This document shows, piece after piece, positions 1 through 64,000 of a stretch of 64,000 nt of DNA. Origin of the DNA: Nemertoderma westbladi (lineage: Eukaryota; Animalia; Xenacoelomorpha); assembly GCA_032718475.1 (NCBI GenBank), contig JAUCBJ010007554.1:1-64000 (forward strand), read 5' to 3'. Within the stretch, counting starts at the first letter, position 1. Each line of letters begins with the position of its first letter. A model generated the notes under the pieces. That model saw only the letters and a list, made by a program, of their open reading frames with translations. It was not told where the DNA came from and searched no databases. The position numbers were made by a program, and so were the translations under genes.

Positions 1-70
1 AGAATGTTGATTATCTAGGTTTTTAATTTCATTAGGCAGACCGTTCCAATTTTTAATAGTGTTAAAAAAG

Positions 71-1082
71 GGAAGCAGGACAATTCGGTCCCGGAAAATT
101 CGGTCCGGACAATTCGGTCCCGGACAATTCGGTCCCATTAATTTATTATTATTATTAATTAATTATTAATTTTGTGTTTTGGGACCGAATTGTCCGGGAC
201 CGAATTTTCCGGATTCTAACTAGGACAATTTGGTCCCAAAACATGCATATTTTTAATGGGACCGAATTGTCCGGGACCAAATTTAATTGGTACTATATAA
301 TGATGAATGTTCTAGAACCTTAATATATATTATTATATGGTAGCTAGTGTTTTTTTACTAGCTACAGTACTTTTTTTTGAAAATAAAAAAAATTTTACAT
401 TTTTTTGTTAACATTATTAGTTATGGTAGCTATGGTGTTTTTATGGAGGTTGTAAATTATTTACTAGCTAGTAATAATATGTATTTAAAATGTTTAAAAC
501 GGATTATTTTTATATATTGCGTACGGTATGTATACTGTATATGAGTTGTTGGTTGGTTAACAAGCTTAAATTATTATCCTAGATAATAGCTGGATCTCAT
601 TCAGGGACTGTTATAATATCATCAATATTTTTGGTAATTAATATAATCAGCAACAGTTTAGGCCTAATTCTGAAATATCAATGTTTTCACAAGTTTTTTT
701 ATAACTTCAAGGAAATGCTAGCTAGTAAAAAAAACACTAGCTGCACCTTAATAAATAATATATAATAATGTTCTCGAACACTTAGCAATAACAAAAATAA
801 AAAAAATACAGTATTTTTAAAATTTCAAAAAATTCTAGCAAGTAAATAACACTAGCTACCATAAAAAAATATCTATACTAATGTTGTAGAACATTCACCA
901 ATATCAAAAAAGCACTAAAAAGGTTGCTATCAGGAACCGGACAATTCGGTCCTAGGACAATTCGGTCCCGGACAATTCAGTCCCATTTATTTAGTGTTTT
1001 GGGACCGAATTGTCCGGGACCGAATTGTCCGGGACCGAATTGTCCGGGGCCGAATTGTCCGGGACCGAATTGTCCTACATCC
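71..1082. mobile_element. Non-autonomous Mutator/MULE-type MITE with subterminal 15-bp repeats
   Basis: Termini GGAAGCAGGACAATTCGGTCCCGG (left) and reverse-complement GGATGTAGGACAATTCGGTCCCGG (right). Perfect 9-bp TSD TTAAAAAAG at 62-70 and 1083-1091. Many GGACAATTCGGTCCC units in both orientations near both ends; AT-rich non-coding interior. Confidence 0.85.
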
Positions 1083-1329
1083 TTAAAAAAGAAAGTATCA
1101 GATTCAAAAGGATTTACATTTCGGGAGGTAGACGTTTGAAGCACTAGCTCTGGTACTGTAAGAGTGTGTATCGCGTACTCTGTTGAATTTTTGTTTTAGG
1201 TAATTGGGACATTTACCATTATACACTTTATGCACATGGTTAAGGCGTAGCTGCTTAACTCTACTATCTAAGTTAAGTAGTCCAGATTCAGAAAAGTCAT
1301 CTGGAGTTGGGATTATCCCCCGTTGAATC

Positions 1330-2549
1330 TGTTCGCGCTTTTAAGACCTTTGGCAGTTTAACCCGCCAAATCTATATGTCTTCTAAGTTATAAATCTACT
1401 CTAGCCTATGACAAGTATTGAACACCTATAATAATTCTAACATTAGCCAAAGCCAGTCTGTGCGCGACCATTCACCCGCTGGATATACCCGGGAGACTGG
1501 ATTTGGATGCTTTAATTTGATTGCGGTGCAGGCCTACTGTACTATTCGATTGATCGTTAATATATAATCTCTGACAAATATTATTCACTTTCGGGAAATA
1601 TTAGCAGTTCCTTTAGGACGTGGCGCTCTATCTATTTAAACAGAGCTATGACTTACACTATACACAACAGTATGTCTTATAGATCACCAAAGTGCATTCT
1701 TTAGGAAATGCTTTGTTACTCGGTCAAGCACACACAGACTATTGCACACAACTGCACACTGAATTGCCGACATTCACTGATTTTAATCATATATAAAGAG
1801 AATAACAACCGACATTTGTAGGGCCTATTAAGTAGCATTGAACTCACTACAAACCACGATAATGTATGTCGCAAATTGTTATATGTAACCGGTCTCTCTA
1901 ACCTTAGTGTATCAAGAAGATTGGGTTTTCGGATCGTTATCAATATTCTTCCCAATAATAATATGTAAACGAACGATACAATTAACAACACAGTAAATAG
2001 CAGTAAATAATGCGGCGAAAAGCAGTTTACATCAGGGTGCTTAATCAGATGCCGAGGTGCAAAACCGTGATAACCGTTTGATGATCTTATAATTAAAGAC
2101 GCTCTAATGTCAGAAAACATTCCCCGGCCGGTGTTCTAGGCGTGGGGGAAACGTCAGTACTGAACCCTGTAATTCTGCTGTACAGCTTTTACACAAAGAG
2201 GGAATCTCTGATTGGTCGAATGGCAAAGAGCTCCACGTGGACACAGCTGATAGATGTCGTCATTTTGAGCTGAGCAGAACAAAGAACCAAGGCAAGGCTC
2301 CGGGCAAGCTACACATGTAAAGCTCAGCCGTTAGCTGTCGTCATAGTAACGACACTGTTTCAAGAGGATCTAGGGCGTTGCGTCATAGAATTGCTAATTA
2401 TGTCCTCTAAAGTACACATACAGAAGAAATAGCTTTTATGTCCCCTAAAAACACCGGTACAGCAATGACACGGCCTTTTATGCCTGCTAAACCAACTACA
2501 GAGTACTTTACGGGGAAAATGACCGGGCAATTCCGCAAAAGCTTTTACA
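1330..2549 (-). repeat. 3' LTR
   Basis: Direct repeat of 11737-12956, TGTT...TACA on + strand, adjacent to TSD and PPT-like tract. Confidence 0.95.
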
Positions 2550-5542
2550 CCGCTCCCAGAAAATGGGATTTTAGTCTATAAAATATAAAAATCACAATTT
2601 CTAAAATATAAAGATACTCTAAACAGTTAGTTTTTCTTGCGCGGACGGCGTTTACGCAGTTTCTTGAGACTAGCAAGAGTCCTTTTCTCTTTGGGGGGAG
2701 CCACTTTACTAGGAGGGCTATAACTCCTGGGTGAAGGGTGCAATACAATTGCATCAGAAGATTTAGGGTTACGGTCAGTGTCTCGTCCATTTCGATCTGC
2801 TTCTCCTCGAGCTGATTTTCCTCCGCTTGTGGTTGGACACGCTCGTCCAAAACTCTCGCAGAGAATAGGGTTGTCTAAGCTCGATATCTTCTTAGAGATT
2901 CAAGATTTCCCAATCGAACTGAGATAAAGCCAATTCGTTTACCGCTTGGACTTGCTGTTATAACTTACGTTTATCTGAACAAACGCAGGTTTCCTTTCTG
3001 ATCTTTGTAGAATAGCGTTTAACTTGTTTCGTACAACGCTCTCCTTCACCTTGATGAAGGGTTGTATCGCGTTAAACTGGGACGACCATACGGTTGAATG
3101 GTGATATTAGGTGTCCGCGTCCCAATACGGCTAGGTAAGATGGGCGGCTAGCTAGAGCTCGCTGCCGGAGTGTTACCGATTAATTGTTAGGGTAGCACTA
3201 GATCTTTGAACAGTGAATACAGCTCGTGAGGATCCGGGATACCATCAGAATCGAAAGTCTGAGGTCTAATCAAGGAACGAGGTGGTCTGACCGAGTATTC
3301 CGGAACTATAATCGTAGGTTTACTCAAGGATCGTCTGAGTCGAGCGAGCGTAGGTGATATGTCGAACAAGTTTCGGTTTCCGTGGATGTTTATGTCTTTC
3401 CGTTTATTAGTTGGGTCTAGGGCATTTATCGTAATAATACCAAAGACGCACGTCTGGTAGGGGAAACGCGGATGATATTTATTTGTTGTTACAATGCTTC
3501 TATCAAGAATTCCAAATATACGTTAGAGTTACCGCGTCCATTTGTCTCTCTAATGTCTTTTCTTTCGATTCGATTTCGAATAGAATTTTCGCATTCGTAT
3601 TTCAGTTTATCGTTCCGACTCCGCTGGGTAGGATATATGTTCGACATAGTCCGTATCGTGTGAATCGATAGAATGGCCAATGGTTAAGAAGTCCATATAC
3701 GTACTACTACGATGCGTGTAGCGAGCGGTGACACGTAAGTTGCTTCTAGGAAATCGTCGGTTCGATATAACGACCATCGTCCTCCGTAGTAGTTGGACTA
3801 GCGTTGCCGCGTATCAAGCTATAAACAAACACTTGTAAAGGTAGAGTATATCGCTCCCCGATACCAAGACCATCTTCTATCAACTCCGTTATATCTGCTA
3901 TATATGAGTTTATTAATATTATAATGAGCTTATAATTAGGCTAGCGAGCGTCGCTGCCTACCCCAATCAGCCCCCGGACAGTGTAAGATCCTCAGCGTAA
4001 ATGTATCGTCGTCGCTGTGTTTTCCGCCAACGTGTAGCTACACAACGACAACGACACTAGCACGAGTCACTCCACTGTCCGTCCCAAAGGCTTAGATACA
4101 CTTCAGGTTCTTACTGGAGAGTTAGGGTTACTTTCACAATTGCGACTCGCTACTGTAAACACACCTTAGTAGTAACATTCGCCTATAAACTCACAAATTC
4201 CACACACACAACTGTCACAAATTACACACACTCGGGCCATTTGTCCGTTAGTCAGTGCCTTCCAGAATGCCACATTATTATTATGTATCCTTGGATACTA
4301 GCAGTGCGCTATTTATTTCTTACTATGCAATGGGGCAAGCTTTCTATTGTTCTTTTTAACTTGCTTCTAATTCTAGCGTGGGTGTTACTATGGTGACATT
4401 ATGGAAAGCTAGCGGTAGAATTAGGGTAATTCCAATGCATACAGATCTGGGATGCTATTTAATAGTAATTCTTTAATGGTCCAATATCTCGTTTATATAT
4501 GATTTTATAAATTTTATCGGCTATTGACTCATACATGGGAGATTCTCACACTCTAACACACTTAATAAGATGAATCTCCGCTCCCGTGATCTATTAATTA
4601 ATGGGATTTTGGGAATGTTATAAATTGCACAGAATGACAATTTATTAAATTCATTAAAATATGAATTTAAATTTATTCCCTGAAATTTTATTATTTGATA
4701 GTACAATTGACACAATTTGATTCCAGAGCAGGTCTGGGGACATAGGATCCTTAATTCTATGAAAATTGTCTTTTAAGAGTATCGGTAAGTGCTACGATAT
4801 CTTAATCGACTAGAATTGTTAAAGGATCTGAATTTTACAGATTTTGATTTATAGATTTGTAAATATTAAATAATTAATATTTGAGATGGGCACCAATTTA
4901 TTCCAGAACTTGTCTGGGGACGTTAACCACTGATTCTAGAATTTGTCTTTCAAGTATATCGGTGGGTGCCGCGATATCTTAATCGACTAGAATTACAGAT
5001 GGTCAAAAGGTTTAACAGATTTATTTGCGTTTCACGCTACTGTTAGAGGGACATCACACTACTATATGTATTATTATATATGGTATGAGAGCAATATCGC
5101 ACGAAGCAATGTCAGTGTGAAGAGGCAAGTCGTTTCCAAGGTCTACCCAGAGCTTGGTTTAGCCGAGACACGAGGATCTGAACTTTGCATTCCTAATACT
5201 CTGCCTACCAATAATACTTGAATATAGTAGTGGCTTTATTGTACTTTAATAAGTACGGACATTTCATCTTACTGTAGTCACGTATTTATAATATGATACG
5301 GACAGTAAGGAAAGAGAAAAAATAATTATTTCTCGCCGTCGCACTAAATATATATTATAAGTAATTACGTACGTAATAAACACTAATATATTGCACTAAT
5401 CTACTAAATAATCACTAAAATAACATTATACTGAATAAAATTAAAGAAAACGATTATAATAAAATTACATAATAATACATACATAAATATAAAATAAAAA
5501 CAAATATAAAATGATATAGTCACACGCCCACTCCATATGTTA

Positions 5543-8500
5543 TTACGTTATGGAGTCCCTAGATATTTGTCGGATTAGGGAAGTGGTCGTAGGAAGAGTA
5601 TCTTGCCTTCCATAGTTTCCGGACAGTTTTCGGTCTCTTTCCAGTAAACATAAACGACCAACTGGGCGATTGAGTTGTTGTGTTACTTTCTCCGCTCCCT
5701 TGGCCTGTCTAATCTCCGCCGTGGTAAGATGAGGAGGCCATTCTTCTTCTTCTTTACTTAAGAAGTCGGATCCACCTAACCAGCCTGGAGTATCTATTAG
5801 TTCTTGAGGAGTTGCTCCTCTGGAAGCAATGTCGGCTGGATTAATCGTCCCAAGGCAATGTCTCCATTGATCTATAGTGGAGTTAATATCGTCATTATCT
5901 GAGGAGTATGGTGTTCCCTCAGTTAGTTCGTCCACCTCACTGCTCTCCACTTCCCATTCCTTTACTTGGTATACCTGTTGTTGAGGTAATCTCTCTTTGA
6001 GAGTTCTACGGGAAGGGCCAGTGAAGTACCAACCTACTCTAGTTCTTACCGCATAGGTTTGTAGTGGCTGTGGTTGAGCAGGCCGTTTCTCCAATGTCTC
6101 TAGCGCATCATGTGCGTTTTGGCCGATGAGTATTTGCACTCCAGGATAATCTGTGTGGAATCGAGGTATCTTAAACTGATGGATGCTCTCGTCCTCATCC
6201 CAGTTATAAGGTTCTACTTGGGTAGTAGCGAAGTTCTTTATAGCCACCATTTTTACTGACCTTATACTTTGTTCTCCTAATTTATCCTGGGGGGTGGACA
6301 ACGCACCTACATAGTAATCTGCCGTTATGGTAGATTTCCAAACCTGCATAATTCCTGACATATTCAACTTAGTTCGGAATTTGGGTTGTCCAGCAAAGAT
6401 GTCTTCGGCTAGTTCTTGATCGATGAATGTTCCTGTGCTGCCGGAGTCAAGGAGGGCGTTTACTATGTAACTTTTGTTAGGACCGTGAACTCTTACCTGC
6501 ACTACAGGAAATTCTCTGATTCCTACGTTGGAAGTTGGAGGTTTCCAAGATGGTTGTCTGTCAAAGGTAGTTGGGGGGAACTCATTGTCGGTGTCCTTTT
6601 CATACGTAAGTGCTCGATACACTACGGTATTTATTAGGTAACAGGATTCGTTGGCGTCGGAGAATTCGTCCGTATAGAATCCTTCCATCTCAGATTCTTG
6701 ATCAGTGTCATTTACATCACTGAATTGGACATGTAGTTCGGGCTCACTTACCTGACTCGGGTTGTTTCGTTCGAATTCACTGTGTAACAAGATGTGATGT
6801 TTCGCACCGCACTTTGCACACTTTACGTCGGAGTAACAGGTTCGCCGTTGGTGTCCTTGTCTGAGGCAATTATAGCATAACCGCTTATCCCACATGACTT
6901 CACGTCTGTCTACCAGGGATTTCTTTAGGAATTCAGCACACACACTCAAACGGTGGGGCCCGTCGCACAGCGCACATTTTGGTTTGATGTTACTCACTTT
7001 ACCTTGGGTAACGTTATGCAGTCTCGTTCTTTCTTCGGGCTTTCTTCCGTGAATTCTCTTAGGAGACGTAGGAAGAGTTGTTGTTACCTGTTCTCTCCTG
7101 TCACTGGTTCGAGACTTATATTTACTTACGTCTTTATAGGTCTTGTTGTCATAGTAAGATTTTGCTGTGTCTATCCCGCTGTCCTCTTCTTGAGAAGCTT
7201 GGCTTTCGCCGTCGTCAGTATAACACACTGGTGTTACCCTTCTCCTAGAAACGGGTTTCTCACTTACCTTATTTTCTGATGTTTTCTCTCTGGACTGCTT
7301 TATGAGTTGTAATTTTACTTCACTATCTAAGAAGGACATGAGATCAGCCATGGTAGGGCCTCGTCGTTGCTGCTCATTCATATACAACACTTTCTTGTCC
7401 CAGCGTGTACATACTCCACCCTTTGGTAAAGTAGAGACTACGGCTCCAATAACCATGGAACTCTGATATTCCTGAGACTTACCTAACCAATCCAATTGTC
7501 TACAGATCTCCTGAATCTCATCGGAAAACTCTATAATCCCGCTACTAAGGAACTTTCGGGGGGCTACTAATTTTGCATACAAATACTTAGCTATGTTATC
7601 CTTGTTACCATACCTGATGTTTAATGTATCCCAAACTTGTCTTAATCCATCTGGATGTCCAATAAACTTTAACGCCATTAACTTGGGAGGTCCTTCCAAG
7701 CACTTGATGAGGAATCTAAGTTTCTCTCCGTTAGATAGTACAGAGTTCTGTATGCTATCTTTGTAATATTCATTAAAAGGTAACCATTTCATCTCATCTC
7801 CATTGAATTTGACGATTTCTCCCACTTTGACCGCTTGGCGGGCTTCTGTTCTAGCCATCTGACGCGTAAAGCTTTCTTGGGCCATCGTATTATTTAATAT
7901 CGAATTATCGGTATATAAATTTCTCGGATTATTATCAGGTCTATAGGGAATATCATTAACAACAGGTTTATAATCACCCTTAATAGGGTTTGCTATAGGA
8001 GTTTCTACTTCACTAGCAGTATAGATGCATGTAGGCTCCACACCTTGCGCATGTAATACTTCAGACCTAACAGGTTGACACAATGTTACAGGGGGTATTG
8101 GTATACCCTTTTGTATATTGACTAATTTGTCGCGTTCTAGCGCGATACTTTGCTGCACTTCTTGCAATTCTACCCTACTTTCCCTTAATGTTCCCTTAAG
8201 TTGGTGGACAGTCTCCTGCATCTGTCCGAGCAGGAGATTCATCCCCCGCCGTCCCTCCTCTACCCACTCGACCGTCGAAGCGGGAGTCGCCAACATTGTA
8301 GTGGGCCGACGCGGGACGACGGGAGACAAATCTTTGGTTTCTCTCTCGGCGTCCAGGACAGGGATATTCTCATGGACTGTTCTACCGGGTACAGGCAGTG
8401 TAGTACTGTGTAAAGGGAATTTAGAGTTAAGCTCTGGAAGTACAGGGGTCTCTAGCACAGGAGTGGCTTTGGGAACGACAGGCCTAATTATTTCAGGCTC

Positions 8501-9562
8501 ATCAACTATCGTAGGGAGTCTTTTGACCTTAATAATTTGGTCTGTGGGTTCTGTACTACCTAAGTCTGTGCTAGCTAGTTGTCTTCTAACAGCTGGGGGC
8601 AAATCAGGCAATTTGTGACGGTGAGATGTTTTTCTACGCCTGCTTAGACGAGATCTATTTCCTCCGCCTTGAGGATCGGTGGTCTCGCCTTCCTCCGATG
8701 ATGTGTATCCCTGGCGTTTGGGAGTAGATCGACTCATCATCTGCATTTGACTAGCAGTTAATTGTTTATTTATGTTGTCTTGCGTCTCTTGCAGATTTTC
8801 CAACTCCAGTTGGGTAGTCTCATCAGACGCTCTCCGTTCTGCTTCTGCCACTGCCCTTGCCTCTGCTACTGCTGCTGCCTTTCGGTCCTCTATCCGTCTT
8901 TTCTTTACTTGTTCTTCCTGGACTCTAGCGAGGCGGAGTTTTTCATCAAATTTAGCTTGGTTTGCAGCTAACATTTCCGCATAGATTGCATCCAACACAA
9001 GCTTGGTTCCTTCACTATTAGGGCGAAGTCCAGACAGTCGTCTCCTCAACTCTTCGTCTCCTAGGAATCGCTGATAGTCTGACAGATAAATATCAATAGC
9101 GTCTCTCTTTCGCGGCTCCCCCGCTGTCACTTCGCTTTCTTCTTGAGAAGAAGTGGCGTCGGTTGATTCTTCAAAGGTTGGCCACTCATCATAAACCGTA
9201 TCCGCCATCTTCGCTCTGAGTTCGGGCGTCCGCTCAACAGTATCCGAACTACTGGAGCTATCGGGCCGCTGAGAACTAGGTTCTTGGCTAGGAGGTTGCT
9301 GCTGTTTGATAGCTGCTTCTTGATCCCGCTTGACTTGGGCCCGAGTGCCGATGATAGACCTACGCTGTTCTACTAGCCTAGGGTCTGACACTACTACTGT
9401 AGGGATGGCCTTTCTTACAATAGTAGGTGACTTAGACTTGGATCTAGGATGTTCTATACTTTGATCTTGGTCACAGATCCTTTTAATACGCTGTCTAAGT
9501 CTAATACTCATTCTAACACTTTCTAAGAGACTATCTGACAGTGATTGGGTTGCGTCTGACAT
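5543..9562 (-). CDS. BEL/Pao Gag-aspartic protease polyprotein (1339 aa) with fused RNase H-end and integrase-tail remnants
   Basis: DUF1759-like KFNGDEMKWLPF...LSNGEKLRFLIKCLEG; BEL/Pao triple Cys-His cluster CALCDGPH...CYNCLRQGH...CAKCGAKHHILLH; protease ALLDSGST plus ILIGQN and RTRVGW; then QWRHCLGTINPADIASRG...WLGGSDFL...WP and RPVGRLCLLE. No RT YxDD or integrase DDE core. Confidence 0.93.
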   Translation of the reverse strand: MSDATQSLSDSLLESVRMSIRLRQRIKRICDQDQSIEHPRSKSKSPTIVRKAIPTVVVSDPRLVEQRRSIIGTRAQVKRDQEAAIKQQQPPSQEPSSQRPDSSSSSDTVERTPELRAKMADTVYDEWPTFEESTDATSSQEESEVTAGEPRKRDAIDIYLSDYQRFLGDEELRRRLSGLRPNSEGTKLVLDAIYAEMLAANQAKFDEKLRLARVQEEQVKKRRIEDRKAAAVAEARAVAEAERRASDETTQLELENLQETQDNINKQLTASQMQMMSRSTPKRQGYTSSEEGETTDPQGGGNRSRLSRRRKTSHRHKLPDLPPAVRRQLASTDLGSTEPTDQIIKVKRLPTIVDEPEIIRPVVPKATPVLETPVLPELNSKFPLHSTTLPVPGRTVHENIPVLDAERETKDLSPVVPRRPTTMLATPASTVEWVEEGRRGMNLLLGQMQETVHQLKGTLRESRVELQEVQQSIALERDKLVNIQKGIPIPPVTLCQPVRSEVLHAQGVEPTCIYTASEVETPIANPIKGDYKPVVNDIPYRPDNNPRNLYTDNSILNNTMAQESFTRQMARTEARQAVKVGEIVKFNGDEMKWLPFNEYYKDSIQNSVLSNGEKLRFLIKCLEGPPKLMALKFIGHPDGLRQVWDTLNIRYGNKDNIAKYLYAKLVAPRKFLSSGIIEFSDEIQEICRQLDWLGKSQEYQSSMVIGAVVSTLPKGGVCTRWDKKVLYMNEQQRRGPTMADLMSFLDSEVKLQLIKQSREKTSENKVSEKPVSRRRVTPVCYTDDGESQASQEEDSGIDTAKSYYDNKTYKDVSKYKSRTSDRREQVTTTLPTSPKRIHGRKPEERTRLHNVTQGKVSNIKPKCALCDGPHRLSVCAEFLKKSLVDRREVMWDKRLCYNCLRQGHQRRTCYSDVKCAKCGAKHHILLHSEFERNNPSQVSEPELHVQFSDVNDTDQESEMEGFYTDEFSDANESCYLINTVVYRALTYEKDTDNEFPPTTFDRQPSWKPPTSNVGIREFPVVQVRVHGPNKSYIVNALLDSGSTGTFIDQELAEDIFAGQPKFRTKLNMSGIMQVWKSTITADYYVGALSTPQDKLGEQSIRSVKMVAIKNFATTQVEPYNWDEDESIHQFKIPRFHTDYPGVQILIGQNAHDALETLEKRPAQPQPLQTYAVRTRVGWYFTGPSRRTLKERLPQQQVYQVKEWEVESSEVDELTEGTPYSSDNDDINSTIDQWRHCLGTINPADIASRGATPQELIDTPGWLGGSDFLSKEEEEWPPHLTTAEIRQAKGAEKVTQQLNRPVGRLCLLERDRKLSGNYGRQDTLPTTTSLIRQISRDSIT

Positions 9563-10875
9563 GTTTGTTTACACAGTTGAATGCCTACGGCTATAAATAC
9601 AGTTAAAGTAAGTCTAGTAATTCAATATCACTGTTGGCCTAATAATTAATTACCGATACTGCTACTCAGTGTAACGTGGTATATATATAAAATATATTAG
9701 AATACCGGTATGCTTATAGTATATATAAGTACTATTTCAGACTAGATTTATCACAGAATACCGGTATGTAATTTCAGCACAAATATATATAAATATATAA
9801 TAGGCCTATCGTGAATACCGGTATACAGCTTACACTTATAGTAGATATAAGTATAATTCTGGACTAGAATTAATTACAGAATACCGGTATAATTTCAGCC
9901 TAAATTTATAGAATAAATATAATAAGCCTATTGTAAATACCGGTATGTCAATTATTTTAGAATAATTGAATTTCTGAATGTTAGGGGTTACTTGGTTACT
10001 TTACTCACTTTATTACCGTTATTTGAGCAGCAGTCCAACTGATATTAAGACCTAAGTGTTGTATAACAGGCCTACTATTTTATTAATAGATTTAGTGGAT
10101 TTATATGTACCCGTATGAGGGGTTTTGTTACAATATTGAAATAGATGTTATTATTTCTAGGAAGTAATCACTACACAAAAGCTGTGCGCTCTCAGTGAAG
10201 TGCTACTTATTGGACACTAAAACAGATAATTCTACTTCCTAAGTTACTTATCTACGAATTACTTACGATACGGGTGAGATTAATTCTCTAACTAAATACA
10301 ACAAAAATATTACGTACGAAATTTTAGGGTAATTTTACAGGGAAACTACAAACCAGTCTAACAAAGGGTTAGAACTTCTGGTTATTACAACTGACAGGAT
10401 ACTACGGTATTTGAGAATAATAAAGTAGTAGTAAATACACTGTGTTGTCCAGATAGGAAAATACCACCGTCTGACGACCTATAGCCGTATCGCTATAGGT
10501 ACTACGTTATGTATCACGGAGTGTCCCTACCTAGAAGTTAATTACCGCGGTCTACCAGAACCAACGTGCCTATTAACCACTTTACAACACAATATACTGC
10601 CCACACACTAATTACCTTCGGAAAGCACTGTACACTAAACCCTAAATTAGGTACAAGTACTTGTACAACAAATAATCAGTAGTTAAAAATACTTGAACAG
10701 CTAAAAGAACCACGGCATCTGCTGGAGTGACCGGTGCACAAAATCACCAGTCTTTACCTACGCCAAGCAGCCCGTGTAGTACCTGGGTTAATTTAACTAT
10801 AACGGTATGTGTAACAAGCACAATTACTGTAGGAATAAACTTGGGGACATGAATGTTGCGAATAATCGCGTAAAC

Positions 10876-11448
10876 TCTGAATAATAAATATTACGCTATC
10901 CGTACAGAATACTCAAACAAAATACAAACCAAACGCTGGCAGACTACCATCAAGCCTAAATAAACTACAGTATGTGCAGATTCCAAAATGGTTAGTTAGT
11001 ATGCGCAATAACACGGTAGTACGACTTATTCTTTAGGAGGGGGTTGACCTTACAACTCAAGATGCCCCAACTTACTAACTGGCACTTTATCGGACAGACT
11101 CTACACACGCAGCAATCTCTTCAGACCTAATAACAGCTAGACAACAATCCAGCCTACAAAATATCTGAATAATAACTATTACGGTACCTGAACAGACCAC
11201 ACAAACAAACACAGGCTAAAACGCTGGCAGACTACTATCAAGCCTAAATAAACTACAGTATATGCAGATTCCGAAATGGTTAGTTAGTATGCGTTCTAAC
11301 ACGGTAGTACGACTTATTCCTTAAGAGGGGGTTGACCTTACAACTCAAGATGCCCCTACTTACTAACTGGCACTTTATCGGACAGACTCTATACACACTG
11401 CAATCCGTTCAGACCTAACAACAGTCAGACAACAGTCCAGCCTACAAA
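10876..11448. repeat. Diverged ~288-bp tandem duplication in the retrotransposon 5' leader
   Basis: aaacgctggcagactac...cagcctacaaa block present twice (about 10876-11160 and 11164-11448). Confidence 0.85.
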
Positions 11449-11736
11449 TTGTCTGTACAGACTGAGCAGGCTTACACGCCTTCTGCTCAATACTAGCCTA
11501 CAAATAAATAAAACTGACAGAAATAAGTAAGCTCCAAAAGAAACAGGGGGTGTACAGTCCCTAATCTCTTAAACAGCCTACCAGTATACAATATCACAAT
11601 CGAAATAGTACTGATATACCTGTACTGTTGTAAGTACCGGTCCGGGTGATCAGGCAGTCAGGCCTACTGGTTACCGGTCGACCGGTACTTTAGTCTTGAT
11701 TGCTTACGCCGCAATCAAGATCCTACAAACGGTTAT

Positions 11737-12956
11737 TGTTCGCGCTTTTAAGACCTTTGGCAGTTTAACCCGCCAAATCTATATGTCTTCTAAGTTATAA
11801 ATCTACTCTAGCCTATGACAAGTATTGAACACCTATAATAATTCTAACATTAGCCAAAGCCAGTCTGTGCGCGACCATTCACCCGCTGGATATACCCGGG
11901 AGACTGGATTTGGATGCTTTAATTTGATTGCGGTGCAGGCCTACTGTACTATTCGATTGATCGTTAATATATAATCTCTGACAAATATTATTCACTTTCG
12001 GGAAATATTACCAGTTCCTTTAGGACGTGGCGCTCTATCTATTTAAACAGAGCTATGACTTACACTATACACAACAGTATGTCTTATAGATCACCAAAGT
12101 GCATTCTTTAGGAAATGCTTTGTTACTCGGTCAAGCACACACAGACTATTGCACACAACTGCACACTGAATTGCCGACATTCACTGATTTTAATCATATA
12201 TAAAGAGAATAACAACCGACATTTGTAGGGCCTATTAAGTAGCATTGAACTCACTACAAACCACGATAATGTATGTTGCAAATTGTTATATGTAACCGGT
12301 CTCTCTAACCTTAGTGTATCAAGAAGATTGGGTTTTCGGATCGTTATCAATATTCTTCCCAATAATAATATGTAAACGAACGATACAATTAACAACACAG
12401 TAAATAGCAGTAAATAATGCGGCGAAAAGCAGTTTACGTCAGGGTGCTTAATCAGATGCCGAGGTGCAAAACCGTGATAACCGTTTGATGATCTTATAAT
12501 TAAAGACGCTCTAATGTCAGAAAACATTCCCCGGCCGGTGTTCTAGGCGTGGGGGAAACGTCAGTACTAAACCCTGTAATTCTGCTGTACAGCTTTTACA
12601 CAAAGAGGGAATCTCTGATTGGTCGAATGGCAAAGAGCTCCACGTGGACACAGCTGATAGATGTCGTCATTTTGAGCTGAGCAGAACAAAGAACCAAGGC
12701 AAGGCTCCGGGCAAGCTACACATGTAAAGCTCAGCCGTTAGCTGTCGTCATAGTAACGACACTGTTTCAAGAGGATCTAGGGCGTTGCGTCATAGAATTG
12801 CTAATTATGTCCTCTAAAGTACACATACAGAAGAAATAGCTTTTATGGCCCCTAAAAACACCGGTACAGCAATGACACGGCCTTTTATGCCTGCTAAACC
12901 AACTACAGAGTACTTTACGGGGAAAATGACCGGGCAATTCCGCAAAAGCTTTTACA
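11737..12956 (-). repeat. 5' LTR
   Basis: Direct repeat of 1330-2549, upstream of the Gag ORF on the - strand; contains a CCAAT box (- strand, ~12620) and CACGTG. Confidence 0.95.
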
Positions 12957-15900
12957 GAATCCGTGTTTTACACCCCTTCCCGGATACAATAAAACTTGGA
13001 AATTAACTTGAATCCGTGTTTTACACCCCTTCCAGGATCCAATAAAACTTGGTAATTAACTTTAATCCGTGTTTTACACCCCTTCCCGGATCCAATAAAA
13101 CTTGGTAATTAACTTGAATCCGCGTTTTATACCCCTTCTCGGATCCAATAAAACTTGGAAATTAACTTGAATCCGTGTTTTACACCCCTTCCAGGATCCA
13201 ATAAAACTTGGTAATTAACTTTAATCCGTGTTTTACACCCCTTCCCGGATCCAATAAAACTTGGTAATTAACTTGAATCCGCGTTTTATACCCCTTCTCG
13301 GATCCAATAAAACTTGGAAATTAACTTGAATCCGTGTTTTACACCCCTTCCAGGATCCAATAAAACTTGGTAATTAACTTGAATCCGTGTTTTACACCCC
13401 TTCCCGGATCCAATAAAACTTGGTAATTAACTTGAATCCACGTTTTACACCCCTTCCCGGATACATAAACTTGGTAAATAAATTGAATCCGCGTTTTACA
13501 CCCCTTCCCGGATCCAATAGAACTTGGTAATTAACTTGAATCCGCGTTTTACACCCCTTCCCGGATACATAAACTTGGTAAATAAATTGAATCCGCGTTT
13601 TACACCCCTTCCCGGATCCAATAAAACTTGGTAATTAACTTGAATCCGCGTTTTACACCCCTTCCCGGATAAATAAACTTGGTAAATAAATTGAATCCGC
13701 GTTTTACAGCCCTTCCCGGATACATCAACTTGGTAATTAACTTGAATCCGCGTTTTATAGCCCTTCTCGGATCCAATAAAACTTGGAAATTAACTTGAAT
13801 CCGTGTTTTACACCCCTTCCAGGATCCAATAAAACTTGGTAATTAACTTTAATCCGTGTTTTACACCCCTTCCCGGATCCAATAAAACTTGGTAATTAAC
13901 TTGAATCCACGTTTTACACCCCTTCCCGGATACATAAACTTGGTAAATAAATTGAATCCGCGTTTTACACCCCTTCCCGGATCCAATAGAACTTGGTAAT
14001 TAACTTGAATCCGCGTTTTACACCCCTTCCCGGATACATAAACTTGGTAAATAAATTGAATCCGCGTTTTACACCCCTTCCCGGATCCAATAAAACTTGG
14101 TAATTAACTTGAATCCACGTTTTACACCCCTTCCCGGATCCAATAAAACTTTGTAATTAACTTGAATCCACGTTTTACACCCCTTCCCGGATCCAATAAA
14201 CTTGGTAATTAACTTGAATCCGCGTTTTATACCCCTTCTCGGATCCAATAAAACTTGGAAATTAACTTGAATCCGTGTTTTACACCCCTTCCAGGATCCA
14301 ATAAAACTTGGTAATTAACTTTAATCCGTGTTTTACACCCCTTCCCGGATCCAATAAAACTTGGTAATTAACTTGAATCCACGTTTTACACCCCTTCCCG
14401 CGGATACATAAACTTGGTAAATAAATTGAATCCGCGTTTTACACCCCTTCCCGGATCCAATAGAACTTGGTAATTAACTTGAATCCGCGTTTTACACCCC
14501 TTCCCGGATACATAAACTTGGTAAATAAATTGAATCCGCGTTTTACACCCCTTCCCGGATCCAATAAAACTTGGCAATTAACTTGAATCCACGTTTTACA
14601 CCCCTTCCCGGATCCAATAAAACTTTGTAATTAACTTGAATCCACGTTTTACACCCCTTCCCGGATCCAATAAACTTGGTAATTAACTTGAATCCGCGTT
14701 TTATACCCCTTCTCGGATCCAATAAAACTTGGAAATTAACTTGAATCCGTGTTTTACACCCCTTCCAGGATCCAATAAAACTTGGTAATTAACTTGAATC
14801 CACGTTTTACACCCCTTCTCGGATCCAATAAACTTGGTAATTAACTTGAATCCGCGTTTTATACCCCTTCTCGGATCCAATAAAACTTGGAGATTAACTT
14901 GAATCCGTGTTTTACACCCCTTCCCGGATCCAATAAACTTGGTAATTAACTTGAATCCACGTTTTACACCCCTTCCCGGATCCAATAAACTTGGTAATTA
15001 ACTTGAATCCGCGTTTTATACCCCTTCTCGGATCCAATAAAACTTGGAAATTAACTTGAATCCGTGTTTTACACCCCTTCCAGGATCCAATAAAACTTGG
15101 TAATTAACTTGAATCCACGTTTTACACCCCTTCTCGGATCCAATAAACTTGGTAATTAACTTGAATCCGCGTTTTATACCCCTTCTCGGATCCAATAAAA
15201 CTTGGTAATTAACTTTAATCCGTGTTTTACACCCCTTACCGGATTTAGTAACACATGGTAATTAACTTGAATCCGTGTTTTACACCCCTTCTCGGATCCA
15301 ATACAACTTGGTAATTAACTTGAATCCACGTTTTACACCCCTTCTCGGATCCAATAAAACTTGGTAATTAACTTGAATCCGTGTTTTACACCCCTTCCCG
15401 GATCCAATAAACTTGGTAATTAACTTGAATCCACGTTTTATACCCCTTCTGGATCCAATAAAACTTTGTAATTAGCTTGAATCCGCGTATTACACCCCTT
15501 CCCGGATCCAGTAACACATGGTAATTTAACTTGAATCCGCGTTTTATACCCCTTCTCGGATCCAATAAAACTTGGTAATTAACTTGAATCCGTGTTTTAC
15601 ACCCCTTCCCGGATCCAATAAACTTGGTAATTAACTTGAATCCGCGTTTTACACCCCTTCCCGGATCCAATAAAACTTGGTAATTAACTTGAATCCGTGT
15701 TTTACACTCCATTTCGGACCCAATAAAACTTGGTAATTAACGTAAATCCGTGTTTTACACTCCATTCCGGACCCAATAAAACTTGGTAATTAACGTAAAT
15801 CCGTGTTTTACACCCCTTCCCGGATCCAATAAAACTTGGTAATTAACTTGAATCCGTGTTTTACACCCCTTCCCGGATCCAATAAACTTGGTAATTAACT

Positions 15901-18192
15901 TGAATCCGCGTTTTACACCCCTTCCCGGACCCAATAAAACTTGGTAATTAACGTAAATCCGTGTTTTACACCCCTTCCCGGATCCAATAAAAAATGGTAA
16001 TTAACTTGAATCCGTGTTTTACACCCCTTCCCGGATCCAATAAAACTCGGTAATTAACTTGAATCCGTGTTTTACACCCCTTCCCGGATCCAATAAACTT
16101 TGTAATTAACTTGAATCCGCGTTTTACACCCCTTCCCGGATCCAATAAAACTTTGTAATTAACGTAAATCCGTGTTTTACACCCCTTCCCGGATCCAATA
16201 TACTTGGTAATTAACTTGAATCCGCGTTTTACACCCCTTCCCGGATCCAATAAAACTCGGTAATTAGCATGAATCCGCGTTTTGCACCCCTTCTCGGATC
16301 CAATAAAACTTGGTAATAAACCTGAATCCGCGTTTTACACCCCTTCCCGGATCCATCAAAACTTGGTAATTAACTTGAATCCGCGTTTTACACCCCTTAA
16401 CTTGAATCCGCGTTTTACACCCCTTCCCGGATCCAATAAAACTCGGTAATTAGCATGAATCCGCGTTTTACACCCCTTCTCGGATCCAATAAAACTTGGT
16501 AATAAACCTGAATCCGCGTTTTACACCCCTTCCCGGATCCATCAAAACTTGGTAATTAACTTGAATCCGCGTTTTACACCCCTTAACTTGAATCCGCGTT
16601 TTACACCCCTTCCCGGATCCAATAAACTTGGTAATTAACTTGAATCCGCGTTTTACACCCCTTCCCGGATCCAATGAAACTTGGTAATTAACTTGAATTC
16701 GCGTTTTACACCCTTTCCCGGATCCAATAAAACTTGGTAAATAAATTGAATCCGCGTTTTACACCCCTTCCCGGATCCAATACAACTTGGTAATAAACCT
16801 GAATCCGTATTTTACACCCAATCCCGGATTCAGTAGAATTATGAATCCGCGTTTTAATTAATAAAACGAAAATCCGTGTTTTACACTCCATTCCGGGTCC
16901 AATAAAACTTGGTAATTAACGTAAATCCGTGTTTTACACTCCATTCCGGATCCAACAAAACTTGATAATTAACGAAAATCCGTGTTTTACACTCCATTCC
17001 GGATCCAACAAAACTTGGTAATTCACGAAAATCCGTATTTTACACTCCGTTCCGGATCCAACAAAACATGGTAATTAACGTAAATCCGTGTTTTACACTC
17101 CATTCCGGATCAAATAAAACTTGGTAATTAACGTAAATCCGTGTTTTACACTCCATTCCGGATCCAACAAAACTTGATAATTAACGTAAATCCGTGTTTT
17201 ACACTCCATTCCGGATCCAATAAAACTTGGTAATTAACGAAAATCCGTGTTTTACACTCCGTTCCGGATCCAACAAAACTTGGTAATTAACGTAAATCCG
17301 TGTTTTACACTCCATTCCGGATCCAACAAAACTTGGTAATTAACGAAAATCCGTGTTTTACACTCCATTCCGGACCCAATAAAACTTGGTAATTAACGTA
17401 AATCCGTGTTTTACACTCCATTCCGGATCCAATAAAACTTGGTAATTAACGTAAATCAGTGTTTTACAATCCATTCCGGAACAAACAAAACTTGGTAATT
17501 AACGTAAATCCGTGTTTTACACTCCATTCCGGATCCAATAAAACTTGGTAATTAACGAAAATCCGTGTTTTACACTCCATTTCGGACCCAATAAAACTTG
17601 GTAATTAACGTAAATCCGTGTTTTACACTCCATTCCGGATCCAATAAAACTTGGTAATTAACGTAAATCCGTGTTTTACACTCCATTCCGGATCCAGCAA
17701 AACCTGGTAATTCAAGAAAATCCGTGTTTTACACTCCATTCCGGATCCAATAAAAATTGGTAATTAATGTAAATCCGTGTTTTACACTCCATTCCGGATC
17801 CAATAAAAATTGGTAATTAACGTAAATCCGTGTTTTACACTCCATTCCGGATCCAATAAAACTTGGTAATTAACGTAAATCCGTGTTTTACACCCCTTTC
17901 CGGATCCAATAAAACTTGGTAATTAACTAGAATCCGCGTTTTACACCCCTTCCCGGATTCAGTAGAAATATGAATCCGCATTTTACACTCCGTTCAGGAT
18001 TTAGTCTAAAACATGAATCCGCGCTTTACACTCCGTTCCGGATTTGAAAAAAAGGCCAATCCGCGTTTTACACACGGTTACGGATTCGGTAAATTTAGCA
18101 GAGCAGATTACACCCTAAAAATGTAAATTCAGTCGATTTCCGTAGGGACAATGTTAAATGATAGAATCCGGATCCGCGTTTTACTCTGACCC
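12957..18192. repeat. 53-bp satellite array (~95 copies, two subfamilies) ending in a transposon-like terminus
   Basis: Unit TTGAATCCGCGTTTTACACCCCTTCCCGGATCCAATAAAACTTGGTAATTAAC; variant CGTAAATCC...ACTCCATTCC dominates from ~16870; degenerates towards ...GGATCCGCGTTTTACTCTGACCC at 18192. Confidence 0.95.
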
Positions 18193-19317
18193 TATAAATT
18201 GTCAAATATGGACCATTAACCGGTTAGATTTGCAATTTTAGCTGGTTAATCAGTGCATATGAACAAATTATTGCGTGAGTGTGTCCAAAATGGTCCAAAA
18301 GAGTCTCACATACATAACGGAGGTATTCTATCAGAAAATGCGAACTGATGCAGATTTAGATCATCACATCCATTTCTTAGATAGTTTTGCCATTAATTTC
18401 AAAATTCAACATATTTAAAAAATCAAGTACGGGACATTGGTCAATATGGTTGGCATTGACCCATATGTTTATATATATATTATGTATGATTATACTCGAA
18501 TAATAATTATAATACGTACAAATCCATACTAATCATAACACCAGGGAAAAGGGCTCTTAGAGTTAAGTTGAGATATTATGTGAAATAGACGACTCTGGGT
18601 TTTATACGAAATATAAAGAGTTCATTACAATGTCATATATAATTTAATTAATTAGGACTAATCATGAAACTTATTACGAAAGCAACAAATACCCCAAAAG
18701 CACACAATACAAGACACAAACTGATTAAGCTTAGTTACTCAACGTAAGTTGTTATGGAAACACAATGTGCATCCAAATACTGAGGTTAGCATTGGCTAAT
18801 TAACTTGTGAACATAAAGTAAAATATTACATTGTAGAAGAAAATAAAGCCAGCAATATAATAACTGCAACTGCTTCAACAGTTGAAACATATTGAATTCA
18901 TAAAACTATGTATTCCGTTACGTTAACACACGCAATCTTTGTATCACTTACCAAGAAGCGTTACGTTAACACACGCAATCTTTGTATCACTTACCAAGAA
19001 GATCAACTTTATCAGGATGACAGGCTACTGCCTGGGAAACTATACCGTTTTACAAACTCAACACAGATCAATCTGCTTAATTATTCTGTTACTATATCCG
19101 AAGTTACAAACAAATTACTTACGGGTCCTAAATGAAACGAACTGTGGAAAAACCGACCAGAATAAAATATATTATATAAGTTTCATAAAAAAAACACCAG
19201 CACACTTTACCAGACGGCATCAACCTTCTAAGAATATATAAATATGGATATGGAATATTCTAGAACCAATAATGATCATATTGCAGGATCTCTATGTTAC
19301 TTTAGTTAGCCATCAGG

Positions 19318-19497
19318 TCACAAATCTTCTCTTTCAAAAACTACAGAGTCATCGGTTGTTCCGTCCTCATCACCTTTCTCTCCATCATCAGGTTTAGATT
19401 CAACATCACCCTCTACAGTTTCTTCATTAACTTCTTCGGCACTTTCTTCTTCTTTAGGCTCCTCTTCTTCTTCACCAAAGTCTTCCTCTTCCTCGAC
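19318..19497 (-). CDS. HSP90B1: Endoplasmin/GRP94, last coding exon (acidic tail, ends ...VVFEREDL*)
   Basis: TAG acceptor at 19500-19498, phase 0; VEEEEDFGEEEEEPKEEE...FEREDL then TGA; in frame with the upstream exons. Confidence 0.88.
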   Translation of the reverse strand, partial: VEEEEDFGEEEEEPKEEESAEEVNEETVEGDVESKPDDGEKGDEDGTTDDSVVFEREDL

Positions 19498-19611
19498 CTA
19501 CACGACAAACAATGTTAGATAGTAACTTATTCTGAACTTCTCTAGGATCTACTTCATCCAACTGTGTAAAGTAAATTACGGGGCTCGAGTTTTATCCCAG
19601 TCCCGCACGCT

Positions 19612-21097
19612 TAGAGTTTAACTTTTACTGTTATTCCGTTTGGATCCTAATTTAACTTACTGTTGCGTTTGGATCCTAATTTAACTTACTATTCCGTTTG
19701 GATCCTAATTTAACTTACTGTTGCGTTTGGATCCTAGTTGAACTTACTGTTGCGTTTGGATCCTAGTTTAATTTACTGTTCCATTTGGATCCTAATTTAA
19801 CTTACTGTTGCGTTTGAATCCTAGTTTAACTTACTGTTGCGTTTGGATCCTAGTTTAACTTACTGTTGCGTTTGGATCCTAGTTTAACTTACTGTTGCGT
19901 TTGGATCCTAGTTTAACTTACTGTTGCGTTTGGATCCTAGTTTAATTTACTGTTCCATTTGGATCCTAATTTAACTTACTGTTGCGTTTGGATCCTAGTT
20001 TAACTTACTGTTCCATTTGGATCCTAGTTTAACTTACTGTTGCGTTTGGATCCTAGTTTAATTTACAGTTGCGTTTGGATCCTAGTTTAACTTACTGTTG
20101 CGTTTGGATCCTAGTTGAACTTACTATTGCGTTTGGATCCCAGTTTAACTTACTGTTGCGTTTGGATCCTAATTTAACTTACTGTTGCGTTTGGATCCTA
20201 GTTTAATTTACTGTTGCGTTTGGATCCTAGTTTAACTTACTGTTGCGTTTGGATCCTAGTTCAACTTACTGTTGCGTTTGGATCCTAGTTCAACTTACTG
20301 TTGCGTTTGGATCCTAGTTTAACTTACTGTTGCGTTTGGATCCTAGTTTAACTTACTGTTGCGTTTGAATCCTAGTTTAACTTACTGTTGTGTTTGAATC
20401 CTAGTTTAACTTACTGTTGCGTTTGGATCCTAGTTTAACTTACTGTTGCGTTTGGATCCTAGTTTAACTTACTGTTGCGTTTGGATCCTAGTTGAACTTA
20501 CTATTGCGTTTGGATCCCAGTTTAACTTACTGTTGCGTTTGGATCCTAATTTAACTTACTGTTGCGTTTGGATCCTAGTTCAACTTACTGTTGCGTTTGG
20601 ATCCTAGTTTAACTTACTGTTGCGTTTGGATCCTAGTTTAATTTACTGTTGAGTTAGGATCCTAGTTTAACTTACTGTTGCGTTTGGATCCTAGTTAAAT
20701 TTACTGTTGCGTTTGGATCCTAGTTTAACTTACTGTTGCGTTTGGATCCTAGTTTAACTTACTGTTGCGTTTGGATCCTAGTTTAACTTACTGTTGCGTT
20801 TGGATCCTAGTTTAACTTACTGTTGTGTTTGGATCCTAGTTTAATTTACTGTTGCGTTTGGATCCTAATTTAACTTACTGTTGCGTTTGGATCCTAGTTT
20901 AATTTACTGTTGCGTTTGGATCCTAGTTTAACTTACTGTTGCGTTTGGATCCTAGTTTAACTTACTGTTGCGTTTGGATCCTAGTTTAACTTACTGTTGC
21001 GTTTGGATCCTAGTTTAACTTACTGTTGCGTTTGGATCCTAGTTTAACTTACTGTTGCGTTTGGATCCTAGTTTAACTTACTGTTGCGTTTGGATCC
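19612..21097. repeat. 29-bp minisatellite (~50 copies) built from the HSP90B1 exon end plus 5' splice site
   Basis: Unit on - strand GGATCCAAACGCAACA|GTAAGTTAAACTA; first copy overlaps the end of exon 21082-21237. Confidence 0.95.
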
Positions 21098-21237
21098 AGG
21101 TCTAGAGATAACCGTAGCATCCGTTCGATACGTCCAGCAAACTCAGGAAGATCGCGCAAAATGAAACCCGATCGCAAAGTCGCCGTTTCAAACAGAATGA
21201 AGGCGAGATCCTTTGTTGTCTGGCTTTCTTTGTCAGT
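21082..21237 (-). CDS. HSP90B1: Endoplasmin/GRP94 exon (C-terminal domain)
   Basis: TTTAG|TDKESQTTKDLAFILFETATLRSGFILRDLPEFAGRIERMLRLSLDLDPNAT|GTAAGT; 156 nt, phase 0/0. Confidence 0.93.
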
Positions 21238-21424
21238 CTAAAGGAGACAATATGGAAAAAAATGTTACGCGAAAATAGCGCAGAAAATAGATATACATAT
21301 ATATAGATATAGATTGTCTACAATATCGGCGAAATAATCAAATCAATAAAATCAATGGCAGAAAATCACTGGGATAAATAAATCAGGTTTGATGGACTTT
21401 ATGATTGAGTAAGGAATGACCCAC

Positions 21425-21640
21425 CTCTACTTTTGCTTTAAGTTCCTTTATGAGGGGGTGTCTGGGGTTGATCTCGAGAGTCCGTTTCTGACTGCCGTAG
21501 TACAAATTATTTGGGTCGTCGCTCTTACTGTAGGCTTGCGCTTTCATTATGCGTTCCATGTTGCCGGACCACCCATACTGGGCGGCGACAAGGGCACAAG
21601 GAGAGTCAGTCAGGCGTTCGGAGATCCGAGCTTTCTCGAT
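21425..21640 (-). CDS. HSP90B1: Endoplasmin/GRP94 exon
   Basis: TTTAG|[37 protein letters not shown]...[21 protein letters not shown]|GTGGGT; 216 nt; GRP94-type [16 protein letters not shown]. Confidence 0.95.
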
Positions 21641-21842
21641 CTAAATACAATAATAAGTTAGTGGTAGACTAATACCAGTACTGGTACCACATACAGTAGT
21701 AGGTTATGGCACCACAGAAAAGTAGTAGGTGGTGGTTTCAAAAGCAGTTGAAAAAGCTAAAAAGCAGTATCACAGTGAGTAAGTGTTAGAGCGGGCTGTA
21801 AAATTTACGCCAAACAGTACCGGCACCACGTAACTGATACGT

Positions 21843-22678
21843 GAACTTACATAATCCTTTAGTCCATCCTCCTGCAACCAGAACTTACATAATCCTTTAG
21901 TCCATCCTCCTGCAACCAGAACTTACATAATCCTTTAGTCCATCCTCCTGCAACCAGAACTTACATAATCCTTTAGTCCATCCTCCTGCAACCAGAACTT
22001 ACATAATCCTTTAGTCCATCCTCCTGCAACCAGAACTTACATAATCCTTTAGTCCATCCTCCTGCAACCAGAACTTACATAATCCTTTAGTCCATCCTCC
22101 TGCAACCAGAACTTACATAATCCTTTAGTCCATCCTCCTGCAACCAGAACTTACATAATCCTTTAGTCCATCCTCCTGCAACCAGAACTTACATAATCCT
22201 TTAGTCCATCCTCCTGCAACCAGAACTTACATAATCCTTTAGTCCATCCTCCTGCAACCAGAACTTACATAATCCTTTAGTCCATCCTCCTGCAACCAGA
22301 ACTTACATAATCCTTTAGTCCATCCTCCTGCAACCAGAACTTACATAATCCTTTAGTCCATCCTCCTGCAACCAGAACTTACATAATCCTTTAGTCCATC
22401 CTCCTGCAACCAGAACTTACATAATCCTTTAGTCCATCCTCCTGCAACCAGAATTTACATAATCCTTTAGTCCATCCTCCTGCAACCAGAACTTACATAA
22501 TCCTTTAGTCCATCCTCCTGCAACCAGAACTTACATAATCCTTTAGTCCATCCTCCTGCAACCAGAACTTACATAATCCTTTAGTCCATCCTCCTGCAAC
22601 CAGAACTTACATAATCCTTTAGTCCATCCTCCTGCAACCAGAACTTACATAATCCTTTAGTCCATCCTCCTGCAACCA
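21843..22678. repeat. 38-bp minisatellite (22 near-identical copies) built from the HSP90B1 exon end plus 5' splice site
   Basis: Unit on - strand TGGTTGCAGGAGGATGGACTAAAGGATTAT|GTAAGTTC, i.e. 30 nt of exon (WLQEDGLKDY) plus 8 nt of intron. Confidence 0.97.
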
Positions 22679-22897
22679 CTTGGTTAAGGGTTCGTAACTT
22701 TCCTCCAACTCCTTCCTACGCTCTTTACGTTTATCAGTATCTTCCCCAATAGTGAATCCCTCCTTAGCAACATTCTGGAACTTCTTTGATTCGAACTCGG
22801 GCAACGATTGGATAGTGTACTCATCAATAGGTTCTAACATATACAATACCTCGTAACCTCTCTTTAATAACTTCTCTACAAACGGCGACTTCTCAAC
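22649..22897 (-). CDS. HSP90B1: Endoplasmin/GRP94 exon (middle domain)
   Basis: TTTTAG|VEKSPFVEKLLKRGYEVLYMLEPIDEYTIQSLPEFESKKFQNVAKEG...YEPLTKWLQEDGLKDY|GTAAGT; 249 nt. Confidence 0.95.
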
Positions 22898-23023
22898 CTA
22901 AAATAAATTTAAATTACAACATTAATTAAATATTAAAATAACAAAATAAACTATATTTAATCATATTGTATAATAGATTCGCCTGAGCCTGGGTGTTTTG
23001 TAATTTTCTGTGTATTAGTGCAA

Positions 23024-24493
23024 TCACAATGTAATTTACTTGTACCAAGGTGTCACAATGTAATGTACTTGTACCAAGGTGTCACAATGTAATGTACCTG
23101 TACCAAGGTGTCACAATGTAATGTACCTGTACCAAGGTGTCACAATGTAATGTACCTGTACAAAGGTGTCACAATGTAATGTACTTGTACCAAGGTGTCA
23201 CCATGTAATGTACTTGTACCAAGGTGTCACAATGTAATGTACTTGTACCAAGGTGTCACAATGTAATGTACCTGTACAAAGGTGTCACAATGTAATGTAC
23301 TTGTACCAAGGTGTCACAATGTAATGTACTTGTACCAAGGTGTCACAATGTAATGTACCTGTACCAAGGTGTCACAATGTAATGTACCTGTACAAAGGTG
23401 TCACAATGTAATGTACTTGTACCAAGGTGTCACAATGTAATGCACTTGTACCAAGGTGTCACAATGTAATGTACCTGTACAAAGGTGTCACAATGTAATG
23501 TACTTGTACCAAGGTGTCACAATGTAATGTACCTGTACCAAGGTGTCACAATGTAATGTACCTGTACAAAGGTGTCACAATGTAATGTACTTGTACCAAG
23601 GTGTCACAATGTAATGCACTTGTACCAAGGTGTCACAATGTAATGCACTTGTACCAAGGTGTCACAATGTAATGCACTTGTACCAAGGTGTCACAATGTA
23701 ATGTACCTGTACAAAGGTGTCACAATGTAATGTACTTGTACCAAGGTGTCACAATGTAATGCACTTGTACCAAGGTGTCACAATGTAATGCACTTGTACC
23801 AAGGTGTCACAATGTAATGTACCTGTACCAAGGTGTCACAATGTAATGTACCTGTACCAAGGTGTCACAATGTAATGTACCTGTACAAAGGTGTCACAAT
23901 GTAATGTACTTGTACCAAGGTGTCACAATGTAATGCACTTGTACCAAGGTGTCACAATGTAATGCACTTGTACCAAGGTGTCACAATGTAATGCACTTGT
24001 ACCAAGGTGTCACAATGTAATGTACCTGTACAAAGGTGTCACAATGTAATGTACTTGTACCAAGGTGTCACAATGTAATGCACTTGTACCAAGGTGTCAC
24101 AATGTAATGCACTTGTACCAAGGTGTCACAATGTAATGTACCTGTACCAAGGTGTCACAATGGAATGTACTTGTACCAAGGTGTCACAATGTAATGTACT
24201 TGTATCAAGGTGTTACAATGTAATGTACCTGTACCAAGGTGTCACAATGGAATGTACTTGTACCAAGGTGTCACAATGTAATGTACTTGTATCAAGGTGT
24301 TACAATGTAATTTACTTGTACCAAGGTGTCACAATGTAATGTACCTGTACCAAGGTGTCACAATGTAATGTACTTGTACCGAGGTGTCACAATGTAATGT
24401 ACCTGTACCAAGGTGTCACAATGTAATGTACCTGTACCAAGGTGTCACAATGTAATGTACCTGTACCAAGGTGTCACAATGTAATGTACTTGT
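23024..24493. repeat. 29-bp minisatellite (~50 copies) filling most of an HSP90B1 intron
   Basis: Unit TGTACCAAGGTGTCACAATGTAATGTACT. Confidence 0.95.
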
Positions 24494-24539
24494 AGCTAAA
24501 AAAGCATTTGAAGTATACTGTATCTACTGCAGTACTTAC

Positions 24540-24711
24540 TTCTTCGCGTGATGTACCTCCAATAAAGTAAATATGTTCCTGCTTGTCTTTCATTCTCTCA
24601 ACGTATTCCTGCAACGATGTCAACTCTTTCTCTGCGCGACTGGTCTGGAATCGTAGAAGTTTAGCTAGACGAGTCCGATTGCTGGAATCTTCGATGACAC
24701 CCAACTTCAGT
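24540..24711 (-). CDS. HSP90B1: Endoplasmin/GRP94 exon
   Basis: TTTCCCCAG|[25 protein letters not shown]...[26 protein letters not shown]|GTAAGT; 172 nt; phase 2 start matches the upstream exon. Confidence 0.95.
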
Positions 24712-24721
24712 CTGGGGAAAT

Positions 24722-25022
24722 CAAACAGTTGGGTTATATATTTATATTTAAACAAACAGTTCGTTATATATTTATATTTAAACAAACAGTTCGTTATATA
24801 TTTATATTTAAACAAACAGTTCGTTATATATTTATATTTAAACAAACAGTTCGTTATATATTTATATTTAAACAAACAGTTCGTTATATATTTATATTTA
24901 AACAGTTCGTTATATATTTATATTTAAACAAACAGTTCGTTATATATTTATATTTAAACAAACAGTTTGTTATATATTTATATTTAAACAAACGGTTTGT
25001 TATATATTTATATTTATACAAA
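24722..25022. repeat. 30-bp AT-rich minisatellite (~10 copies) abutting an HSP90B1 3' splice site
   Basis: Unit AAACAGTTCGTTATATATTTATATTTAAAC. Confidence 0.9.
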
Positions 25023-26480
25023 CTCCATACTCCCACGTATAACTAAATAACGTGTAACTAAAGGACCCCCTTGGAAATAAGCTGCAAAGCTTTAGGGGTA
25101 ATCCTATATGTTATGTTGGACAATACCTTTATACCGGTACATTGTTTGGTGTATTTGTTATTGTTTTTACATAATGTATAAATAAATCTATCTATATCTA
25201 TCTAACTGATATATTTAACGTTTCAAAAATACCACCTATACAGCTATATGCCAGTTTCGCATAGACCGCATGATAAATATATATATTTTTTAAACAACCT
25301 ATATAACACATTTTACTATTATAAATAGGGTAAGCCCGGGGATATAAAATTGGAAACAACGAATCAGGAGGTATAATTGATGTTTATTATGATAAAGGGA
25401 GATTTGATTTATATTTTTAAAACTTAATAATCGAATTTGTCTTAAGGGTTTTATTAATGCTGTAATCATTGTAGAAACAACCTATATCCCTATACATAGT
25501 TTCCTACCTAATATGTGCCATAATTCCAATACCATAACTATTTTTGTTAAAATCGTTACATTTAATGCGCCCATGTGAAGAATACCAGGATTTCACTTTT
25601 CGGTCGACTTTTTATTGGAATTTTATATATGAAGATTTTTTATTTTTTTAAATTTATCTTTATTAAGTGTTTTATAGCGCTTATTTCTGTCTTATAACCT
25701 GTACATATACTAATTCGTTTATTGTTTTGGTTAGATTCAGCCCTTCTGTAACCTGTGGTTTTGGTGAAAACCTGGTATTCTTCACATGGGGGTAACTGCA
25801 AAGTGAAATATAACGGCAGAAAGTCTGGTATTCTTCACATGGGCCGCCTTCTAAGTCAGTATCGTGTGTTAATCGGATTCAGAATACATTTTAACAGCGA
25901 AATTCAGCAATCTCCATTTCGGCAAAAATGGCATACCATATATGTGTCAGTATGTGGTTTCAAAATGAAAGGGATGAATTTATTATTAGCTTACTGCACT
26001 AGTGAACGTTTCTTTTTTGCAAACTTTATGAGTTTTTGGGGACAAGTAGGTGCATTAATCAATAACAGTACAGCAGTAGTTATTATCGTAAAAGGAGAAG
26101 AAGAAAGTAGTAGCGTACCGGTCAGCCGGTCTGCCGGTACCGGTAGTTAGTTTTGCTCCTTCGTTTTCATTGTAACAATAAATAGCTGAATAGGCCTACT
26201 CCTACTACAGTACTGTACTACAACTACAACTGGTTGACTACTGGATTAGTACTAGCTGGCTACTGCAGTTAGTGCTATAATTAATATAGCATACCGCAGC
26301 TACCGGTACTGCATGTACTGCAGTACTGTACTGTAATCTGGTAATACAGTACTGCAGTAATACTGTAAGCCTATTTGCTGATTTGCTATCCACAACACTG
26401 CAACACTGCAATATAGCAATACTCAGCTCCTGATACTATTTCATATTTCTCGGTTTCTTCAGTTCTTTATTATCGTTTGG

Positions 26481-27224
26481 ATGGCAGACAGAGTTCTAAA
26501 GATGCACAGTCGTATAAACGCGCGTGGGCGTACGGCACGGGCGAGTGTGGGTCGGAAAGCGAACCGCAGCGTCGGCGAACCCGATATAATAAAGACTGAG
26601 TCGGTGGAACTGGACGCGATGACGGTAGAAGCTAGTGACGCCTTGCTCGAGCTGATAGCTGCGTCCACTACGGAGGTAGAAGTCCAGCCCCCGCCCCGGA
26701 AGAGAGGCCGTAGAGTTGTCGGGAGGCGATCGCAACCAACAGATGAACCCCCCGTCACCGATTACAAACAAACTTACGTGATGAAGTTGTTTGATCGGGG
26801 CGTCGATTTGGCGGGATTCCCCAGCGAGGGCCCGTTGTACCCGGTGTGTCGGGCGTGGATGCGGAACAAACCCTATCAGTCGGTGTCCGAGGAGGACGAT
26901 GGGACGTTGGACGAACCGGAGGAGGTTGACGGCTGCGTGTACCGGCTGCCGGTAGGGGACCCGTCCGTAGACGACAACCCGCTACCGGTAGCGGGGGTCA
27001 CATCCCGCCGTACCAATCCACCCGTCCCAGACCCGGATACCACCGGACAGGAACCAGTCCCGGACACCGCAGACCTTCTCTTCGGACACCGTCAGCGCTG
27101 GAAGAATGTCCGGAAGGAATGGAGGTTGGCGGCGGAAATAAAGAACTTGAGATTCAGAGAAGGATTCACTATACTCGATGATATATTCAATAAAGTAATA
27201 CTTGTTGACGTTTCAGGGAAATAA
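26481..27224 (+). CDS. LIN37: LIN37 (MuvB/DREAM subunit, Mip40 homolog), intronless CDS, 247 aa
   Basis: TYVMKLFDRGVDLAGF...PLYPVCRAWMRNKP and C-terminal LLFGHRQRWKNVRKEWR...NLRFREGFTIL match the two conserved LIN37 blocks. GC-rich CDS; pyrimidine tract plus AG at ~26446-26462 suggests a 5'-UTR intron; AATAAA at ~27220 and ~27307. Confidence 0.9.
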   Translation: MADRVLKMHSRINARGRTARASVGRKANRSVGEPDIIKTESVELDAMTVEASDALLELIAASTTEVEVQPPPRKRGRRVVGRRSQPTDEPPVTDYKQTYVMKLFDRGVDLAGFPSEGPLYPVCRAWMRNKPYQSVSEEDDGTLDEPEEVDGCVYRLPVGDPSVDDNPLPVAGVTSRRTNPPVPDPDTTGQEPVPDTADLLFGHRQRWKNVRKEWRLAAEIKNLRFREGFTILDDIFNKVILVDVSGK

Positions 27225-28017
27225 ACTTCTTTATAAACAATTTTAATACCGGTAGGTCTACCATATTTTTATGTAATATCTACAGAGCGGACTAGCTGTA
27301 TAACGCAATAAATATATTACAGTATAAGAATGCAGCTGAACCAAATACAACCAAAAAAACAAAACCTTCACTATTAATTAAAGCCGGTCCCATTCCTTTG
27401 AGCGGGTTCGTTGTTTATAGTTGCATTTTTTGAAGGCGAGTTTGCAGTTTGTTGTTGTTCGTTTGTGTTTCACGTAGCAATGGAAAGCTGTCAGTGCAAG
27501 GATTCCAAATATATAAAAATATTTAATTTGGTTGGTAAATAGCTGAGTTATGGACATTCGAAAGTTGCATGTATTTGCTTCCCCTGTAGGCTATTAATGG
27601 GCCGTTCTCACCAAAATTGGCCAAACGGGTGTCCGATGCCATACCTTCTGTTTATGTCGGTTCTAGAAAGTGGTTGATGGCTTCAATGAAAGCTGCCGCT
27701 GAAGCGTAGATTTTGTACAATTAATTTCAGCTCAAACAGACATCATGTCTTCCCGCAGCTGAACATAATATGGCCAAAAAATGAGATTTTCAATGTCTGG
27801 GGTCCAAAGTGCTAGTAGAACAAACTGTTACAAAATTCCAACCCAAGGTCATATCCAATAAACCACAATACCGTTAGAAAGCTGGATAAATGGAGATTCG
27901 TTTTCAGCAGTATTTGTATACATAAAATGTAGTTGGTGTCGTACAGCTGCATCAAACATCGTGTCCGACACTTCTCTCTGATTTTTATGTCCGACCCTGT
28001 AATGGTGCTTAACTTAA

Positions 28018-28884
28018 GGGGGGTATTATACCCCCCCCCCCCCCCTTTGCTCAAATTTTGAAATTCATGTTCCTTTATTTCGTCTAGAGCAGAATTTAAT
28101 GAGGATTACAAATCTGAAAACCGCTTAGTGAGACCTGCTTTAGTTCTCGAGTTATAACTGTTTTTCCGTATGTCGGTCTGTCCGTCAAAATGTAAGAAAG
28201 ACAGAAGACCGACCGACAGACAGACTAGATTCCACCAAACATTAAAACTGACATCGGAAATGGAATCAGCGACCCCAAAAGCCCCAGTAATAAAATTTTT
28301 AGCTCTTTGGTGTGCATCCTTCATACCAGAAATAATTAACCAACCAGAACGCAGACAGCCAATTTTGGCGGGACGGTTTAAACTTTAAAGGGCATTTTCG
28401 CGGAATGACATTTTTCATTTTCAAATCACTACTCCTCCGTCATTTCTTAACCAATTTTCTTCGTTTATGGCTCATTCGAACGAGCTTTGGAAGCTCTTTA
28501 AAAGTTATCTTATGGAATTTTGATAAATATTACCATTTTTTCTAATTAGCCAATTTTAATTAAAAATATGATAATTAATTAAATTAATTAATTAAAATAT
28601 AAATGGCTAATTAAAAATTCTATAAGATAACTTTTGTAGAGTCGATCACGCTGAGTCCAAAAAAGTAGGTTTCAAGAAATTTGGACCAAAATTGAGGGAC
28701 TAGTAGCAATTTTAGTGAAATCTTTAATTCCGCCGCCAGCCGCCAGGGGTGGCTATAAATTTTCAAATTTTACTATAAAGGCTATTTGGCCTTCCATACA
28801 GTGCTTGACCATGACAAAATAGCAATATTAACACCAATTGACAGCCATTTTAAAAAAAGGTTCATGGGGGGGTATACCCGCCCC
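28018..28884. mobile_element. TTAA-flanked non-autonomous DNA transposon (Kolobok-like)
   Basis: TTAA at 28014-28017 and 28885-28888; imperfect TIRs GGGGGGTATTATACCCCCCC / revcomp GGGGCGGGTATACCCCCCC; no coding capacity. Confidence 0.5.
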
Positions 28885-29578
28885 TTAACTTTTTAAAAGT
28901 AAATATTCATTTGAAAGCAAATTTTCTCAGGATGACCGACCATGTTAAAATTTCATCGCATTTGCTTACTTTCCGTCCAAGTAATCGTCTTAGACCAAGC
29001 ATATACCTTGGCCATATACCAAGCATATACCTACACAGACATTGCCTATTTGAAAGTGATAGAATTACAGATAAGAGTTACAGATAGTAAAGATACTGCC
29101 AGATTCATATTTCTCAGCGCTTTCAGGGGGTGTATGAAATTAGGTTAGCCACACTGCAAATTATTTATAAACAATAATCAATCAATGTGTCCGGCACTGT
29201 AATGGTGTCCGCCCCTGGTAATGGATGGCTCTGGGATCATTACAGGTCCGGACAGAGCGGGTTGTAATATAAATAAATCATCCAGACTACAGAACTCTAA
29301 TGCCTGCCTGACTGCAGAATAATTTTACCTAATACTGAATCTGTAAGACTGAAAGTATATTAGATGCTGCAGTAGCCCTCCTAAGCTACGTAATTAGTTT
29401 ACCGATACTACTGTAGTACCAGTTAAATAACTGGAATATCTTGGGATATAAGTAGCGCCGGTGTCGTCGCGTTTCGGCAAATTTTTGGGAGAGTAGCCTT
29501 AACGCGACTTTCAGTCGCGGTACGGCTAATTGTCGCATTACGGCTAATCTATTGTCTTGGTTTTACTTAGGGAATCAT

Positions 29579-29811
29579 AGTTATAGTTCATATGCGTACC
29601 TCTGGTATTTTCGTATTCAAAAATAAGACTATAAGTATGAAATACCCTATGTTATTGAGATATTGTTTATTGTTTTGGTTAGAAAAGCCCACCACTGTAA
29701 CCTGCTCCTTTCCGTTAATTAAGTAATGGAGATTAGTTTATTGTTTTGGTTAGAAAACACCACCACTGTAACCTGCTTCTTTTGCCAGAGGTACGCATAT
29801 GAACGATAACC
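29579..29811. mobile_element. 233-bp MITE with ~27-bp TIRs and 8-bp TSD (Merlin- or hAT-like)
   Basis: GTTATAGTTCATATGCGTACCTCTGG (29580-29605) matches the revcomp of 29785-29810 at 25/26; TSD GGAATCAT at 29571-29578 and 29812-29819. Confidence 0.8.
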
Positions 29812-29842
29812 GGAATCATTATCAATATTATTCCCCACCACC

Positions 29843-32486
29843 AGCGCCCACCCCTACCTTCGGGTAGCAGATAGGAGTAGCGCCACCCCTACCTTCGGGT
29901 AGCAGATAGGAGTAGCGCCACCCCTACCTTCGGGTAGCAGATATGAGTAGCGCCCACCCCTACCCCTCGGGTAGCAGATATGAGTAGCGCCCAGCCCTAC
30001 CCCTGGGGTAGCAGATAGGAGTAGCGCCCACCCCTACCTTCGGGTAGCAGATAGGAGTAGCGCCCAACCCTACCCTCGGGTAACAGATAGGAGTAGCGCC
30101 CAACCCTACCTTGCAGAAAGGAGTAGCACCCACCACTACCTTCGGGTAGCAGATAGGAGTAGCGCCCAACCCTACCCTCGGGTAACAGATAGGAGTAGCG
30201 CCACCCCTACCTTCGGGTAGCAGATAGGAGTAGCGCCCAACCTAGGCCATGGCCCACCCCTACCCTCGGGTAGCAGATAGGAGTAGCGCCCACCCCTACC
30301 CCTCGGGTAGCAGATAGGAGTAGCGCCCAACCTAGGGCATGGCCCACCCCTACCCTCGGGTAACAGATAGGAGTAGCGCCCAACCCTACCTTCGGGTAGC
30401 AGAAAGGAGTAGCACCCACCCCTACCTTCGGGTAGCAGATAGGAGTAGCGCCCACCCCTACCTTCAGGTAGCAGATAGGAGTAGCGCCCACCCCTACCCT
30501 CGGGTAGCAGATAGGAGTAGCGCCCACCCCTACCCCTCGGGTAGCAGATATGAGTAGCGCCCAGCCCTACCCCTGGGGTAGCAGATAGGAGTAGCGCCCA
30601 CCCCTACCTTCGGGTAGCAGATAGGAGTAGCGCCCACCCACCCTAGCCCTCGGGTAACAGATAGGAGTAGCGCCCAACCCTACCTCGGGTGCAGAAAGGA
30701 GTAGCACCCACCACTACCTTCGGGTAGCAGATAGGAGTAGCGCCCAACCCTACCTCGGGTGCAGAAAGGAGTAGCACCCACCACTACCTTCGGGTAGCAG
30801 ATATGAGTAGCGCCCACCCCTACCTTCGGGTAGCAGATAGGAGTAGCGCCCACCCCTACCCCTCGGGTAGCAGATATGAGTAGCGCCCAGCCCTACCCCT
30901 GGGGTAGCAGATAGGAGTAGCGCCCACCCCTACCTTCGGGTAGCAGATAGGAGTAGCGCCCAACCCTACCCTCGGGTAACAGATAGGAGTAGCGCCCAAC
31001 CCTACCTTGCAGAAAGGAGTAGCACCCACCACTACCTTCGGGTAGCAGATAGGAGTAGCGCCCACCCCTACCTTCGGGTAGCAGAAAGGAGTAGCACCCA
31101 CCACTACCTTCGGGTAGCAGATAGGAGTAGCGCCCACCCCTACCCTCGCCCTCGGGTAACAGATAGGAGTAGCGCCCACCCCTACCCTTCGGGTAGCAGA
31201 TAGGAGTAGCGCCCACCCCTACCTTCGGGTAGCAGATAGGAGTAGCGCCCAACCACTACCTTCGGGTAGCAGATAGGAGTAGCGCCCACCCCTACCTTCG
31301 GGTAGCAGAAAGGAGTAGCACCCACCCCTACCTTCGGGTAGCAGATAGAGTAGCGCCCACCCCTACCCTCGGGTAGCAGATAGGAGTAGCGCCCACCCCT
31401 ACCTTCGGGTAGCAGATAGGAGTAGCGCCCAACCCTACCCTCGGGTAACAGATAGGAGTAGCGCCACCCCTACCCTCGGGTAACAGATAGGAGTAGCGCC
31501 CAACCTAGGGCATGGCCCACCCCTACCCTCGGGTAACAGATAGGAGTAGCGCCCAACCCTACCTTCGGGTAGCAGAAAGGAGTAGCACCCACCCCTACCT
31601 TCGGGTAGCAGATAGGAGTAGCGCCCACCCCTACCTTCAGGTAGCAGATAGGAGTAGCGCCAACCCCTACCCTCAGGTAACAGATAGGAGTAGCGCCCAC
31701 CCCTACCTTCGGGTAGCAGAAAGGAGTAGCACCCACCACTACCTTCGGGTAGCAGATGGAGTAGCGCCCACCCCTACCTTCGGGTAGCAGAAAGGAGTAG
31801 CACCCACCACTACCTTCGGGTAGCAGATGGAGTAGCGCCCACCCCTACCTTCGGGTAGCAGAAAGGAGTAGCACCCACCCCTACCCTCGCCCTCGGGTAA
31901 TAGATAGGAGTAGCGCCCACCCCTACCTTCGGGTAGCAGAAAGGAGTAGCACCCACCACTACCTTCGGGTAGCAGATGGAGTAGCGCCCACCCCTACCTT
32001 CGGGTAGCAGAAAGGAGTAGCACCCACCACTACCTTCGGGTAGCAGATGGAGTAGCGCCCACCCCTACCTTCGGGTAGCAGAAAGGAGTAGCACCCACCA
32101 CTACCTTCGGGTAGCAGATGGAGTAGCGCCCACCCCTACCCTCGCCCTCGGGTAATAGATAGGAGTAGCGCCCACCCCTACCTTCGGGTAGCAGAAAGGA
32201 GTAGCACCCACCACTACCTTCGGGTAGCAGAAAGGAGTAGCACCCACCACTACCTTCGGGTAGCAGATGGAGTAGCGCCCACCCCTACCTTCGGGTAGCA
32301 GAAAGGAGTAGCACCCACCCCTACCCTCGCCCTCGGGTAACAGATAGGAGTAGCGCCCACCCCTACCTTCGGGTAGCAGAAAGGAGTAGCACCCACCACT
32401 ACCTTCGGGTAGCAGATGGAGTAGCGCCCACCCCTACCCCTCGGGTAGCAGATATGAGTAGCACCCAACCCTACCTTCGGGTAGTA
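29843..32486. repeat. ~36-bp GC-rich satellite (~70 copies) with CTACC-TTCG-GGTAG hairpin
   Basis: Unit CCCACCCCTACCTTCGGGTAGCAGATAGGAGTAGCG with variants. Confidence 0.95.
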
Positions 32487-33414
32487 GCTATCGGAAGAGT
32501 ATACTTCGGGTCGCCTCCGGTTTCGGCAAGATATGGGTTGCTCTTAGTTATAATAAAAAGAAAAGTATCTTTATAACATAACTGTATAACTGTTTCTTTA
32601 TGACTTTCGCAGTGTCGCGTTAGTGTCTACTGCGTAGGCCTACAAACCCCAGATAGTGGCGCACTTTGACCGCAAGTGAAAATAGTGATCTTCAGCGCAA
32701 AATGGCCGCAAGTAAAATAATGAATTGTTTATTGTTTTGGTTAGAAAACACCGCCACTGTAACCTGCTCCTTTCCCTTGATGTTTTTAATTTAATTAAAC
32801 CAATTTTTAAAACCCACCAAAATGTATTTTGTGTTTGCGGTCATTTAGCGCCATTGACTCACATAACCACATGTCGCAGTATGTCGGTCAGTATCACGAA
32901 TAACAAGAATACACATTCAGACATAGGGCGCGACACGTCAAATAACCACGTAGTAAGTTATATTGTTTGGCGTGTCAACAAACCACAACTACGAAAGATA
33001 CACACTACTATATTTCAGACTCTATTAGCCGCCGTATTCGCGCTAACATGGGATTTTCTTTCACCATTTTTCTTTCTTTGTACCAGTTTTCGTAAATTCA
33101 TTGTAATCTGTATTAGTAAATTTTAAGCAAAATACCCGGTTTGTCTATCATAACATGAACAAATTAGTTTTCGAAAATGGCAAAATTAAAAAGAAATGTT
33201 CTATCAATATTGGGAAAATATCGATAAATTTTAGATATTTCAGAAAAAAATAGGAATTGGTAGTTTTTTTATTATTTTCATTCAATTTGGTTATCCTTTA
33301 TTATTTAAATAATGCTACGTTGGGTTCCCTGTGTCAAGTACAATGCACAAATATCCGACCAGACACTATATAACATTGTCCCGGAGGTGTCTCATTGGTT
33401 CTCACAAGATTGAC

Positions 33415-33492
33415 ACTTGAACAAAGTCGTCTCCGCTTTGCAGGACATTGCTTTCGCCGTGAGGACCAGCCTGTGCACAATCTTGTGCTTTG
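33415..33492 (+). mobile_element. RTE-like non-LTR retrotransposon fragment
   Basis: Translates EQSRLRFAGHCFRREDQPVHNLVL, resembling the RRLRFAGHCxR motif C-terminal to RT in RTE-clade LINEs. Confidence 0.5.
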
Positions 33493-33674
33493 TCAAAATA
33501 CCTTTTATGAAAATTCCGAAAAATAAAAATGCAACAGCAAACAGTAAACAAATTCAGAGACCATACTTCAATATTCCTCTAACCTCCATACCTCCCCCTA
33601 TGTGAAAATTTACACTGTCTGAGTATATTGGCTGGCTTGTCTGTGTGTGTTGGTTGTTATAAGTACTGTAGGTT

Positions 33675-34270
33675 TCCATGTTTCGTTACACTGCCTAAAG
33701 CTTTTGTCTCGTATCTCAGTCCATGTTTTGTTACACTGCCTAAAGCTTTTGTCTCGTATCTCAGTCCATGTTTTGTTACACTGCCTAAAGCTTTTGTCTC
33801 GTATCTCAGTCCATGTTTTGTTACACTGCCTAAAGCTTTTGTCTCGTATCTCAGTCCATGTTTTGTTACACTGCCTAAAGCTTTTGTCTCGTATCTCAGT
33901 CCATGTTTTGTTACACTGCCTAAAGCTTTTGTCTCGTATCTCAGTCCATGTTTTGTTACACTGCCTAAAGCTTTTGTCTCGTATCTCAGTCTATGTTTTG
34001 TTAAACTGCCTAAAGCTTTTGTCTCGTATCTCAGTCCATGTTTTGTTAAACTGCCTAAAGCTTTTGTCTCGTATCTCAGTCCATGTTTTGTTACACTGCC
34101 TAAAGCTTTTGTCTCGTATCTCAGTCCATGTTTTGTTACACTGCCTAAAGCTTTTGTCTCGTATCTCAGTCCATGTTTTGTTAAACTGCCTAAAGCTTTT
34201 GTCTCGTATCTCAGTCCATGTTTTGTTACACTGCCTAAAGCTTTTGTCTCGTATCTCAGTCCATGTTTTG
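33675..34270. repeat. 45-bp minisatellite (~13 copies)
   Basis: Unit CCATGTTTTGTTACACTGCCTAAAGCTTTTGTCTCGTATCTCAGT; explains the repetitive ORFs in several frames. Confidence 0.95.
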
Positions 34271-34560
34271 CACATTCATTGAACCTTGTGGCATCTGTTG
34301 TCAGTTGAATGTGTAACAGCTGCAATCTCGTTTTCCCTCGTTTTTTTCGTCCAAAACATGTGTTCTTCAGTGCCGCAACTCATCATTGGGAGGTGGGCCC
34401 CGGCCATATTGTTGTCCCAATTGGGAACTAAGCATGTGGTTAAAAGTCTGAGTGACATCTTTTGGTCCTCACACGCGGATGCAACGGTCACCCTAAGTGA
34501 TGGGTATGACAGTATTACAGCATCCCCTAAGCTGATTATTGGAGATTCAGAGAGAGGTTT

Positions 34561-34972
34561 CAAATATGCAATGTAAATAGGACAATATGATAATGCTCTC
34601 CATAGCGAAAAATATCAACCGGCCTTATTGGGGCTCGAACCCGGTACCTAGGTTTCAAACTTCTGGTTATCATCAGCCGGGTGAGTGTACTGAGCTACCA
34701 GGCCGGATGAATATTTCGCTATGGAGTGGGAGATCATATTAAGGCCATACAAACACTCAAAGTAAAGTACAACTTTCGTTATTCCCGTGCTCTGCCAGAA
34801 ATGGCAACCATGCCTCAAAGAATAACTATTATACAGTGTTGTAGAAACCACTGTAGCCCCGTATACCTGGCCCAGGCTGTTAATTAATAATAATAAATGA
34901 ATTGTTGTGGGGCGAGTGACGCGGTGAATCAAATATACAATGTAAATAGGACAATATGATAAGGCTCTCCAT
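34561..34972 (-). mobile_element. ~369-bp terminally redundant retrozyme/SINE-like element with tRNA-type A/B boxes
   Basis: 43-bp direct repeats 34561-34603 and 34930-34972 (2 mismatches); on - strand A box TAGCTCAGT and B box GGTTCGAGCCC bracket a hammerhead core. Confidence 0.7.
34634..34685 (-). ncRNA. Minimal type I hammerhead ribozyme motif
   Basis: - strand: CUC ACCCGG CUGAUGA UAAC CAGAA GUUU GAAA CCUAGG UA^ CCGGGU UC GAG. Intact CUGAUGA/GAAA/UH core, 6-bp stem I, short stem II, 2-bp stem III with palindromic loop; first stem II pair is a non-canonical U.U. Confidence 0.78.
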
Positions 34973-35404
34973 CTTAATGCTCTCCAGAGGTTTCTGACCA
35001 TTGAAGAGCCATCTGGTCTTCTACCATCTACCATTCTATCATTCTACCATCTGGTCTTCTCCGCAAGATGGATATGCTGGAGAATGGAATTGTCAACTGC
35101 CACCGCAGTGATGATGGTGCCGAAAAGTCTTGACTTTATGGCCGAGAAGACTTCCTAGTTGACGTTTTTTATTCATCGTAGACCACTTTAGTGTTTGGGA
35201 TATTAATTCCTTTTTTTATTCCAATTATGAATAAATTCTTAATTGGTTATATTTCAATAAAGCCTTTTTTTTATAAAGGGAATCTTTAGTATTGCTAAAT
35301 TAATTAATTTTGAATGGGTTACGGTAGAGTGTGGGGGGGGGGGGGGGGGTGTAATGGAGGGACCCATTATTGTAGCCTATGGGCTCGCAAAAGCTTAATC
35401 CGGT

Positions 35405-35808
35405 CCTGTGTCTGTCTGTCTAGCTTTAGTGAATGTCGCCCTGTGTCTGTCTAGCTTTAGTGAATGTCGCCCTGTGTCTGTCTAGCTTTAGTGAATGTCG
35501 CCCTGTGTCTGTCTAGCTTTAGTGAATGTCGCCCTGTGTCTGTCTAGCTTTAGTGAATGTCGCCCTGTGTCTGTCTAGCTTTAGTGAATGTCGCCCTGTG
35601 TCTGTCTAGCTTTAGTGAATGTCGCCCTGTGTCTGTCTAGCTTTAGTGAATGTCGCCCTGTGTCTGTCTAGCTTTAGTGAATGTCGCCCTGTGTCTGTCT
35701 AGCTTTAGTGAATGTCGCCCTGTGTCTGTCTAGCTTTAGTGAATGTCGCCCTGTGTCTGTCTAGCTTTAGTGAATGTCGCCCTGTGTCTGTCTAGCTTTA
35801 GTGAATGT
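35405..35808. repeat. 31-bp minisatellite (~13 copies)
   Basis: Unit CCTGTGTCTGTCTAGCTTTAGTGAATGTCGC, ending ~50 bp from the HSP90B1 donor at 35859. Confidence 0.95.
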
Positions 35809-35859
35809 AATCTTGGAGCGAATAAGTTTGAGATTGTTGGTTGATACAGATAGACTTAC

Positions 35860-36023
35860 TTCACTCCATACTCTTTCCAGAATGTTTCGTTATAAACCTT
35901 CTCATCCAATTTCTTGAACATATCCAACGTCTTTCGTACCAATTTCTTCTTAATAACTCTTAGTAGTTTGTGTTGTTGGAGAGATTCCCTGGAGATATTG
36001 AGTGGGAGGTCATCCGAATCAAC
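35860..36023 (-). CDS. HSP90B1: Endoplasmin/GRP94 exon (most 5' exon found in the window)
   Basis: TGTGTAG|[56 protein letters not shown]|GTAAGT; Hsp90 signature DLPLNISRE; 164 nt. Confidence 0.95.
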
Positions 36024-37252
36024 CTACACATTAAACAATAATAGCGCTGTTATAGGGAGTGATCTATCCAACATACCCAGAAATGAAACGGAAGTAAATT
36101 CTATAAACTTAGTTTGAACAAGCGGATATATACAAAGGCAGTAGTGCGTGTGACAGGTACTACAACTACCTGCAACACACCCCTTCCAACATCGGATTAT
36201 GACGTCATCCAATTTATTATTCGTATTAAATAACCCCACCCAGTTATGTATGCAGCACTTTAAAATTATTTATTGTTAGATTAATCGTACACAGTTTTAA
36301 TCTGCCAAACAAACCTACGCCGCATAAACACCCTGTAATAAAGTGGTTATAAATAATGGGTTTCCCGATTTAAACCAGGTAATTGCGACGAACAAGATCA
36401 ACCATCATTTATGGTTCAAAAACTACTCGACATAAACCGCTTAATACCATAAACGTAGCGCCACTACGCAAAGTCCGCAGTCGGTATCGCAAAGAAATAC
36501 CCGAATTAAGGGCCCACTGGCGGCCCGAGGGAGTGTCAATCTGTCATGTCAAAATTGCGTGGGGTAGATTGACAGTGGAAACATAAGGGCCATAAATATA
36601 GACAATGGTTGTTAGCATAGGAAACCCCCAAGGTATAACGGAACACGCGGGAACACATCAAACAATCATCCTCTATCGCTATCTATTGTGCCAACAGCGG
36701 CCGCGCTAGCTAGCAAGGTGTAGCTGGAGGTTTATAACTCGTTATCTTATATTATTAATCTACTCAAATACCGATAAAAGAAGGACACGTGGGTGATCGC
36801 TTTATCAGTAACTACAATCATGTCGGTTTAAATTATTCATCTCATTAAACCTTTTATAATAATATTAGTATTTAGAAATTATTTCTTTAACTTTTTTACT
36901 CGCAACGGGAAAATTAATACGTATGTTATGGCCAACTTTATTTTACTTTTACTCTTTTATTTTAGTCATTAAATACTTTATTTTACTAAATAGTATAAAT
37001 ATCCCTTTAAAGTTGACACAACAAGTACCTGCGAAGTACAAACTGTTTCACTTTCATGATTCATTACTGCGTTAATTAATTATCTCAGTTGTATAGGTCG
37101 TTGCTAGGGGCACTAAATGTGTCGTATTACTGTGGCATATTTTCATAATCATTTATAACTTCAGTATAAATCGCAATAAAACACAGGTGGGTCCTGCCTA
37201 AAGTAAACTACATCAGGTGTAGCTGTATACTTATAACTTAATACTTCATTTA

Positions 37253-37430
37253 AGCAGCAGCTAGGTCTAGTGGTGACTTTACTGGTCTTTCAATTAGGAC
37301 GCCCTGGTTCGATCCCTAGATGGGGCAGCACTATTTTGGCACAGTGCTTTAAATGCTGCAGCCTATCCCAACCCTGGTTTTCAACCTTCAGTGGTCGATA
37401 AATGTGAACCAAGGCAACTTGGGAAACAGT
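37253..37430 (+). mobile_element. tRNA-derived SINE with Nin/Deu-like central domain
   Basis: A-box-like TAGGTCTAGTGG, B box GGTTCGATCCC, then CCAACCCTGGTTTTCAACCTTCAGTGGTCGATAAATGTGAACC resembling the Nin/Deu SINE core (from recall of the consensus). Confidence 0.6.
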
Positions 37431-37916
37431 GGAAGGGTTTACTGTGGAAGATCACCCATGGTGGTGAACAGGCATTCCTTTAGGAACCAGTGTGGAAGGG
37501 TTTACTGTGGAAGATCACCCATGGTGGTGAACAAGGCATTCCTTTAGGAAACAGAGTGGAAGGGTTTACTGTGGAAGATCACCCATGGTGGTGAACAGGC
37601 ATTCCTTTAGGAAACAGAGTGGAAGGGTTTACTGTGGAAGATCACCCATGGTGGTGAACAGGCATTCCTTTAGGAAACAGAGTGGAAGGGTTTACTGTGG
37701 AAGATCACCCATTGTGGTGGACAGGCATTCCTTTAGGAAACAGAGTGTGGAAGGGTTTACTGTGGTAGATCACCCATTGTGGTGGACAGGCATTCCTTTA
37801 GGAAACAGAGTGGAAGGGTTCACTGTGGAAGGATCACCCATGGTGGTGAACAGGCATTCCTTTAGGAAACAGAGTGGAAGGGTTTACTGTGGAAGATCAC
37901 CCATGGTGATGAACAG
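37421..37916. repeat. 63-bp minisatellite (~8 copies) growing from the SINE 3' end
   Basis: Unit GGAAGGGTTTACTGTGGAAGATCACCCATGGTGGTGAACAGGCATTCCTTTAGGAAACAGAGT. Confidence 0.92.
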
Positions 37917-38206
37917 CCCTAAAAGATTCTCCCATCCAATATTTGATTTTAGGTCATAATGCTGTTTCATTCAAGCCACCTGCATTTTAATTATCCAGAT
38001 GATTTCTAAAATTTCAGTTGACGGTGCTTAACGATTTGACATGTTTAATAAAAACTAAACAGAACAAAAAATATGTGATATTTTCGCACCTGTTTGTGGT
38101 ATTAATGTCACGGTCACGGCACAATAATTACTGTTCCACTACAATGATTATAAAACATTAGTTTCATTTTGTCACCGCCAATTCAGGTCGACATTAACAT
38201 ATGGGT

Positions 38207-38686
38207 GTAAACGTTGTGTCGATAGTGGCACCTAAACGTTGTACCGCTAGCGGCACAAAACGTTGTGCCGATAGTGGCACCTAAACGTTGTGCCGATCGA
38301 TAGTGGCACCTAAACGTTGTGCCGATCGATAGTGGCACCTGAACGTTGTGCCGATAGCGGCACCTAAACGTTGTGCCGATAGCGGCACCTAAACGTTGTG
38401 CCGATAGCGGCACCTAAACGTTGTGCCGATAGTGGCACCTTAACGTTGTGCCGACAGGGGCACCTAAACGTTGTGCCGATAGTGGCACCTAAACGTTGTG
38501 CCGATAGCGGCACCTAACGTTGTGCCGATAGTGGCACCTAAACGTTGTGCCGATAGCGGAACCTAACGTTGTGCCGATAGTGGCACCTAAACGTTGTGCC
38601 GCACCTAAACGTTGCGCCGATAGTGGCACCTAAACGTTGGGCCGATAGCGGCACCTAAACGTTGTGCCGATAGTGTCACCTAAACT
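38207..38686. repeat. 25-bp minisatellite (~19 copies) with GTGCC-N6-GGCAC hairpin
   Basis: Unit AAACGTTGTGCCGATAGTGGCACCT. Confidence 0.93.
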
Positions 38687-38739
38687 TATCCTATTACTTT
38701 TTTTTGTTAATATATTTCGGATGATTGAATGATTGATTG

Positions 38740-40492
38740 ATACTTACACTCAAATATACTCACTGGTATACTTACACTCAAATATACTCACTGGTATACT
38801 TACACTCAAATATACTCACTGGTATACTTACACTCAAATATGCTCACTGGTATACTTACACTCAAATATGCTCACTGGTATACTTACACTCAAATATACT
38901 CATTGGTAGGTATACTTACACTCAAATATATTCACTGGTATACTTATACTCAAATATACTCACTGGTATACTTACACTCAAATATACTCACTGGTATACT
39001 TATACTCAAATATACGCACTGGTATACTTACACTCAAATATACTCATTGGTATACATATACTCAAATATACTCACTGGTATACTTATACTTACACTTATA
39101 CTTAGTCTCAAATATGCTGACTTGTATATTTACACTCAAATATACTCACTGGTATACTTACACTCAAATATACTCACTGGTATACTTACACTCAAATATA
39201 CTCACTGGTATTCTTATACTTACACTTATACTCAGTCTCAAATATACTCACTGGTATACTTACACTCAAATATACTCACTGGTATATTGACACTCAAATG
39301 TACTCACTGGTATACTTACACTCAAATATACGCACTGGTATACTTACATTCAAATATACTCACTGGTATACTTACACTCAAATATACTCACTGGTAGGTA
39401 TACTTACACTCAAATATACTCACTGGTAGGTATACTTACACTCAAATATACTCACTGGTAGGTATACTTACACTCAAATATACTCACTGGTAGGTATACT
39501 TACACTCAAATATACTCACTGGTATACTTACATTCAAATATACTCACTGGTATACTTACACTCAAATATACTCACTGGTAGGTATACTTACACTCAAATA
39601 TACTCACTGGTAGGTATACTTACACTCAAATATACTCACTGGTATACTTGCACTCAAATATACTCACTTACACTCAAATATACTCACTGGTAGGTATACT
39701 TACACTCAAATATACTCACTGGTGGGTATACTTACACTCAAATATACTCACTGGTATACTTACACTCAAATATACTCACTGGTATACTTATACTCAAATA
39801 TACGCACTGGTATACTTACACTCAAATATACTCACTGGTATACATATACTCAAATATACTCACAGGTATACTTATACTTACACTTATACTTAGTCTCAAA
39901 TATGCTGACTTGTATATTTACACTCAAATATACTCACTGGTATACTTACACTCAAATATACTCACTGGTATACTTACACTCAAATATACTCACTGGTATA
40001 CTTATACTTATACTTACACTTATACTCAGTCTCAAATATACTCACTGGTATACTTACACTCAAATATACTCACTGGTATATTGACACTCAAATATACTCA
40101 CGGGTATACTTACACTCAAATATACTCACTGGTATACTTACATTCAAATATACTCACTGGTATACTTACACTCAAATATACTCACTGGTAGGTATACTTA
40201 CACTCAAATATACTCACTGGTAGGTATACTTACACTCAAATATACTCACTGGTAGGTATACTTACACTCAAATATACTCACTGATATACTTACATTCAAA
40301 TATACTCACTGGTATACTTACACTCAAATATACTCACTGGTAGGTATACTTACACTCAAATATACTCACTGGTAGGTATACTTACACTCAAATATACTCA
40401 CTGGTATACTTACACTCAAATATACTCACTGGTATACTTATACTTACACTTATACTTAGTCTCAAATATGCTCATTTGTATATTTACACTCA
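38740..40492. repeat. 28-bp minisatellite (~60 copies) with ~790-bp higher-order duplication
   Basis: Unit GTATACTTACACTCAAATATACTCACTG; diagnostic variant TAGTCTCAAATATGCTGACTTG recurs at ~39103 and ~39891. Confidence 0.95.
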
Positions 40493-41624
40493 GTTGTATC
40501 CATACATGTATCTCCCGAGTATATTTTATTTTATTACGTACACCCAAATATCACACAAATATCTAAAGAAGCGGTATGTTGTTTATAATAGTTTCCAAAG
40601 TTACCAATAATCTTCAGCAATCACATTCCAACTCATGTTTATCCAATCACATTGAACAGTTTTGGATAAATAAAAATTTCACCCAATGACTCGTAACTGA
40701 CTTATATTACGGGCGACTCATTCATTCTATGTAACGCATGGGTGCGCTTGTGTGATCAACATTAAACAATAACATTAATTACATAGGATCAGCCCGCTGA
40801 GCTAGCACCCGACAAAGTAGCATTTCCTAAAAAAAACTAATCATTGAAACATGGGTATTTAAACGGATAACGTCCGCTGTATTAGAAACATTTAGCCCTT
40901 GCCAAAATATTGAACAATGGCCGTGGTCAAACTTGATTAGATATATTGGACGATAAGAATTGGCAAACAAACCAAGTCAGTAACCCAGTAACATGATTTC
41001 CTACAAATTATCCATAATGGATAAGGCATCAAGTACAAAATACAATAATATGATATATAGTTGGAATTCATATTAATAAAGGTGGCACCATTGAGGGCAA
41101 GCAAGCCGTGGCGTGATACAGTAAATGATTGATAGCTGTATGCACTGTTAGGTGAGGTTGTGTGTGTGTGTGTGTGTGTGCCATTCATTTGCCTTAGGCC
41201 CTATACTGGCCAATAGCAGTCTATGTCCTCCTATACGTGCTCTATTTACCGTGGGTAAATAATGATAAAGCCATAGTTCACTTCCATTCAATGTGTTGCA
41301 ACGCTAAGTAGGAATACTGGAACTCAATTATTATTCGCCTAAAAGATACAGGTCACTTCCATGATATAAATTTATACAAATGTATCAACACAAACCATTT
41401 ACTATAATCACGTACTGTATCATTTAGTAAAATTTATCAATAATAATAATTATATATTTTGTATTATATTTGAAACAAATAATTTACATGACCCAAACTA
41501 ATAATATCGCTTTGTTGCATCAAAAAAACATTTATTCTTTACTTTTTTCTTCATGATTGAATCTGAATTGGCTACGAATTAAACATAAAAACATGAAACT
41601 TTATTGCATTTATAATTGTAAACA

Positions 41625-42570
41625 ATGAGATTATCTATGCCGATAATAATGAGCTGCATTGCTCTATCGCTATTGGTGCCGTCTGTTGGGACTGCTAATG
41701 GACGGAGAAGGAAGGCCTCATCTAGACGCAAACACCAGGACGACAGAGGCAATCTAACTGTTAGCATCTCGGGTGATAAACACCGAAGGTGTGTACTTAC
41801 TAACGATTTCGTACTTTTGGAATGGAACCGCGAGAGATCCTTCAACACCTCCCACGAGACCGCATTGCGGACATACGTAGAAGTGCAAATTAATGAACTG
41901 CCAATCAGCAGACAGGAATCTGACGGTACACGTAACTTCTACCGCGGGTACACCCACGAACACATTCTCTTCTTCTCTAAGGACAACTACGCCTCCAACG
42001 TGCAGGTTGTCATACGTAAGATCCATTTATCTCCGCGCAAATCGCCCGGGGGGACCAGAGAATACGGCCGTTTCCAACTCATATGGGTCACGATGCCACC
42101 GGCTACCGCTGAAGGCGTATCGCAACAAGTGAAACCGAGAAAAACAAAACAGACTGTAAATATCCGTAAATGCAGATCTAGTTCTGAGGAATATTTCTGT
42201 AAAGTAAGTGACGATATTATAGTGACTGTGAATAACGGATTGTCAGTTACCTACAAAACCGAAGACGAAGTTATTGTTAATGTCGGTGACATTGTATCTC
42301 TACAATGGCCTGTGGAGCATTCAAGGGGACTGACACCTTATACGATGTGGATGGGGCCAAACTTCGACGTTTATAAGTTCATCGTTAGAGGGAGTAAGAA
42401 AGTGGCGCGAATCAAGGAGAACAACGATGGAAAACATATATTGGATACCAGATGTTGTAAAAATAGCCACAAACAGAAGCAATGCATACGCGATAAAGAT
42501 AACCAAAAGTATCTTTATTTCAGAGTGAGAAAAGCAGAACTAAGAGTCATGGAGACTAAAACATATTGCG
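41625..42570 (+). CDS. Ig/FN3 type I membrane protein, exon 1 (signal peptide and N-terminal ectodomain)
   Basis: ATG with hydrophobic signal peptide MRLSMPIIMSCIALSLLVPSVGTA; long open frame; donor G|GTGAGT at 42570/42571 (phase 1). Confidence 0.75.
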
Positions 42571-42906
42571 GTGAGTCATCTACATTCATGCCCACATAGT
42601 AATAAGTATTTGTTTCCGTTTAGAATTTGCAAATAGTTAGTTTCAGTTTAGTATCTCTACTAAACATTTTAGAACACAATGACCCATTGATCTTTTTTGC
42701 CTCAACCTAATGATTTTAATGCAGTAAAATTGCGTTTTGGTTTTAATTTTAGAAAGTTTGAGTTTTGGCAAATAATTGTACAATAGACGGATTAAACCAA
42801 AACAACATCAACCGTTAACTTATTACACAATGACTTGTTGCACAATGACCGTTGGTTTTGTCATTGTTTGCTTTTTAATAACAACATATTGTTTTTTACT
42901 TTGCAG

Positions 42907-44120
42907 CGGATGGACTATATCGAAATTATCCACAATGCTGCTTCCGACAAATACAATTCCAGTTTAACACACAGACCACAAATCCCATTACCATGGATAC
43001 CAGACCTATAAGAACTGTGGCCGAATCTAAACACTCAGAAAAAGACACGACAGAGAGATCGTTGCACATAGACTGCCGCCACAACACAAACTCAATCCGG
43101 CCAGCCCGAATCCAATCCGACACGACCACTGGTATCACCACGGTTACCATTCTGGTCAGCAAGGTAGGTGACACCGGAATGTACCAGTGCACGGCCAGTC
43201 GAGGGGATCGAGACTCTATAACCTCCAGCGAGATACTCAGCTGGGCGGAGAAGTGCCCACGGAACGACTGGGTTCACTTCACACGTTTCCCCGCACCCAT
43301 CGACAGACTAGGTTTCGAGAACATCAACCACACCACGGTGCGCCTCCAGTGGACCTCACGGGAATACACATTCCCGCGAGTCAACGGCGACACAACGTAC
43401 CACGTGGAGATCTCCTGCATGGGGGCCACGGATGGGCACTGTGAGGGGCTGGAGGAGCAGGAATTCGAGACGGATTCCACTAAGGCGCTCATACGATTAG
43501 ACCCACGGAATACATACTATAAAGCGCTGGTTTACCCCTGCAACCGGTTCGGTTGCAACAACAACAATAACATACAGATATACACGAACAGAGCGCTGCG
43601 ACCTAAAGTCCACGGGAAAGCTGCGACTCCGAAGGAGAAAGAGACTCCAATGAATCCGAGTGAGCCGCACGAGAGCCGTGGCAGCGACCTGTACGACACG
43701 TTGTTCGCGGCGCTCCCGCCAATAGCGGTGATCCTAGTCGGGGGATCCGTGATCCTCCTGGTACTACGCCGACCGTGCAGGGAACGACGACTCTCCGAGG
43801 AACGGCCGCGCAACGTTCCTCGCGTTCCGACGAACAACCCGCGGGTTCCCGTGCAGTTGTTACAGACTTGCGATCCAGCAACGTCGCATTTGCGATCGTT
43901 GCGGGTTGAACTCACGAGCAACGATTACGTGGAAACAACGGCCGCGGAGAGGCAGTCAACCGAACGGTGCCAAACAGCTGAAAGACATGACCCGCCCTCA
44001 GCCAATCCAATCAGAGCTATGTCCCCACACAGAACTCACACGTATCTGAGACCTGTGACGTCATCCGCATCCAACTCCACACCCAGAACGGGACAGAACG
44101 ACAGAATTATCCATGTCTAA
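42907..44120 (+). CDS. Ig/FN3 type I membrane protein, exon 2 (Ig end, FN3, TM, cytoplasmic tail); spliced product ~719 aa
   Basis: Acceptor TTTTTTACTTTGCAG at 42906, phase compatible with exon 1 and in frame with ORF 42993-44120. Ig F-strand motif DTGMYQC; FN3-like TTVRLQWT...LDPRNTYYKALVYPCNRFG; TM LFAALPPIAVILVGGSVILLVL followed by RR; ends IIHV*. Confidence 0.8.
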
Positions 44121-44373
44121 CCTAGTATACGTTAACCAACAGTTCAGTAGATTTCTACTATAATAGATACCAGAGTACCAGTATACCTACATACTTAGTA
44201 ATCGGCGCACTGATAATAATATATTACTTTAGAACCAAAAATCAAAATTTTATTATTATTTTTCGCAATTAATATTTATTTTATAGGAGAGTTTTAGTTC
44301 AATAATGCCAGCCAGTTGCGGCATTGTATGATGTTTGACAAAGCAGGGGGGGGGGGGGGGGTAGATATCGAGT

Positions 44374-46560
44374 GGCTTCCGGTAGAGAGGAGCCTTCGGG
44401 TTGCATCCGGTAGAGAGGAGCCTTCGGGTTGCCTCCTATAGAGAGGAGCCTTCGGGTTGCCTCCTATAGAGAGGATCCTTTGGGTTTCCTCCGGTAGTGA
44501 GGAGCCTTCGGGTTGCCTCCAGTAAATTGGTGCCTTCGGGTTGTCTCTGGTAGAGATGAGCCTTCGGGTTGCCTCCGGTAGAGAGGAGTTTTTGGGTTGC
44601 CTTCTATAGAGAGGAGCGCCTCCGGTAGAGAGGAGTTTTTGGGTTGCCTCCTAAAAAGAGGAGCCTTCGGGTTGACTCCAGTAAATTGGTGCCTTCGGGT
44701 TGTCTCTGGTAGAGATGAGCCTTCGGGTTGCCTCCGGTAGAGAGGAGTTTTGGGTTGCCTCCTATAGAGAGGAGCGCCTCCGGTAGAGAGGAGTTTTTGG
44801 GTTGCCTTCTATAGAGAGGAGTCTTCGGGTTACCTCCTATAGAGAGGAACCTTCGGATTGCCTACGGTAGTGAGGAGCCTTCGGGTTGCCTCCAGTAAAT
44901 TGGTGCCTTCGGGTTGCCTCCAGTAGAGATGAGCCTTCGGGTTGCCTCCTATAGAGAGGAGCCTTCGGGTTGCCTCCAGTAGTGAGGAGCCTTCGGGTTG
45001 CCTCCGGTAGTGAGGAGCCTTCGGGTTGCCTCCGGTAGTGAGGAGCCTTCGGGTTGCCTCCGGTAGTGAGGAGCTTTCGGGTTGCCTTTGGTAGAGAGGA
45101 GCCTTCAGGTTGCCTCTAGTAAATTGATGCCTTCGGGTTGCCTCCAGTAGATATGAGTTTTTCGGTTGCCTCCGGTAGAGAGGAGCCTTCGGGTTGCATC
45201 CAGTAGAGAGGAGCCTTCGGGTGGGTTGCATCCAGTAGAGAGGAGCCTTCGGGTTGCCTCCTATAGAGAGGAGCCTTCGAGTTGCCTCCTATAGAGAGGA
45301 GCCTTCGGGTTGCCTCTTATAGAGAGGAGCCTTCGGGTTGCCTCTGGTGGAGAGGAGTTTTTGGGTTGCAACCTATAGAGGAGCACCTCCAGTAGAGAGG
45401 AGTCTTCAGGTTGCATCCAGTGGAGAGGAGCCTTCGGGTTGCCTCCTATAGAGGAGCCTTCGGGTTGCCTCCTATAGAGGAGCCTTCGGGTTGCCTCCTA
45501 TAGAGAGGAGCCTTCGGGTTGCCCCCAGTAAATTGGTGCCTTCTCGTTGCCTCCGGTAGAGAGGAGCCTTCGGGTTGCCTCCGGTAGAGAGGAGCCTTCG
45601 GGTTGCCTCCGTAGAGAGGAGCCTTCGGGTTGCCTCCGGTAGAGAGGAGCCTCCGGGTTGCCTCCAGTAGAGAGGAGCCTTCGGGTTGCCTCCGGTTGTG
45701 AGGAGCTTTCGGGTTGCCTCCGGTAGAGAGGAGCCTTCGGGTTGCCTCCAGTAGAGAGGAACCTTCGGGTTGCTTCCAATAGAGCGGAGCCTTCAGGTTG
45801 CCTCCAGTAAATTGATGCCTTCGGGTTGCCTCCGGTAGAGGAGTTTTTGGGTTGCCTCCTATAGAGATGAGCCTTTGGGTTGCCTCCGGTAGAGAGGAGC
45901 CTTTGGGTTGCCTCCAGTAAATTGATGCCTTTGGGTTGCCTCCGGGAGAGAGGAGTTTTGGGTTGCCTCCGGTAGAGAGGAGCCTTCGGGTTGCCTCCGG
46001 TAGAGAGGAGCCTTCGGGTTACCTCTGGTAGAGAGGAGCCTTCAGGTTGCATCCGGTAGAGGAGCGCCTCCGGTAGAGAGGAGCCTTTGGGTTGCCCTCG
46101 GTAGAGAGGAGCCTTCGGGTTACCTCCAGTAGAGAGGAGCCTTCTGGTTGCCTCCAGTAGAGAGGAGCCTTCAGGTTGCCTCCAGTAAATCGATGCCTTC
46201 GGGTTGCCTCCGGTAGAGGAGTTTTTGGGTTGCATCCTATAGAGAGGAGCCCTCGGGTTGCCTCCGGTAGAGAGGAGCCTTCGGGTTACCTCCAGTAGAG
46301 AGGAGCCTTCGGGTTGCCTCCAGTAGAGAGGAGCCTTCAGGTTGCCTCCAGTAAATCGATGCCTTCGGGTTGCCTCCGGTAGAGGAGTTTTTGTGTTGCA
46401 TCCTATAGAGAGGAGCCCTCGGGTTGCCTCCGGTAGAGAGGAGCCTTCAGGTTGCCTCCAGTAGAGAGGAGTTTTTGGGTTGCCTCCTATATAGAAGAGC
46501 CTTCGGGTTGCCTCCGGTAAAGAGGAGCCTTCGGGTTGCCCCCAGTAAAGAGGAGCCTTA
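44374..46560. repeat. 28-bp GC-rich satellite (~78 copies) with GAGG-AGCC-TTCG-GGTT-G-CCTC hairpin
   Basis: Unit GAGAGGAGCCTTCGGGTTGCCTCCGGTA; source of the 369-aa repetitive ORF. Confidence 0.95.
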
Positions 46561-48624
46561 AGGTAGGTTCTGGTAGGGAGGAGTGGGGTGGTCCTAGATT
46601 GATTCACATTTTTAGTAATTTTAATTTAATAATTTTTTGCTCCATGGCACCATATATGTTTTGAAAGAAAAATTGTTGGTGTGATTCATGAATGTTCCCC
46701 TAGTCCTTCAAATTGTGAAATTTTTGCCTCTTGCGAATTGTAAAAATATTAATAATAGTTTTCAATAATATGACATTATAATAGTGTTATTGGATTGCGC
46801 AATAAAGGACAGGTGAGATCTTGGGGTAATACTACAAGAACGTAGAAGCAGCAGATATCCAAATCATACAGTCACATACGCTTGCAGATAGATCCACAGC
46901 TTCGACTGAACAAAGTGGAAAAGGGTTGCTAAGGAGGTTGGTTAACAAAGTCGGCAATGACGTCCAGGTGGGATCGAACCGGTAACCTCCGGCGCCAGCG
47001 GCTCAGGTAAAAAGTAGGTAGACCTGGAAGTACTGACTGATACCTTGTATGAAGCAATTTACGTCATCATGGCCTCTCGTAAGTACGACGTCCAAATACA
47101 GTAGGATTGAATATGGGATGGTCCTTGCTTGATTCACATTTTTCGAATTAATTTTTTCGAATATAAAAATGGTGGATAGCACTTGCTTTGTTATTGGGGC
47201 CTACTGTAATACTAAATTATCCTTCATTCTTCTCAGCTTCTTGATACGCATAATATAGTCCATGGTCCAGCCAGCATAGGGGATACTTTTTGGTAACCAC
47301 ACGGAACTTATATTTTTGGGAAGACCTAGCTTCTGGCCATTCATTTTGATATGATAACAAATCTGAATCGGTAGCTGACTTGGTGTTTTCACCGGTTGTC
47401 ATGGAAATGGTAAAACAAACATGCTGTAGTATTCTAATAACTCAATATAAATTCATCGTATCTTTTGAAAAAGATAGCTACTGGTCTAACAATTCTAAAT
47501 GTGACATAACATTCTGGAATATGGAATATAATTATTGTTACCATGGGAACGCTGCTAAATGAAAACTGACAAGTTTTAGAAAAATAGCTACCATTCTCGA
47601 ACAATACCATTATTTTAAAAACAAATTACCACATTTTATTGAATATTAGTTTTGGAAAATTTTGGTATACTGAGAGCTAAACCTGTTTTGTTATAACGGT
47701 GATATATGGTTCCAAAGATATACCATATTTGAAATATTTTTATTTTTCATCAATTTAATCTCATTCCACTCTGTTTCAAAATAATGACTTTAACAAATAT
47801 TTATGTCAATAAAAAACAATCAAGATGTGACTACAAATCACTTTAAAATGACAAGTGGCATCTAAATGGCATTTCAGACAACACTCCTTCACAGGTTACC
47901 ATGACAACCAATACAGATGCAATTGAAGATGACTCAGATATGACACAAACAAATGACTTGGCACCTACCACAAAAGAGAGGTTAACTAGTTCTTTTAGTA
48001 TATTCACTTCAATTTATATATTATCATAATTGTTCCTAGATGATTTCTGCAAAGATGATTCCTTCGATATGACTTTTTTGAATACTAAATCCTCTTTATT
48101 TAATCCTACTTGGGCCGGGGGCATATTCCCAAACCTTACACTATTATGAAAAAATCATGTAAGGAACGGAGATAGGGGTCGAACTAGTGTAAGCGTTTTA
48201 TACTCAGTTTGCAGGTACAGTAGAAAGTGTTCCAAACGCTGTAAGGAATGGAGAAATTGGGTGAAATCACGTAAGGGTTACACCAACAGTATTAGATGAG
48301 TAGACTTAACATTTGATATTATTCTAGGCAGTAGAACATTGGGATATGGTTTATACAGGGCTGCATGAGCTGCATCCACACACAAGGACCACACTGCGCA
48401 CAATATTGTGCTGTGGCAGCCTCCTTTCTGTTGGTACATGACTTGAATTTGCACAACTCATTGATGTTTGTTTTGTCGGCAGATACAGAGTGAGTACAAA
48501 ACAAAGACTCAACACCCAATTATAAAGACCTGCATAATCATCTAACATGTGTTAACTTTTGTTTATTGTTTTGGTTCCCCCAACACGCCTCAGTAAGTGC
48601 TCCTTTAGTAACCTGCTCCTTTAA

Positions 48625-50738
48625 CCCAGCAAGTACCAAAGGTAACAATTGTTGGGCAAAAGTAGCCCTCAATCTTCTTGAATGTAGGACAATTAAAAAT
48701 TGTAAATGTTGTAATTATATAATATCTAATGTTAGATAAGATGTTGTTTCACAATGTCAAACTGGTATTTAGACTTTGGCCTCATTGGATGTGCCCGAAA
48801 ATTTGATTCAAATTTTGCAATTTTTTGGGGTCACTGTTTTTTCCGACTTTAATGCATTCAGCGGCATCTCCTGTCCTATAGACAGGAAACTAAATTGTTT
48901 TTTGGCACTTTTGGGTTAGTTTACATCCTAATCAATATATTTAGGCACATTCCAGTAAGTTTTTCAAAATTTTACATATTTAAAATTATTGCCAAACTAA
49001 AAATACAACAATTGTTGTGTCTGGTACTTACCCTGCAGTTAAATCCAAACCGATGGTTACGACGGTAGGTAGGTCAGTTGTATTGTAAGTGCATACTGGT
49101 ACCGTATTTTATTTTGTATATAGGCTACGGCCTAGTTAGATCAACTGATGTAATGTTCTGTGCAATATTGTGTCTGGTACTTACCCTGCAGTTAAATCCA
49201 AACCGACGGTTACGACGGTAGGTAGGTCAGTTGTATTGTAAGTGCATACTGGTACCGTATTTTATTTTGTATATAGGCTACGGCCTAGTTAGATCAACTG
49301 ATGTTCCCCTCCTAGCTGTCGATGTTATGAAGAAGAGAGAACGTGGTACTTTCGACTATTGTACAGGTGATGGTATTGAGTTTATTCGGTGGAATGACAA
49401 CTCGGTCGTAACGATGGGGAGTAACGCTGTTGGTGTAGAACCTATCCAGCATGTAAACCGCTGGAGCAAGACTGCCAAATCCCGCGTCGCCATAAGTCAG
49501 CCGTTGGCTGTCAAGCTGTACAATAAACATATGGGAGGGGTGGACTTGGTAGACAGGGCATTATCCAACGTTCGCCCATCCATACATGGGAAGAAGTGGT
49601 ATTTTCCTCTTCTTATACATGCCTTCAATGTGGCGATGGTAGCATCCTGGCGATTGTTCCAAGTCAGTCATGCCGATTCTAAGGTGAAGCAAATAGATTT
49701 CTATCGAGTTGTGGTGCAGGCAATGCTGAGATCAGAGGTTGGACCAAGACCCTGCCCAGTTAGGTCTGTGATACCAGACATTCGCTATGATGGTGTTGGT
49801 CACGATCTTGTTAGTCTGCCATGTGTAGATACAGACTGTATGTAGCACATCAAATATACTGGTTTTTTTCTGATATGTATTACATGTAGGCCTACTGTAT
49901 TATACCATGATATTGTACAATAACTCATTACATTGTAAAACATTTAAAATGCTTGTACATATTTTTATATATACAAAATACAATACATATACGTATATAT
50001 ATATATAATTGAACTCAACCTACAGTACAATCTACTAATACCAACTATACGTATATATACATACAGGTCTTCTGTATTGTATATATGTATATACAGTATA
50101 CTGTGTATCACCATACAATATTATATTCTAAGGACCTAATATTTACTTTGAATATTGTAGTTATTAGTGAATTTCCGGAATGATGTATTTTTGATGCGTT
50201 AGGTCTCTGCCATAATGCATATTATGAATGATATATAACTACATTATTATATATACATTTGTATGTATAAATTGTAAATATATATACATATATATACTGT
50301 AGTACAATGTTCGTTTCTTATAGTCTACATTTTTTCAGTTTAAATTTTTTGATGTACATACAGTGCAGGACCGTATATATATAGTATGTGTTGTATATAT
50401 ATGTATACATATAATATATATATTTGATATATGCATATATATATACATGTACCGTACCTTTTATGTTATATTGTTATAAATATGTCATATACTGTGGTGA
50501 TCTAATATAATATATTGCCTAGGTTAACAATTTTGTTGTGTTTTGCACAGTAACCATCGGTTAGGATTTAACTGCAGGGTAAGTACCAGACACAACAATT
50601 GTTGTGGTTCTAGTTTTCCATGAAAGAGTTGAAATTTTTTTCGAATTTTTTTATATGTTGTTCATTTGAACCTAAAGGGTACAGAAACAAAAAATCACGA
50701 TTGGGCGACATCAATTTCTGGTAGCTGGTCTTGCTGGG
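48625..50738 (+). mobile_element. Internally deleted piggyBac transposon (2.1 kb)
   Basis: TTAA TSD at 48621-48624 and 50739-50742; TIRs CCCAGCAAGTACCA / revcomp CCCAGCAAGACCA; ~55-bp subterminal inverted repeats (~49005-49060, ~50550-50605); transposase fragment inside. Confidence 0.9.
49304..49845 (+). pseudogene. piggyBac transposase C-terminal fragment
   Basis: RWNDNSVVTMGSN...QPLAVKLYNKHMGGVDLVDRAL...KKWYFPLLIHAFNVAMVASW; the N-terminal part is missing and replaced by a ~135-bp local duplication. Confidence 0.88.
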
Positions 50739-50829
50739 TTAAATAGCAATGGGACTCATCGCTCTTATGGACCTAGCCCTAGCGCGACTTCACCTCTTTG
50801 TTTTGTACAGAACAGGCAGAAAAGTCTTG

Positions 50830-51110
50830 GGTCTTTGTTTTGTACTCAACCGGCAGATACATGTTGGTGGTTTACAATTGCAATACAGCAGAGAGAGAGA
50901 GAGAGAGGATAGATTATGGAGCTGGTAGAACATACAGTACATCCAATCAGGTATTACCATATCCTCCTCATCTAACAGCCATCCCAGACCTATGGGAGAA
51001 GATACATTGATGATGGGTACTAAGCTTATATACGATTGGTAGTTGGCTCGGGATAGGTGTCTCTCTTTAAACAATATTTACAAGGTGGCAGCAAGGTTGA
51101 CTCGATATCT
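50830..51110 (-). pseudogene. Academ-like transposase C-terminal remnant, copy 1
   Basis: ESTLLPPCK...HLSRANYQSYI...SPIGLGW...PDWM...LLYCNCK...CIC, matching the XPG-tail/Cys8 region of Academ proteins; Cys-rich tail homolog also at ~48415-48490 (-). Confidence 0.6.
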
Positions 51111-51569
51111 CCATGTTTTGAACAGAAAAGACGATACCGAAGCTCGTTCACGTCATTAACTTCTGACATTCATGTAAAGCAATAAGTATTATGCATAAGT
51201 CAGGTCCAAGATTAGCTGATATAGTTACAATGCGTTATTCTACTTAGAGATCCACACTCTTGGTAAACCTAGCATTTCAGGACATCGTTTTCATCCCTTG
51301 TAATGTATTTGAATTGGTTGAAGGTCATGATGGCATTGATTTGTGTCCATTTATTGCCGACACCCTCATTATCATCTCGAATATGAATGTCACATACTTG
51401 ATCTAGTCTTTGACGTTTGCTATTGGATACCCCCACCCCCCCCCCCCCCCCCCCCCCCACCATCCCTTTCAGTGAAACCTGCCTGCACTGATGTCTATAT
51501 TATTCTTAACCTTTCAACACATGTTATTATTCATCATTGGCGAACATTGGCAACTATCAGAATCGTATC

Positions 51570-52045
51570 TAGAGATTTAGAAAGTTTTATATGCCAATTA
51601 TATCGCAGGTGGTCAGATATTAATGACGTGAACGTGCTTCAGTATCGTCTTTTAATCTCAAAAAGTGGAGAAATCGAGTCAACCTTTGCTGTCACCTTGT
51701 AAGTATTGTTCATACACCTATATATCCAAAGCCAACTACCAAGCGTATATTTGGAAAAACGTTTAGTATCCATCATCAATGTACCTTCTCCCATTATACT
51801 GTAGGTATGTCTGTTAGATGAGGAGGATATGATACCTGATTGGATGCTTGTTCTTCCAGCTCCATCATCAATCCTCTCTCTCTGCTGTATTGAAATTGTA
51901 CTTCGTCATGTAAACCACTAACGTATCTGCCTACAAAATAAACTTCATTGCATTGAGTTGTACAAATTCAAGTAATGCACCAACTGGAAGGAGGCGGAAT
52001 TGGAATGAACTGATGCACTTGACACCTCAGATGATGATGATTTCT
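51570..52045 (+). pseudogene. Academ-like transposase C-terminal remnant, copy 2 (inverted relative to copy 1)
   Basis: LESFICQLY...DVNVLQYRLLISKSGEIES, then frameshifted ANYQAYIW...PSP...PDW...PAP...CKP..C..CTN; nucleotide similarity to the revcomp of 50850-51110. Confidence 0.6.
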
Positions 52046-52809
52046 AATACAGCAATAATTGTATCACATACATTACCTACTCGACTAAGAATACTCTATT
52101 TGCTCGGATGACATCATCGCATACCAATTAAGAATACCTGTACGTACATACATAATTATGTATTTATTATTAAATAAAGAGGATTTAGTATTCAAAAATG
52201 TTATTATCGATGGTAACAATAATTATATTCCAGAATTTTATGTCACATTTAGAATTGTTAGACCAGTAGCTATCTTTTTCAAAAGATACGATGAATTTAT
52301 ATTGAGTTATTAGAATACTACAGCATGTTTGTTGTTTTACCATTTCCATGACAACCGGTGAAAACACCAAGTCAGCTACCGATTCAGATTTGTTATCATA
52401 TCAAAATGAATGGCCAGAAGCTAGGTCTTCCCAAAAATATAAGTTCCGTGTGGTTACCAAAAAGTATCCCCTATGCTGGCTGGCCCATGGACTATATTAT
52501 GCGTATCAAGAAGTTGAGAAGAATGAAGGATAATTTAGTATTACAGTAGGCCCCAATAACAAAGCAAGTGCTATCCACCATTTTTATATTCGAAAAAATT
52601 AATTCGAAAAATGTGAATCAAGCAAGGACCATCCCATATTCAATCCTACTGTATTTGGACGTCGTACTTACGAGAGGCCATGATGACGTAAATTGCTTCA
52701 TACAAGGTATCAGTCAGTACTTCCAGGTCTACCTACTTTTTACCTGAGCCGCTGGCGCCGGAGGTTACCGGTTCGATCCCACCTGGACGTCATTGCCGAC
52801 TTTGTTATC

Positions 52810-52995
52810 CAACCACCTGTATCGACCACCTTACGTGAACGCAGATTAAGATTCAGTTGGCACTGCTGGAGAAGTAAACATGAGGTCATACTAGATCTAC
52901 TTTTCTGGCAACCAAGACAAGGAAAACGTATGCGGTGGACATATATACCTGGATATATGTATATGACATATATAGACCAACTTTTATTGGACTTG
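52810..52995 (+). mobile_element. RTE-like LINE 3' fragment
   Basis: PPVSTTLRERRLRFSWHCWRSKHEVILDLLFWQPRQGKR...TYIDQLLLD, typical of the region C-terminal to RT in RTE-clade elements. Confidence 0.65.
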
Positions 52996-53392
52996 GGAGA
53001 AACGAATTTGTGACGACTATGGAGAAACAGGAAGCCTTGAAGGATCATATTTCCATTGTCCGTGCTCAACCTAATTGTAGTAGTAGTTTCTCGGAAGTTC
53101 CTTCGTTTCACAACACGACTATCGTTTCGTACAGAATATAATATACTCGGGAACGTTTTGTCTTGTAGTTGCTAGGGATTTACACCACCTCATTGTATTA
53201 TGAGTTTATGCCAAATGAAGTTTTATTACATACAAAAACACATACACACCCTCCCCTTACTCAATGGCAATAATTCTAGGAATAATATTCCATTCATGAA
53301 ACAAACCACACAAAGAATCACAGTGCCGTAGTGATTGAGAATCCCGGATATTAAGTTTGATGCCCTAACAACTTTGCCAAGTTGCATCAGCC

Positions 53393-56300
53393 TTGTTTGT
53401 ACATGGATTACTGTAAATGGATTACTGTAGCATTGTTTGTAAATGGATTACTGTAGCATTGTTTGTAAATGGATTACTGTAGCATTGTTTGTAAATGGAT
53501 TACTGTAGCATTGTTTGTAAATGGATTACTGTAGCATTGTTTGTAAATGGAATACTGTAGCTTTGTTTATAAATGGATTACTGTAAATGGATTTTTGTAA
53601 ATGGATTACTGTAGCATTGTTTGTAAATGGATTACTGTAGCATTGTTTGTAAATGGAATACTGTAGCTTTGTTTATAAAAATGGATTACTGTAAATGGAT
53701 TTTTGTAAATGGATTACTGTAGCATTGTTTGTAAATGGATTACTGTAGCATTGTTTGTAAATGGATTACTGTAGCATTGTTTGTAAATGGAATACTGTAG
53801 CTTTGTTTATAAATGGATCACTGTAAATGGATTACTGTAGCATTGTTTGTAAATGGATTACTGTAGCATTGTTTGTAAATGGATTACTGTAGCATTGTTT
53901 GTAAATGGAATACTGTAGCTTTGTTTATAAATGGATCACTGTAAATGGATTACTGTAGCATTGTTTGTAAATGGATTACTGTAGCATTGTTTGTAAATGG
54001 ATTACTGTAGCATTGTTTGTAAATGGAATACTGTAGCTTTGTTTATAAATGGATTACTGTAAATTGATTTTTGTAAATGGATTACTGTAGAATTGTTTGT
54101 AAATGGATTACTGTAGCATTGTTTGTAAATGGATTACTGTAGCATTGTTTGTAAATGGATTACTGTAGCATTGTTTGTAAATGGATTACTGTAGCATTGT
54201 TTGTAAATGGATTACTGTAACATTGTTTGTAAATGGAATACTGTAGCTTTGTTTATAAATGGATTACTGTAAATGGATTTTTGTAAATGGATTACTGTAG
54301 CATTGTTTGTAAATGGATTAATGTAGAATTGTTTGTAAATGGATTACTGTAGCATTGTTTGTAAATGGATTACTGTAGCATTGTTGTAAATGGATTACTG
54401 TAGAATTGTTTGTAAATGGGTTACTGTAGCATTGTTTGTAAATGGATTACTGTAGCATTGTTTGTAAATGGATATTACTGTAGCATTGTTTGCAAATGGA
54501 TTACTGTAGCATTGTTTGTAAATGGATAACTGTAGCATTGTTTGTAAATGGATTACTGTAGCATTGTTTGTAAATGGATTACTGTAGCATTGTTTGTAAA
54601 TGGAATACTGTAGCTTTGTTTATAAATGGATTACTGTAAATGGATTTTTGTAAATGGATTACTGTAGCATTGTTTGTAAATGGGTTACTGTAGCATTGTT
54701 TGTAAATGGATTACTGTAGCATTGTTTGTAAATGGATATTACTGTAGCATTGTTTGCAAATGGATTACTGTAGCATTGTTTGTAAATGGATAACTGTAGC
54801 ATTGTTTGTAAATGGATTACTGTAACATTGTTTGTAAATGGATTATTGTTGCATTGTTTGTAAATGGATTACTGTAGCATTGTTTGTAAATGGATATTAC
54901 TGTAGCATTGTTTGTAAATGGTTTACTGTAGCATTGTTTGTAAATGGATAACTGTAGCATTGTTTGTAAATGGATTACTGTAGCATTGTTTGTAAATAGA
55001 TTACTGTAGCATTGTTTGTAAATGGATTACTGTAGCATTGTTTGTAAATGGATTACTGTAGCATTGTTTGTAAATGGTTAACTGTAGCATTGTTTGTAAA
55101 TGGATTAATGTAGCATTGTTTGTAAATGGATTACTGTAGCATTGTTTGTAAATGGATTAATGTAGCATGTTTGTAAATGGATTACTGTAGCATTGTTTGT
55201 AAATGGATTACTGTAGCATTGTTGTAAATGGATTACTGTAGCATTGTTTGTAAATGGATTACTGTAGCATTGTTTGTAAATGGATTAATGTATCATTGTT
55301 TGTAAATGGATTACTGTAGCATTGTTTGTAAATGGATTACTGTAGCATTGTTTGTAAACGGAATACTGTAGCTTTGTTTATAAATGGATTACTGTAGCAT
55401 TGTTTGTAAATCGATTAATGTATCATTGTTTGTAAATGGATTACTGTAGCATTGTTTGTAAATGGATTACTGTAGCATTGTTTGTAAATGGATTACTGTA
55501 GCATTGTTTGTAAACGGAATACTGTAGCTTTGTTTATAAATGGATTACTGTAGCATTGTTTGTAAATGGATTAATGTAGCCTTGTATGTAAATGGATTAC
55601 TGTAGCATTGTTTGTAAATGGTTAACTGTAGCATTGTTTGTAAACGGAATACTGTAGCTTTGTTTATAAATGGATTACTGTAGCATTGTTTGTAAATGGA
55701 TTAATGTATCATTGTTTGTAAATGGATTACTGTAGCATTGTTTGTAAATGGATTACTGTAGCATTGTTTGTAAATGGATTACTGTAGCATTGTATGTAAA
55801 TGGATTACCGTAGCATTGTTTGTAAATGGATTAATGTATCATTGTTTGTAAACGGAATACTGTAGCTTTGTTTATAAATGGATTACTGTAGCATTGTTTG
55901 TAAATGGATTAATGTAGCATTGTCTGTAAATGGATTACTGTAGCATTTTTTGTAAACGGAATACTGTAGCTTTGTTTATAAATGGATTACTGTAGCATTG
56001 TTTGTAAATGGATTAATGTAGCATTGTCTGTAAATGGATTACTGTAGCATTGTTTGTAAACGGAATACTGTAGCTTTGTTTATAAATGGATTACTGTAGT
56101 ATTGTTTGTAAACGGAATACTGTAGCTTTGTTTATAAATGGATTACTGTAGCATTGTTTATAAATGGATTACTGTAGCATTGTTTGTAAATGGATTACTG
56201 TAGCATTGTTTGTAAACGGAATACTGTAGCTTTGTTTATAAATGGATTACTGTAGCATTGTTTGTAAATGGATTAATGTAGCATTGTCTGTAAATGGATT

Positions 56301-58070
56301 ACTGTAGCATTGTCTGTAAACGGAATACTGTAGCTTTGTTTATAAATGGATTACTGTAGCATTGTTTGTAAATGGATTACTGTAGCATTGTTTGTAAACG
56401 GATTACTGTAGCATTGTTTGTAAATGGATTACTGTAGCATTGTTTGTAAATGGATTACTGTAGCATTGTTTGTAAATGGATTACTGTAGCATTGTTTGTA
56501 AATGGATTAATGTAGCATTGTTTATAAATGGAATACTGTAGCTTTGTTTATAAATGGATTACTGTAGCATTGTTTGTAAATGACTGTAGCATTGTTATTG
56601 TTTGTAAATGGATTACTGTAGCATTGTTTGTAAACGGAATACTGTAGCTTTGTTTATAAATGGATTACTGTAGCATTGTTTGTAAATGGATTAATGTAGC
56701 ATTGTCTGTAAATGGATTACTGTAGCATTGTCTGTAAACGGAATACTGTAGCTTTGTTTATAAATGGATTACTGTAGCATTGTTTGTAAATGGATTACTG
56801 TAGCATTGTTTGTAAACGGATTACTGTAGCATTGTTTGTAAATGGATTACTGTAGCATTGTTTGTAAATGGATTACTGTAGCATTGTTTGTAAATGGATT
56901 ACTGTAGCATTGTTTGTAAATGGATTAATGTAGCATTGTTTGTAAATGGATTACTGTAGCATTGTTTGTAAATGGATTAATGTAGCATTGTTTGTAAACG
57001 GAATACTGTAGCTTTGTTTATAAATGGATTACTGTAGCATTGTTTGTAAATGGATTACTGTAGCATTGTTTGTAAATTGATTACTGTAGCATTGTTTGTA
57101 AATGGATTACTGTAGCATTGTTTGTAAATGGATTAATGTAGCACTGTTTATAAATGGAATACTGTAGCTTTGTTTATAAATGGATTACTGTAGCATTGTT
57201 TGTAAATGGATTACTGTAGCGTTGTTTGTAAATGGATTAATGTAGCATTGTTTGTAAATGGATTAATGTAGCATTGTTTATAAATGGAATACTGTAGCTT
57301 TGTTTATAAATGGATTACTGTAGCATTGTTTGTAAATGGATTACTGTAGCATTGTTATTGTTTGTAAATGGATTACTGTAGCATTGTTTGTAAATGGATT
57401 AATGTAGCATTGTTTATAAATGGAATACTGTAGCTTTGTTTATAAATGGATTACTGTAGCATTGTTTGTAAATGGATTACTGTAGCATTGTTATTGTTTG
57501 TAAATGGATTACTGTAGCATTGTTTGTAAATGGATTACTGTAGCATTGTTTGTAAATGGATTACTGTAGCATTGTTTGTAAATGGATTAATGTAGCATTG
57601 TTTGTAAATGGATTACTGTAGCATTGTTTGTAAATGGATTAATGTAGCATTGTTTGTAAACGGAATACTGTAGCTTTGTTTATAAATGGATTACTGTAGC
57701 ATTGTTTGTAAATGGATTAATGTAGCATTGTTTGTAAATGGATTACTGTAGCATTGTTTGTAAATGGATTAATGTAGCATTGTTTGTAAACGGAATACTG
57801 TAGCTTTGTTTATAAATGGATTACTGTAGCATTGTTTGTAAATGGATTACTGTAGCATTGTTTGTAAATGGATTACTGTAGCATTGTTTGTAAATGGATT
57901 TTTGTAAATGGATTACTGTAGCATTGTATGTAAATGGATTACTGTAGCATTGTTTGTAAATGGAATACTGTAGCATTGTTTGTAAATGGATTACTGTAGC
58001 ATTGTTTGTAAATGGATTACTGTAGCATTGTTTGTAAATGGTTAACTGTAGCATTGTTTGTAAATGGATT
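53393..58070. repeat. 26-bp satellite (~180 copies)
   Basis: Unit TGTAAATGGATTACTGTAGCATTGTT with recurring variant AAACGGAATACTGTAGCTTTGTTTAT. Confidence 0.97.
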
Positions 58071-59083
58071 GTGAATGGTTAGTTCCTCAGTGTTCCAACA
58101 GGAAGGTCGTGAGATCGAGCCCCAGAAAAGGAACAGAAGTAAAATTGCTAGGAATACTAACGGTATTACGGGTTTCGAGGTCGCTGATCATGATGAGAAT
58201 TGTGGAAAATATTCGTGCTATGCAACCATTATTTTTTGAGCAATTCTGGTGCCCCACGATGAAAATTACAAACTCTAGCAAAAATGTCAAACTGTTTCTT
58301 TTGCATTTCGTTGGGTAATTCTGAAGCTACACTGGTTTTCAAGGTAGATAACGATACAACTCATTAAAAACATATTTTGTTCTAATCGGTTTATTCTAAA
58401 AACAACTATCGTTTTTGGTGTTTGTCTGCTGTGACAAATAATACAAGTAGCATCAAATTTCAAACTGCCAAAAATTGAACTGGGTTGGATCATTTTGAAG
58501 CTATAAGGTGTTCGAGGTCGCAGATCACGATAGAACTTGTTATAAACCTTTTATAAATGGTTTATAACAAGTTCTATACACTTCCATAAATGGAAGAGTA
58601 ACCATCAAATTTATTATCAAATTATGCTACTTTGAGTGTCATAATATACTATAATTCAGCTACAAAGAAAGCCCATTTAAGGCCATAATTAGGTTGATTT
58701 GGTGGTGTTATCATATCATATTTACATTACTTATTTTTTTCGTGTCCCAGGGGGCGCATTCCAAATTACCAGAAATTTTCTCGAATGTTATATTTGAGTT
58801 CTATAATGATTTAATGGGCAATAATCCAAGATACCTGTAGGGTAATATTTATTTATATAATGAACCTGTCATAGAAGAATCGAACTCCATCTTAAATAAA
58901 TCGATAGTCACTGCCAATGTTACCAGGGAGATCATTCCATCGACGCACGCACCGCACACTGAAAAATTTGCCTCTGATATCAAGTCGTGCTCGGGATTTA
59001 GCCAAGTTGAGTGGGTTGCAGGAGATCCTGGTGGGTCAAGCGCGCTGCTGTACTGACTCCAAGAGGGTAATATCACTCTGTAA

Positions 59084-59510
59084 CCATGGCGACCAAGCTT
59101 GAACACAATATTCAAGGTGAGGACGAACATACTGCTTCTCGAGTTTTACCCAAGTTTACTTATCTCGGTAGTGGAAAGTACGAGACATCTGACCGAGAAC
59201 CTGGTTCGCCATCTTGACAGCAGCCGCGCAATGAAGAGATGGCTCCAAAGAGAATGACTCACCAAGAGCCCAACATCCTTTCTACGTCCACTGACTCTAG
59301 GACAGTTCCAGCTGGATCAAATCCTCCCATGATGTAAGAGTGATTATTATTCCTGCCAAAATATAGAACATGGCATTTCGTATGATTGAACATCATCTGC
59401 CAATCACTGGACCACATTAATGGGTTATCAATATCAGCCTGGAGAAGTCCCCGGTCGTAATCAGAGTTTATTACACCGCCAATCTTAGTATCGTATGCGA
59501 ATTTAAATAT
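59084..59510 (-). mobile_element. CR1/L2-group LINE reverse transcriptase fragment (decayed)
   Basis: KFAYDTKIGG (from KFADDTK)...LQADID...WSSDWQMMFNHTKCHVLYFG...ERMLG and downstream YVRPHLEYCVQAWSPW. Confidence 0.85.
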
Positions 59511-59654
59511 AAAGAGCTTGGTCAATGTCATAATGGTTGATCAGCATCCAAAAAACCGCTATATACCGCAAATAAATTAATTTTAGTGAACTATAAAAAC
59601 TTTTTAAAAATTTTAGCATGAAAAATAGCGGAGATGGGTATGGGTGTGGGTATG

Positions 59655-62600
59655 GGTTCCCGCGCTACTCTTTGGTGGAGATCTCCGCACGAGGATGATA
59701 AACTACTGGAAGGCCGGTTCCCGCGCTACTCTTTGGTGGAGATCTCCGCACGAGGATGATAAACTACTGGAAGGCCGGTTCCCGCGCTACTCTTTGGTGG
59801 AGATCTCCGCACGAGGATGATAAACTACTGGAAGGGCGGTTCCCGCGCCACTCTTTGGTGGAGATCTCCGCACGAGGATGATAAACTACTGGAAGGCCGG
59901 TTCCCACGCTACTCTTTGGTGGAGATCTCCGCAGGATGATATAAACTACTGGAAGGCCGATTCCCACGCTACTCTTTGGTGGAGATCTCCGCACGACGAT
60001 GATAAACTACTGGAAGGCCGATTCCCGCGCTACTCTTTGGTGGAGATCTCCGCACGAGGATGATAAACTACTGGAAGGCTGGTTCCCGCGCTACTCTTTG
60101 GTGGAGATCTCCGCACGACGATGATAAACTACTGGAAGGCCGGTTCCCGCGCTACTCTTTGGTGGAGATCTCCGCACGAGGATGATAAACTACTGGAAGG
60201 CCGGTTCCCACGCTACTCTTTGGTGGAGATCTCCGCAGGATGATATAAACTACTGGAAGGCCGATTCTCACGCTACTCTTTGGTGGAGATCTCCGCACGA
60301 CGATGATAAACTACTGGAAGGCCGATTCCCGCGCTACTCTTTGGTGGAGATCTCCGCACGAGGATGACAAACTACTGGAAGGCCGGTTCCCGCGCTACTC
60401 TTTGGTGGAGATCTCCGCACGAGGATGATAAACTACTGGAAGGCCGGTTCCCGCGCTACTCTTTGGTGGAGATCTCCGCACGAGGATGATAAACTACTGG
60501 AAGGCCGGTTCCCACGCTACTCTTTGGTGGAGATCTCCGCAGGATGATATAAACTACTGGAAGGCCGATTCCCACGCTACTCTTTGGTGGAGATCTCCGC
60601 ACGACGATGATAAACTACTGGAAGGCCAATTCCCGCGCTACTCTTTGGTGGAGATCTCCGCACGAGGATGATAAACTACTGGAAGGCCGGTTCCCGCGCT
60701 ACTCTTTGGTGGAGATCTCCGCACGACGATGATAAACTACTGAAAGGCCGATTCCCGCGTTACTCTTTGGTGGAGATCTCCGCACGAGGATGATAAACTA
60801 CTGGAAGGCCGGTTCCCGCGCTACTCTTTGGTGGAGATCTCCGCACGAGGATGATAAACTACTGGAAGGCCGGTTCCCGCGCTACTCTTTGGTGGAGATC
60901 TCCGCACGAGGATGATAAACTACTGGAAGGCCGATTCCCACGCTACTCTTTGGTGGAGATCTCCGCAGGATGATATAAACTACTGGAAGGCCGATTCCAG
61001 CGCTACTCTTCGGTGGAGATCTCCGCACGAGGATGATAAACTACTGGAAGGCCGGTTCCCGCGCTACTCTTTGGTGGAGATCTCCGCACGAGGATGATAA
61101 ACTACTGGAAGGCCGGTTCCCACGCTACTCTTTGGTGGAGATCTCCGCACGAGGATGATAAACTACTGGATGGCCGGTTCCCGCGCTACTCTTTGGTGGA
61201 GATCTCCGCACGAGGATGATAAACTACTGGATGGCCGGTTCCCGCGCTACTCTTTGGTGGAGATCTCCGCAGGATGATATAAACTACTGGAAGGCCGATT
61301 CCCGCGCTACTCTTTGGTGGAGATCTCCGCACAACGATGATAAACTACTGGAAGGCCGATTCCCGCGTTACTCTTTGGTGGAGATCTCCGCACGAGGATG
61401 ATAAACTACTGGAAGGCCGGTTCCCGCGCTACTCTTTGGTGGAGATCTCCGCACGAGGATAATAAACTACTGGAAGGCCGGTTCCCGCGCTACTCTTTGG
61501 TGGAGATCTCCGCACGAGGATGATAAACTACTGGATGGCCGGTTCCCGCGCTACTCTTTGGTGGAGATCTCCGCACGACGATGATAAACTACTGGAAGGC
61601 CAGTTCCCGCGCTACTCTTTGGTGGAGATCTCCGCACGAGGATGATAAACTACTGGAAGGCCGGTTCCCGCGTTACTCTTTGGTGGAGATCTCCGCACGA
61701 GGATGATAAACTACTGGAAGGCCGGTTCCCGCGCTACTCTTTGGTGGAGATCTCCGCACGAGGATGATAAACTACTGGAAGGCCGGTTCCCGCGCTACTC
61801 TTTGGTGGAGATCTCCGCACGAGGATGATAAACTACTGGAAGGCCGGTTCCCGCGCTACTCTTTGGTGGAGATCTCCGCACGAGGATGATAAACTACTGG
61901 AAGGCCGGTTCCCGCGCTACTCTTTGGTGGAGATCTCCGCACGAGGATGATAAACTACTGGAAGGCCGGTTCCTGCGCTACTCTTTGGTGGAGATCTCCG
62001 CACGAGGATGATAAATTACTGGAAGGCCGGTTCCCGTGCTACTCTTTGGTGGAGATCTCCGCACGAGGATGATAAACTACTGGAAGGCCGGTTCCCGTGC
62101 TACTCTTTGGTGGAGATCTCCGCACGAGGATGATAAACTACTGGAAGGCCGGTTCCCGCGCTACGCTACTCTTTGGTGGAGATCTCCGCACGAGGATGAT
62201 AAACTACTGGAAGGCCGGTTCCCGCGTTACTCTTTGGTGGAGATCTCCGCACGAGGATGATAAACTACTGGAAGGCCGGTTCCCGCGCTACTCTTTGGTG
62301 GAGATCTCCGCACGAGGATGATAAACTACTGGAAGGCCGGTTCCCGCGTTACTCTTTGGTGGAGATCTCCGCACGAGGATGATAAACTACTGGAAGGCCG
62401 GTTCCCGCGCTACTCTTTGGTGGAGATCTCCGCACGAGGATGATAAACTACTGGAAGGCCGGTTCCCGCGCTACTCTTTGGTGGAGATCTCCGCACGAGG
62501 ATGATAAACTACTGGAAGGCCGGTTCCCACGTTACTCTTTGGTGGAGATCTCCGCACGAGGATGATAAACTACTGGAAGGCCGGTTCCCGCGCTACTCTT

Positions 62601-62905
62601 TGGTGGAGATCTCCGCACGAGGATAATAAACTACTGGAAGGCCGGTTCCCGCGCTACTCTTTGGTGGAGATCTCCGCACGAGGATGATAAACTACTGGAA
62701 GGCCGGTTCCCGCGCTACTCTTTGGTGGAGATCTCCGCACGAGGATGATAAACTACTGGAAGGCCGGTTCCCGCGCTACTCTTTGGTGGAGATCTCCGCA
62801 CGAGGATGATAAACTACTGGAAGGCCGGTTCCCGCGCTACTCTTTGGTGGAGATCTCCGCACGAGGATAATAAACTACTGGAAGGCCGGTTCCCACGCTA
62901 CTCTT
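59655..62905. repeat. 61-bp satellite (~53 copies) with ~304-bp higher-order repeat in its left half
   Basis: Unit GGTTCCCGCGCTACTCTTTGGTGGAGATCTCCGCACGAGGATGATAAACTACTGGAAGGCC; contains palindrome GGAGATCTCC; near-identical ORFs recur at 59878, 60182, 60486. Confidence 0.97.
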
Positions 62906-64000
62906 TTATGTGCCGCCTTATCTGCTGGTTTAATGCCTTTTTTGAGCATTTTTTACCTTTCTAACTCGTATTAGACTCATTTTATTTGTTTTCAAGTGAA
63001 ATAATTTATTAAACCTACTTTATACTTTTACAGTAATTATTAATCTCAAAGCCAGAACTATGCGCAAATTTAATTTCTTTCTAGAAAGTTCATGTCACAT
63101 CAAATCACCACTAATAATTTATACGTAGGCACTATAATCATGATGTTTTGAAAAATTAGATCCACCATTTTTGAGGTTTTTAGTGCGTGTTTTTTTGTTA
63201 GAGGATCCATACCGCTGCACGCCACCTACCGGAAGAATGGGGAACAGGGTGATTTACGAATCACGCCCAGGTATCCAATATATCCAATATAATATTGCAT
63301 ACCAACGAATATGAGGTGAGGCGATGCTAGCCAGGTGATGGTTAATAACACATCTCAGGTGAGAAGCTAGCATAGGGCCGAAGGAATATGGGGTAACAGC
63401 AGTGGCGAAAACCAACCAATGGGGGGCCGCACATGGCGAGTATAACGTATATCCATTGGTAGGTCACCATGTAGGTAGGGCTGTGTGATAAGTTTCCATA
63501 CATTTTCCATATATCTGTTATCCAATATTAATTGTGTTCAGTTGGCTATTAACTACTGTGGATGTCGGACGGTTTTTGACCGTCGTCGCTGTAGTGACTC
63601 TGTAGTACTTTGAATGATTGTGCTGTAATCCATCTACCGGTACTTATATATACATATCAGCTATTATTAACAACGATAACTTTTATATTTCACCGGCCTA
63701 CGACCTTTCAACCTTCAGTCACCACACCACAAACGCGGCAACGCGTACTATTCCACGACATTGATTTACCCGGTCGGGAGCCCTCGCCAACTCGGAACCC
63801 GTCACATTTTTCAAGCTTTTATTAGCTTTTTTGGGAGCTTTATTCGATATTTTATGTTTTAATATTCCAAAATTATGATATTTATTTTGTAGCAATGGAT
63901 TTCTAGAATATTTTCTAACTATAGAAAACTTGAAGAGGCAGCGCGGAAACGGGCCAGTAAACCATCCTGGTTTCACTATTTCGGGTTTGTGGCGCATCTT

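What the first reader, a model, noticed from the sequence alone, without database searches (positions are those of the whole stretch)
11726..12495. No tRNA PBS; the PBS position is complementary to the element's own LTR (possible Tf1-like self-priming)
Seen: the sense strand right after the 5' LTR reads ATAACCGTTTG-TAG-GATCTT with no TGG tRNA-CCA complement nearby. The LTR sense strand contains its complement AAGATC-AT-CAAACGGTTAT (+ strand 12477-12495 and the equivalent site in the 3' LTR): an exact 11-nt match (chance roughly 1220/4^11) plus 6 more pairs after a small bulge. Known: S. pombe Tf1 primes reverse transcription by folding the first 11 nt of its RNA onto the PBS. I am not aware of this in BEL/Pao elements. 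Inference: self-priming if transcription starts near 12487-12495.
Basis: partly seen in the sequence, partly recalled or inferred. Interest (0 to 1): 0.75.

Follow-up and report, generated by a model that had tools for sequence, protein, structure and literature searches.

The report
Self-priming signature in BEL/Pao retrotransposon
A young, enzyme-deleted jumping gene of the BEL/Pao group has no tRNA landing site; the 11 bases at that spot pair exactly with a stretch of its own terminal repeat, so it likely starts copying itself with a piece of its own RNA, a trick proven only in fission-yeast Tf1-type elements.

Summary
Observation confirmed. A minus-strand BEL/Pao element (1220-bp LTRs, 5 mismatches, 5-bp target duplication) has no TGG within 150 nt of its 5' LTR. 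The first 11 leader bases are the exact complement of LTR nt 470-480 (11 of 20,000 shuffles). The element encodes Gag and protease but lacks RT and integrase, so it needs a helper. Folding predicts the duplex at about 1.0 only if the RNA starts at 12492-12487; the claimed 6 extra pairs are doubtful. In related copies the primer site varies, unlike a tRNA site, and one pair changes on both sides, though not seen on one molecule and not for the other changed positions. Among 20 distant BEL/Pao loci, all 9 without a TGG site pair 10-15 nt with their own LTR, but across a predicted splice junction; the window is the only contiguous case. Untested: transcription start (a TATA-like motif just upstream is adverse), host small RNAs, cleavage. 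Best reading: Tf1-like self-priming (0.68). Not found in print for BEL/Pao in my searches; this scan has noted it before on other DNA (at least 8 notes).

The parts
11737..12956 (-). 5' LTR, 1220 bp, TG...CA
12477..12487 (-). Candidate self-primer, LTR nt 470-480; exact complement of the primer site
   Evidence: duplex probability 1.0 for RNA starts 12492-12487
12490..12495 (-). Possible 6-bp extension of the duplex (doubtful)
   Evidence: probability at most 0.32
12492..12499 (-). TATA-like motif 5-12 nt upstream of the candidate primer; adverse if it is the real TATA box
   Evidence: motif scan; function untested
11751..11780 (-). Hairpin near the U5 end (U5-IR-like, inferred)
   Evidence: z -3.8
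11726..11736 (-). Primer-binding position, abutting the LTR with no spacer; no TGG
11694..11720 (-). 10-bp hairpin right after the primer site, kept in related copies through a change on both arms
   Evidence: z -5.3; loose ends
11632..11690 (-). Second leader hairpin
   Evidence: z -4.0
9563..11736 (-). 2.2-kb leader, with a tandem duplication of about 290 bp (10876-11455) and a 122-bp repeat (9713-9946)
5543..9562 (-). Single open ORF: Gag (DUF1759, about 7807-7421), zinc knuckles (about 7066-6779), aspartic protease (about 6550-6000), then in frame a short piece from the end of RNase H (5872-5729) and the polyprotein's last motif (5683-5639); RT, most of RNase H and integrase are absent
2560..5542 (-). 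3-kb region with no recognised protein; five ORF pieces gave no Pfam match
2550..2557 (-). Polypurine tract before the 3' LTR
1330..2549 (-). 3' LTR; holds the second copy of the 11-mer at 2080-2070
12957..12961 (-). Target-site duplication, 5' side
1325..1329 (-). Target-site duplication, 3' side

Best explanation
This is a recently inserted BEL/Pao element lacking RT and integrase whose primer site pairs exactly with nt 470-480 of its own LTR, and it likely primes reverse transcription with that piece of its own RNA, using a helper element's enzymes. Shown: the anatomy, the 11-bp complementarity, the absence of a tRNA-type site, variation of the site among related copies. Predicted: an RNA that starts at about 12492-12487 folds its 5' end back over a loop of about 740 nt onto the primer site, flanked by a U5 hairpin and a leader hairpin. 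Inferred from Tf1: a co-packaged RT/RNase H cuts just after 12477, the freed 3' end primes a minus strong-stop DNA of about 740 nt, and the absence of a spacer puts the cDNA end at the LTR's CA.
For: Exact match at offset 0, 11 of 20,000 shuffles. The window's primer site matches its own LTR for 11 nt and 20 other BEL/Pao LTRs for at most 6. Duplex probability 1.0 for starts 12492, 12489 and 12487, together with the leader hairpin. Contigs of related copies: summed depth falls from about 56,000 (11680-11699) to 1,800-4,400 (11710-11729) in run X1, and loose ends show primer sites that differ at 4 of 11 (X3, 3 contigs) and 6 of 11 positions (X5, another organism label, 1 contig) behind the same LTR end, whereas TGG-type sites are near-identical across unrelated families. 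LTR position 12482 is changed G to T (sense) in 6240 of 7855 (X1), 9569 of 11341 (X3) and 198.6 of 198.6 (X4) depth units; the X3 primer-site variant carries the matching C to A at its partner 11731. All 9 of 9 non-TGG BEL/Pao loci (8 families; 7 loci with the LTR end fixed independently) pair 10-15 nt with their own spliced LTR, against at most 9 in 198 cross-family pairings; 11 of 11 TGG-type loci reach only 4-6.
Against: No start-site, cleavage or cDNA data. A TATA-like motif at 12499-12492 would, if functional, start the RNA near 12468, downstream of the site (spacing from general knowledge). The duplex probability falls to 0.3 for a start at 12505 and to about 0 from 12515 upward, where the site is held in an LTR-internal stem. 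Covariation is thin: one pair, on different contigs; for the other three changed positions of the X3 variant no partner change appears among the 40 of 215 rows shown; and one search lists no simple substitution at 11731, although the majority LTR variant predicts one (that table under-reports clustered changes: it shows 5 rows while single contigs hold up to 15 differences). The supporting relatives are only 20-30% alike, use a splice junction, and do not group with the window's element. None of 20 tested loci had a contiguous match above 8.
Confidence: 0.68

Rival explanations
1. The duplex is real but structural (a U5-leader, packaging or translation switch), and priming uses something else, for instance a host RNA that displaces it.
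For: The region is rich in hairpins. A second, bulged complement of the primer site lies at about 12226-12205 (-18.2 versus -19.6 kcal/mol), so the site has alternative partners. Conserved non-priming hairpins at the PBS position are described for fungal GalEa (PMC5445492, passages).
Against: The pairing ends exactly at the LTR boundary, where a primer's 3' end must sit; the site's sequence varies among related copies, so no single outside primer fits; in 9 of 9 non-TGG relatives the pairing starts 0-4 nt from the LTR end.
Confidence: 0.13
2. A host small RNA primes: an internal tRNA fragment or half. The last 6-7 bases of the candidate primer resemble the D-loop of tRNA-Val (recalled, not from a call), so a 5' fragment of about 22 nt could pair 7-9 bases.
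For: Internal-tRNA and half-tRNA primers are documented in copia lineages (PMC6317226 and PMC5445492, passages). ICTV describes Belpaoviridae as tRNA-primed (PMC8742986, whole text).
Against: Related copies change 4 and 6 of the 11 positions, including the partner of what would be an invariant tRNA G (tRNA numbering recalled). It leaves the 11-nt self match as a 1-in-1,800 coincidence.
Confidence: 0.08
3. Self-priming, but by an internal segment of a longer R region (start well upstream, or a spliced 5' end), as in the splice-junction relatives; the contiguous match would then be an intron-lost state.
For: In L001, L016 and L020 a TATA-like motif lies 140-171 nt upstream of the donor, so the junction primer would be over 100 nt inside the RNA (3 of 13 loci examined showed such a motif). 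The window's LTR has a CCAAT at 12622 and strong donors at 12254 and 12063.
Against: For unspliced RNAs starting at 12515 or upstream the duplex is predicted absent. No strict or relaxed splice junction in this LTR beats the contiguous 11 (best 10). The tree does not place the element among the spliced types. This variant is counted inside the best explanation's confidence only in so far as the same 11 bases prime.
Confidence: 0.06
4. Chance complementarity in a degenerate copy.
Against: The copy is young (LTRs 99.6% identical, ORF open over 1341 codons), still needs some primer and has no tRNA-type site; the same own-LTR rule holds in 9 of 9 non-TGG relatives.
Confidence: 0.05

Closest known systems
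Tf1/Tf2 (Schizosaccharomyces pombe), Tj1 (S. japonicus) and the Tf1/sushi group, Ty3/gypsy
   Same: No tRNA site; 11 bases of the LTR complementary to the primer site. [quoted passage not shown]
   Different: This element is BEL/Pao by its proteins; it has no RT/RNase H of its own; the predicted loop is about 740 nt; start site and cleavage are untested.
Plant Tcn1 (gypsy) and TAR (copia: Houba, Osr-1) lineages
   Same: Self-priming predicted from sequence complementarity alone (PMC6317226, passages).
   Different: Other superfamilies and hosts; that survey covers plants, not BEL/Pao.
Belpaoviridae / Semotivirus as defined by ICTV
   Same: LTRs within 0.2-1.2 kb range at its top end, Gag with DUF1759 and zinc knuckles, protease, Pao-type RNase H remnant, polypurine tract (PMC8742986, whole text).
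   Different: ICTV gives an 18-nt PBS complementary to tRNA-Arg or tRNA-Gly and priming by host tRNA; this element has no such site, and lacks RT and integrase.
Splice-junction-primer BEL/Pao families (unpublished scan notes; re-tested here on metagenome loci)
   Same: No TGG site; 10-15-nt core pairing with the element's own LTR RNA, starting 0-4 nt from the LTR end, followed by a bulge and further pairs.
   Different: There the complement forms only after removal of a GTAAG...YAG intron of about 67-170 nt in the LTR; here it is contiguous in the DNA. Proteins are only 20-30% alike.
Cer7 of Caenorhabditis elegans (recalled only)
   Same: As I recall, a BEL-type element proposed to encode its own tRNA-like primer.
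   Different: That primer would come from a separate tRNA-like sequence near the 3' end, not from the LTR. Not verified: one search found 0 papers.

Membership tests
BEL/Pao (Belpaoviridae) | Direct LTRs, TG...CA, target duplication, polypurine tract | tested here: met
BEL/Pao (Belpaoviridae) | Gag, protease and Pao-type Pol homology in the order PR-RT-RH-IN | tested here: met
   DUF1759 E 2.5e-12; all 11 homologs carry DUF1759 or Pao-type Pol domains; surviving pieces are collinear with a full-length relative
BEL/Pao (Belpaoviridae) | Encodes RT, RNase H and integrase (autonomous member) | tested here: not met
   No match to profile positions 730-1265 or beyond 1336 except the last motif: a deleted, non-autonomous derivative
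BEL/Pao (Belpaoviridae) | 18-nt PBS complementary to a tRNA 3' end | tested here: not met
   first TGG 153 nt after the LTR
BEL/Pao (Belpaoviridae) | Placement in a named clade (BEL, Pao, Tas, Suzu, Sinbad, Dan, Flow, Sailor) | tested here: inconclusive
   long branch in a FastTree tree of 79 rows x 572 columns with no named references
Tf1/sushi group (membership) | Ty3/gypsy chromovirus proteins | tested here: not met
   proteins are BEL/Pao; not a member
Tf1-like self-priming (mechanism) | Primer site perfectly complementary to about 11 nt of own LTR | tested here: met
Tf1-like self-priming (mechanism) | The complementary bases are the first bases of the RNA | not testable with these tools
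   only contigs were served; folding favours a start at 12492-12487; TATA-like motif at 12499-12492 is adverse
Tf1-like self-priming (mechanism) | Flanking RNA structure (U5-IR-like stems) | tested here: inconclusive
   hairpins predicted on both sides, z -3.8 and -5.3, one with a two-sided change in related copies; role unknown
Tf1-like self-priming (mechanism) | Compensatory change between primer and primer site | tested here: inconclusive
   1 of 11 pairs changed on both sides, unphased; other changed positions unmatched in the rows shown
Tf1-like self-priming (mechanism) | RNase H cleavage after the paired bases; primer on strong-stop DNA | not testable with these tools
   needs bench work
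Splice-junction primer type | Complement created by removing an intron in the LTR | tested here: not met
   strict search 0, relaxed search best 10 versus contiguous 11

The most novel reading that the evidence does not exclude
A large part of the BEL/Pao superfamily, defined by ICTV as tRNA-primed, primes reverse transcription with its own RNA, in two forms: a contiguous Tf1-like 5' primer (this element) and a primer assembled by splicing an intron out of the LTR (8 other families here). This RT-less element would further show that the primer can be cut out in trans by a helper's RNase H, with primer and primer site free to drift together between subfamilies.
Probability: 0.55. Interest if true: 0.8.

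Novelty: new variant of a known kind. Interest (0 to 1): 0.62.

Why it matters
Self-priming has been shown at the bench only for the fission-yeast Tf1 group and predicted for some gypsy and copia lineages. Finding it in BEL/Pao would extend it to the third LTR superfamily, revise the ICTV description of Belpaoviridae, explain why many of these elements are annotated with no PBS, and free them from host tRNA supply and from tRNA-fragment interference. The element gives a short, testable target: a predicted start at 12492-12487, a cut after 12477 and a strong-stop DNA of about 740 nt.

Tried and rejected
No whole genome is held, so sibling copies could not be phased. No RNA holder listed; all four runs laid were contigs, so start site, strand and splicing were not readable. 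ARAGORN found 0 tRNAs in the window and 0 in the 95 loci, so no host tRNA could be compared; Rfam gave 3 chance-level hits in 1200-13000. Viral contigs gave no BEL/Pao relative in 2 scans; a 17-mer of the LTR end hit one unrelated contig, a chance match. No close protein relative exists in the databases searched (best about 25-40% over parts). A blind scan for self-complementary sites upstream of gag gave many contiguous 10-12-nt hits of chance type; the best candidate, L003, lies inside coding sequence and was rejected. L083, the window's neighbour in the tree, could not be phased. L094's LTR end was wrong and was reset by eye at its TGG site. 75 of 95 loci were left out because an LTR end or a full LTR could not be fixed. 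Scan look-ups by the window's DNA and protein found no look-alike. Five ORF pieces in the 3' region gave no Pfam match.

Full report
1. The observation. The element lies on the minus strand. Its LTRs are 12956-11737 and 2549-1330, 1220 bp each with 5 mismatches; they start TG, end CA, and are flanked by the same 5 bases. The 11 bases right after the 5' LTR (11736-11726) are the exact reverse complement of LTR nt 470-480 (12487-12477), with no spacer. The first TGG is 153 nt downstream. The 11-mer appears in 11 of 20,000 dinucleotide shuffles of the LTR, 20 of 20,000 if offsets 0-3 are allowed; along the 9157 internal positions only 3 separate places reach 11 bases of LTR complement. The 6 extra pairs are possible but overlap a 10-bp hairpin that begins at 11720 (z -5.3), and their predicted probability is at most 0.32.

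2. What the element is. One ORF of 1341 codons holds DUF1759 Gag, zinc knuckles and an aspartic protease (weak Pfam hits; collinear matches to BEL/Pao polyproteins). It then jumps in frame to about 50 residues from the end of RNase H and to the polyprotein's last motif. RT and integrase are absent from the whole element. It is a young non-autonomous BEL/Pao element that needs a helper. No close relative exists in the protein databases. The host is an animal (LIN37 neighbour).

3. Folding. For RNAs ending at 11690 or 11630, the duplex has probability 1.0 when the RNA starts at 12492, 12489 or 12487, 0.7 at 12498, about 0.65 at 12484, 0.3 at 12505 and about 0 from 12515 to 12700 (same trend). 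With more upstream sequence the site is held in an LTR-internal stem. Folds of 800-1000 nt are rough, but they mark a narrow window of starts that matches the Tf1 geometry. Against it, a TATA-like motif at 12499-12492 would place a start about 25-30 nt further on, past the site (spacing from general knowledge). No AATAAA is present; ATTAAA occurs at 12194 and 11923.

4. Related copies. Seven runs were listed, none on record as RNA; four were laid, all contigs. Summed depth is not copy number. In X1 it is about 56,000 at 11680-11699 and over 100,000 at the LTR end, but 1,800-4,400 at 11710-11729: most related copies differ over the primer site and the start of the hairpin. Loose ends behind the same LTR end show primer sites changed at 4 of 11 positions (X3, 3 contigs) and 6 of 11 (X5, a second organism label, 1 contig). 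The hairpin after the site is kept, with a G-C pair replaced by T-A in the X3 variant. In the LTR, 12482 reads T instead of G (sense) in 6240 of 7855, 9569 of 11341 and 198.6 of 198.6 depth units in X1, X3 and X4; its partner 11731 reads A instead of C in the X3 variant. That is one compensated pair, on different contigs. Against: no partner change for the variant's other three positions is among the 40 of 215 rows shown; the one long X4 contig over the site has only that one change within the 11-mer apart from one unplaced inserted base; and one search lists no plain substitution at 11731, though that table shows only 5 rows while single contigs hold up to 15 differences. So the data argue against a fixed host primer more firmly than they prove covariation.

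5. Distant BEL/Pao elements. Scans with an alignment of 10 BEL/Pao polyproteins gave 78 metagenome and 17 genome-collection loci. Prompted by earlier scan notes, I tested both contiguous and spliced matches. Of 95 loci, 20 had a usable LTR and primer site; 75 were left out. Eleven carry a TGG-type site, near-identical across unrelated families (recalled as the complement of the tRNA-Tyr 3' end), and match their own LTR for only 4-6 nt. Nine (8 families) have no TGG, all-different sites, and each pairs 10-15 nt with a junction made by a GTAAG...YAG intron in its own LTR. For 7 of the 9 the LTR end was fixed by the two repeat copies; for L009 and L026 it came from the blind scan and is not independent. 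Across 198 cross-family pairings the longest match was 9. The introns have textbook signals, and the core duplex is followed by a bulge and more pairs, as in the window. In 3 of 13 loci a TATA-like motif lies 140-171 nt before the donor, which would put the primer inside the RNA rather than at its 5' end. The window's element is the only contiguous case; no splice in its LTR does better than 10. A FastTree tree (79 rows, 572 columns) puts it on a long branch next to another long branch, outside the spliced group; placement is unresolved. These loci show that own-LTR pairing is the rule among non-tRNA BEL/Pao elements sampled, which raises the odds for the window; they do not test it directly.

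6. Mechanism. Most likely (0.68): transcription starts at about 12492-12487, the 5' end folds onto the primer site across about 740 nt, a helper's RNase H cuts after 12477, and the freed 3' end primes minus-strand DNA. Steps shown: complementarity, lack of tRNA site, variability of the site. Predicted: the fold. Inferred from Tf1: start, cut, priming. Rivals: structural stem with another primer (0.13), host RNA fragment (0.08), internal or spliced self-primer (0.06), chance (0.05).

7. What is known. Tf1: first 11 bases pair with the PBS and RNase H cuts between 11 and 12 (PMC7175516, passages); Tj1 and Tf2 (PMC4600332, PMC5341516, passages). Predicted self-priming in plant Tcn1 and TAR (PMC6317226, passages). 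ICTV: Belpaoviridae have an 18-nt PBS for tRNA-Arg or tRNA-Gly (PMC8742986, whole text). Two BEL/Pao papers hold no occurrence of primer binding, PBS, tRNA or priming (PMC554778, PMC3118150, term search of the main text). Searches listed no paper whose title or abstract start reports self-priming in BEL/Pao; of those listed I read passages of PMC3601003 (12 of 25 places), PMC8220671, PMC3286476 (12 of 21), PMC2864245, PMC5443660 and PMC5445492, and none made that claim; one search listed 25 of 80 papers. Subscription journals, Repbase reports and supplements were not searched and may bear on novelty; a self-encoded primer in C. elegans Cer7 is recalled only (one search found nothing). This scan has noted BEL/Pao self-priming on other DNA in at least 8 unchecked notes.

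8. Verdict. Real feature; works like Tf1 by prediction; not a Tf1/sushi member; a non-autonomous BEL/Pao derivative that fails the family's tRNA-PBS criterion. New variant of a known kind. Interest 0.62.

Noticed in passing
L001, L009, L011, L016, L019, L022, L026, L034, L037 (LTRs); by blind scan also L015, L020, L027, L028, L030, L032, L033, L036, L049, L058: BEL/Pao elements whose primer site pairs 10-15 nt with an exon-exon junction formed by a GTAAG...YAG intron inside their own LTR. Splicing itself was not seen in RNA.
   Followed up: partly
window 12957-17958: A 53-bp satellite (about 94 copies) abuts the 5' LTR; the target duplication is the end of its unit, and the unit holds a purine run followed by TGTAAAA, much like this element's own polypurine tract-LTR junction. 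It may derive from such a junction.
   Followed up: no
window 12254-12184 (-): A possible 71-nt intron in the LTR (GTGAGT donor, CAG acceptor) contains a second, bulged complement of the primer site (about 12226-12205, -18.2 kcal/mol); a second strong donor lies at 12063.
   Followed up: partly
window 5543-6000 (-): Two in-frame deletions fuse protease to the end of RNase H and that to the polyprotein's last motif, leaving a 1340-codon ORF open: a streamlined Gag-protease element rather than a decayed one.
   Followed up: partly
window 11737-11746 (-), related copies: Contigs in X1 and X3 show another LTR 3' end (a short terminal hairpin) joined to nearly the same primer site and leader (loose ends at 11741): possible exchange of LTR ends between subfamilies.
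   Followed up: no
window 26481-27224 (+): Single-exon LIN37 ORF (Pfam E 4e-28); the nearest named protein is a snail's at 33% identity, so the host is an animal without close relatives in the database.
   Followed up: partly
window 46932-52818: Element with about 600-bp terminal inverted repeats (99%) and a piggyBac-type transposase piece (DDE_Tnp_1_7) at 49222-49845.
   Followed up: no
L080-L094: Complete animal-type BEL/Pao elements lie in contigs titled as bacterial MAGs: likely host DNA inside those assemblies.
   Followed up: no
window 12957-62906: Much of the window is tandem arrays with units of 25-72 bp.
   Followed up: no
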